64,000 nucleotides of DNA from Octopus vulgaris (lineage: Eukaryota): positions 25,110,001 through 25,174,000 of the forward strand of contig OX597841.1 of the NCBI GenBank assembly GCA_951406725.2, in the 5' to 3' direction. How positions within the stretch are numbered: the stretch's first letter is position 1; every line of letters begins with the position of its first letter. The translations under genes and the position numbers were made by a program. Below, one piece after another: positions 1-64,000 of the stretch. The notes below the pieces were generated by a model that was given only the letters and a program-made list of their open reading frames with translations, did no database searches and was not told where the DNA came from.

Positions 1-129
1 CTTTCATCCTTCCGGGGTCGATAAATTAAGTACCAGTTACGCACTGGGGTCGATGTAATCGACTTAATCCCTTTGCCTGTCCTTGTTTGTCTCCTCTGTG
101 TTTAGCCCCTTGTGGGTAGTAAAGAAATA
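1..129 (+). mobile_element. 3' part of a tRNA-derived SINE (same family as 55623-55828)
   Basis: CTTTCATCCTTCCGGGGTCGATAAATTAAGTACC core and TTTAGCCCCTTGTGGG..AAAGAAATA tail match the complete copy at 55623-55828. Confidence 0.85.
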
Positions 130-348
130 TATATGTTGCACGATACACTGCTTATTCTATCAGCACCTATTGACTTTCAATACCAGTAATTAACGACTTT
201 CTAGACACGAACGTGTAATTACTGACTGCTCTTCCAACCGATATGCATGAATAGACCTATTAATCAGCGCCTATGCTAAGTGCATGAAATTACTACAATA
301 TTAATATTGCTTCATGTTGTGTTCCTTCACTTTCTTAATTGTTTCATT

Positions 349-2767
349 GTGAGGGCGCGTGGCTTAGTGGTTAGGGCATTCGGCTCATGATCGTAAGGTT
401 GTGAGTTCGATTCCCGGCGACGCGTTGTGTCCTTGAGCAAGACACTTTATTTCACGTTGCTCCAGTCAACTCAGCTGGCAAAAATGAGTTGTACTTGTAT
501 TTCAAAGGGTCAGCCTTGTCACTCTCTGTGTCACGCTGATTATCCCCGAGAACTACGTTAAGGGTACACGTGTCTGTGGAATGCTCAGCCATTTGCACGT
601 TAATTTCACAAGCAGGCTGTTCCGTTGAGTCGGATCAACCGGAACCCTCGTCGTCGTAACCGACTGAGTGCTTCCATCCGAGGCTCCAGCAGGGGATGGT
701 GGTGATCCCTGCTGTACTCTTTCGCCACAAACTTTCTCTCACTCTTACTTCCTGTTTCTGTTGTACCTGTATTTCAAAGGGCCGGCCTTGTCACTCTCTG
801 TGTCACGCTGATTATCCCCGAGAACTACGTTAAGGGTACACGTGTCTGTGGAGTGCTCAGCCATTTGCACGTTAATTTCACGAGCAGGCTGTTCCTTTGA
901 TCGTATCAGCTGGGACCCTCGTCGTCGTAACCGGCGGAGTCTTTAAAATGTGTTTGTGGTGAGGGCGCGTGGCTTAGTGGTTAGGGCATTCGGCTCATGA
1001 TCGTAAGGTTGTGAGTTCGATTCCCGGCGACGCGTTGTGTCCTTGAGCAAGACACTTTATTTCACGTTGCTCCAGTCCATTCAGCTGGCAAAAATGAGTT
1101 GTACTTGTATTTCAAAGGATCAGCCTTGTCACTCTCTGTGTCACGCTGATTATCCCCGAGAACTACGTTAAGGGTACACGTGTCTGTGGAATGCTCAGCC
1201 ATTTGCACGTTAATTTCACGAGCAGGCTGTTCCGTTGATCGGATCAACCGGAACCCTCGTCATCGTAACCGACTGAGTGCGTCCATCCGAGGCTTCGGCA
1301 GGGGATGGTGGTGATCCCTGCTGTACTCTTTCACCACAACTTTCTCTCAATCTTACTTCCTGTTTCTGTTGTACCTGTAATTCAAAGGGCCGGCCTTGTC
1401 ACACTCTGTGTCACGCTGATTATCCCCGAGAACTACGTTAAGGGTACACGTGTCTGTGGAGTGCTCAGCCATTTGCACGTTAATTTCACGAGCAGGCTGT
1501 TCCGTTGATCGGATCAACCGGAACCCTCGTCATCGTAACCGACTGAGTGCGTCCATCCGAGGCTCCAGCAGGGGATGGTGGTGATCCCTGCTGTACTCTT
1601 TCACCACAACTTTCTCTCAATCTTACTTCCTGTTTCTGTTGTACCTGTAATTCAAAGGGCCGGCCTTGTCACTCTCTGTGTCACGCTGATTATCCCCGAG
1701 AACTACGTTAAGGGTACACGTGTCTGTGGAGTGCTCAGCCATTTGCACGTTAATTTCACGAGCAGGCTGTTCCTTTGATCGTATCAGCTGGGACCCTCGT
1801 CGTCGTAACCGGCGGAGTCTTTAAAATGTGTTTGTGGTGAGGGCGCGTGGCTTAGTGGTTAGGGCATTCGGCTCATGATCGTAAGGTTGTGAGTTCGATT
1901 CCCGGCGACGCGTTGTGTCCTTGAGCAAGACACTTTATTTCACGTTGCTCCAGTCCACTCAGCTGGCAAAAATGAGTTGTACTTGTATTTCAAAGGGTCA
2001 GCCTTGTCACTCTCTGTGTCACGCTGATTATCCCCGAGAACTACGTTAAGGGTACACGTGTCTGTGGAGTGCTCAGCCATTTGCACGTTAATTTCACGAG
2101 CAGGCTGTTCCTTTGATCGGATCAGCTGGGACCCTCGTCGTCGTAACCGGCGGAGTCTTTAAAATGTGTTTGTGGTGAGGGCGCGTGGCTTAGTGGCTAG
2201 GGCATTCGGCTCATGATCGTAAGGTTGTGAGTTCGATTCCCGGCGACGCGTTGTGTCCTTGAGCAAGACACTTTATTTCACGTTGCTCCAGTCCACTCAG
2301 CTGGCAAAAATGAGTTGTACTTGTATTTCAAAGGGTCAGCCTTGTCACTCTCTGTGTCACGCTGATTATCCCCGAGAACTACGTTAAGGGTACACGTGTC
2401 TGTGGAATGCTCAGCCATTTGCACGTTAATTTCACGAGCAGGCTGTTCCGTTGATCGGATCAACCGGAACCCTCATCATCGTAACCGACTGAGTGCGTCC
2501 ATCCGAGGCTCCGGCAGGGGATGGTGGTGATCCCTGCTGTACTCTTTCACCACAACTTTCTCTCAATCTTACTTCCTGTTTCTGTTGTACCTGTATTTCA
2601 AAGGGCCGGCCTTGTCACTCTCTGTGTCACGCTGATTATCCCCGAGAACTACATTAACGGTACACGTGTCTGTGGAGTGCTCAGCCATTTGCACGTTAAT
2701 TTCACGAGCAGGCTGTTCCGTTGATCGTATCAGCTGGGACCCACGTCGTCGTAACCGGCGGAGTCTT
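349..2767 (+). mobile_element. Tandem mosaic array of 8 SINE units (A-B-A-B-B-A-A-B) inside a 14-bp TSD
   Basis: A heads (~349, 959, 1837, 2176) have A-box TGGCTTAGTGG, B-box GAGTTCGATTCC and a CORE-like GTGTCCTTGAGCAAGACACTT. B units (~680, 1289, 1559, 2505) are headless versions of the SINE at 12271-12663. All share a ~190-bp body. TTAATTGTTTCATT occurs at 335-348 and 2768-2781. Confidence 0.9.
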
Positions 2768-3442
2768 TTAATTGTTTCATTAAGTTGCTTAGTTTGACTA
2801 GACACACCCCCAAGGGAAAACATCACCGGAACAGGCAGGAATGTATGTGTATGTATACATGTATATATGTAAATGCATGTATATGTGTGCGCACACACAC
2901 ACACGCACACATGTGCGCAGACATATATATATACGCGTTGTGTTCAATAAGTAGCTGTACAGTTGCCATAGTAACGAAGATAAAGCACAGATTGACCTTG
3001 AGCTCTGCTGCGCATGCACACTGACTTTTAACGTTCTAGCTCACTTCTGCTGTTTACAGCAGTGTTTGGAAGGAAGATGTGTAGCGTGTGATCGTTGCAT
3101 TGACCATGACAAAGTTGTTTTAGCGACACCTGCTCACAGACCTACGCAAGGTTGCAGAAAGTGTTTGGAGAGGAGTGTATGATCCACACACAAGAGTTTT
3201 TATTATTATTTTTTTGCGATTTACTTAATCTTTGACATTTTATTGTTAATTTAACTTAATTTTTTCTATTATGTGTAATTTTCTAGATGGTGTAATTTAA
3301 TTGTTCATTTTGAATTGATAAAAGGTGGTTTTCTTCTAATTTTTTTAATATCTATATTATATTGTGTGGAATTTGATTTAGTATTTCTAAATTGAATTTT
3401 TTTCCTTGTAAGTTTAGATTTTATTCTCTCAAATAATAATAA

Positions 3443-3528
<86 letters not shown>

Positions 3529-3624
3529 CATAATACAAAATAAGAAAATGGAGGAATACACTTTAGTCAGTCATCAACTACCAGATAATACCCGTGAATT
3601 TTTCATGTAGCCAATTTTTTGTAT

Positions 3625-3825
3625 TAAACCAAACGAGAAAGCACAAAAAAACTCAACAACGTGAGGACGTGGAACAAATATAGTATTATTGGACGCTCAG
3701 GAAAGAAGGAAAGAAGGAGGGTTTAATGTTTCGAGCGGAGCTCTTCGTCGGAAACATAGGAGAAAGAAAGATCCGGAGAAGGGAAGACAGAGGAAAAAAA
3801 ATCGCCAACGGTACACACGAGGTCA
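3625..3825 (-). mobile_element. Penelope-like terminal repeat fragment with hammerhead-like motif
   Basis: Homologous to 45336-45495, which abuts a GIY-YIG ORF. Minus strand 3721-3756 reads GTTT-CCGACGAA-GAGC-TCC-GCTC-GAAA-CA-TT-AAAC. Confidence 0.65.
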
Positions 3826-3835
3826 TATATATATA

Positions 3836-4204
3836 CTAGCAGTATCGCCCGGCGTTGCTCAGGTTTGTAAGGGAAATAACTATAAAGCATTTTTAGAGAC
3901 TTATAGCCAAAAAATAGCAAAAAAATGGGAAAAAAATTATGATAAATATTTTTTTGAGATTTCAAAAAGGTGGAGTTGCGTCCCCTAGACAGTTTGTGGT
4001 TCGTGTTTCTGATTCTCGACCCCATGTCGAATTTATCGATTTTTTTCAGAACTGGGGGAACTTTTCAAAATTTTCGCTGCGTTAGTTTTGAATTATGACA
4101 TTGGGCTATGTGTGTGTCAAGTTTCATCAGAATCGGTTGAAAGCCGTGGTCAGGGTGAGGGTACAAGCAAACAGACACACAGAAACACGCACAGACAAAC
4201 TGCC

Positions 4205-4267
<63 letters not shown>
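3836..4267 (-). mobile_element. Non-autonomous Helitron
   Basis: Minus strand ends in a GC-rich hairpin (CCTGAGCAACGCCGGG) then CTAG|T; the 5' end is A|TCTATATA. The 3' ~60 bp are shared with 23568-23875. Confidence 0.75.
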
Positions 4268-4847
4268 TAGATAGATAGATAGATATAGATATAGATACAT
4301 ACATACATACATAATACATACATACATACATACATAAATACATACATACATACATACATACATAAATACATACATACATACATACATACATAATACATAC
4401 ATACATACATACATACATACATACATACATACATACATACATACATACATACATACATGTGTACGTATTTGGGATGTATGTATTAAGTTAAGTGAAAGAG
4501 GGTTGAACAGAAGTTATGATCCATCGAATGAAGAGAGAAACAGGCCATTTATCGACGCGTAACAAAGGCAATAATGCTTAAATAGACTTGGGCATGGTGG
4601 AGTATTTATGCTAAACATCTTTGATTAGAATAATAAAATAAGGGCACATATTTTATATTCAAAAGGAGGACCCAGAGGTCAGCTCCTCATTGGAAAGGAA
4701 TGTGTAACCATTCGCATTGATCAGTCATAAAGATTTCTAGTGTAGATCTGTACTCCCCACTCTCTCTCTCTCACCCTCTCTCCCTTTTCCTTCTCTATCT
4801 CTCCGCTCCAAATCTCTTTGTAAATATATATATAAATATATATATAT

Positions 4848-4889
<42 letters not shown>

Positions 4890-4936
4890 ATATATATATA
4901 CATGTGTGTGTGTGTGTGTATGTATGTGTGTGCTTG

Positions 4937-5032
<96 letters not shown>

Positions 5033-5082
5033 AATGAGAGAGTTGGTGTGTGAAAGCACGTAGTTGGATGTATAAAAAATAG

Positions 5083-5315
5083 AAAAGAGTGAAAAAAAGT
5101 ACAGAAGGCTTGTGTTATAAATTTCTTTAACTACATCATGACATGTCTTCGCTATGACACAATATAGGTAAAGAATTTGGGAAATTTGAACAGAAAAAAC
5201 GAAACCGGTTATTTCTCCAAAAACTGTTTCTATAGGCACAAATTTATAACATTTTTCTAACATAAAGACTTTAATCTTATAACACAAGCCTTCTGTAGTT
5301 TTTTCACTCTTTTTT
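5083..5315. repeat. Element with ~38-bp terminal inverted repeats (MITE-like); second copy ~49533-49765
   Basis: AAAAGAGTGAAAAAA..ACAGAAGGCTTGTGTTATAA pairs with TTATAACACAAGCCTTCTGTAGTTTTTTCACTCTTTT. Confidence 0.6.
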
Positions 5316-5858
5316 TCATTTTTTACATGATCCCTATTGATCGTTTTTTTTCTTTCCTTTTTACGATCCCTTTTGATCGAAAATCTACCCCGCATTTTAT
5401 TTTCTCCCCAAAAAGAAAAGCACTGCTTTGTAATTTGTCCCGTCTGTGTTCAGCCCTGTGTGGCAATAAAGAAACATATACATATACTTATATGTATTCA
5501 CACCCTTGTCAATGCAATTATCAGCTTTTTTCCGCTAGCTAATCTGCATCTCTCATACATGAGTGTGTATTCATCCAGTACATTTCAATAAATAGACATA
5601 CTTGAATGTGTACCGGCTGATGTCAATCGATTGTTTATCCTCTTCGTTTTTTCACTTCCTATCTTCTCTATTCCTGAGCGCTATACTAATACATTTGTTT
5701 GTGTGTACTCCTCCTGCCTTCGTCTTTTGTTTATTTTCGTAAACTTTCCCTAGATTTAATTATGCTATATATATATATATAGTTATATATATATATAGTT
5801 ATACATATAGTTATATATATATATATATAGTTATATATATTTTTATATATATATATAG

Positions 5859-5954
<96 letters not shown>

Positions 5955-6007
5955 GTTTAAATATTTGTTGTGCAAGATTTTTTATGTGAAGTCGTGTGTT
6001 GAAACAG

Positions 6008-6442
6008 ATATTGTTATATTTCGGAATGGTCATATTGCCAGTTTAGCCAATAAAAACACACGCACTATATATTTGGTGTTATTTTGCTTCAGTGATATTT
6101 ATTTTTTACATTAATCTTAATCTTATTTCGGCCAAAGTTCTTTCGTCACACTCCTGTGACCGCATCAGTGGTCCTTTGTTTTCTTCTCACTTATTTGTGT
6201 CTCTCCTTACTAACCGTCAGCCAAAATGGCTGACGGTTAGTAAGGAGAGACACAAATAAGTGAGAAGAAAACAAAGGACCACTGATGCGGTCACAGGAGT
6301 GTGACGAAAGAACTTTGGCCGAAATAAGATTAAGATTAATGTAAAAAATAAATATCACTGAAGCAAAATAACACCAAATATATAGTGCGTGTGTTTTTAT
6401 TGGCTAAACTGGCAATATGACCATTCCGAAATATAACAATAT
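6008..6442. repeat. Perfect 216-bp-arm palindrome with 3-nt loop
   Basis: 6008-6223 is the reverse complement of 6227-6442; loop AAA at 6224-6226. Confidence 0.95.
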
Positions 6443-6453
6443 ATATATATATA

Positions 6454-6823
6454 CTAGCATTAAAGAGCCATCGTTGCCGGGTCATAGTGCAGGTGCATGT
6501 ATATATGTGTTTATATATGTGTACATATTACATGTACTATATATATATACATCTACACATAAAATACAAAATACAAAGTTATATCTTGATATCGCTAGTG
6601 ATAACAATACTCAAAATATATAACAGACTGGAATTGTTAGCCCGTCTCTTGTAATTTCGATCAATTGTATCTTGTCCTCTCTCTTGTATAGAAGTTTGTC
6701 TCCTCTGTGTTTAGCCCCTTGTGGGTACGTCCCAGATCTAAATGTAAAAACGAAATATTTCCACTTTGCAAGTTCGAGTCAGACACAGACAGACACACAT
6801 TCTCAGTTTTATATATATAAAGA
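6454..6823 (-). mobile_element. Non-autonomous Helitron-like element (partial copy 14629-14929)
   Basis: Minus strand starts A|TCTTTATATATATAAAACTGAGAATG and ends with an imperfect hairpin plus CTAG|T. Confidence 0.65.
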
Positions 6824-6824
6824 T

Positions 6825-7773
6825 ATACAGAACCCCAGCGATGTTGCACACCTGCAGCAGGAGTTGGACTCAATCTACAGATGGGCTGAGGGTAATAATA
6901 TGCAGTTTAATGCTGAAAAATTCCAGGCCCTGCGCTACCAGCATCCAAAACTGAATATTAAACTTACAGGATACACCGGTCCTCAGGGAATTTCAATCCC
7001 AGAGCCTAAGTCTGTGAGGGACCTGGGTATCGACATGAGTGATGATGCCTCTTTCCAAGTGCACATTACCAGGATGGCGACAAATTGCAGACGACTGGCT
7101 GGGTGGATCCTAAGAACATTCAGAACCAGAGATAAGGAAACCATGATGGTCCTCTGGCGGACATTCGTCCTCAGTCGCCTGGATTACTGCTCACAGCTAT
7201 GGTTACCCACCAGTGTAAAATTAACAGCAGACTTTGAAGCAATCCAGAGAAGATTCACAAAGAAGATCGTCTCTTTGCAACAGCTCAGCTACTGGGAAAG
7301 GTTGAAACAGTTAAGACTCTACTCCCTGGAGAGAAGACGGGAGAGGTATGCAGTAATATATATCTGGAAGATCCTGGAAGGAATTGTGCCCAATTTTGGC
7401 ATTGTAATCTACACCAATGCTAGAACGGGACGACACTGTATAGTGCCAAAGATCCCAGCAATGCCATCACGCTTCAGGAGCAGCTTCTGCAACAGCCTGG
7501 GTTTCAAGGGCCCACAGCTTTTTAATATTCTCCCAAAGAGTCTGAGGAACTTGCACAAAGTAGATGTAGCGGTTTTTCAAAGCTGAACATCTTCCTGTCA
7601 AGAGTCCCAGATGAACCTACATCACGGCAAGAGGTGCAAATGAGAGTAGCTATATCAAACTCCATTTTTCATCAAGTGCCACATGTCAGACGAGGTTCTT
7701 CCTAATAACAGTGTAGCACAAAACGGCGGTACATCAGCATGGCCGCAGCTCTGAGCTGAAACTAGAAAAAAAA
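6825..7773 (+). mobile_element. 5'-truncated CR1/L2-group LINE (RT C-terminus plus 3' UTR)
   Basis: LQQELDSIYRWAEGNNMQFNAEKF, VRDLGI, SRLDYCSQLW, SYWERLKQLRLYSLERRRER; homologous to 43570-44270. Confidence 0.9.
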
Positions 7774-7842
7774 ATATATATATAACTATATATATATATA
7801 TATATATAACTATACACACACACATATATATATATAACTATA

Positions 7843-7896
<54 letters not shown>

Positions 7897-8025
7897 TATG
7901 TGTATATATATATATTTATATATAACTATACATATATATGTATATATATAAACATATATATCTGTACATATATATAACTATATATATATATATATATATA
8001 CATATATATATAAATCTGTTATATA

Positions 8026-8092
<67 letters not shown>

Positions 8093-8250
8093 TATGTATA
8101 TATAAATACATATATATGTATAGTTATATATATATATATGCACATATATATGTATATATATATATACATACATATATATGTATAGTTATATACATATACA
8201 GATATATACATATATACGCATATATATAATATATATACACATATATACGT

Positions 8251-8283
<33 letters not shown>

Positions 8284-8529
8284 GTTATATACATATACAG
8301 ATATATACATATATACACATATATATTATATATATATGTGTATATATATAATATATATGTGTATATATGTATACGTATATATATATGTATATGTATATAA
8401 CCATATATATATATATATATGTAAGTATGTATGTGTATATATACATATATATATATATATTCATATAAATATATATATACACACATGTATATATATACAT
8501 ATATGCACATATATTATATATATATATAT

Positions 8530-8676
8530 TTCTTTTTCTAGTTTCAGCTCAGAGCTGCAGCCATGCTGATGCACCGCCGTTTGTGCTACACAGTTATTAC
8601 GAAGAACCTTCTCTAATATGTGGCACTTGGTGAAGAATGGTGTTTGAATTAGCTACTCTCATTTGCACCGCTTGTT
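8530..8676 (-). mobile_element. Inverted 3' tail of the same LINE family (copy 16635-16781)
   Basis: Diverged reverse complement of 7626-7770. Confidence 0.85.
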
Positions 8677-8685
8677 ATTTATATA

Positions 8686-8793
<108 letters not shown>

Positions 8794-9463
8794 ATAAGTT
8801 CTGAGTTGAAATTCCCCTGAGGTTGACATTACCGTTCATCCTTTTGGGGGTAGATAAATTAAGTACCAGTTGTGTACTGACCTCAAACTAATCGACTGGC
8901 CCCTTCTCCCAAAATTTCGGTCCTTGTTCCTAGAGTAGAAATCAATATATTTTAAATGGAAATACTTTTCTTAGCCGTCTATTAGTTGTTGTATGCTTGA
9001 TGTTTAACAAGATTACAATTCCCGCAGCTAATGTTCACTGTAACTTCTATACACAATGATTATTTTAACTAAATAGAAAACGGAAAAAACTGAAGCGTAA
9101 TAATGACTTGGGCATCATATAAATTAAAGGAGGAAATACTTGAGCGTTCATGCAGTTTTCTCTCTTTCCCTCCATCTCTCTCTCCCCCTCTCTCTCTCTG
9201 TCTTTTCTCTTTCTCTCTCACACACTCCGTAAAGTTTGTGAAGGAGAGTCACATACAAATTGAGAATTATACCAGAGTAACGGGCTACCCTCATTGTTGT
9301 ACGTACATGCTAAATCACACTCGCAAAGCGTACACACATCGTTGCTAGAGTTTCATTGAAATAACATTAACCAACTCTGAAGAAAGAGAGCCATTCGAAA
9401 AGCACTACTTAATCTCATTAATTCAAATACAAAGACACACAGATTCAAAATTTAAGTACTTAC

Positions 9464-10407
9464 TTCAAACCATTAATGAAAAATTTTTCAGTAATATAAT
9501 CTCTACAATTGGAATTTTCGAATGCCAAATAAAATTTGTATTCCTTTTTTAATATCTCAAAGCATTTATTTTCATCCTTTCTCGTGCAACTTTTTGTACC
9601 ACATCTACCGTAAATATCCACCTGGATATATTTTCCGAGCTCCTTAGCATAGCCCATGCGATTGTTGCTTGGACCACAGTTCGATACGAACCAAGCAACC
9701 TTCTTTGTTTTTCCCGCTGCATAATTTTGAAATTGTTCTTTTTGTCTTACTGACTTGTTAAAATATCGAAATTTTCCGTAAGGATATACAATCGTACTGT
9801 CCTGCCGATAGGTAATCGTCCAGTTGATTTTGTTTCCCACGTGTTTCACTGATGGGTTGAAAACAGGACACTCTTGTGTCATAAAAATCCATATTTGGTT
9901 CGTGTGGGTTGGTTTCTGTGATAGTCCCACTTTCTCATAAAAGAAAATAGCATCTACACTATTTTGCATTGCTTTGTTGTTTGTGACTAAACATTCATTA
10001 ACTGGACATTTATATTCCAGGAAACTCGTTTGATTTTCCTTCAATGGTTGCAGATATCTTAAACTGTATATTAACAACGTTTTAAACTTTGGTCTACTTG
10101 GCTTTAACTTTACATTTCGATCAGAATCTGATTGATTTTGGTGCGTATTCCGTGTATAATTTTCCCATCTTTCCTCTCCTGGTGGGACATATTTCATTTG
10201 AGCTTCGATACGATCGTTTTCAGGCTGATTACCTGGAAACAATCGAGAGGAATTCCTTCTGTAGGAAACATACTGCTTAGTTGTTGAAGTCCAATTCCAA
10301 ATGTTTTGTACGTTCTTGAGATTATATTCAAATTGAGAAATATAAAAACAAATGCATACTACTATGAATATGACAAAGACTGAAAACATCTTGCGGTAGG
10401 TGTCCAT
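9464..10407 (-). CDS. GT10 alpha-1,3-fucosyltransferase (FucTA-like), large 5' coding exon, copy 1
   Basis: Type II TM anchor (FSVFVIFIVVCICFYI), NWTITYRQDS, KKVAWFVSNC, VDIYGRCG and the GT10 motif YKFYLAFENSNCRDYITEK. The apparent TAA stop lies inside a phase-2 donor AA|GTAAGT (9458-9463). Confidence 0.9.
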
Positions 10408-11012
10408 TCCTTATTTGGTGTGATGTGAACAGTTTCAAGTAGTTATTCATGTAGCAGTAAATATTTCTTGAATGAGGCAGTGAACTAGTTAGGTAAAAGG
10501 ATTGATCAGTAACAAAGATTTATAAAATCATAAAACAAACAATTATTGTCTACTTTATCAGGAAAAACTAGCCAATAGACTGTTGACAAATTGTTAGATC
10601 AAGAGACAAATATCAGCTAAAACACACCTTAACGCCTTCGACAATCAAATTCAATAGCACACAGACACACACACACACACACACACACACACCCACACAT
10701 GCAGGCACGCACATACACACTCATACACACACGCACGCACGCGTATCCCCCAAGCACATACACTAAATACATATATACATATATGATATGTAAATATGCG
10801 TATGAAGAGACTCATGCGAACACGTAAGTAAATAGTTGTTGATAAGATCCCATCAACTTGCAATACGTCTGAATATTTACTGTCAGGCTTATGGCGAGCA
10901 TATGAGTGGAGGCGTATGCGTTATCCTTTCCAATGGAACTCTCACCTATGAACAAGTCAACCCATGTTCGTATAGCACTATCAACCCTAGCTAAATCATA
11001 TATTTATATATA

Positions 11013-11145
<133 letters not shown>

Positions 11146-11280
11146 AGGGATGACCTCTACGTGGACATTGATATGCTAGAAGTAGATCCGCTATGGTCTT
11201 ACCACTAAGAAAGCATTGTTCTCAACAAAATCTTAGCAAACTCCAAAAGGTAAGCGAACAAGACAAACGAAAAGAATCAA

Positions 11281-12218
11281 AAGAATTGGGGCGTTAATCC
11301 TCTAAAACACAATAACATGCAATAAACATTAAGCATTTTAAAATAAACATAACTCTAAGGATTTTCAACTTCTTGTCACTATTCCTCCCCAACATCGCTT
11401 GTGCCCGTATACTCTGCCATCACCCTCATCTCATTCAAGACCAAGGCGGGATCCGAGCCGGCGTCGCCTGGCCACAAGCGACATTTCTCATTGAGTCCCT
11501 GCAGCCTATATACATCACGGGCAACGTTATGACCTCCACAACTATCTGCAGAGGCCATTCGGGATCCTGTGTCAAGGTTAAAGGTACTCCTTATGGTGCT
11601 TTTCCACCACCTCTTCTACCTCACCACCTCTGTAGAAGAAGACCAATAGTTCATCTTCCCATTGGTTCGAGGTAGTCAATTCTACCGTTGGTGACACAAT
11701 TCCCTCCAACTGTGTCTCTTCTGCTGGTAGCAGAACCCCTACCGGCAAGGTTCCACGACATTCCGGTGCTATGTCACCGACTGCCGGCAATGTCCCGTTT
11801 CTCTTCCTCTTCCTCTTTTTTTCTCAAATGAAGGAGGGTGCGTCTCCTCCGTGACTAGGATATTCGCCTCCCCTCCCTCATCCCAAGGATCCTTCGGTGA
11901 GCACCCATTGTTGCTCACCTTCCTCTTGCGGCCCTTCTTTGAGGAGTCCTCCGTCTCCTCGTCCGCCTTAGTTCCTTCTTCTACAGAGGTCTCAATCAAC
12001 TGCTCCAGTACCTTGCTTTGTTCCTGAGGAGTTTTTCTTTATATGGCCAGGCTCTAGGTACCTATGACACCTGGTGGGGGGTGGGAACGACCCTCAAGAA
12101 TCAAGGCCATTTTCAAAAAATCTGGCATAAACAGATTCATGACTGATTGGGTCCACAGGGTCAAAACAGCTTTTGACACAACCCAATCAGCCGTAGGAAG
12201 AATTTTTACATTGAGGAG
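11281..12218 (-). mobile_element. Fragment of ORF1-only L1/Tx1-like element (copy 19411-20348)
   Basis: Homologous to 53646-54580; degenerate zinc knuckle CHRxLEPGHIKKN followed by an acidic/basic tail. Confidence 0.7.
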
Positions 12219-12270
12219 TCATATCCTTCAATCTGGAAAAAAAGAGTTGGCAGGTCAGCTTATTAGATGT

Positions 12271-12663
12271 GGTGGAAGCACTCCGTCGGTTACGACGACG
12301 AGGGTTCCGGTTGATCCGAATCAACGGAACAGCCTGCTCGTGAAATTAACGTGTAAGTGGCTGAGCACTCCTCAGACACGTGTACCCTTAACGTAGTTCT
12401 CGGGGATATTCAGCGTGACACAGAGAGTGACAAGGCCGGCCCTTTGAAATACAGGTACAACAGAAACAGGAAGTAAGAGTGAGAGTGAGAGGAAGTTGTG
12501 GTGAAAGAGTACAGCAGGGATCACCACCATCCCCTGCCGGAGCCTCGTGGAGCTTTAGGTGTTTTCGCTCAATAAACACTCACAACGCCCGGTCTGGGAA
12601 TCGAAACTGCGATCCTATGACCGCGAGTCCGCTGCCCTAACCACCGGGCCATTGCGCCTCCAC
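12271..12663 (-). mobile_element. Full-length tRNA-derived SINE, type B (copy 20401-20787)
   Basis: Head GGAGGCGCAATGGCCCGGTGGTTAGG..GTTTCGATTCCC; body shared with the 349-2767 array; TSD TTATT(A/T)GATGT at 12260-12270 and 12664-12674. Confidence 0.9.
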
Positions 12664-12754
12664 TTATTTGATGTATAGTATTAACAAGCTAAAATGTAAC
12701 CTAGGACAGTTATAACTGGCTCTCCAAGATTCCGAGTTCGATTCCAGGTAGTGA

Positions 12755-12947
<193 letters not shown>

Positions 12948-12962
12948 TAATAACAATTAATA

Positions 12963-13009
<47 letters not shown>

Positions 13010-13065
13010 AACAGCATAGAAAAATACCTTAGAAATGAGAACCCAGGTTCGAAACTTCCCCAAGT

Positions 13066-13107
13066 CACCTGATGAAGGCTGGAGGGTATATCAGCCGAAA
13101 CGTTGTG
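13066..13107 (+). ncRNA. Minimal type I hammerhead ribozyme-like motif
   Basis: CAC-CTGATGA-A-GGCTG(loop)CAGCC-GAAA-CG-TT-GTG: canonical core, 5-bp stem II, palindromic ACGU stem III. Activity untested. Confidence 0.65.
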
Positions 13108-13540
13108 TTAACAACAAACAAGATGTGGACAGATATCCATCAAATGTAAATAAAGTAAATAATGTACATAATTCCTCATCTCTTAAATATAGAACACCAT
13201 TAAGTTCTGGGTTTGATTTCTCAAACTAAACCCTTCAAAGTAACAAAGTGAGCGGTGCCCCAGTATGGCAGCAATCCAGTGACTGAAACAAGCAAAAGAT
13301 AAAAGATACACATTCTGCATGGAGAGCCATTGAATGGAGTGCCTGTATTTCAAAATGTAATCCCTTTTTGTCAGATACTCAGTGTCACACTGGATGTGAC
13401 TGGGGATTTTATTACGGGTATTAAGGGTATCTGTGGTAATACTCAACGACTTAACACCATGAAAGACTGGAATATCCATCATTGGAACCTATGGATGGAT
13501 GACCTAATTACCGTGTCTGTGTGTGGTAGTTGTGTGTATA

Positions 13541-13578
<38 letters not shown>

Positions 13579-13732
13579 TGTGTGTGTGTGTATGTCTGTA
13601 TATGTGTGTATACATACATACATACATAATACATACATACATATATACATACATGCATACATACATACATACATACATACATGCATACATACATAATACA
13701 TACATACATATATACATACATATATACATACA

Positions 13733-13766
<34 letters not shown>

Positions 13767-14528
13767 CATACATACATACATAATACATACATAGATACAT
13801 ACATACATCCATACATCCATCCATGCATACATACATACATAAATACATACATACATACATACATACATACATAATACATACATATATACATAAATACATA
13901 CATACATTCTTCAATTTCTGCAATTTCAACCAATCACTGACGTCTATTGAGGTAAAAAAAAAACATTCTGTGCCGTATGAATATGTCCCTCGTTTAAGAA
14001 ACAGACTGGGTTTATTTACATTTGTGAAGGAAAAAAGATACCCTTCCCCCCACCCCTAATCCTAACTAACCCTAACCCTAAAACAGATTGAAATGCAATA
14101 GATCGATACTAGGGTCATAATTACGGGTGACAATTTCATATGACACCGCTAGAAAAACTGCCGTTCAAACCGAAAAAGATCCCACTTTTCTTTCCAAATC
14201 AACCGCCAGTGAGTGGAGGGGTGGGAGTGTCTTGACTAAAGAAGTAGAAGTCTTTCTTCAATCCCTCCACCCCCGCCCACCACAAACTCTTTCCGCCTTG
14301 CCACTAGACAGAGGAAGAGTCCCTGCCCTGCGCTTGGTTCATTCATCCAACATTCAACAACAGTTGTTCCACATAAATCCACCAATCAGCACCGCACCAG
14401 CACGTGCAATATGCTTCCGTTATAGACGGAAGTATATATGCAATATACTTCCGTTCAGGAAGCACACGCAACATGTTTCCTGTACGCCTCGAGCGGCCCT
14501 GCTTTGTGTTACTTCAGTGTCTGGAGAG

Positions 14529-14628
14529 NNNNNNNNNNNNNNNNNNNNNNNNNNNNNNNNNNNNNNNNNNNNNNNNNNNNNNNNNNNNNNNNNNNNNNNN
14601 NNNNNNNNNNNNNNNNNNNNNNNNNNNN
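14529..14628. other. Scaffold gap (100 N)
   Basis: Run of exactly 100 N. Confidence 1.
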
Positions 14629-14930
14629 ACATATTACATGTACTATATATATATACATCTACACATAAAATACAAAATACAAAGTTATATCTTGATATCG
14701 CTAGTGATAACAATACTCAAAATATATAACAGACTGGAATTGTTAGCCCGTCTCTTGTAATTTCGATCAATTGTATCTTGTCCTCTCTCTTGTATAGAAG
14801 TTTGTCTCCTCTGTGTTTAGCCCCTTGTGGGTACGTCCCAGATCTAAATGTAAAAACGAAATATTTCCACTTTGCAAGTTCGAGTCAGACACAGACAGAC
14901 ACACATTCTCAGTTTTATATATATAAAGAT

Positions 14931-15871
14931 ATACAGAACCCCAGCGATGTTGCACACCTGCAGCAGGAGTTGGACTCAATCTACAGATGGGCTGAGGGTA
15001 ATAATATGCAGTTTAATGCTGAAAAATTCCAGGCCCTGCGCTACCAGCATCCAAAACTGAATATTAAACTTACAGGATACACCGGTCCTCAGGGAATTTC
15101 AATCCCAGAGCCTAAGTCTGTGAGGGACCTGGGTATCGACATGAGTGATGATGCCTCTTTCCAAGTGCACATTACCAGGATGGCGACAAATTGCAGACAA
15201 CTGGCTGGGTGGATCCTAAGAACATTCAGAACCAGAGATAAGGAAACCATGATGGTCCTCTGGCGGACATTCGTCCTCAGTCGCCTGGATTACTGCTCAC
15301 AGCTATGGTTACCCACCAGTGTAAAATTAACAGCAGACTTTGAAGCAATCCAGAGAAGATTCACAAAGAAGATCGTCTCTTTGCAACAGCTCAGCTACTG
15401 GGAAAGGTTGAAACAGTTAAGACTCTACTCCCTGGAGAGAAGACGGGAGAGGTATGCAGTAATATATATCTGGAAGATCCTGGAAGGAATTGTGCCCAAT
15501 TTTGGCATTGTAATCTACACCAATGCTAGAACGGGACGACACTGTATAGTGCCAAAGATCCCAGCAATGCCATCACGCTTCAGGAGCAGCTTCTGCAACA
15601 GCCTGGGTTTCAAGGGCCCACAGCTTTTTAATATTCTCCCAAAGAGTCTGAGGAACTTGCACAAAGTAGATGTAGCGGTTTTTCAAAGCTGAACATCTTC
15701 CTGTCAAGAGTCCCAGATGAACCTACATCACGGCAAGAGGTGCAAATGAGAGTAGCTATATCAAACTCCATTTTTCATCAAGTGCCACATGTCAGACGAG
15801 GTTCTTCCTAATAACAGTGTAGCACAAAACGGCGGTACATCAGCATGGCCGCAGCTCTGAGCTGAAACTAG

Positions 15872-15879
<8 letters not shown>
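14931..15879 (+). mobile_element. 5'-truncated CR1/L2-group LINE, duplicate of 6825-7773
   Basis: The 304-aa ORF translations differ at one residue (R/Q). Confidence 0.9.
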
Positions 15880-15913
<34 letters not shown>

Positions 15914-15947
15914 CTATACACACACACATATATATATATATACTATA

Positions 15948-16003
<56 letters not shown>

Positions 16004-16126
16004 TATTGTATATATATATATATTTATATATAACTATACATATATATGTATATATATAAACATATATATCTGTACATATATATAACTATATATATATATA
16101 TATATATACATATATATATAAATCTG

Positions 16127-16191
<65 letters not shown>

Positions 16192-16779
16192 TATATATAT
16201 ACACATATATATGTATATATAAATACATATATATGTATAGTTATATATATATATATGCACATATATATGTATATATATATATACATACATATATATGTAT
16301 AGTTATATACATATACAGATATATACATATATATACTTATATACACATATATATTATATATGTACACATATATATGTATATATATATATAATATATATAT
16401 ATATATATAGTTATATACATATACAGATATATACATATATACACATATATAATATAATATATATTTGTGTATATATGTATACGTATATATATATGTATAT
16501 GTATATAACTATATATATATATATGTATGTATGTATGTATGTATATATATACATATATATATATATTCATATAAATATATATATATACACACATGTATAT
16601 ATATACATATATACACATATATTATATATATATATTTTTTTTCTAGTTTCAGCTCAGAGCTGCAGCCATGCTGAGGCACCGCCGTTTGTGCTACACAGTT
16701 ATTACGAAGAACCTTCCCTAATATGTGGCACTTGGTGAAAAATGGTGTTTGAATTAGCTACTCTCATTTGCACCGCTTG

Positions 16780-16895
<116 letters not shown>

Positions 16896-17596
16896 ATATA
16901 AGTTCTGAGTTGAAATATATAAGTTGCGAGTTCAAATTCCACTGAGGTTGACATTACCGTTCATCCTTTTGGGGTAGATAAATTAACTACCAGTTGTGTA
17001 CTGAGCTCAATCTAATCGACTGGCCCCATTCTCCCAAAATTTCGGTCGTTGTGCCTAGAGTAGAAATCAATATATTTTAAATGGAATTAATTTTCTTAGC
17101 CGTCTATTAGTTGTTGTATGCTTGATGTTTAACAAGATTTCACTTCCTGCAGCTAATGTTCACTGTAACCTCTATACACAATGATTATTTTAACCAAATA
17201 AAAAACGGAAAAAACTAAAGCGTAATAATGACTTGGGCATCATATAAATTAAAGGAGGAAATACTTGAGCGTTCATGCAGTTTTCTCTCCCCCCATCTCT
17301 CTCTCCCTCTCTCTCTCTCTCTTTTCTCTTTCTCTCTCACACACTCCGTAAAGTTTGTGAAGGAGAGTCACATACAAATTGAGAATTATACCAGAGTAAC
17401 GGGCTACCCTCATTGTTGTACGTACATGCTAAATCACACTCGCAAAGCGTACACACATCGTTGCTAGAGTTTCATTGAAATAACATTACCTATAGGGAAT
17501 TAACCAACTCTGAAGAAAGAGAGCCATTCGAAAAGCACTACATAATCTCATTAATTCAAATACAAAGACACACGGATTTAAAATTCAAGTACTTAC

Positions 17597-18540
17597 TTCA
17601 AACCATTAATGAAAAATTTTTCAGTAATATAATCTCTACAATTGGAATTTTCGAATGCCAAATAAAATTTGTATTCCTTTTTCAACATCTCAAAGCAACT
17701 ATATTTATCCTCTCTTTTGCAAACTTTTGTACCACATCTACCATAAATATCCACCTGGATATATTTTCCGAGCTCCTTAGCATAACCCATTCGATTGTTG
17801 GTTGGACCACAGTTCGATACGAACCAAGCAACCTTCTTTGTTTTTCCCGCTGCATAATTTTGAAATTGTACTTTTTGTCTTACTGACTTGTTAAAATATC
17901 GAAATTTTCCGTAAGGATATACAATCGTACTGTCCTGCCGATAATTAATCGTCCAGTTGATTTTGTTTCCCACGTGTTTCACTGATGGGTTGAAAACAGG
18001 ACACTCTTGTGTCATATAAATCCATATTTGGTTCGTGTGGGTTGGTTTCTGTGATAGTCCCACTTTCTCATAAAAGAAAATAGCATCTACACTATTTTGC
18101 ATTGCTTTGTTGTTTGTGACTAAACATTCATTAACTGGACATTTATATTCCAGGAAACTCGTTTGATTTTCCTTCAATGGTTGCAGATATCTTAAACTGT
18201 ATATTAACAACGTTTTAAACTTTGGTTTATTTGGCTTTAACTTTACATTTCGATCAGAATCTGATTGATTTTGGTGCGTATTCCGTGTATAATTTTCCCA
18301 TCTTTCCTCTCCTGGTGGGACATATTTCATTTGAGCTTCGATACGATCGTTTTCAGGCTGATTACCTGGAAACAATCGAGAGGAATTCCTTCTGTAGGAA
18401 ACATACTGCTTAGTTGTTGAAGTCCAATTCCAAATGTCTTGTAGTTTCTTGAGATTATATTCAAATTGAGAAATATAAAAACAAATGCGTACTACTATGA
18501 ATATGACAAAGACTGAAAACATCTTGCGGTAGGTGTCCAT
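17597..18540 (-). CDS. GT10 alpha-1,3-fucosyltransferase, large 5' coding exon, copy 2
   Basis: Same motifs as copy 1; donor GTAAGT at 17591-17596; candidate acceptor TTTTATGATTTTATAG with the exon starting at 18652. Confidence 0.9.
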
Positions 18541-19147
18541 TCCTTATTTGGTGTGATGTGAACAGTTTCAAGTCGTTATTCATGTAGCAGTAAGTATTTC
18601 TTGAATGAGGCAGTGAACTAGTTAGGTAAAAGGATTGATCAGTAACAAAGATCTATAAAATCATAAAACAAACAATTATTGTCTACTTTATCAGGAAAAA
18701 CTAGCCAATAGACTGTTGACAAATTGTTAGATCAAGAGACAAATATCAGCTAAAAGACACCTTAATGCCTTCGATAATTAAATTCAATAGCACATTGATA
18801 CACACACACACACACACACACACACACCACACATATGCAGGCACGCACATACACACTCATACACACACGCACGCACGCGTATCCCCCAAGCACATACACT
18901 AAATACATATATACATATATGATATGTTAAATATGCATATGAGGGACACATGTGAACAAGTAGGGTAACAGTTGTTGATAACATCCATTCACTTGCAAAA
19001 CGTCTGAATATTTACTGTCAGTCTTATGGCGAGTATATGTGTGGAGTCGTATGCGTTATCCTTTCCAATGGAACTCTCACTTATGAACAAGTCAACACAT
19101 GTTTGTATAGCACTATCAACCCTAGCTAAATCATATATTTATATATA

Positions 19148-19194
<47 letters not shown>

Positions 19195-19203
19195 GTATAT
19201 ATG

Positions 19204-19275
<72 letters not shown>

Positions 19276-20900
19276 AGGGATGACCTCTACGTGGACATTG
19301 ATATGCTAGAAGTAGATCCGCTATGGTCTTACCACTAAGAAAGCATTGTTCTCAACAAAATCTTAGCAAACTCCAAAAGGTAAGCGAACAAGACAAACGA
19401 AAAGAATCAAAAGAATTGGGGCGTTAATCCTCTAAAACACAATAACATGCAATAAACATTAAGCATTTTAAAATAAACATAACACTGAGGATTTTCAACC
19501 TCTTGTCACTATTCCTCCCCAACATCGCTTGTGTCCGTATACTCTGCCATCACCCTCATCTCATTCAAGACCAAGGCGGGATCCGAGCCGGCGTCGCCTG
19601 GCCACAAGCGACATTTCTCATTGAGTCCCTGCAGCCTATATACATCACGGGCAACGTTATGACCTCCACAACTATCTGCAGAGGCCATTCGGGATCCTGT
19701 GTCAAGGTTAAAGGTACTCCCTTATGGTGCTTTTCCACCACCTCTTCTACCTCACCACCTCTGTAGAAGAAGACCAATAGTTCATCTTCCCATTGGTTCG
19801 AGGTAGTCAATTCTACCGTTGGTGACACAATTCCCTCCAACTGTGTCTCTTCTGCTGGTAGCAGAACCCCTACCGGCAAGGTTCCACGACATTCCGGTGC
19901 TATGTCACCGACTGCCGGCAATGTCCCGTTTCTCTTCCTCTTCCTCTTTTTTCTCAAATGAAGGAGGGTGCGTCTCCTCCGTGACTAGGATATTCGCCTC
20001 CCCTCCCTCATCCCAAGGATCCTTCGGTGAGCACCCATTGTTGCTCACCTTCCTCTTGCGGCCCTTCTTTGAGGAGTCCTCCGTCTCCTCGTCCGCCTTA
20101 GTTCCTTCTTCTACAGAGGTCTCAATCAACTGCTCCAGTACCTTGCTTTGTTCCTGAGGAGTTTTTCTTTATATGGCCAGGCTCTAGGTACCTATGACAC
20201 CTGGTGGGGGGTGGGAACGACCCTCAAGAATCAAGGCCATTTTCAAAAAATCTGGCATAAACAGATTCATGACTGATTGGGTCCACAGGGTCAAAACAGC
20301 TTTTGACACAACCCAATCAGCCGTAGGAAGAATTTTTACATTGAGGAGTCATATCCTTCAATCTGGAAAAAAAGAGTTGGCAGGTCAGCTTATTAGATGT
20401 GGTGGAAGCACTCCGTCGGTTACGACGACGAGGGTTCCGGTTGATCCGAATCAACGGAACAGCCTGCTCGTGAAATTAACGTGTAAGTGGCTGAGCACTC
20501 CTCAGACACGTGTACCCTTAACGTAGTTCTCGGGGATATTCAGCGTGACACAGAGAGTGACAAGGCCGGCCCTTTGAAATACAGGTACAACAGAAACAGG
20601 AAGTAAGAGTGAGAGGAAGTTGTGGTGAAAGAGTACAGCAGGGATCACCACCATCCCCTGCCGGAGCCTCGTGGAGCTTTAGGTGTTTTCACTCAATAAA
20701 CACTCACAACGCCCGGTCTGGGAATCGAAACTGCGATCCTATGACCGCGAGTCCGCTGCCCTAACCACCGGGCCATTGCGCCTCCACTTATTTGATGTAT
20801 AGTATTAACAAGCTAAAATGTAACCTAGGACAGTTATAACTGGCTCTCCAAAAGAGGCCTCAAAACTCCCCAAGATTCCGAGTTCGATTCCAGGTAGTGA

Positions 20901-21062
<162 letters not shown>

Positions 21063-21077
21063 TAATAACAATTAATA

Positions 21078-21127
<50 letters not shown>

Positions 21128-21183
21128 AACAGCATAGAAAAATACCTTAGAAATGAGAACCCAGGTTCGAAACTTCCCCAAGT

Positions 21184-21225
21184 CACCTGATGAAGGCTGG
21201 AGGGTATATCAGCCGAAACGTTGTG
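21184..21225 (+). ncRNA. Minimal hammerhead-like motif, duplicate of 13066-13107
   Basis: Identical sequence inside the 8-kb duplication. Confidence 0.6.
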
Positions 21226-21653
21226 TTAACAACAAACAAGATGTGGACAGATATCCATCAAATGTAAATAAAGTAAATAATGTACATAATTCCTCATCTC
21301 TTAAATATAGAACACCATTAAGTTCTGGGTTTGATTTCTCAAACTAAACCCTTCAAAGTAACAAAGTGAGCGGTGCCCCAGTATGGCAGCAATCCAGTGA
21401 CTGAAACAAGCAAAAGATAAAAGATACACATTCTGCATGGAGAGCCATTGAATGGAGTGCCTGTATTTCAAAATGTAATCCCTTTTGTCAGATACTCAGT
21501 GTCACACTGGATGTGACTGGGGATTTTATTACGGGTATTAAGGGTATCTGTGGTAATACTCAACGACTTAACACCATGAAAGACTGGAATATCCATCATT
21601 GGAACCTATGGATGGATGACCTAATTACCGTGTCTGTGTGTGGTAGTTGTGTG

Positions 21654-21697
<44 letters not shown>

Positions 21698-21953
21698 TGT
21701 GTGTGTGTGTGTGTATGTCTGTATATGTGTGTATACATACATACATACATAATACATACATACATATATACATACATGCATACATACATAATACATACAT
21801 ACATATATACATACATAAATACATACACACATACATACATAATACATACATACATATATATATACATACATACATACATAATACATACATAGATACATAC
21901 ATACATCCATACATCCATCCATGCATACATACATACATAAATACATACATACA

Positions 21954-21985
<32 letters not shown>

Positions 21986-23567
21986 CATAAATACATACAT
22001 ACATTCTTCAATTTCTGCAATTTCAACCAATCACTGACGTCTATTGAGGTAAAAAAAAACATTCTGTGCCGTATGAATATGTCCCTCGTTTAAGAAACAG
22101 ACTGGGTTTATTTACATTTGTGAAGGAAAAAAGATACCCTTCCCCCCACCCCTAATCCTAACTAACCCTAACCCTAAAACAGATTGAAATGCAATAGATC
22201 GATACTAGGGTCATAATTACGGGTGACAATTTCATATGACACCGCTAGAAAAACTGCCGTTCAAACCGAAAAGATCCCACTTTTCTTTCCAAATCAACCG
22301 CCAGTGAGTGGAGGGGTGGGAGTGTCTTGATTAAAGAAGTAGAAGTCTTTCTTCAATCCCTCCAGCCCCGCCCACCACAAACTCTTTCCGCCTTGCCACT
22401 AGACAGAGGAAGAGTCCCTGCCCTGCGCTTGGTTCATTCATCCAACATTCAACAACAGTTGTTCCACATAAATCCACCAATCAGCACCGCACCAGCACGT
22501 GCAATATGCTTCCGTTATAGACGGAAGTATATATGCAATATACTTCCGTTCAGGAAGCACACGCAACATGTTTCCTGTACGCCTCGAGCGGCCCTGCTTG
22601 GTGTTACTTCAGTGTCTGGAGAGTTTATCTCGAACCAGCAGTGCTATCGTTAGTAGCACCGTCAGATCAAGGATTTCTGGAGATTATCCGCGCAATTTCT
22701 GGCCCGAACGTCCTCCGAAACAGACCAGCTAATTCGTTCTCTTCGACATCCAGCGTCGTTCAGAAAATGTCATCTTGCTCATTTCTGCTGTGACCACCAC
22801 TACAGAAATAAGACGAACGTCGGAGAATAAACATTATGTACAGACTGGTACACTGCAGTATCATAGAGCTTAACAAATGGTACAATAAGGTCGTCACGAA
22901 GAGAGAGAAGTGAGATTGGTGAAACAAGAGATGAGTTCCACTCCTGCCAGCATCATCAGTACTTAGAAACTCATTTACTGACCTGCAAACCATAAGACTG
23001 CTGGATCACAGCCCACGTTGCTTACACTATTAGCACACCGGGCGAAATACCTAGAGCAGGGATGTCAAACTCAATCGCAAAGGAGGTGGGGGCAAAGATC
23101 AAATCACACTTAAGGTTGCAGGTCGAACTGGACAAATATTACTTAAGCAGTGGAAAACTAAAGCTTTTAGGAGTCGCGACCCACAGATGGGGGTCGTGAA
23201 CGGAATCTTAGTGGGTCGCAAAAAGTTATAAAATTACGCATTAGCTTTGGTTAACTGCTGTCTATCGAGATAGTTCAAGACTTATGTTTTCAATACCAGA
23301 CTTGTTGTTTTATCAAGCAGCAGGCTTTTTCACGAACTTAACAAATCAGAGGTTGTCATTTTCTCAAGTTATTTATTCGTACGTAATCGTAAAAAGGAAA
23401 GGTCTGTTTTTACCTATTTATAGAGAACTTTAACTAGGCGAAGTATAACACTGATTGAGCCGATAACAGTTACTACTTCAAGGTTTTGTATTAGTGTTAG
23501 TATTTACACATAGGGTATAGAGACGTTGAAACAGTTATAAAACGTTTTGTTTCACATTTAATATAAA

Positions 23568-23875
23568 CTAGCAGTATCGCCCGGCGTTGCTCGGGTTTGT
23601 AAGGGAAATAACTATATAAGCATTTTTAGAGAGTTACTTCACTTATATAACCCGAGCAAAAATCATTAAAAATGCGGAAAAATGATGGTAATTTTTTTTT
23701 TTTAATCGTAGACTCATCGTAGACGCGCGCTAATACCCAGAAGGGCTCGATATGAATCACGACTATAAGATACCCGCTTTTGGTGAAACTGCACCGCAAC
23801 ATGTGGGAGTAGTTAGGAATCTAAATCGGAGGAGACAGAGTCTCACACACACAACTTCAATTTTATATATAAAGA
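23568..23875 (-). mobile_element. Non-autonomous Helitron, apparently nested in a hAT-like MITE (~23170-23996)
   Basis: A|TCTTTATATATAAAA 5' end, CCCGAGCAACGCCGGG hairpin and CTAG|T 3' end, no TSD. Confidence 0.8.
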
Positions 23876-24461
23876 TGTAATCTAAAATAAATTTGTTAAT
23901 TTCATTAAGGTTTTTACTCAGTAGAGTTAAGTGGATCGTCATAAACTGGTGTGATAAATAGTGGGTCGTGACTCTAAAGAGTTTGAGAACTACTGGTTTA
24001 GGTACCAGTTAAGCACTAAGGACCAATGTAATTGATTAGTCCCCCACTCCCGCAAATGTTAGCCATTGGTACCTAAACTACAAAGAGTTATCATTTACTT
24101 ATTTAGGTTCTGAAATTTTCTTTGTCATGTTTTGCGTTTGTTTTTGTCTTTTAAATATATTTTATTCTCTTTTTTCTCTCTCCACAGAATTCCAGTCCAG
24201 GAAAAACACAAGAAAACCTTCAGTTACAGTTTGTCATAACCACTTTATGTTTGTATGTGTGTAGACACACCCGCACAAACACACATATGTGCATACACAT
24301 AATTACTTGCACACACACACACACACACCCTCACATATACGCATACAGACACATACAAACACATATATGAATGTGTGCTTTATGTATATACATATACACA
24401 TACGGAGATGTACTTGCATAGCGAGTGACTTGATCTGAGATTGGGTGCTGGAACGAAAACA

Positions 24462-24738
24462 ATTGCAGCGTGGAAGGTGTTTATAAGCCATTTAAGAAAC
24501 ACACAAAACCGTTAGATTCACTTCAAAGTTTAAGTTTAATTTGTCAAAATATTTTTGTCGCTTTGAAACCACGACCTGTTCACTGACAAAACTTAGATGC
24601 AGCACAAAGTTTGTCAGTGAACAGGTCGCGGTCTCAAAGCGACGAAAATATTTTGACAAATTAAATTTAAATTTTGAAGTGAATCTAACGGTTTTGAGTG
24701 TTTCTTAAACGGCTTATAAACACCTTCCATGCTGCAAT
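24462..24738. repeat. Imperfect palindrome (~133-bp arms) with a hammerhead-shaped fold in the arms
   Basis: ATTGCAGCGTGGAAGGTGTTTATAAGCC..CACTGACAAA pairs with TTTGTCAGTG..GGCTTATAAACACCTTCCATGCTGCAAT. Confidence 0.9.
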
Positions 24739-25223
24739 ATACACAAACATTTTATACAAACATACACATACATATATATACAAACATCTCAGAAGTAAAT
24801 ACACATTTTTTTTCTAAAGATTTATTTCTAGGAACCAAATAATATCATTCAATGTCTTTAAACCTTTAATCTAGACCAGTGGTTTTCAACCAGCGTTCCG
24901 CGGAACATTAGGGTTCCGCCAGTACAGTCCCGGGGTTCCGCAAGAAGTTACAAAAATGCTAAAATCGGCAGTAATTTTTAATTCTCCTGTGCAGATATGT
25001 GTGCATAAGACAATTAAATTATTACACAGGGGTTCCTCAAGCCAGTGGAACGTATCTTCTCCAGCTGGCTATTGACACACTTTCTGTGCCCTATCAGCTT
25101 TTACAAAGGGAAGCCATCCTTCCCATCGTCGACCTGACGTGATACGCACGGATCTGAGTTTCTGGGTATTTACCCGTCGTCAGCGCACGACAATCACCGG
25201 TCTTCGTTTCCTTGAGGTGTCTA

Positions 25224-25260
<37 letters not shown>

Positions 25261-25345
25261 TAAATTAGAGATAAAACCACTATTAGGCAAATCAAACAAT
25301 GAAAAACATAAGCCAATACATAAAATTAATTTAATTTATATTATT

Positions 25346-25382
<37 letters not shown>

Positions 25383-25431
25383 GTACACATACATCTGCAC
25401 ACAACACTCACACATAAGCATGCTCGCACAG

Positions 25432-25472
<41 letters not shown>

Positions 25473-25758
25473 CACAAATGCGCACATCAATTTCAATATG
25501 TGAGACTGATGAAGACAGCTGAACTCCTTTCTCTTTCACTTTCCCTCCCACCACTACCAACACCAGAATAGTCACTTATTATTATTATCTAACACTGAAT
25601 GGTTTTTGTAATTCTGAGCTGGGACTCTTGAGCTGTAAAATCAGAAACTTTTATTTCGATATATCAATATTTTGGGCACATGGCTCGTAGTCAGGACAGA
25701 ACAGGAACCGCAGAGATGAAATGAGATTTGAACTGATGATGTTGAAGTCAATATAGAC

Positions 25759-26109
<351 letters not shown>

Positions 26110-26330
26110 TGGAGAAACTCTCAAAATACAAAGACCTGGAAATAGAGGTAACTAGAATGTGGAATCATATAACATACAGAAAATTGTACTACTAGGCACT
26201 GCACACATCCTATGCAGAACACTTTCCATACAATAACCATCAGAGCATCACAACAAATCACAGCACATACCCAAGGCACACAGAGCTGCGCTCGGTAGTG
26301 AAGTGAAAGCACGCTATAAAAATAAAACTA

Positions 26331-26334
<4 letters not shown>
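26110..26334 (+). mobile_element. 3' fragment of R4/Dong-like RLE retrotransposon embedded in (TAA)n
   Basis: Translates EKLSKYKDLEIEVTRMW..IQKIVLLGTAHILCRTLSIQ*, with (AAT)n on both sides. Dong elements are known to target TAA repeats. Confidence 0.65.
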
Positions 26335-26425
<91 letters not shown>

Positions 26426-27439
26426 TAACAAAATAATAATAATAACAATAATAATAATAACAACAACACAATAATAATAATAACAACAATAATAATAACA
26501 ACAAAATAATAATGGTAATAAAAGCGGGACGCTACTGTAGCTTGTAGCCCCAGGAGAATATCTTCTCCAGCTGGCTATTGACACACTTTCTGTGCCCTAT
26601 CAGCATTTACAAAGGGAAGCCATCCTTCCCATCGTCGACCTGACGTGATACGCACGGACCCGAGTTTCTGGGTTTTTACCCGTCGTCAGCACACGACAAT
26701 CACCGGTCTTCGATGCGACAGGGGTCCACATTTAAGTGGCAAGTATACTTCACGTTGTCCTGCAGCTACAGTTTATACCTCGTTCCGAGATTTACTGTTG
26801 CTTATTTACACTGTATAATAAATTTATGGCAATTTTATGTAGAAAACTTCCCAGCTTCCCATAATAGAATATCAACTGCTGTCTTATTGTGTATCAGAAA
26901 ATGTATATAAGTTGAAACAATTTGTTGGCCTTTTATGATTTTTTTTCAATAACTGTTTATGTTATTCAATATTATATTATATTCATAGTATATCATGTAA
27001 TATTATAATATAAATAAATTATTGGATTGTCTATAGTATCCCTGTTTTATTTTGTAAATATTGGTATAATGCAATATTATACCAATACTTATATGGTATT
27101 CAACTCTTTTCGTCTATTTGTTACTATGTATGTATGGTTTGTATGTATGTATTGTAAGTATGTATGTATGTTTATATATATATATATAAACTCTCTCACA
27201 CACAAGCAAGCACGCCTGCGTATGCATTAGCCAGATTAATTCGTTTCTTATTTTCCAACATTATTTCAATCCTCCTCAAAATATATTTATCCAGACTTTT
27301 ACGAGTGTTTAGTATTTCTATCTATTTTTCTCCTCATTTTAAGTTTATCATTTTGAGAGTTCAATAAATTTTACCACTTTTCAAGAGAATGAAATTGGAG
27401 GGTCAAAGAGGATTCATGCCAGTTCATTCGGGTATTGAA

Positions 27440-28130
27440 CCAGCGGATGGGAGGTTCTCTGATACCGTCGCGAATCACCTACACTCGATGGGTAAGGTCC
27501 AAAATCTTATTGCATGAGTATCATACGGTCTGAACAAAAGAGACACACTCCAGGCTACCCGTGGATACAGGCAGAGATTTCTTTACCCCCGATGCCACTG
27601 GTGACTAAAAATGGTGTCTTTACGTCAATTTGATGCAGCGGAAAGAATGGCTGGGTTCCGGCAAGCAAGTAAAGAGCTGCATCCATACAAAAACAACGAT
27701 CTGCGTTAGGTGTGATTGGGAGGGGATAATCCACGGCGAAATACTGGGGAATAATCCTCCGATCAATGCAGAAATTTACGTTCGGCAAATACACCAGATG
27801 AATGAGACAATCCCCCCGAAACAAGGTGATCGCACGCCCTCACTTCAATAATTTAAAGAAATTATTTTATTCAAGAGCTCGGTTGGGAAGTTCTAGCACA
27901 CCCACCACATTCTCCTGATATAGCACCTTCAGATTATCAACTTTTCGTTCAGTCGCTCTCCGACAATCTACAAGGCATTTCGTTCAACTACGACATGAAG
28001 TTGAAAACAAGGCTCGATGAATTCTTCGATTGCAAGACCAGGAAATTTCTAGCGTCAGGGCATTGAAAAGCTAATAAAATATCGGTAAGGAGTTGTGATC
28101 AATGAAGTAGAAGATTTTATTGACAGATTT
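27440..28130 (+). mobile_element. Degenerate mariner transposase
   Basis: NHLHSMGKVQ, TGD*KWCLYVN, DWEGIIH, ELGWEVLAHPPHSPDIAPSDYQLF (YSPDLAP-type motif), with stops and frameshifts. Confidence 0.85.
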
Positions 28131-28833
28131 GGTAAAACTTATGGATGAAAAAATATGGATTAAAATAAATGGGGGGAAAAATGAACGAATTTATCTGAGA
28201 ATGCGATGTGTGTAACTATTCTACACGTTGTCTAACCCGGGGCTGTCGCTATGCTACTACAACCCTTGCGGTCGCAGGGAGCCTCCGCGGCTGAGAGGCC
28301 CATGTTAAGATCAAAGAACGTAGATGAGTCATCTGTTTACTTTGGTTAAAGTGTTGAACAAGAATTAAACTATGTTAACTGAAAATTTCAAGAAATAAAA
28401 TGGTAATACATTGTAGATGCAGAAGATCTTTGTAAAAATATTACATTGTACCACGAACGTGAAGCAGATTTTGTGGATTGTCTATGGTATCTATTGAACA
28501 CGAACCTAGCTCTCAGCTTCATTAATCTGAACTGATCGATGATTTCACGAAGCGAAAAGTGCGCCGTGTTTGTCTTTGAAAGTTACCTGGATTATAAAAG
28601 TGCCCTTTTATTCATACCTGGAAGTTTTACTGATTGAAATGTGTAACAGATCTGAATAAATTTAACTTTTCGTGTTTTTTAAAGATGTTCTTTAGGGTAA
28701 CGCGAGATATTGAACAATGAATTTTGATTGAATGGATGGGACCTCGAAACAAAATGTTGCAGGGGGTGGCCTCTAAAAGTCATGCAACGGAACTTTAGCT
28801 AGCGAGTTTAAATGTACGTGTATATATATATGC

Positions 28834-28892
<59 letters not shown>

Positions 28893-30028
28893 CATCAATG
28901 TTAATGTCGAAGGTACTTCGAAACACACACGCACATACACACTGGAACGGGCACACGTACCAGTATATAAGGGAAGTAATTTTATACATATATTCTTAGA
29001 GTGATTTCCCCTGGCAATAAGATTTCCTGCCTCGTAACATTGCACGGAATAATTTTTCCTCTCGTTCTGACAGTGTCTTTCTGTGTTTCTCTTTATTATT
29101 TCCAATCTTAAACAAATAATAATGATCCCCTCCTACATGCTGTGTATCAGTGTGATTATATGAAACCCCATCTTTTGATAAGCTTTCCAATTTAATAAAT
29201 TTATGGAATAATAAATGTGTGGATTATATTGAAATGAGATTTACCGCATTTGTCAGGTTAAGAACAGTTTCATCTCCAGCTTAGTCGATATGTGGTCGGT
29301 TGAGCTGAAAATATGCTCACCCATGTTAAAAGTGCTGGCGAGTTTGCATGGCAACTATTTTTTTTCCTCAAATGAAAGGCGCGGCCCGAGTAGACCCAAA
29401 TGAAATCGGGTTATATTAACCAAAATGTGAAAAGAGGTCTAAATAGAGCTGAAAGGGGATTAAAATTTACAGGAGCGGGTGTCTAGCAATTCTCTGTTAC
29501 ATCAAGCTAAAAAATTTGCGTCAGCCTTTTAAATCGTCAATGTGTTGCCGTCCATGATGAAGAAGTTTTGAATGCTTGCCATGGTGAGTGTACTGTCGTG
29601 AGAAAAAATCACTTCAAAACTTGGTGTTAAGGAATTTTCTTTTACATCAAGTTCAACATTTTACGCCAGCCGTTAAACTGCCACTACGTTGCTGTCCGTC
29701 GTTAAGAAATACCAGCCATGGTGACTCTACCATCCTCAGATTCTATCCCTTCAAACTTTGGTTTCGAATATTTTTGTTTTATTCAGCTCGCAAGTTCGTC
29801 TGTCCCTTTTAAATGTTAGTGTTTTGCTGTCTGCCTTGAAGCAGACCTTTCCGTTGTCACTCCCTGATATTTATGATTGATCTTTCAAAATATATTCTTT
29901 CTCAACTTACTCAAGATCTTTTGTTGTTTATAAATGGGAAATAGATAGATAGAGAAAGAAAGAGAGTAAGAGAAAGCAAAGGAGAGTCTGAGAGAATGGA
30001 AGCAACAGAAAGTAACAACAACACTCTT

Positions 30029-30059
30029 ACCCGCGCGTAGAGCGGGTCACCTTAAGCTA

Positions 30060-30060
<1 letters not shown>
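30029..30060 (+). mobile_element. Helitron 3' terminus
   Basis: Hairpin ACCCGC-GCGTAGA-GCGGGT followed by CTAG|T. Confidence 0.55.
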
Positions 30061-30134
<74 letters not shown>

Positions 30135-30902
30135 CAGATATATACACTTTGTATATATACATTATATATACATATCTATATATAGAACACACACACACAC
30201 ACACATATATAAATTAACCCAATAAATATCTGATTCATAATATTTGTTCTCATGATTGTGTGGTGGTGGTTGTGTCGATGATAATTCTCTCTAGGAATGC
30301 AGACAGACGTAGAGAGAGAGAGAGAGAGAGTAACAGCGCTGGCGAAGGCGGCGGGGGAAATATAGTAGGTGCTGTCAAGCTACGTAATAGAGAGAAAGTG
30401 ATGGGAAGGGAGGAAACAGAGAGAGATGGAGGAGGACAGGCAGATAAGAGAATGGGAGCAGACTTGTCAAAGTGTGCGTTTTTTACCCTAGAAACCACAC
30501 CTTTTAAGATAAAGATTTCTAAGCTAGCCCACTCACATCCTGACTTCATTTTACATGTCCCTGTAAATTTTGGAGTCAATCCGACGGGATCTAGTGCCTT
30601 TTAACCCGTTCCAATGCCAAAACCAGACGAACAAACTTTTCGCATTTCAGATTTATAGATATTGATATATACATATACAAACATACATACTTATAGCTTT
30701 ATTTCTATACATACATTCCTAAATATGTGTGTATATATATAAACACATGTACATATACTGTATATAAATACACACACACACAGAAAGAGAGTGTGTTGAG
30801 GAATGTTACGATAAGCGTTAGTATGTAGAATGCAATGTATGCGATGCAGGTTCGATTCCCGGGTGAAGCCATTTACAACAACAACAACAATAATAATAAT
30901 AA

Positions 30903-30933
<31 letters not shown>

Positions 30934-31086
30934 AAGAAGAAGAAGAAGAAGAAGAAGAAGAAGAAGGAGGAGGAGGAGGAGGAGGGGGAGGAGGAGAAGA
31001 AGAAGAAGAAGAAGAAGAAGAAGAAGAAGAAGAAGAAGAAGAAGAAGAAGAAGAAGAAGATCGAAGTTTAATATTTTTGGACATAT

Positions 31087-32415
31087 TTATTTTTCAAAAT
31101 AAAAGAAAGCAAAAGGTTGACGTCCAGGAATAATTCCAAAAACCATCAAAGAATTTTCTGAAACATCCAAACCAAGAACTTCAAAGACTTCATTATCATC
31201 CCCTCTGGGGAGTAAATATTTTGGATTATCTTTTAATATCAAGATATCATTATCTTCAGATGTTTCCTCTTCAATATGTCGAGGAATTTCGTAAATATTG
31301 TTTTCTATATCTGTTATATAAACACATTCACCAATTATGGTTAGACGAGGTCTTGGAATATAATATTCCAGACCATAAAATCCTCTTCCTCCTATTCTCA
31401 TCTTCCTCACCAAAGACTTTTCCCTGAACCATTCCACAATACACAAAACTGCCCAACTTCCAAACTCCTCCTTCATCTCCCCCCTCAAAAAAAAAACATC
31501 ACCAAAAGATGTAACTCCCACATCATCCACTACCGAATCTCCCTCAAACCTTCCCAATCTCCTCATTTTCCCATGACACACTTCATCTTTACATTTCCCA
31601 TCTTTGATATCAACCACATCCACATCCACATAATAAGAGTCAAAGGTGTTGGGGTCATCGCAATAATAGTAAACTTTGTTGTTCTCCCTTATTCTTCGGT
31701 ATTTCTTGTGTCTCTGTTCTTGAGTTATGTCTCTAATATAATGACCACCACACATGAGTTGAACGTCGTTGTATTTATAAAGCCTGTTGTAGTATTTCTC
31801 AGTTGTGATGCTTCTTAAACGACAGAGATCCCTGTTGAAGACCCTCATTTCTCTCCCAAAGGCGACAATGAAACATTCCTCTGTCCACCAACATATGTCC
31901 AGTGGCGGTCGTTGTTGTTGTTCATGTTGAAGCATATCCACTGTTGTTGTTGTTGTTGTTCTGATTAATGTGACACTTTCTCGAAATATCAACACACTCA
32001 CATTCTCATCTAACTTAATTAGTTTACTGTTCAGGTCCCTAATGTCCCACAAATCATAATCAACAGGTTCCTCGAATGCAGGAATGGAAAAAGGGACCAT
32101 TGCTGTCCTATATGGAAGTCTCCTCACTGATATTTCATCAATTCCTGAATTATTAATCTCCGCTATGTAATTACCACATCTCACCTTTAATCTACCTTTG
32201 CTAATTATTTCACCTGATTTACCTCTTCTTCTTCCTCCATCTCCATCTCCTCCTCTGTATTCCAATTTATTAATTAATTTATTACTGAATATTTCCTTGT
32301 TCGTTTCAGATGTAATGGAAGGGAAATGAAGACCAGAATCAAGATTTAATAACGACACAGATTCCAGAATGTTCACTTGGTCCCCATCAATCTTTATGCA
32401 ATGACATCCAATCAA
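31087..32415 (-). CDS. C-terminal segment of the multi-propeller protein (442 aa)
   Basis: Long non-repetitive ORF in AT-rich DNA; blade-like LTIIGECVYITDIENNIYEI. Confidence 0.65.
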   Translation of the reverse strand: MIGCHCIKIDGDQVNILESVSLLNLDSGLHFPSITSETNKEIFSNKLINKLEYRGGDGDGGRRRGKSGEIISKGRLKVRCGNYIAEINNSGIDEISVRRLPYRTAMVPFSIPAFEEPVDYDLWDIRDLNSKLIKLDENVSVLIFRESVTLIRTTTTTTVDMLQHEQQQRPPLDICWWTEECFIVAFGREMRVFNRDLCRLRSITTEKYYNRLYKYNDVQLMCGGHYIRDITQEQRHKKYRRIRENNKVYYYCDDPNTFDSYYVDVDVVDIKDGKCKDEVCHGKMRRLGRFEGDSVVDDVGVTSFGDVFFLRGEMKEEFGSWAVLCIVEWFREKSLVRKMRIGGRGFYGLEYYIPRPRLTIIGECVYITDIENNIYEIPRHIEEETSEDNDILILKDNPKYLLPRGDDNEVFEVLGLDVSENSLMVFGIIPGRQPFAFFYFEK

Positions 32416-32416
32416 T

Positions 32417-33181
32417 TCAATATGTACACACCAGTAAATACCCCACTTTTCTCCATATTACACCATAAGGGATGAGACTTGGCCAAACTTTAGATGTCTG
32501 CAAATCTCCATTCAGTTGAAATATTTCTTTTCTTTTAGTAACCGTGGCCATTATGTGTGATTCTTGTGTAAAACACACACCACCAACTAAACTTGCAACA
32601 TTTCTGTGACATAGCAACTGCCCGTCTTCATCGAATATTTTAACAATTCCATTATTGACTTTTTCACACACAACTGTCTTTCCTTCATCAGAGACATCAA
32701 AATCTTTTACTTGAACAAGACAGTCATTTGTTTGTAAACGAACAACCGGGAAGCTGTCTCGATTCACCATAAACAACCCTTCAACATACAATTCATTCCC
32801 TCTCATTACCCTCCTGGGGCTTCCAACAAACCTTAGTCCTTTACAGTCTATACTGACGAAAAATACTTCTTCTTTATAAATTCTTTCATTCAAGAATATT
32901 CTCTTGTATTCCCCATTCTGGGTCAAACACAAAATGTTTCGATATCTAGGTGAACCTAAACATTTCTCCCACTGACCATAAATGTACAAAAAACTGTCAT
33001 CAGTTGTCATCCTGTCATCAATACCAAAATAATAATCCATGTAGTGTCTGACTGAATGTAAATATTGACCATCACTGTCGAAGAAAATGATGAATCTTTT
33101 GTTGAAGACAATGATGACATTTTCAGAAGTAACTTTAATATCCTGGATGTCATCATAATAATTTCCATATTCGTCTCTCAT
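32417..33181 (-). CDS. Segment of the multi-propeller protein (254 aa)
   Basis: DIKVTSENVIIVF..FFDSDGQYL and DFDVSDEGKTVVCE..VKIFDEDGQLL are NHL-like blades. Confidence 0.65.
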   Translation of the reverse strand: MRDEYGNYYDDIQDIKVTSENVIIVFNKRFIIFFDSDGQYLHSVRHYMDYYFGIDDRMTTDDSFLYIYGQWEKCLGSPRYRNILCLTQNGEYKRIFLNERIYKEEVFFVSIDCKGLRFVGSPRRVMRGNELYVEGLFMVNRDSFPVVRLQTNDCLVQVKDFDVSDEGKTVVCEKVNNGIVKIFDEDGQLLCHRNVASLVGGVCFTQESHIMATVTKRKEIFQLNGDLQTSKVWPSLIPYGVIWRKVGYLLVCTY

Positions 33182-33293
33182 TATTAATGGTTCAGGACTG
33201 TTTAAATGCTTTGATGTGTTGATTCTGTTGCTTGTATTTACTTGATGTATCTGATATGTATGTGATGTTGTAACAAGTATAAAGTGTTATAAA

Positions 33294-35039
33294 CTAGTAG
33301 GTTAAATGTAAGCCAATTGCCTTCCTTGTGTCTCTCTCGGAAGACAACATTTCACTGACAGAAATGTTTCTGGAAAATACATCTACCAGGTCGATATAAT
33401 AATTAAGTTGATTATTTGTAACGAGATCATTAACCAACAAATTATGATCGTTTATAGCAAACATACGGCTTCTGTCTATCAGATAAACAAACATATGGTC
33501 AATAGATCCACCTTGGAGATTGAGGGGACGTTTCGCTTGAGACATTAAAACAGTGGGGACCATCTGACGACCACCACGACCACCACCACCTATTCTAGTG
33601 TTGAACTGAAAAGCTTTTCCCCTAGTAACAATTAATAGCTTTTCTATTTTCTTGTCTATTGATAATGATTTCACAAAAACAGGGATATTAATTGTCTTAA
33701 TTAATTCAACTTGATTATAATAATTGATGGCTAAAATGTCTAAATGTGATGGTTTATCACAATAACAAACAATTTCACCTTCACCCATCTTACACACCCG
33801 TACATAAGGCTGCCTTAATGATACACTTCTCACTGTCTTTGATAGGTTTCCGATGACCCTTAATTGTTTCTGTAGGGGTAATGTGATACCTATACGATTA
33901 GAATCCCATCGACATATATCTGTGGCTGTAGACGGCAGAGAAAATCTGGACAGAATGTCTCCTTCCTGAGAAATGTATAACAAGCAATCATGGTTGATGT
34001 CGGACACCACCAACTGTCCATTTGCAAGATTACATATTTCGCCAATGAGAAGTTTTTGGTCATTCTCCTTTTCTTTGAGTCGTAGATTTAGATTTCTGAT
34101 ATGAGGATTTTTTATGGGTAAACAACAGCCAGACGACCGGTCTTGATACTTGTAAAGAAGAACCCTGTTGAGTTGAGTGTCCGGGACATAAAGAATTCCT
34201 TGGAAAACAGCAATGTCAGGGTGAACAGGGAAAGGCAGTTCCCACTGCCATTTAATTTCTCCATATATATCATAACATCTGAAAATAGAGTGTCTCTTGA
34301 AGAGGACATAGAAATAAACATTATCAGAGTAGATGTGATGAGGGTTGCCATAGAATGGAAGGTATTTTTGAAAAAGTTCTTCACCACATGTGGAATAAAA
34401 TACCATTTTATTTTCGCTTCCATCTACGACTACAAAATTAATTGGAGTTGCAGCAATGCTGACATTATAATGTCCCAGAGAAATTCTTTCTATAATCTCA
34501 ACTTTATCTTCGTTGATCAAGAGGATATGGACCTCGCTTTTGTTTTCAGTGGTGGTCACAGCTAAACTCTTATTTGATACAATATGACATATTTTCATGT
34601 AACCAGTTTGCACCTTTATTAAAGGGCCTTTTCTTAGTTCAGGACAGGTGATATACTGAAACCCTTTCATTCCACGATAAAATACCAGGAATCTGTTTGC
34701 ATTTATTCTACAACAGAAAGAAGGAAGCTCAACGAAAACTGAATTATTTTGGCTAATTATTTCCCCTTTATCAGTGAATAATTTAGCTTTCTTGTTTTTG
34801 TAAATTATTAATATAGAAGATGTAGACATAGGTAGAATATTTGTAATGTTGTAGCAATCCTCAATATCAATATAGTCTTTTAAACTGGGGGTATGTAGCT
34901 GGTGGTGGTATGACAGTTTGGGCCAAAAATCTTTATTTATTTGAATACCATGTGGTTTGCCGCAATAATCTGTTACCAAAATGGTATCTTTACCAAAAGA
35001 AATAGAGTGACATTTCCTGCCAATGTCCCTCCTTGTCAC
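33294..35039 (-). CDS. Central segment of the multi-propeller protein (581 aa)
   Basis: Two propeller-like modules, e.g. ICNLANGQLVVSDINHDCLLYISQEG. Confidence 0.7.
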   Translation of the reverse strand: MTRRDIGRKCHSISFGKDTILVTDYCGKPHGIQINKDFWPKLSYHHQLHTPSLKDYIDIEDCYNITNILPMSTSSILIIYKNKKAKLFTDKGEIISQNNSVFVELPSFCCRINANRFLVFYRGMKGFQYITCPELRKGPLIKVQTGYMKICHIVSNKSLAVTTTENKSEVHILLINEDKVEIIERISLGHYNVSIAATPINFVVVDGSENKMVFYSTCGEELFQKYLPFYGNPHHIYSDNVYFYVLFKRHSIFRCYDIYGEIKWQWELPFPVHPDIAVFQGILYVPDTQLNRVLLYKYQDRSSGCCLPIKNPHIRNLNLRLKEKENDQKLLIGEICNLANGQLVVSDINHDCLLYISQEGDILSRFSLPSTATDICRWDSNRIGITLPLQKQLRVIGNLSKTVRSVSLRQPYVRVCKMGEGEIVCYCDKPSHLDILAINYYNQVELIKTINIPVFVKSLSIDKKIEKLLIVTRGKAFQFNTRIGGGGRGGRQMVPTVLMSQAKRPLNLQGGSIDHMFVYLIDRSRMFAINDHNLLVNDLVTNNQLNYYIDLVDVFSRNISVSEMLSSERDTRKAIGLHLTY

Positions 35040-35058
35040 ACCACCTTTAGCTGAAATC

Positions 35059-35865
35059 CTAAATTATTTGTCCCTGGAGGACATAGAAATAATTTTGGTA
35101 GAGAGAGATTTTACTTGGGAGGTGCAGAGAATGGGTCTCTACCTCCCATAACTGTTGGCCATCCAGTTTGTAACAGATTACTCTGTTGATGCTGGCGAAT
35201 GTAATTACAAGTATATTCTGGACCCCTACAGCAATATCTGTAGGGGTTTCTTTGGTAATAAATTGATAGTTAATGGTATTATCCTCCCAATCAAATTGGT
35301 AAACTATCTTACAAAACATTTCTACACCTATAAGTGTAGAATCTTCCAAGTAACTCACCATATGTAACGCCAACTGTATCCTTTTGATCTTAAAGGTTTT
35401 AGGGCTGATAATAAGAATCATTTCTTGGAAGGGGAGGGTTGCCAGAACCATGTCTTCACTGATTCTGGTGAAACTGGTCACAGAAGATGGACAATGGACA
35501 TCATTTCTGTCACTGTCTCTTGTTATTAAACTTATTGTCTTATAATGGTGGGAATATGTCATCACTCCCTCCTCTATGATGACAATATTGGATATTGTGC
35601 TTTCCTGAAATTCTTCTCCAGATTCCTCGATATTTGCTTCTCTGGTCACATCTGGCTGAAGAGGCCGACATTTTGTGGTTATTTTTGGTGGATCAATGGT
35701 TTTGTGTTTGTCTTGTAGAATATTTCTTTGTAAATAGTGTTCCAGGAACAATTCTAATTTTTCCAAACATAAGAAATTCTTGATTGTAATCGTTCTTTTT
35801 TTAATGCCTTTCATCAGAATTTCTATTCTCTGTGTAAAATCTTTTAGAAAAGTATTTTTTTCCAT
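35059..35865 (-). CDS. Coiled-coil end plus first propeller module (268 aa)
   Basis: Helical K/E/L-rich start, then PTDIAVGVQNILVITFASINRVICYKLDGQQLW. Confidence 0.65.
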   Translation of the reverse strand: MEKNTFLKDFTQRIEILMKGIKKRTITIKNFLCLEKLELFLEHYLQRNILQDKHKTIDPPKITTKCRPLQPDVTREANIEESGEEFQESTISNIVIIEEGVMTYSHHYKTISLITRDSDRNDVHCPSSVTSFTRISEDMVLATLPFQEMILIISPKTFKIKRIQLALHMVSYLEDSTLIGVEMFCKIVYQFDWEDNTINYQFITKETPTDIAVGVQNILVITFASINRVICYKLDGQQLWEVETHSLHLPSKISLYQNYFYVLQGQII

Positions 35866-36907
35866 TCATATTCTTTTTAAAAAAAGTACATATTTCTTTC
35901 CGAGAATTTATCAACAAATTAATTTTGTCCTCGTAGGCATTGAATCTTGTATAAAATATATGTTTGTCAAAACTATTTCGTCTTCTCATTATTTCCATCT
36001 TTTTATGGTCTCCTTTATGTCTTTTTTGTTTTGTTGTTGGCTGAGATGAAGCCCGTTTCTCGGACATTTCTATCCTTGAACCGTCATCTCTCTCATATTT
36101 ACCCCTTTTATAGTCAACTCCTTCTTCATCCCATTTTGGTGTTGAGTAACTTAAAGCCTTTTTCTGAGGTGTAAATTTTGCTAAAGTATTTTCTCTTGGG
36201 TCTTCCATAGTGAATATGTAAAGAAATATAAGGAAAGCATTTAGCTTTGTGAAAATATTAAAGTTTCAGGGAGATGATGTTTATTTCATTATTTGAAAAA
36301 CACAAACAAAACATTTATGTATTTCTGTCAGTGAATTAATCTTGTCTAATTAATATTTAAACAACTTATTACAATCTATTCTAAGATGTATTGATAAGTT
36401 TCATTAATTACATGGAGTCTAAATATTAGAAATGATTATATTCACTGGAAATGATATTTGCTCTCAACATCACAAAGTAATAGTCATGTGTGGCTTTATT
36501 TATTTAACGATAATTAGTCAAAGAGATTCCCCTGCTCCAAAAGCACTCAATAACGAAACACACTAAGCTGTAGAGAAAATTAACTTTAATTGGTGTACGT
36601 GTGATATTATGTCCCAGTTAACATGGGACAATTAGCAAAACATCCACAAATCTACAAATCTACACTTTTAAAAAAAATACACCCATCACTATTCTATTTC
36701 TCAACCAGGCTGATAATTCCACAGACATCTCCAAGAATATTTCTATATTTACCAAATTATAACATAGATTATTCCTTCAAATACAATATTTAAATGTAAT
36801 TTAGAAAATTATATTAAAAATATAATCTTTTAAATATTAATAGGATGTTTAACTTTTATAATGTCAGAATACAATTTACGAAGATGAAATACTAAAATTA
36901 TTTTTAT

Positions 36908-38012
36908 AATAATAATAATAATAATGAAAGTATTGTATACAGTGCTCAGGTGCACCACAACTTGTCAGAAAGTGAGTATAAAGTATATGCAGTAATGTAC
37001 AAATGTCTGGAAAGCGAACAATGCATGAGTCAGATACATGCTTGTGTGTGTATGGAGAGGAGAAAATCAGGTGTAGTGTTGGCGAATCTCAGAAAGCATG
37101 GAAGTTCTGAAGGATGCAGTGCTCCGACAGCTAGCAACTGATGCCGGCAGTTTGTTCCATGCTTCAGCAACTCTCAGCGTGAAAAAATGTTTCCTAAATT
37201 CATGGGATCTGTGCTGTTTTCTGACTTTGTAAATATGTCCACGGGTGTTAGATGGGTGGAGTTTGAAAAGGTGCTCAGAGTTATTGTTTGTAAGATGGTT
37301 AATAATTTTATGGGTGTCTGCCAAGTCAGCTGCCAGACGTCGGAGTTTCAATGTGTCCATGCCCAGGGAAGTAAGGCGTTCAGAATATGGCAAATGCCTG
37401 ATGGAGGGTATTCTTTTGGTTGCACGTCGCTGAACGGCTTCCAGACGATTGATATCCTGGGCAAGATAGGGGTTCCAGACCGGTGATGCAAATTCCAGGT
37501 GAGGTCTTACCATAGCTATATAAAGCTACAGATAGATAGTCGGAGAGCGGCTCACAAAGGATTTGGTGAGTGATGCCAAGACACCCTCAGCTTTCTTGAC
37601 AATTTTAGCGATGTGTTTTGTCCAACGCAAATCACTGTCGACAATAACACCCAGGTCACGTTCACTTGAAGGTCTTTTTGAGATTAGTGTTGTGGAAGGA
37701 GTAGGTGGACGCTGGGTTTCTCCTCCCAAAATGCATGGTGGTACATTTGTCCACAGCCAGCTTGAGTTGCCAGTCCATGATCCACTGCTGCATTGTGTCC
37801 AGGTCTGCTTACAATAGAGATCTATAGTGTACAGGTTCTGACCTCTTTATTTCGAGGTACAGCTTGATGTCATCTGCATATTTCAGCACTGTGGCATTCT
37901 TTAAGTTGGCATCTATGTCATTAACATATGCAACAAATAAAAGGGGGCCAAGAACAGATCCCTGTGGTACACCAGATGTCATCTCATAGGGCAAAGAGTG
38001 CTGTCCTAGAAC
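36908..38012 (-). mobile_element. 5'-truncated CR1-group LINE (second family)
   Basis: SGVPQGSVLGPLLF, KYADDIKLY, ERDLGVIVD, VRPHLEFASPVWNP, FFTLRVAEAWNKLP; (ATT)n tail. Confidence 0.9.
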
Positions 38013-38385
38013 CTTGTCATAGGTATGTATCTTGGTTTAAAAGTATGTGGCTGTTGTAATGTATAGGTATGTGTGTGTATATGTTGGTGTGTTGTAGTAT
38101 ATGTTAGCCAGATTACGTCGACATGCCTATCTCAGATTACCACAAACTATGTGAATGACACCCTCTCCCCACCTCCCATCCAGTTATATATTCTTTCTTT
38201 CTCTCTTTACACCATCTCCAACATTACCACCACCACCACCTCTCCATGCATTTCCATTCAAGTGTTTCATGTTTCTGAACCAATCATATTCACTTATTTT
38301 GCCTTCTTTCTTTATATGGAAAAATCCCATCCTCAATATTTAACTTTGTATACATACATATATAGCTACACACACATACATGTAC

Positions 38386-38477
<92 letters not shown>

Positions 38478-38582
38478 ACACGTACCTACAAACACACCCA
38501 TATACATACACACATACAGGCATACCTTTTCCAATAAGTTGTAGTGACCCTAATATCGTATACAATAAGCTCATTATAGTTA

Positions 38583-38800
38583 TTATTATTATCATTATTA
38601 AGAATCGTTAGCATACTGGGCGAAATGCTTAGTGGTATTTCACTCATAGCTACGTTCCAAGTTCAAATTCCACCAAGGTCGTCTTTGGTTTCATCTGCCC
38701 AGGGTCAATAAAACAAGTAGCATTTGAGTACTGAGGCCGATGTAGTCAACCGTCCGCTTCCCTACGAAATGTCAGGCCTTGTGCCTTTTGTAGAAAGGAC
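38583..38800 (+). mobile_element. Degenerate SINE (copy ~62582-62790)
   Basis: GTTAGCA..GGGCGAAATGCTTAG..GTTCAAATTCC head, similar to 55623-55828. Confidence 0.65.
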
Positions 38801-39129
38801 TATTGTTTATGCAGTGAATGACATCATTGTTAATGCATCGGACATTGAATGTATGCGCGAAGCAGGGAAGGAGAATGCTTTAGAGTAGCTAACCCTCATA
38901 GAAATAACAGACAAATCTCCTTCTAGTCAGATTCTATTGTTATAAGAATGTATATATGTATGTATTGAGTCAATAACAAAGACCTCTGTATGGCTGTTAA
39001 ATCACGAGAATTCTCCTATTTTCAAGTGAGCTTTGTGTACTAAAGATCTTTCAAGTTTGATATTTTCTAAATCCTTAAGTTCCACACAATTGGCAACAAT
39101 GGCTGCATCTCCTTTCATTTCTGAAGAAA

Positions 39130-40740
39130 GCATTCCAACAGTCAAGGAAGAGCCCGTCAAGAGCTTGGGACGAGTATACGCTGGAACATTGTCAGAGAGA
39201 AGTCGTGGGATTGAAATTATGAAACAGGCCGAGGCTGGGTTATCAGCGATTGATGATTCGAAGTTACCAGGTAAATATAAAATTTGGTGCTTGCAGTTCG
39301 GTTTGTACCCGCGACTTGCGTGGCCACTTTAAATATACGAAGTAGCATTGTCACATGTTGAAAGGATTGAACAAAAATGTAATGTGTTCATTAGAAAGTG
39401 GCTAGGTCTACCTCGTATGTTGAACAGCTCAGCTCTTTATCGTAAAAGAGGTTCGTTGCAGCTACCAATAGCATCAATAGTTGAAATATATAAGTTGAGG
39501 AAGATACGGACGGTCATGGTGCTGAGAGAATCGAAGGATATGGAAATCAGGCGTAACCCACTAGAGGTGAAAACGGCCAGGAAGTGGAAAGCAGAAGCAG
39601 AAACTGACAACATCTTGTCTTCTCTTATACACAGAGATATGGTGGGAGCAACGCAGAACCATCGGAAAGGATTTGGTTTTGGCGCAGATCAGTTCAGACC
39701 GTTTGCAAGCATGATCCCGTGTGAACGCAGATCTGTTGTTAGCAACAGCGTCAAAACAAGAGAAGCAGAGAGAAGAGAGCTTCGTTTGATCCGATGTGTT
39801 CATCAAGGTCAGATGACGAGATGGGAAGAACATGTTGTTGAGAGGAAGATAAGTTGGGATGAGATGTGGAAGTGGACGACATCTCGGCTGAGTTTCCTGA
39901 TTCGTTCATCTTATGATGTTTTGCCATCACCTACGAATCTAGTAAGATGGAACGTCTTAGAGAATGACATCTGCAAATGTGGAAAGGTCGGTACACTAAA
40001 ACATAATCTTTCCAACTGTTCATTAGCATTGAACAGGTACACATGGAGGCACAACTTGGTCCTTAAGGTTATCTTCAATGCTATAAAGAACCAAATTCAT
40101 CTCAACAACACTGAGGAAAAATCGTTAAAAGTACCATCAAGAGATTTCATTACCTTCGTGCGACCAGGTCAGCGGATCCGTTTCAAGAAGAAGACCAAGA
40201 AACTTCCTGAGAAAAATGAAAAGTGGAACGGCTATTGGGAGGTAACTGCAGATTTACCTGGGTGCCAGGTTTTCTTTCCCATCCCAGTTTCGAAAAAAAC
40301 AGATTTTTAATGTGGTGTGAAAGAAGATAATATGGACGCCGCTCGGGCTCGAAAATTGAACCGTCATGAAAACCTCCTCGAGGAATGTGAAGACGCAGGC
40401 TGGAAAGCGGAACATTTTCCTATCGAAGTCGGATGTAGAGGGTTTGTAGGACACAGCGTGAGACGACTGTTGTTATCGCTAGGCCTAACTCATCGTAAAG
40501 TCAATACCACCATGACTGATATCCAATCTACAGTGGAGAAGGCTAGCCACTGGATTTGGTTAAAAAGAGACGATGAGCGATGGCTAGAAGTATATTCAGT
40601 TCTTCATAACCAGCTGATCTAGCAAGCGGGGTCTCATATCAGTGAGGGGGCCGGTGCACATTGATGCCGTCGAGAGGTAGGCCCCGAAACGGCGCGCATT
40701 CTCTCCTGATGACCCCATACACTTGCTAGCTTCCGGTATA
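39130..40740 (+). mobile_element. HERO/NeSL-like (R2 superfamily) non-LTR retrotransposon, 3' half, decayed
   Basis: EPVKSLGR, LPGKYKIWCLQFGLYPRLAWPL*IYE, RKWLGLPR, YDVLPSPTNL, zinc knuckle CKCGKVGTLKHNLSNC, RYTWRHN and RLE motif PIEVGCRGF. Confidence 0.85.
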
Positions 40741-41467
40741 CGGAGCTTTTAACTGGTAGCACTTGCAAGTGCAAGTTGCTTGCAAGACATGTTAGCATTT
40801 TATCTGCCATCAGGGATCTGAAAGTAACCCTTCAATTGGTTTGGAGAGAGTAATATACTGATATACACGACATGCACGCTGTCCATATATATATATATAT
40901 CTATGTATGTGTGTCTATATCCGTGTATGTTACTCTGTGTGTGTATATATATCTCCGTATGTTACTGTATATAATATCAAATTACTCCTCGCGATTTTTT
41001 AATGTAAAATGTCTCAGTTTTCTACTGAAAGATATTCTATTTCAACAGACGTTCTTTGTTGCAGAAAACAATACGTGGGAAAAACCAATGTATATATAAT
41101 CCCTCTCATTAATGTATATATGTGTGTGTATATAAATGTAAGAATGTGTGTATGTAGGTCGGTAAGCATGTCTATGTGTGTATGCAGGGATGAGTATGTG
41201 CATGCATCTGCAGTTATTTATATTAAGTATATGTATGGACATATGTAGTAAGTATATATACAAAGGTATGTATATATGTAAATATATGTGTATGTATTAA
41301 TAGTTATCGCCAAGCAAATATGGCAGTCCAGAAATATAGGACGAATGCTGCCGTTGATTAGCTCCAAGAGGCCATCGCCTCTAGCTAGCTATGTGACACT
41401 CGAACCTGGGTCCATTATAACCTTCGAAGAGGGGAGGTCAGCCACTTCCCCTTGCTGGTCAGGCATA

Positions 41468-41506
41468 TGCAGAGTAGTTTCAGGGTATTTGCCCCTTATC
41501 AGTGCA
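41468..41506 (-). ncRNA. Decayed minimal hammerhead-like motif
   Basis: TGCA-CTGATAA-GGGG-CAAATA-CCCT-GAAA-CTAC-TC-TGCA: stems I and II pair; the core has G8>A. Confidence 0.45.
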
Positions 41507-41639
41507 GAGCAGCTGAACCCAGCAGGCATCACTACTAACCGTCCGTTCAAGGGATTATTTACCTAAATTCAGTGGAATACATTACTGGTTTTCAAAAATA
41601 GAAATATTACATTTCTAAGTGTCTTGAACAGAGCCTACA

Positions 41640-44273
41640 GCAGCGGTGTCACATACTACGGACCGACAGAAAAGAAAGGAGTCATGGAGGAGTTTCTATG
41701 TACATCTGTGAGGACCTCACACCCCAGGTCTTTTTGTCGTACTCAAATTCGGTGTGTGACACACTAATTGTACATACAAGGCAACTTGGGGTAGTTATAT
41801 GTGCTACACATCGCCCTCCAGATGCCCCAAGCCATGTAGGCAAGTTTGAAGACTGCCTTATAAAAATAGAAGAAGTTCTAGTCACATTAGAACAACACAT
41901 AAGTGTACTTCTTATGGGAGACTTCAATCTACCCAATGTCAGATGGCCCGAGGGCCTTTCTCTCCCAGGAATGACACGATGTGAACGAGGACAGGCGAGG
42001 TCCCTCCTGAACCTCATCAACACTCTGTACATGGAGCAAGTAATACTCCAACCAACCAGGGCAGGTAACATACTGGATCTCTGCTTCACAAATAATATGG
42101 ATCTCATCCATAATGTGAAAGTGACGCCGACACTACTCTCGGATCACAACATGCTAGAGCTGAACATGTACGGTCCAAAGGAAAGCATGGACATGCAGCC
42201 TACAAGAAACTCTCATAATCTTTCCAGCTTGAACTTCCATAAGGCAAACTGGAAACAAATTGAGAAAGAGATCTTCAAACAAAACTGGCCTGAATGTCTA
42301 TCCTCGCCAGACATCGACATGAAACTTCAACAATTCATGTCTGTAATGCAAGCCATATGCTACAAATGTGTCCCAGAGAGAAAGGCCACTGTACACAAGA
42401 GCAAAATCCCCAGAGAGATGAAAATTCTAATGAGACAGCGTACAAAAGTTTCAAATCGCCTAAACAAACAAATTGAAAGCAGTGAAATGTCCCGCCTGAA
42501 AATAAAACTGCTGGAAATTGAAAAATGTCTGCAACTCTGCCATGAAAAAGAAAGAGTAGACAAAGAAGCCTGGGCTATAGACAACATAAAATCTAACCCC
42601 AGAGCTCTCTACAGGTATGCCAAAGAAACAGCTACGGTGCACTGTAGGATAGGGCCACTCCTTGAAAAGGATGGCACACTCACAGGAAATCCAATGAGGG
42701 TAAGTGAAATACTAAATGAGCAATTCAAGAGTATTTTCACTCCACCCCTAGGGCATTTTCAAGTCAGCAATCCAACTGACTTCTTCACCACTGCAGATAT
42801 AAAATCAGAGGCAGCGATGATTGATTACATCAAAATAAAGGAGGATGATGTAATAAAGGCTATTGATTAAATGAAAACAAACTCAGCTACTGGCCCCGAT
42901 GGATTCCCAGCAATCCTTCTAAAAGTATGTAAGAGAGTCCTAGCAAGACCACTGCAGTTCCTCTTTCAGAGCTTCCTTGCAATTGGCAAACTTCCAAGAA
43001 AACTGAAGGAAGGTAAAATATGCCCTATTCATACAGGAGGTAGCAGAGCGGAGGCCAAGAACTACAGACCTATCTCTCTCACCTCACACATCAGCAAGGT
43101 CATGGAACGAATAGTCAGAAGGAAACTGATCACATTCCTTGAAGAAAATGACTTGCTGCCTGACACCCAACATGGTTTCCGACCAGGAAGAAGCTGCTTA
43201 ACTCAGCTCCTACAACACTATGACTGGGTGCTGAAACGACTGCTCAACCACTCAAATGTGGAAGTCATATATCTCGACTTTGCAAAGGCCTTTGATAAAG
43301 TCGATCATGGAAAGATATGTCACAAACTGCGTGATCTTGGCATAGTTGGAAAATTGGGAGAATGGCTTCATGACTTTCTGAAGGATATAAGTCAGGTGGT
43401 AGTAGCCAATGGGGCCACTTCCATTAACATGCAAATAGTGAGCGGTGTTCCACAAGGCACTGTTCTGGGACCACTACTGTTCACAATGGCTCTCTCAGAC
43501 ATGCCCTCAGCCACGCAGAGAGCCACGATCACAAGTTATGCAGATGATACAAAAGTTTCACAGGCAATACAGAACCCTGAAGACGCTAAGCACCTGCAAT
43601 GTGAGCTGGACAAAATATACAAGTGGGCTGAAAAGAATAGCATGCAGTTCAATGCTGAAAAGTTTCAAGATTTATACTATCAGCATGCAAAACTAAATGC
43701 AATACCCAAAAAATACACTGGACCTGGAGGGATTGCAATCCCAGAGGCACAATCAGTGCGAGATATCTGGGTATTTACATGAGTGATGATGCAACTTTTC
43801 ATGTGCATGTTGCTAAATTGGCAATGAAATGTAGGCGGCTGACTGGATGGATTCTTAGAAACTTTAGAACAAGAGATCAGGAAACCATGATGGTCCTCTG
43901 GAGGACACTTGTCCTAAGTCACTTTGACTATTGCTCTCAGCTATGGTCACCATCCAGTGTCAAGTTAATCACAGAACTTGAGGCGATCCAACGAAGGTGC
44001 ACGAAGAAGATAGCCTCTGTGCAGCATATAAGCTATTGGGAAAGACTCAAGAGACTGAGACTCTATTCCTTAGAGCGTAGGCAAGAAAGATATGCTACAA
44101 TATACATCTGGAAGATTCTAGAAGGACTTGTCCCAAACTTTGGCATCGAGAGTTACACAAATGCCAGAACTGGGCGCCACTGCATAGTGCCAAGGACTCC
44201 AAATTTGCCATCAAGATGTAGGACAAGATACTGTGATAGCCTGGTTTTCCGAGGCCCACAGCTCTTCAATATC
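41640..44273 (+). mobile_element. CR1/L2-group LINE ORF2 (APE endonuclease plus RT), disrupted
   Basis: MGDFNLP, GNILDLCFTN, SDH; YRPISLTS, YLDFAKAFDKV, SGVPQGTVLGPLLF, YADD. In-frame TAA at 42868-42870 and a frameshift at ~43775. Confidence 0.95.
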
Positions 44274-45335
44274 CACACATGCACACATACATGCATACAT
44301 GCAATTATGTGGGTTGGCTTTGTTTCGGGCGTGCGTCGGTGCGTGTGTGTGTGTGTGCCTGTGGATTCGCATGCGCCCGCACCGGAAGAGTTTTTTTTCC
44401 ATCAATCTTTCAGTTGTGAAGTGTGTGCTTGCATGCATATATATACACACATAAAAACATATAAACACACATATAAACCCCTACATTTGTACACACACGC
44501 ACATACATACATACATTCACTCCCACAAACGTACACACACACATTTACATATATATACAATACACGCACACACACATACACACGTACAAACACACACTAA
44601 TTCACATACACACAACATATACCAACACGCGCACGCACACATACACATAGTACACACATATAAGCACAGACACACACATACATACGCACACCAAAACATA
44701 CGCACACATGCGCAGGCACACGCGCGGAAAAAACACACAAACCCCGGATACTCGCATATACATCCATATACGCTTACACACACACACACATACAAACGCA
44801 CACAAACACGCACACACAACTACACGCACATACATACACACACACACACACACACAAATGAACCCACACATACAACCCATACACACGGCACACAACCGTA
44901 CATACACGCACACACATACATACACGCACACAATTATACATACATATATATACACACACGCACGTACAAGCACACACGCACGTACAAGCACACACGCGCA
45001 CATACACTAAGTTATGCACAGTTACTCGCCACACACCCAAACTCCACGCATACACACAAAAAACACACACGTACACACACACATACTACAAACAGAACAC
45101 ACACACGATACATATACGTGCACGCACACACACATACCTCCCTGATTTTGACCTGCTATTGTACCCACAAACCACTCCTTAATTCTTACTACTAGCCTGC
45201 TACCCAGTTGTTCGCCATACACACACACACACACACGCACACACACACGCACACAAACACACATTTGTCATCATCGCACACTTTCTTCACCTTTGATATA
45301 ACTCTCCTTGTTTTTAAAAACATTTTCTTCTACTT

Positions 45336-46190
45336 TTACCACTTCCGTCTTGTAGTATGTGACCTCGTCTGTATCACTAGCGATTTTTTCGCCTGTCTTC
45401 CCTTCTCGGAATCTTTCCTTCTCCTATTTTTCCGACGAAGAGCTCCGCTCGACACCTCAAACCCTCCTTTTTCCCTTCTTTCCTGAGCGTCCAAGAAAGT
45501 ATAGGCTAGATTGTGACAGCAAAAACTATTACGCTCCTTAAGATTATTTATAATAGATAAATTAGCTTTGATAATAAAGAAAACTTCATTGATGCATAAA
45601 GAGCATTTTCTAGTCCTATTGTTATACGCTGGTGCAGAAGTAAGAATTTTCCAATGTAAATTATAATCAATATTCTTGCTTTTAAGCACCCAAATATATG
45701 TACTTAACCCTGTAGAATTAATCCTATTCTTATTCCTAAAAGTGTATCTATGATAGTTAAACCTCTGTTTCATACTATTTTTAGTAGCACCAATATATAC
45801 CCTACTATCGTATTGTGTACTCACAATACATTGGTACACCACCTCTTTTTTCAAGCATTCATTATTGAACACACAGTTGTCTTTAATTCTGCAATTGCAG
45901 CTATTATCTAATTGAAAAAGTTTAACCTTATTACGATTCTCGGCATCAATATTATTATTGATAATGTTAACATCATTCTCAATATTTATTCCTATATTCA
46001 ACGGTGGTCAATATTTAACGTTATTAATATTATTCAAATCGTTAGAACTGATACTACAAATACCAATATCATCAACCAAGTTACTATTCGTCGCTACAGA
46101 AATAGCGTTATCATTACCTCCATATGGGCTACTCACACTCGCACTATTAAAATTATTAAATCTCAAGTGGTAGTGAGGCACATTACTGCT
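45336..46190 (-). mobile_element. Penelope-like element fragment (GIY-YIG endonuclease)
   Basis: CNCR..C..ECL linker, VVYQC..VYIGAT..KQRFNYH, STGLSTYIW, CSLCINE, CCH. Confidence 0.9.
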
Positions 46191-46204
46191 ACCTATGTTT
46201 ATCT

Positions 46205-46283
<79 letters not shown>

Positions 46284-47102
46284 TAAATAAATAAATAAGG
46301 ACAATATCAATATTTAAATATCGATATTATCAAGTGTTCAGCATGGAAATAAATAACATAGAAAGGTAATAATTTTTTACAACTATAAATAAGGGTATCT
46401 GAGAGACACCACCATGCCGAAATAGTAGTCAAATCCCTGACTTTAAAAACCACCTAAAATGTTCATATTGCACCACAAGATAAGACAGAGGGTCAAAATA
46501 AACTAGCAAAAAGATATTACTGGATAATTCAAGTTCCTGAATTTCTAGCTTGGCTTCAAATAAACTCTGCTTTCATCAGTTGAATAAACCAGATGGTATA
46601 TTCAATGTGATTTCAATGTCATTCGTTGAAAGCATGCGAAATAACTCGGAAAAGAAAAAACCTTACGAAACAAATCTCCGTTGCTGTAACACTGAGTTTT
46701 CCGGTGACCTACGGGTAGTCTAGTATTTATATAAGCACAACTCTGTAACGTGACACACATAAAGAAATAAATCATGTAATGATGGAAAAGAATTCACGAA
46801 AAGGAAAATAAACACTGTTCAATATATTTGTTTTAATACGGTTGTAAAAGTAAAAACAGTCCGAAAGGAAAGATTACCCAAGAAGGGGACAACATTGAAT
46901 TTAATGATGACAAAACTTGAATTTAATGATGCCGACAATTTGAAAGAATTTTGAAGGGTTTTCTTATTATCGTGAGAATTTGCAGTTTTTAAGTTCTCTT
47001 ACCTCTTCCCTACCTTTCCCGCCTCCTCTCAATCTCTCCCTCAATATGTTTCTTCCCGTTCAATGACAACATCATGGACATTATATCACAATATCCTATG
47101 TT

Positions 47103-47424
47103 TTATGTCCACCGGCGCATTCCAATACACTGATCCTTTCTTCGCCACCATTCCCATATGTTTTCATACCATGTTGGCTTGTAATAATCGACAGCGTGTA
47201 GCATCGCACAAACACGACACCAAAGTAGGGTATCAAAAAATTCTCCTGTTCCTTTCCATTTAAAATACTCATTATAAAGAGTATCATTTTTATCAAGTTT
47301 ATGCAGATAATCTGCCAATTCTTTTGGGGATTTGAAATCCTCGTAGTGGATGTATGAATTCTCGGGTGCTACTTTACGATAGTCGTCGGGATGGGCACCC
47401 ATTACAATTGGAATAACATTATTT
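47103..47424 (-). CDS. GT10 fucosyltransferase terminal coding exon
   Basis: Acceptor CTTTTGTCTATTGCAG|A completes the phase-2 codon (AA+A=Lys). Reads NNVIPIVMGAHPDDY..APENSYIHYEDFKSPKELADYL..YNEYFKW..CRVCAMLH..QCIGMRRWT*. Confidence 0.92.
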
Positions 47425-47996
47425 CTGCAATAGACAAAAGTAAAAAAGAAAACGAAAATACGGCTGCCATAAACAATATTGGAATAAGAAATAATGATTC
47501 ATGCAAGCAAATTATATATAATTCATATATAAAGATATCATATAAATTATCTATCTATCTACATACTATCTATATAAATATATATATATAAATATATATA
47601 TATAAAACTGAGAATGTCTGACTGACTGTGTCTGTATGTGTACATCACTTAAACTCGAGAACTACCCAACCAATTTCATGCAAATTTACACATGCCTTAA
47701 TTAGGGTCCATGCAGTGTAATGGGCGAAATGAAGTTTCAGCTTCTTACGTTATGCGAGCCCGGTACAAACTCTTATCTCTTACGCTGTTTCAGTATTACG
47801 TGTCAAAAGTGAAACAATAACATCTCTATTGTAATGTAAGATAATACTTTCAGTTTAATTCTTTAACTATTAATACTTTCAGTAAGTATATAATACATAC
47901 ATAGTGAAAAAATTAATACTGACACTATTATATCACATACATACATGTATATGTATGCATTCATATATGTGTATATACATCTGCACATATATATGA

Positions 47997-48073
<77 letters not shown>

Positions 48074-48092
48074 CATATATATAAAGATAGAC

Positions 48093-48224
<132 letters not shown>

Positions 48225-48560
48225 GTGTATGTATATGTATAGATGTGTATGTATATGTATGTATGTGTATATAAAGTTATCCCCAAAATTTCGCCCTTTA
48301 CCTGTTGTTTCTAGCATGTTCGAGGTGACATTTGCGTCCCCATTCCCTTATCCTTTTCTCATCCTATTCACATTCCTATGTTTTCCATACAGGAGATTTG
48401 CTCCTTCCATCCACCCAAACACGTTCGTAATACTTTGGCTTTCTCCCTCCCAAACTCTATTTCTTTATTCTTTACTTTTCCCACGTCTTTTTCTCGGTAA
48501 TCCACGATGAAACAAACAGACAGTTCGAATCTTTAAGAGTCTTTCTTTTTTCTTGAAGAA

Positions 48561-48618
48561 ACACTAACATCTCCTTCCCCCAACATCCTCTCATAACCTC
48601 ACCACTTTCAAATAACTA

Positions 48619-48671
<53 letters not shown>

Positions 48672-48927
48672 TGTTTGTGTGTGTGTGTGTGTCGCGCGTG
48701 TGCATATTTTCGTTATTGATTCGATAAGTGAGTTGCCCATCTGAATCATTTGATTACTGAATCATTTGATACGTCATGCGTCAAGATGGGCAACTCACTT
48801 ATCGAATCCATAACGAAAATATGCACACGCGCGAAACAGACACACACACACACACACACACACACACTGTAGTTATTTGAAAGTGGTGAGGTTATGAGAG
48901 GATGTTGGGGGAAGGAGATGTTAGTGT
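48561..48927. repeat. Imperfect palindrome with (TG)n/(CA)n in the arms, inside the FucT intron
   Basis: ACACTAACATCTCCTTCCCCC..GCCCATCT pairs with AGATGGGC..GGGGGAAGGAGATGTTAGTGT. Confidence 0.9.
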
Positions 48928-49081
48928 ATATATATATATATATATATATATGAGACTTTTTCTTGCAGTTGAAGAAATAGCCAAATTTTTGGCTGCTATT
49001 TCTAAAAAGCTCGGTGTGTGGTAAAGTAAATTTTTTTTTTTAGTTTACCATATTTTTATAAATTAATACTTCATATATATA

Positions 49082-49164
<83 letters not shown>

Positions 49165-49313
49165 TCTATCTCTCCGCTCCCACTCTCTTTGTATATATAT
49201 ATATATATAATATAATTCGAGACAAAACCACTATTTTAAAACCAAACATTTGGATTTAACCCTAAATCTGATTTTTCCCTGTAATTTTGGATTCATTCCC
49301 TAATATTTATTAT

Positions 49314-49399
<86 letters not shown>

Positions 49400-50103
49400 T
49401 ATATTTATATATATATTTGTGTGTGTATGTATGTATGTGTATGTGTCTGTGTGTCTGTGTGTGTCTGTGTGTATATATATATAAATGTGAGAGTTGGTGT
49501 GTGAAAGCACGTAGTTGGATGTATAAAAAATAAAAAGAGTGAAAAAACTACAGAAGGCTTGTGTTATAAATTTCTTTAACTACATCATGACATGTCTTCG
49601 CTATGACACAATGTAGGTAAAGAAATTTGGCAAATTTGAAGAGAAAATACGAAACCGGTTATTTCTCCAAAGACTGTTACTATACACACAATTTTATACC
49701 ATATTTCTAACATATTCTTTAACTTTATAAAAGAAACCTTCTGTAGTTTTCAATCTTTTTTTTATTTTTTACATGATCCCTATTGATCGTTTTTTTTTCT
49801 TTCCTTTTTACGATCCCTTTTGATCGAAAATCTACTCCACATTTTTTTTTCCCCAACAAGAAAAGCACTGCTTTGTAATTTGTCCCGTCTGTGTTCAGCC
49901 CTGTGTGGCAATAAAGAAACATATACATATACTTATATGTATGCACACCCTTGTCTATGCAGTTACCAGCTATTTTCCCCTAGCTAATCTGCATCTCTCA
50001 TACATGAGTGTGTATTCATCCAGTACATATCAATAAATAGACATACTTGAACGTTTACCGGCTGATGTCAATCGATTGTTTATCCTCTTCGTTTTATTAA
50101 TTG

Positions 50104-50167
<64 letters not shown>

Positions 50168-50323
50168 TCATACACACAAACGTATCCCCCAATATTTACT
50201 GTCAGGCTTATGGCGAGTATATGTGTGGCGGTGTATGCGTCACCCTTTCCAATGGAAGTCTCACCTATGAACAAGTCAACACATGTTTGTATAGCACTAT
50301 CCACCCTAGCTAAATCATATATT

Positions 50324-50388
<65 letters not shown>

Positions 50389-50393
50389 ATATG

Positions 50394-50468
<75 letters not shown>

Positions 50469-50694
50469 TTTTTTTTATATATTTTTTTTTATTAATTGTT
50501 AACAAGGTAAAAATACACTCATCTATTTATAAATATATATACATATATATATACATATACATATATATATATATATTTTTGTCATTTATATATATATACA
50601 TATATATATACATATAAATATATATACATATGAATATATATATATATATATATATATAAATATAAATATATATACATATACATATACATATATA

Positions 50695-50752
<58 letters not shown>

Positions 50753-51144
50753 TCTATATATTATATATATTGGCTTGTATTGGCATCGTTTCTGTCTCGG
50801 GAGACAATGGAGATAGATAGATATAAATATAGATTGATAGATAGATATAGATATAGATATAAATATATACGTTCTGAGTTCAAATTCCGCTGAGGTTGAC
50901 ATTGCCGTTCATTCTTTTGGGGTAGATAAATTAAGTACCTGTTGTGTACTGAGCTGAATCTTATCGACTTCCCCTATCCCCAGAAATTTCGGTCCTTCTA
51001 CACACATCGTCGCTGGAGTTTCATTGAAATAACATTAACTATAAGGAATTAACCCACTCTGAAGAAAGAGAGCCATTCGAAAAGCACTACTTAATCTCAT
51101 TAATTCAAATACAAGACACATGGATTTAAAATTCAAGTACTTAC

Positions 51145-52099
51145 TTCAAACCAGTAGTAAAGAATTTTTCAGAAATATATTCTCTACAATTGGAATTTTT
51201 TCGAATGCCAAATAAAATTTGTATTCCTTTTTTAACATCTCAAAGCAACTATATTTATCCTCTCTTTTGCAAACTTTTGTACCACATCCACCGTAAATAT
51301 CCACCTGGATATATTTTCCGAGCTCCTTAGCATAACCCATTCGATTGTTGCTTGGACGACAGTTCGATACGAACCAAGCAACCTTCTTTGTTTTTCCCGC
51401 TGCATAATTTTGAAGTTGTACTTTTTGTCTTACTGACTTGTTAAAATATCGAAATTTCTCGTAAGGATTTACAATCGTACTGTCCTGCCGATAAGTAATC
51501 GTCCAGTTGATTTTATTTCCCAGGTGTTTCACTGATGGGTTGAAAACAGCAGACTCATGTGTATCAAGAATCCATATTTGGTTCCGGTAGGTTGGTTTCT
51601 GTGATAGTCCCACTTTCTTAAAAAAGAAAATAGCATCTACAATATCTTTCTTTTCTTTGTTGTGTGTGACTAAACATTCATTAACTGGACATTTATATTC
51701 CAGGAAAGTCGTTTGATTTTCCTTCAATGGTTGCAGCCATGGTAGATTTTTGAAACTGTATATTAACAACGTTTTAAACTTTGGTCTATTTGGCTTTAAC
51801 TTTACATTTCGATCAGAATCTGACTGATTTTGGTGCGTATTCCGTTCATAATTTTCCCATTTTTCCTCTCTTGGTAGGACATATTTCATTTGAGCTTCGA
51901 TACGATCGTTTTCACTCTGATTACCTGGAAACAATTGAGAGGAATTCCTTCTGTAGGAAACATACTGCTCAGCTGTTGGAGTCCAATTCCAAATGTTTTG
52001 TTGGTTCTTGAGATTGTATTCAAATTGAGAAATATAAAAAGAAATGCATACTACTATGAATATGACAAAGATGAAAAATATCTTGCGGTAGGTGTCCAT
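51145..52099 (-). pseudogene. GT10 fucosyltransferase large 5' exon, copy 3, with a +2 frameshift in the catalytic motif
   Basis: The T-run at 51196-51201 has 6 nt versus 4 in copies 1 and 2. The corrected frame reads FENSNCREYISEKFFTTGLK; donor GTAAGT at 51139-51144. Confidence 0.8.
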
Positions 52100-52659
52100 T
52101 CCTTATTTGGTGTGATGTGAACAGTTTCATGTCGTTATTCATGTAGCAGTAAGTATTTATTGATTGAGGCAGTGAACTAGTTAGGTAAAAGGATTGATCA
52201 GTAACAAAGATCTATAAAATCATAAAACAAACAACTGTTGTCTTCTTTATGAGGAAAAACGAGCCAATAGACAGTCGACAAATTGTTCGATCAAGAGAAA
52301 AATATCAGCTAAAACACACCTCAACGCCTTCGACAATTAAATTCAGAAGCACAATGATACACGCCTCGTGCACACAACACACACACACACACACATGCAT
52401 GCGCGCACATGCAGGCACGCACATACACTAAATACATATATACATATATGATATGTAAATATGCATATGAAGAGACTCATGCGAACACGTAGGTCAATAG
52501 TTGCAAAATGTCTGAATATTTACTGTCAGGCTTATGGCGAGCATGTGATTGAAGTCGTATCCGTTACCCTTTCCAATGGAACTCTCACTTATGAACAAGT
52601 CAACACATGTTTGTATAGCACTATCAACCCTAGCTAAATCATATATTTATATATATAAC

Positions 52660-52906
52660 AGGGATGACCTTTACGTGGACATTGATATGCTAGAAGTTGA
52701 TCCGCTATGGTCTTAACTCTAAGAAGGCATTGTTCGCAAGAAAATCTTAGCAAACTCCAAAAGGTAAGCGACCAAGTCAAACGAGAAGAATCAAAATTAA
52801 TCACAAACAAGTTTGCTTAAATTTTCTTGAGAACATTCTTTTCTTTGTGGTAATATCATAGCGGATCTACTTCGAGCATATGGATGTCCACGTAGTTGTC
52901 ATCCCT
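52660..52906. repeat. Diverged inverted-repeat element; only the left arm survives at ~11146 and ~19276
   Basis: AGGGATGAC..ACGTGGACAT..GATCCGCTATG pairs with CATAGCGGATC..ATGTCCACGT..GTCATCCCT. Confidence 0.8.
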
Positions 52907-53033
52907 CTTATATATATGTAATATAAATTTCCTGTATCTTCAGATTTTAATATGCTAGACCACTGGTTTTAAATTGATAATAATCAAATTAATATTCAAT
53001 TTTTCACCCTTATGATTTTAAATTTATATATAC

Positions 53034-53410
53034 TCTTTTACTTGTTTCAGTCATTTGACTGAGGCCATGCTGGAGCACTGCCTTTAGTCGAGCAAATCGA
53101 CCCAAGGACTTATTCTTTGTAAGCCTAGTACATACTCTATCGTACTCTTTTGCCGAACCGCTAGGTTTTGGGGACGTAAACACACCACCATCGGTTGTCA
53201 AGCGATGTTGGGGGAACAGACACACACACATACACACACACACACATACACACACACACACATACATATATATACATATATACGACAGGCTTCTTTCAGT
53301 TTCCGTCTACCAAATCCACTCACAAGGCTTTGGTCGACCCGAGGCTTTAGGAGAAGACACTTGCCTAAGTGGGACTGAACCCGGAACCATGTGGTTCGTA
53401 AGCAAGCTAC
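53034..53410 (-). mobile_element. tRNA-derived SINE with internal (TG)n; head interrupted at 53410
   Basis: Minus strand GTAGCTTGCTTACGAACCACATGGTTCCGGGTTCAGTCCCA..GGCAAGTGTCTTCT..GACTGAAACAAGTAAAAGAG. Confidence 0.8.
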
Positions 53411-55225
53411 TTTATTTAAAAAATTTTGCCATAATGGCATGACACAGAGTAGGTTGCGGGCTGGACAAAGACATTGATGAGGTGAATGATGGAAAGGATG
53501 ATATTAATGGGAGAAGACATAAAACCTCCGCCGATTTTTTGCTTCTCTAATACATTATTCTCTTCTTTTCTTCACAGAAAAAAGACAAAACGAGGTTATG
53601 AACCTCTTACTTCAGTTTTACAATTATTGGACGAATGGTCCATTTAAGAATTGGGGCGTTAAGCCTCTAAAACACAATAACAGGCAATAAACACTAAACA
53701 TTATACAATAAACATAACACTGAGGATTTTCAACCTCTTGTCACTATTCCTCCCAAACATCGCTTGTGCCCGTATACTCTGCCATCACCCTCATCTCATT
53801 CAAGACCAAGGCGGGATCCGAGCCGGCGTCGCCTGGCCACAAGCGACATTTCTCATTGAGTCCCTGCTGCCTATACATCACGGGCAACGTTATGACCTCC
53901 ACAACTATCTGCAGAGGCCATTCGGGATCCTGTGTCAAGGTTAAAGGTACTCCCTTATGGTGCTTTTCCACCACCTCTTCTACCTCTCCACCTCTGTAGA
54001 AGAAGACCAATAGTTCATCTTCCCATGGGTTCGAGGTAGTCAATTCTACCGTTGGCAACACAATTCCCTCCAACGGTGTCTCTTCTGCTGGTAGCACAAC
54101 CCCTACCGGCAAGGTTCCGGAACATTCCGGTGCTATGTCACCGACTGCCGGCAATGTCCCGTTTCTCTTCCTCTTCCTCTTTTTTTCTCAACTGAAGGAG
54201 GGTGTGTCTCCTCCATGACCAGGAGATTCGCCTCCCCTCCCTCATCCTTAGGATCCTTCGGTGAGCATCCATTGTTGCTCACCTTCCTCTTGCGGCCCTT
54301 ATTTGAGGAGTCCTCCGTCTCCTCGGCCGCCTTAGCTCTTTCTTCTACAGAGGTCACAATCAACTGCTCCAGGACCTTGCTTTGTTCCTGAGGATTTTTC
54401 TTTATATGGCCAGGCTCCAGGTGCCTATGACACCTGGTGGGGGTGAGAACAACCTTCAAGAATCAAGGCCATTTTCAAAGAATCTGGCATAACCAGGTTC
54501 ATGGCTAATTGGGTCCACAGGGTCAAAACAGCTTTTGACACAACCCAATCAGCCGTAGGAAGAATTTTCACATTGAGGAGCCTGGTTCCGCTGCCACCCA
54601 GATCCCAACGGATAGTATCCTCTAACCACTTGGGTTCAATTCCGTGTGGCAAACCACAAACCCAAGCCCTCGTCAATTTCTTCCCACAATAAGTGGGGAG
54701 AAACTAAATTTATTTACCCTCAAAGGGCTGGCTCACAAAACTGCGAACCTCATCTGGGGTCTCAAACAGCAACCACACTGTTGCATATTTGACACCCCTA
54801 GAGATATACTTAATGGTTGGCAGATGCTCTGTCAACTCCTGCTCAATCATCTGCTTGGAGAAGACGGTAGTGGTGTCAAGAACCTTTGAATACATTCTCA
54901 ACATCACTGTCTTCTCTTGCAGTCTGAGCCACTTTTTAGGTGGGACAATCTCCCACTCTACAAACTTAACCGAATTTTTTTGCCATGTCTTAAATTAAAA
55001 AGTAAAAAGTCGAAAACAATAGTTCACAAATTTCAAAAAGAAAAGAGAGAAATCAAAAGTTAACAAAAGGAAGAGGAGAAAAACAGTTGGATAAGAATGT
55101 CACAATAGAAGAAAACAGCAGTTCAACAGAACACAGCAAAAAAACTCTTCTAGGCATTCAGGTACTCCATTCCCTATGGTACTCCGATTAGAACCTGAAC
55201 TGCTCCACTTGAAATACAGCTTTCA
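53411..55225 (-). mobile_element. ORF1-only (HAL1-like) L1/Tx1-type element, near full length
   Basis: Frameshifted ORF from ATG 54986 to ~53808 (RAWVCGLPHGIEPKWL, knuckle CHRxLEPGHIKKN) runs straight into a T-rich 3' UTR ending AATAAAG, with no ORF2 sequence. Confidence 0.65.
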
Positions 55226-55548
55226 GTTATTGGTAAACGTAGTTGTAAAAACATACTCTATTAAAAAAGTGAACAACTTTTGGTTGAAGGATACGCCCCC
55301 AAACTATACTTCTCATAATGAGTAAAAGTTCCCACTTAATGTGAACAATATTTCTGAACAGCAAGCAGACCAACATCCTGGACCCAGTGATGATTCCTTG
55401 TTTGTAAAAAATATAACCATAGACAACAACCCCCACTGGACCCAAGAAACAAAAGTCTTACCTTGCGGCAGATTCTTCAGTGTACGCATGCGTACACTGT
55501 GTACGCATGCGTACACTGACAACAAAGACTCATGGGTAAGCAAGCTAC

Positions 55549-56490
55549 TTTATTTCATAAAATTTACCATGAAGGCAGTACAGAGAGTAGCTTGTGGGCT
55601 GGACAGAAACATTAATGAAATGTTAAGGCGGCGAGATTGCAGGAACGTTAGCACGCCGGGCGAACTGCTTAGGAGATGCCGTTGCGTTCTGAGTTCAAAT
55701 TCCGCCGAGGTCGACTTTGCCTTTCATCCTTTCGGGGTCGATAAATTAAGTACCAATTATGCACTGGGGTCGATTTAATCCTTGTTTGTCCCCTCTATGT
55801 TTAGCCCCTTGTGGGCAATAAAGAAATAAGAAACATTAATGAGATGAATGATGAAAAAAAAAAGACGAAAAAATGATATTGATGGGAAGAGACAAAAAAA
55901 CGCCCGCCATTTTCTTTGTTTTTTAAATAACAAAATGAGGTATTAAACCTCTTGCTTTAGTTTATTACAAATCTTCTTTGTCTTTCTATAAAAAGAACAA
56001 ACAATGTGAGGCAATAAACCTCTTACACAAACTGAGACACCGAGTCTCTTCAATCATCCCCTATAAATTCTCTTGCCGCCTGCAGGTAATCCCTCAGGCG
56101 CAAGTCGGGGCACCAAAAGGTATAACTGTAATGTCCTTCCGAACAGGATTCCACTATTCGAAAGAAATCTCTTTCTTTCACCTCCAGCGCCGCTACCTAC
56201 GGTGGCCAATGCTGGCTTCCAGTACAGGCCGATTCCATCAGGTCCTGACCTGCAAGACATTTCATTATAAAGCTGTCAACAACCCCTCCCTTAAGATAGA
56301 ACACCACATATTCTTTACTTTCACAGGGAGGGTCCACATCTTCCTCTGTCGTTGGCACGATTCCCACCGAAGACGTCTCGGGACATGCCGTAGGCAGTAC
56401 ATTGCACACCTCCGCCACTGTCCGATTCCTTTTATCTTTTTGCTTTTTATCTTTGGTGCGGGAGGGGTTGGCTCCTTCACCATAACCGCC
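55549..56490 (-). mobile_element. Second, diverged ORF1-only element (3' part)
   Basis: 3' UTR homologous to 53411-53640 (GGGCTGGACA..ACATTAATG); ORF remnant ACPETSSVGIVPTTEE. Confidence 0.6.
55623..55828 (+). mobile_element. Full-length SINE with TSD, inserted in the 3' UTR of the element above
   Basis: B-box GAGTTCAAATTCC; TSD AGAAACATTAATGA(A/G)ATG at 55605-55622 and 55829-55846. Confidence 0.88.
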
Positions 56491-56492
56491 AT

Positions 56493-57475
56493 AACTCTAT
56501 TTCATTATATTTGCCATAAAGGCTGTACATAGTGTGTAGCTTTGCGGGCTGGACAAGAACATTAATGAAGTGAATGATAATGAAACGAAGATGATAAGAA
56601 TGGGATAAAACAAAAAGCGCCGCCGACTTTTAGATCTCTAAAACATTGTTCTTCAGAAAAATACAAAATGAGGTATTAAACCTCTTACCACAGTTTTTAC
56701 AATTTAAAACACATAATTTAGCCAATTAAGTTCCTTCCTCCCCGACCAGGCTCTACGCTACCCTTAGGCACTGCTCCAGGTCCAGGTCGGGGCCCCGGAA
56801 TGAAAATCTGAACATATGCTTAGAGAAGGCGCCCATCACCCTTAACATACTAACATCCGATACGACCTTGGTAGTCACCTGCGAAGGCCAATCCACATCC
56901 ACTGTCCAGGCCATGGGCTCCTCTCTCCGGTCATCCAGCTTCTTACGAAGCTCTGTAACGCCCCTTCCTTCTGGAGGAAGATGACAAAATCATCTTTCCT
57001 CCTTCTTGGAGGGGGGCCGCTGTTTCCTCTGTCGGTGGCACACATCCCACCGACAAAGTTTCTGGGCATGCCTGCAGTTCACCATCGACCGCCAGCAATG
57101 TCCCATTTTTCTTCTTTTTCCATTTCCGCTTTTCCTTTACGACGGGAGATTGGAGTTCCTCCGTCTTGTCTGGAAGTCCTTCCATTCCTCCCGCCTCAGG
57201 ATCCATTGGTGGGTAACCATTATTGCCCACCTTCTTTCTTTTTCTCCCTTTCTTTTTCGATGGGGTTGCCTCCCCCTTGTCTTCCTCCCTCTCTTCCTCC
57301 CCCTCCAATGGGGGAGCAGGGGGCTCTTCTATTAACTGCTCCAGGACCTTTGCTAGGAACCGGTGGCAGTTTTTTATATGGCCCAATTCCAGGCACAGGT
57401 GACACTTGGGGTAAGGGAGCGTCCCTCAAGGATCACCTGGTACCTGGTCATGGAGCTCGCAAAGCCAGTATCAGG
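56493..57475 (-). mobile_element. Third diverged ORF1-only element
   Basis: Intact knuckle KCHLCLELGHIKNC, KKGRKRKKVGNNG, ACPETLSVGCVPPTEE and the same 3' UTR. Confidence 0.65.
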
Positions 57476-58221
57476 TGACATTTTTTCACTTAATCATAGC
57501 TTTCAGGGGTCCGTATGTCTCTGATCCACCCTTTCCACCAGTCCATAAGGGTATTTTTGGCCATGGAGGTGGTGGTAGGGTGTCTACCTGTTTTTGGTTG
57601 ACTGGGGCGAAACATGAAGAATCTTGCAAAAACAAACACATAAACGTAAAAAGTAGGTTGTGTTTTACTGAGTGAAATGACTAAATCTTGTTGAACAGGG
57701 AAAACATCTCATGAGTTTTATTTCAAACAATTGTTTTCGGGTGAGGTCACAACTTACAGCTGTATTTCTATATAAGTAAATGTGTACCCAAGCATATCAG
57801 CACACAAACACACCCACTCTTATGTATGTTTTTACTTAGACATAAACACAGGCGTTATTGTGGCTTGGCCCAAATCTGATCCTTTCAAATAAAACTTACC
57901 ACATGTTACTTCTTTTCAACAAGTATTGATCATTTCATTCAATAATGCCCTATAATCGATTTTTTTTCATGTTTCACAGATATTTTTTTTTATTATCATT
58001 TTGACCTCTTGCAATTTCCATTTATGTGTGAATGTGTGTGCATATATGTATGAGTGTATGCAAACACCTGCATGTGTGTGTGTGTGTGTGTGTGTACGTA
58101 TGTAACACACCCATCAAGACGTGGGCAGACGAGAAGACTGCATGAAAAGAAATCTGATACACCCTTCCCCCCCACCAAAGAAAGGAGAACGCTGGAAATT
58201 GCTTTTAAGTAAGAAACTCAG

Positions 58222-58264
<43 letters not shown>

Positions 58265-58268
58265 GTCA

Positions 58269-58432
<164 letters not shown>

Positions 58433-58446
58433 GTACATACATATAT

Positions 58447-58768
58447 ATGACTTGACTTTGACTTTTTTGACTTTGACCGACCAGTCCGTCAGGCGTCCAT
58501 TTGACACCGCTGGTCACAGCACGCTGTCCACTCCTCTCTGGATCGCGCCTTTCTCATCCATGTGATCCCAATCGTCCTCTTGAAATCGTCACTCCACCGT
58601 CGTGGAGGTCTTCCAGGTGGTCTTTTCCGCTCACGCGGGTACCACTCGACAACTGCGCGCGTCCACCGATTATCGGTGAGCCGGGTTACGTGTCCAGCCC
58701 ATCTATACTTGCTGCGAGTATACCTTGCGATGACATCTCTCACGCCGGACTTCTTTCTGATGATGTTG
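58447..58768 (-). mobile_element. RTE-clade LINE 3' end
   Basis: KYRWAGHVTRLTDNRW..WYPRERKRPPGRPPRRWSDD; (CAAAGT)n-like tail. Confidence 0.9.
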
Positions 58769-59028
58769 CTACTTTTCTCTGCATGTCTCGAACAGATCAT
58801 CAGAGGCATCGAATGGCAAGGTGGTGTCAACATCAATGGCGAGCTCCTCACTCACCTCCGTTTCGCTGACGACATCGTACTCATCGCTGAAAACATGGAT
58901 CAGCTTCAGACCATGCTGAAGGAGCTCAACATCAAAAGTTCTGCTGTAGGTCTAAAGATGAACCGCATGAAAACAAAGTTCATGCAGTCAGACAACGTAC
59001 AAACAGGTCGAATGGTGATCGGCAGTGA

Positions 59029-59032
<4 letters not shown>
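58769..59032 (+). mobile_element. Inverted RTE RT fragment
   Basis: LFSACLEQII..GVNINGELLTHLRFADDIVLIA..VGLKMNRMKTKFM. Confidence 0.9.
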
Positions 59033-59073
<41 letters not shown>

Positions 59074-59539
59074 TTTATTTAAAGCAGCAGAAAATTCAAC
59101 AAAATTCTGCTGCTTTAAATAAAGCATATTACTCTACTACTGGTATTTGAGTACTCTTTTTTCCACCTTGTTTCACATTTATGTGTTTACTCCGGTATAT
59201 ATATACATGGTATTATTCCAAAGAAATAAATGGGGTAAAATGCAATCTTCTCATCAGGAAAGAAAAGAAAGGGAGCCTATCTCAACAACAAGACATTATA
59301 ACAATTACGATGACTGCTTAAATGATAAACAGAATGTTATTAAGTAGTTAAAAAAACCGTTAGTAGATTCGACGTGAAAGGCAGATAGTAGGAAGAGAAG
59401 GGTTAAAGAAATAATAAGTAGAGAACAAATAAAGGGGGATACGTTGGTTGAAAAAATGTTCGATGGCTTAGAAGTAGATTTCTCTATTGAAGTAAAGTGC
59501 AAGTTAAACTAACTGTTCAAACTATAAAGACTGGTAAAA

Positions 59540-59982
59540 TCACATATATGAGCTAAAGGTATGTTTCTGCCAGTGTTTACATTTGTAAGATCGCTTTATG
59601 AGTGTGTAAACAAGGTGATTCTTAGAGAAGAGAATATGGAAGAGTTCAGAGTTGCAAATGTTACAAAATCCCTTGCCCTTATCGTAAGGAAAAGATACGG
59701 ACAGGATGAACCAATCTAACTTAAAATCTTTATTGTTGTCTTTAAGATGCCAAACCAATTTACTTAGCCCTGTACTATGGCGTTTTCTGCTATCCATAAA
59801 TGATGAATAATGATTTGAAGTTCTCTTGGATAACTGGGAAGTGGATGCACCTATATAGAAGAAGACATCGGTACCGGAAGAAATTTTACACTGGTATATA
59901 GAATTCTTGATCTTAGAATCATTAGACATAAATTTAATTCTGTTGGGGTTGTCCTCAGAGATTAAAACCATGTTTTTATTGC

Positions 59983-60034
<52 letters not shown>

Positions 60035-60420
60035 ATGCTTGTGTTTCATGTCGGCATGGGTTAGATGAATCCAGGGTCTGCTTTAGAATGTCTTCTGCTG
60101 CTGGATACCCGTCCTAATGCCACTCGCTTTACAAAGGGTGCTGTGTGCCTTAGCATCAACTCTGGTGAGGCTGGCATGTAACTTGCAAGACTACGAGCCA
60201 TGAGAAGAGACTTTATGCTAGATGCGGGTCTAAAATCTAAAAGAAGGGGGTCGGGACAAGTTTGTCGCTGTTGAAGTGCCAATGGCTACTCACAGAGGGA
60301 GAAGGAGGAGAGGAAGAAGAACGAAGCTTTTGTGAAACATCTTACCACAGCCTGGTGGGATTGTTGAACCTGTGAATCATAGAGTTGTCTCTTGGCCTGT
60401 AATAGAGGAGAATAGAGGCG
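59540..60420 (-). mobile_element. Penelope-like element fragment (GIY-YIG), second family
   Basis: IYQCKI..FYIGAST..KRTSNHYSSF, STGLSKLVW, CNICNSE, CKH. Confidence 0.85.
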
Positions 60421-60978
60421 AGTTAGATGCGTTTCTTCTTTACTCTACGTCTTTATGTATGTGTGTATGTGTGTGTATATGTTTGTGTGTCTGTGTTAGT
60501 CCCCCCAACATCGCTTGACAACCGATGCTGGTGTGTTGTTTCTACCTATTGGTCTCTCCTCCACCCCACTTTACCCACCCATAGGGTGGCACTACAGCTC
60601 CTCCCTCCTCACCTCCGCCCCTCAACACTGCCTTCCGCTTACCCCTCAATACCCACCCATATTGAAAAGGAAGGTGCACCATGCCTCTTTCTCCTCAACC
60701 TTCCCCCTCAGCCCTCTCTCCCTTCCCAACACACTGCTTTTCAATTGTCTTCCCACTACGCCTCCTTCGCTAACAATGTCCCCTCCCCCTTACCCCACCC
60801 CTCTCTCAACAACACACCCATGTAACTCCAATGAGAACTTGTCCTATCGACAGACCATCCAATCTCTGCTTCTTCCTCCTTCTCTCCCCCTCTCCTTCCC
60901 TATTCCATTCACATTACTCCGCCCCCTTCTGCTCTTCTCCCACTCCACCACCACTCACCTCCTATATCAATGCTTGCA

Positions 60979-61010
<32 letters not shown>

Positions 61011-61123
61011 CAATAGAGTAATGTACATGAGTTCAATTTTTGATGAAACAATTCTAAAAAGGACTTTCTCACTTATTTATCCTTTGTTATAATCATACAT
61101 ATTTGTTGTAAGCAATTCTCCTG

Positions 61124-61981
61124 ATTAGTTTACTGTTCAGGTCCCTAATGTCCCACAAATCAAAATTAACAGGTTCCTCGAATGCAGGAATGGAAAAAGG
61201 ACCATTGCTGTCCTATATGGAAGTCTCGTCACTGATATTTCATCAATTCCTGAATTGCTAATCTCCGCTATGTAATTACCACATCTCACCTTTAATCCAC
61301 CTTCACCAATTATTTCACCTGATTTACCTCTTCTTCTTCCTCCATCTCTATCTCCTCCTCTGTATTCCAATTTATTAATTAATTCATTACTGAATATTTC
61401 CTTGTTTGTTTCAGATGTAATGGAAGGGAAACGAAGACCAGAATCAAGATTTAATAACGACACAGATTCCAGAATGTTCACTTGGTCCCCATCAATCTTT
61501 ATGCAATGACATTCAATCAATTCAATATGTACACACCAGTAAATACCCCCCCACTTTTCTCCATATTACACCATAAGGAATGAGACTTGGCCAAACTTTA
61601 GATGTCTGCAAATCTCCATTCAGTTGAAATATTTCTTTTCTTTTAGGAACCGTGGCCATTATGTGTGATTCTTGTGTAAAACACACACCACCAACTAAAC
61701 TTGCAACATTTCTGTGACATAGCAACTGGCCGTCTTCATCGAATATTTTAACATTTCCATTATTGGCTTTTTCACACACAACTGTCTTTCCTTCCTCAGA
61801 AACATCAAAATCTTTTACTTGAACAGGACATTTGTCTGTTTGTAAACAAGCAACCGGGACGCTGTCTCGATTCACCATAAACAACCCTTCAACATACAAT
61901 TCATTCCCTCTCATTACCCTCCTGGGGCTTCCAACAACCCTTGGTCCTTTACAGTCTATACTGACGAAAAATACTTCTTCT
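61124..61981 (-). pseudogene. Partial duplicate of the multi-propeller gene (equivalent to 32018-32873)
   Basis: Near-identical translations (MRGNELYVEGLF..; CHCIKIDGDQVNILESV) with extra indels. Confidence 0.85.
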
Positions 61982-62019
61982 GAAAGAGGGTCAGGGGCAT
62001 TACTTATTGAACGTCCCTC

Positions 62020-62313
62020 GTATATGTTAGCCAGATTACGTCGACATGCCTAACTCAGATTACCACAAACTATGTGAATGACACCCTCTCCCCACCTCCC
62101 ATCCAATTCTATATTCTTTCTCTCTCTCTTTACATCATCTGCAACATTACCACCACCACCATCTCTCCATGCATTTCCATTCAAGTGTTTCATGTTTCTG
62201 AACCAATCATATTCACTTATTTTGCCTTCTTTCTTTATATGGAAAAATCCCATCCTCAATATTTAACTTTGTATACATACATATATAGCTACACACACAC
62301 ACATGTACATATA

Positions 62314-62387
<74 letters not shown>

Positions 62388-62394
62388 CATATAC

Positions 62395-62437
<43 letters not shown>

Positions 62438-64000
62438 TATATATATATATGCATATAAACACGTACCTACAAACACACCCATATACATACACACATACAG
62501 GCATACCTTTTCCAATAAGTTGTAGTGACCCTAATATCGTATACAATAAGCTCATTATAGTTATTATTATTATCATTATTAAGAATCGTTAGCATACTGG
62601 GCGAAATGCTTAGTGGTATTTCACTCATAGCTACGTTCCAAGTTCAAATTCCACCAAGGTCGTCTTTGGTTTCATCTGCCTAGGGTCAATAAAACAAGTA
62701 GCATTTGAGTACTGAGGCCGATGTAGTCAACCGTCCGCTTCCCTACGAAATGTCAGGCCTTGTGCCTTTTGTAGAAAGGACTATTATTTATGCAGTGAAT
62801 GACATCATTGTTAATGCATCGGACATTGAATGTATGCGCGAAGCAGGGAAGGAGAATGCTTTAGAGTAGCTAACCCTCATAGAAATAACAGACAAATCTC
62901 CTTCTAGTCAGATTCTATTGTTATAGGAATGTATATATGTATGTATTGAGTCAATAACAAAGACCTCTGTATGGCTGTTAAATCACGAGAATTCTCCTAT
63001 TTTCAAGTGAGCTTTGTGTACTAAAGATCTTTCAAGTTTGATATTTTCTAAATCCTTAAGTTCCACACAATTGGCAACAATGGCTGCATCTCCTTTCATT
63101 TCTGAAGAAAGCATTCCAACAGTCAAGGAAGAGCCCGTCAAGAGCTTGGGACGAGTATACGCTGGAACATTGTCAGAGAGAAGTCGTGGGATTGAAATTA
63201 TGAAACAAGCCGAGGCTGGGTTATCAGCGATTGATGATTCGAAGTTACCAGGTAAATATAAAATTTGGTGCTTGCAGTTCGGTTTGTACCCGCGACTTGC
63301 GTGGCCACTTTAAATATACGAAGTAGCATTGTCACGTGTTGAAAGGATTGAACAAAAATGTAATGTGTTCATTAGAAAGTGGCTAGGTCTACCTCGTATG
63401 TTGAACAGCTCAGCTCTTTATCGTAAAAGAGGTTCGTTGCAGCTACCAATAGCATCAATAGTTGAAATATATAAGTTGAGGAAGATACGGACGGTCATGG
63501 TGCTGAGAGAATCGAAGGATATGGAAATCAGGCGTAACCCACTAGAGGTGAAAACGGCCAGGAAGTGGAAAGCAGAAGCAGAAACTGACAACATCTTGTC
63601 TTCTCTTATACACAGAGATATGGTGGGAGCAACGCAGAACCATCGGAAAGGATTTGGTTTTGGCGCAGATCAGTTCAGACCGTTTGCAAGCATGATCCCG
63701 TGTGAACGCAGATCTGTTGTTAGCAACAGCGTCAAAACAAGAGAAGCAGAGAGAAGAGAGCTTCGTTTGATCCGATGTGTTCATCAAGGTCAGATGACGA
63801 GATGGGAAGAACATGTTGTTGAGAGGAAGATAAGTTGGGATGAGATGTGGAAGTGGACGACATCTCGGCTGAGTTTCCTGATTCGTTCATCTTATGATGT
63901 TTTGCCATCACCTACGAATCTAGTAAGATGGAACGTCTTAGAGAATGACATCTGCAAATGTGGAAAGGTCGGTACACTAAAACATAATCTTTCCAACTGT
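62020..64000. repeat. Duplicate of 38097-40019
   Basis: Colinear and near-identical outside microsatellites, including the same in-frame stop in the HERO-like ORF. Confidence 0.95.
63110..64000 (+). mobile_element. HERO-like element, duplicate copy cut by the window end
   Basis: Same motifs as 39130-40020. Confidence 0.85.

Follow-up and report, generated by a model that had tools for sequence, protein, structure and literature searches.

The 64-kb stretch of Octopus vulgaris DNA analyzed here (hereafter, the window) contains the decayed remains of one member of a very large gene family, whose intact products are predicted to contain a series of six NHL-type β-propellers and to vary, under diversifying selection, on the top faces of the fourth and sixth of them (P4 and P6). 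Our best reading is that the family constitutes a TRIM-NHL-derived intracellular recognition repertoire engaged in an arms race, and we put the probability of a role in pathogen recognition at roughly 55%. The window copy is of value only as a pointer to this family.

A decayed copy in the window

The initial annotation of this DNA described about 5.1 kb of coding-like sequence, intronless and free of transposon insertions, and took it for a functional gene. The coding-like sequence is indeed there, as five ORF pieces between an ATG and a TAA on the reverse strand (Table 1), and its aligned parts are 93–96% identical at the nucleotide level to two intact paralogues, L021 and L022. What had been missed is that it represents a defunct member of a very large family: it displays five frameshifts, an altered splice acceptor and the exchange of about 465 nt for a 134-nt repeat. 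The latter is at odds with the supposed freedom from transposon insertions, being a dispersed sequence that alone matched, at 81–94%, in all 39 other places scored (of 545 candidates). The term intronless holds for the ORF but not upstream of it, where a pyrimidine tract and an AG, forming a putative splice acceptor, lie 7 nt before the ATG in 14 of the 26 intact copies; among the fetched loci, the window copy is the only one to have AT instead. It also carries 14 private replacements, and no silent change, at residues that are otherwise invariant. Several of its lesions sit in homopolymer or short-repeat runs, the context of the one near 35885 recurs in one other locus, and errors of assembly may account for some single frameshifts. 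The window copy is nonetheless a pseudogene that, very probably, makes no full protein.

All five blade motifs quoted in the initial annotation are present (35431–35484, 34680–34727, 33876–33929, 32540–32590 and 31858–31908). They correspond to blade 2 of propellers 1, 2, 3, 5 and 6, respectively, and therefore mark repeats of the whole domain, not of single blades.

Table 1. Features of the window related to the six-propeller family (positions in the 64-kb stretch; a dot means no strand assigned; aa, residues of the intact paralogue L022)
Feature	Position	Strand	Remarks
Pseudogene copy of the six-propeller family	31087..36208	-	ATG 36208 to TAA 31087; five ORF pieces
Pyrimidine tract and putative splice acceptor	36209..36235	-	reads AT at 36216, where intact type-A copies have AG
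Basic N-terminal segment, predicted disordered	36005..36208	-	aa 1–68
Predicted helical region	35722..36004	-	aa 69–161; frameshifts ~35885 (+1), ~35796 (+2), ~35762 (+1)
Propeller 1	34935..35607	-	purifying selection across family; frameshift ~35061 (-2)
Propeller 2	34140..34892	-	Brat NHL match, Z 21.6, rmsd 3.6, 252 aligned
Propeller 3	33339..34112	-	Z up to 19.5; HHalign probability 99 to TRIM NHL
Dispersed repeat, 134 nt	33205..33338	.	stands in for ~465 nt, from the end of propeller 3 through the first half of propeller 4
Propeller 4, remaining half	32762..33202	-	predicted top face hypervariable across family
Propeller 5, partial	32107..32749	-	three blades and a further one, separated by a low-confidence helical insert; frameshift ~32443 (-2)
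Propeller 6	31090..32073	-	predicted top face hypervariable across family
Second family fragment, truncated	61124..61981	-	96% identical to 32018–32873; fused to upstream-flank copy

Predicted architecture and probable TRIM-NHL descent

Intact family proteins consist of a variable helical N-terminus and six predicted propeller units, five whole and one partial, which together cover the whole chain and agree with the five to six serial propellers proposed initially. AlphaFold predicts the propeller fold, with pLDDT values of 68 and 70 in two predictions. The best VIA matches are Brat NHL domains (that given for propeller 2 in Table 1 and another with Z 23.8, rmsd 3.3 and 254 aligned), and the top nine rows of the structure search are all TRIM-NHL domains. 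Six-bladed NHL-type folds are predicted from structure for P1–P4 and from profile alignment and DSSP for P5 (partial) and P6, which the fold search barely covered. In Pfam, nothing exceeded the curated cut-offs for the five window pieces or ten intact copies; the NHL repeat reached at best 18.5 bits against a cut-off of 20 (P0053), because the repeats are too diverged. Searches of the PDB gave only weak TRIM2 matches when the sequence of one ORF was used (E 0.1) and weak NHL matches with profiles (best E 2e-4). The ESM Atlas placed the whole protein nearest to molluscan NHL clusters (0.93, with a low recognition score) and was uninformative for the N-terminus (0.76), while Foldseek returned generic multi-propeller matches (7–12% identity, TM-score 0.12–0.33) and no end-to-end match.

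The coiled coil initially assumed for the N-terminus gained no clear support. AlphaFold models it as three to four helices (pLDDT about 55–67), and HHalign detected no homology to TRIM coiled coils, the score against a TRIM coiled-coil alignment (11.7) being matched by 10 of 100 block shuffles. On the other hand, the reported lack of RING, B-box and transmembrane segments was confirmed for the ORF of intact copies: Pfam matched neither RING nor B-box in the ORFs of ten intact copies and the five window pieces, no RING motif occurs in the first 200 residues of 27 copies, and the same 27 copies contain neither a clear transmembrane segment (maximum 19-residue hydropathy 1.35–1.82) nor a long hydrophobic N-terminus. 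NACHT and NB-ARC likewise had no Pfam match in intact copies. No upstream exon that could supply a RING or B-box was found; type-B copies have an in-frame stop six codons ahead of the ATG, and four predicted O. sinensis gene models (P0027, P0029, P0030 and P0034) begin at the same methionine.

The nearest animal match outside the family is a cuttlefish RING–B-box–NHL protein (E 2e-11). More specifically, octopus and cuttlefish TRIMs have a single NHL propeller, with which all six units align in register at HHalign probabilities of 92–99. Together with the structural matches to Brat, these alignments support the TRIM-NHL origin suggested by the initial annotation, and the family probably descends from a TRIM-NHL gene of cephalopods. 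In two octopus TRIMs (L098 and L099), one open frame runs from the RING through the NHL domain. Two sets of candidates were set aside: a 1,838-residue ORF on contig C21 with RING and B-box, considered as a multi-propeller TRIM, gave no propeller match (nor was more than one propeller seen in any other TRIM ORF examined), and three long matches from the representative search (P0065, P0070 and P0082) are DUF5122 repeat proteins.

Family expansion and selection on predicted propeller faces

Elsewhere in the genome, the window copy has 84 matches, with 66–92% identity and far above chance. Altogether, the family occupies at least 116 other loci, 94 of them on contig C28, with dispersed copies on C1, C2, C4, C9, C25, C27, C29 and C31; uncollapsed alleles may be among the 116. 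Whole single ORFs of about 1,660–1,940 residues are found at 30 loci. The only homologues found come from Argonauta and three Octopus species, and they are annotated in databases solely as "uncharacterized" or "hypothetical". No description of the family was found in the main texts of the literature searched, and term look-ups in the main texts of PMC10700109 and PMC9068888 returned neither "NHL" nor "propeller". Some database models (P0002, P0062, P0135 and P0133), which are predictions only, attach C2H2 or ankyrin exons to members of the family, and a C2H2 zinc-finger array lies less than 1 kb downstream of the family locus L050.

A single long ORF present in many copies dispersed over contigs could be the cargo of a transposon or virus instead of a host gene. 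This origin is extremely improbable, since Pfam found no transposase, reverse transcriptase or integrase domain in the window pieces or intact copies, the family is homologous to host TRIM-NHL genes, old members have close counterparts in other species, and conservation extends from the gene into its flanks, which in one case include a 1.1-kb block lying several kb upstream.

The paralogues are mosaic, each domain rejecting the trees of all other domains (AU test). The P4 and P6 trees are more alike than those of other domains; since both might just be escaping homogenization, we do not read co-evolution into this similarity.

After removal of four near-duplicates from the 26 intact copies, selection was assessed on the other 22 by comparing models M1a and M2a in our own code, which uses naive empirical Bayes and only rescales the branch lengths. 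P4 gave a 2dL of 490, with ω = 6.3 at 14.5% of sites, and P6 a 2dL of 329, with ω = 5.3; P1 gave 0 and is under purifying selection. The signal persisted without gap-flanking columns (190 for P4, 54 for P6) and with separate trees for every 60 codons (402 and 220). Neutral simulations with recombination (n = 5) yielded values of 8–82, and the weak signals of P2, P3 and P5 (20–30), which fall inside this artefact range, were left out of the count. Faces were assigned by strand order in DSSP rather than by inspection of coordinates; on this basis, the selected sites comprise 34/128 top, 0/92 bottom and 2/54 core positions in P4, and 18/128 top, 1/95 bottom and 6/62 core positions in P6. A tree-free comparison of six disjoint pairs gave pN/pS ratios of 2.26 for the P4 top and 2.05 for the P6 top, against 0.61 for the P4 bottom and 0.33–0.38 for P1; the top-face ratios above 2 have p values of 9e-9 and 3e-5. 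In four near-identical pairs, which contain few changes, the top-face excess was not significant. Between species, selected sites differed in excess in four of the six pairs tested and not in the other two (L068/P0048, 3/41; L050/P0029, 0/56); therefore, the arms race does not involve every member.

These data bear on the idea that segmental duplication, acting on a chromosome rich in repeats, enlarged the family as a neutral side effect, the variable loops being unconstrained. The window is itself made of segmental duplications, about three quarters of the loci (86/116) lack a whole ORF, and recombination alone can produce a false M2a signal of up to 82. The tree-free excess on structure-defined top faces, the absence of selected sites from the P4 bottom, the purifying selection on P1 and the maintenance of whole 5-kb ORFs across Octopus species argue against it, so that this idea is largely refuted already and retains very little probability.

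The selected faces of P4 and P6 bear long, indel-rich loops with aromatic and charged residues. From residue counts, the net top-face charge ranges from -13 to +1 in P6 (22 copies) and from -3 to +10 in P4, and averages a slightly positive +1 to +3 in P1–P3. The initial annotation had suggested an RNA or pathogen sensor; diversifying selection on the predicted P4 and P6 top faces favors a sensor, but RNA sensing is doubtful for P6 because its top face is net negative. A related possibility, which we consider rather doubtful, is that family members bind RNA derived from transposons or from other selfish elements in an intragenomic arms race, perhaps nuclear or germline. Type-A N-termini carry basic clusters, seen in the sequence, that resemble nuclear localization signals, and a zinc-finger array adjoins L050, as noted above. 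Furthermore, the closest structures are RNA-binding NHL domains, the mild positive charge of P1–P3 would suit such a function, and PMC4015489 describes RNA-binding NHL domains as having a positive top surface, through which Brat binds RNA. However, the faces under selection are precisely those with variable (P4) or negative (P6) charge, and their loops look more like a protein-binding surface.

Possible role and comparison with known systems

If the family recognizes pathogens, its history may be pictured as follows. RING and B-box would have been lost from an ancestral TRIM-NHL protein, the propeller would have duplicated in tandem within one exon, and gene duplication and conversion would have come next. 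Units 1–3 and 5 might form a conserved scaffold or contact host partners, and the predicted top faces of units 4 and 6 would chase a changing protein ligand, most likely from a pathogen. Because no enzyme domain was found, the output would be sequestration or the recruitment in trans of a host effector. Note that positive selection alone does not name the antagonist. Going further, and more tentatively, the chromosome-scale array could be a germline-encoded, antibody-like repertoire of intracellular receptors of octopuses, in which hypervariable P4 and P6 loops, perhaps forming one composite binding site and reshuffled by gene conversion, would detect or restrict intracellular pathogens without an NLR or RING module.

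Gene expansions described in octopuses, in the portion of the literature consulted, are mainly neural (protocadherins, C2H2 zinc fingers and GPCRs). The present family adds a further expansion, of more than 100 loci, with a classic arms-race signature. If immune, it offers a concrete candidate, amenable to testing, for a diversified system of pathogen recognition in cephalopods, in which the NHL propeller, known chiefly for binding RNA, would have been turned into a hypervariable tandem sensor.

TRIM-NHL proteins (Brat, Mei-P26, TRIM2/3/71 and cephalopod RING–B-box–NHL proteins such as P0067 and L100) share with the family the six-bladed NHL-type propeller and, in octopus, long single-exon coding. 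The family differs from them by six serial propellers instead of one, an ORF devoid of RING and B-box, N-terminal helices not recognizable as a TRIM coiled coil, more than 100 loci and hypervariable top faces. Primate TRIM5 and fish finTRIMs are also TRIM-derived expansions whose C-terminal binding domain is under positive selection, but they retain RING and B-box and a single B30.2 domain, unlike the family. Several propellers per chain, as here, are found among the Foldseek matches in DDB1, IFT-A, LRP2/4/6 and Apaf-1; these are, however, of WD40 or YWTD type, and only 7–12% identical to the family.

Finally, in the Podospora NLRs HET-D and HET-E (HNWD), the top-face d–a and b–c loops diversify and sequence is exchanged within the family, as here (PMC1805685). 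By analogy with these fungal propeller proteins, the octopus family might mediate self/non-self or reproductive recognition between cells or gametes. We deem this unlikely: an outward-facing position is improbable for proteins with neither a clear transmembrane segment nor an N-terminus that is hydrophobic over a long stretch, and more than 100 loci make a repertoire, not one polymorphic locus. The pathogen-recognition repertoire that we favor also departs from HET-D/HET-E in design: its propellers are NHL and not WD40, it has neither NACHT nor HET effector domain, and its repeat unit is the whole propeller, the blades not being homogenized.

The copy in the window

The window copy consists of five ORF pieces on the minus strand, running from 36208 to 31087, in which all five blade motifs quoted in the initial annotation recur; in its aligned parts, it is 93–96% identical in nucleotide sequence to its intact paralogues. 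Compared to these, it displays frameshifts near positions 35885, 35796, 35762, 35061 and 32443, and 134 unrelated bases (33205–33338) stand in place of paralogue nucleotides 2871–3337. These bases form a dispersed repeat, that part alone being matched at at least 39 other places in the genome (81–94% identity), so that the copy is not free of TE insertions as once described. A pyrimidine tract and AG lie 7 nt 5' of the ATG in 14 of the 26 intact copies, where the window copy has AT, and at residues invariant across these 26 copies it carries 14 private replacements and not a single silent change. Several of its indels fall in sequence runs prone to assembly error; neither the replacement by the repeat nor the pattern of substitutions is of this type. 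The window copy is thus very probably a pseudogene, of an ordinary kind, and its value is as a pointer to a large family.

A second member lies in a segmental duplicate of the region around this gene (61124–64000), where all that is left of the gene is an 858-nt fragment fused to its own upstream flank. A 1.1-kb block at 38011–39122 is an 86% match to sequence ~7.5–8.6 kb upstream of the intact paralogue L022 and is a candidate site for a promoter or 5' exon. Segments 6523–14528 and 14629–22623 are a 96% duplicate flanking an N gap, possibly an assembly duplication; a piece of the GC-richer tandem repeat recurs, inverted, near 12270–12550 and 20400–20670.

Features of the reference paralogue L022 (aa) and of the window (nt)
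Feature	Position	Strand	Basis or remark
L022 disordered segment	1–68		AlphaFold
L022 helices	69–161		AlphaFold
L022 P1, single six-bladed propeller	~200–430		VIA-align match
L022 P2, single six-bladed propeller	~435–697		VIA-align match
L022 P3, single six-bladed propeller	~701–965		VIA-align match
L022 P4, single six-bladed propeller	~967–1261		VIA-align match
L022 P5, partial unit	1262–1478		Strand counts, profile alignment
L022 P6, whole unit	1490–1812		Strand counts, profile alignment
GT10 fucosyltransferase-like exon, three tandem copies	9460–10410, 17593–18543, 51146–52102	minus	Pfam on two
GC-richer tandem repeat	337–2777		Unit spacing ~270–610 nt
Non-LTR retrotransposon remnants	39333–40310, 41602–44600, 6624–7586, 14730–15692		RVT_1 confirmed at 42871–43779

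A family of NHL-type propellers

The 589-aa ORF piece used as query gave at least 85 matches in the octopus's own genome (74 of 232 candidates scored), mostly on contig C28 and many within open frames near 1,800 codons. With an 87-aa propeller 4 probe, 128 candidates yielded 124 matches; these merged into 116 loci, a count that uncollapsed alleles may inflate: 94 on C28, 8 on C27, 7 on C31 and 7 elsewhere (those outside C28 counted by hand). The two copies in the window lack the probe region and are additional to these loci. Whole ORFs were found at 30 loci; 26, checked from ATG to stop, encode 1,761–1,935 aa, and the other four are distant members on C2, C9, C25 and C28. Protein homologues (53 among 6,500 candidates in a first search, 31 among 7,993 in a second) all came from Octopus vulgaris, O. 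sinensis, O. bimaculoides and Argonauta hians. No multi-propeller match was found in cuttlefish, though present in the collection; given their word and length limits, these searches do not establish absence from squids. The family tree comprises a few old lineages common to several species, together with a recent expansion within the vulgaris/sinensis line.

Among the runs containing the sequence none is recorded as RNA; contigs of three, from three studies and guessed to be RNA, cover the L022 ORF. The bin just upstream of its acceptor has no cover in two guessed-RNA runs and thin cover in the third, and X15, a large sequencing run, continues through, which weakly suggests spliced transcription from the family as a whole and points to no particular copy. 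In a subfamily (L101 on C31, L102 on C4 and L103 at C28:8.15 Mb), the ORF lacks the N-terminal helices and starts after a putative acceptor; database models (P0133, P0050, P0056) give it differing upstream exons, one with ankyrin repeats. A C2H2 zinc-finger array lies close downstream of another member (L050:8365–9900), and C2H2 exons are fused to family sequence in three database models (P0002, P0062, P0135).

AlphaFold, run on two halves of L022 with 36-row alignments (pLDDT 67.6 and 70.1), predicts units that are nearly all beta C-terminal to the helices. The NHL domain of Brat was the top VIA-align match, at Z 21.6 (rmsd 3.6 over 252 aligned residues) and Z 23.8 (rmsd 3.3 over 254), and TRIM-NHL domains fill the best nine rows of a structural match list, in a search that barely covered the last 550 residues (P5, P6). 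The N-terminal helices are of several types, 21–35% identical between types; no tie to the TRIM coiled coil could be established, and the initial reading of a coiled-coil N-terminus was not confirmed. No RING or B-box was found in the family ORF and no clear TM segment in its proteins, as first noted.

The six units are mutually homologous (best pairs at probability 91–96; P1/P6 and pairs involving P5 often weak), and all six are in register with the single propeller of cephalopod TRIMs (probability 92–99), which supports a TRIM-NHL derivative with 5–6 propellers, P5 being partial. Among 1.84 billion representative proteins searched, 44 passed E 0.001; the first match other than family members and a single DUF5122 repeat protein was a cuttlefish RING–B-box–NHL protein (E 2e-11, across P4), which as query retrieved octopus TRIMs and, weakly, the family. 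One open frame spans RING to NHL in some octopus TRIMs. The simplest history would be that the RING and B-box were lost and the propeller was duplicated in tandem within one exon; malin is a precedent for a TRIM losing RBCC parts (PMC3503706). In several octopus TRIM or TRIM-like NHL genes (L094–L100, on C23, C5, C17, C13, C3 and C6), a single open frame contains most or all of the domains.

Selection and mosaicism

Over the 26 copies, mean dN/dS is 0.29 in P1, 0.41–0.55 in P2, P3 and P5, and 0.70–0.74 in P4 and P6. M1a/M2a tests, performed with our own code on 22 copies (four near-duplicates and columns with >20% gaps dropped), gave 2dL 490, omega 6.3 and 36 selected sites for P4, and 2dL 329, omega 5.3 and 25 sites for P6, versus 2dL of 0, 26, 20 and 30 for P1, P2, P3 and P5. 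Since five simulations under neutrality, with recombination and variable rates, gave 2dL 8–82, only the P4 and P6 signals count; selection in P2, P3 and P5 (2dL 20–30) was set aside as within this range. The P4 and P6 signals remain without columns ≤4 codons from a gap (2dL 190 and 54) and with a separate tree per 60 codons (402 and 220).

With the top face taken as the b-c and d-a loops (PMC4015489; labels assigned from DSSP strand order), selected sites fall at 34/128 top, 0/92 bottom and 2/54 core positions in P4, and at 18/128, 1/95 and 6/62 in P6. A tree-free count over six disjoint pairs, chosen by us as close relatives, gave top-face pN/pS of 2.26 in P4 (p 9e-9) and 2.05 in P6 (p 3e-5), with 0.61 for P4 bottom, 1.00 for P6 bottom and 0.33–0.38 for P1; in four near-identical pairs the ratio was not significant. 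Selected sites were tested in six of eight between-species pairs: four show excess change (p 1e-9 to 1e-4), among them pairs that were not part of the test set (L069/P0041 and P0043/P0042, for example), and the other two show none. In AU tests, each domain rejects the tree of every other domain. L021 and L022, for instance, are 42% identical in the N-terminal helices and 97% in P1, and L021 shows the opposite pattern with locus L030.

Proposed role and known systems

No description of the family was found in the literature, including by locus id, in searches without supplements and with few subscription papers; it is apparently a large, positively selected octopod family undescribed to date. 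As they have no clear TM segment, its proteins are presumably cytosolic or nuclear. P1–P3 and P5 would form a conserved scaffold, and P4 and P6 would bind a changing ligand via their predicted faces. We favour a pathogen protein (probability about 0.55), given that the loops under selection are long, rich in indels and vary in charge, and that the P6 top is net negative. P4 and P6 might instead bind RNA of selfish elements, which seems unlikely, and a function in self or gamete recognition is more doubtful still. The output would be sequestration or partner recruitment, as there is no RING, NACHT or enzyme domain.

By fold and descent, this is an NHL-type propeller family. It is not an NLR, no NACHT domain having been found, nor a TRIM by membership, because its ORF lacks the RING and B-box that are part of TRIMs, with which it has propeller homology in common. 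Family copies are numerous, turn over by birth and death and are shuffled, and two of the domains are under diversifying selection. The family's mode of evolution resembles that of fungal HET-D/E, in which the d-a and b-c loops likewise contain the residues under selection (PMC1805685).
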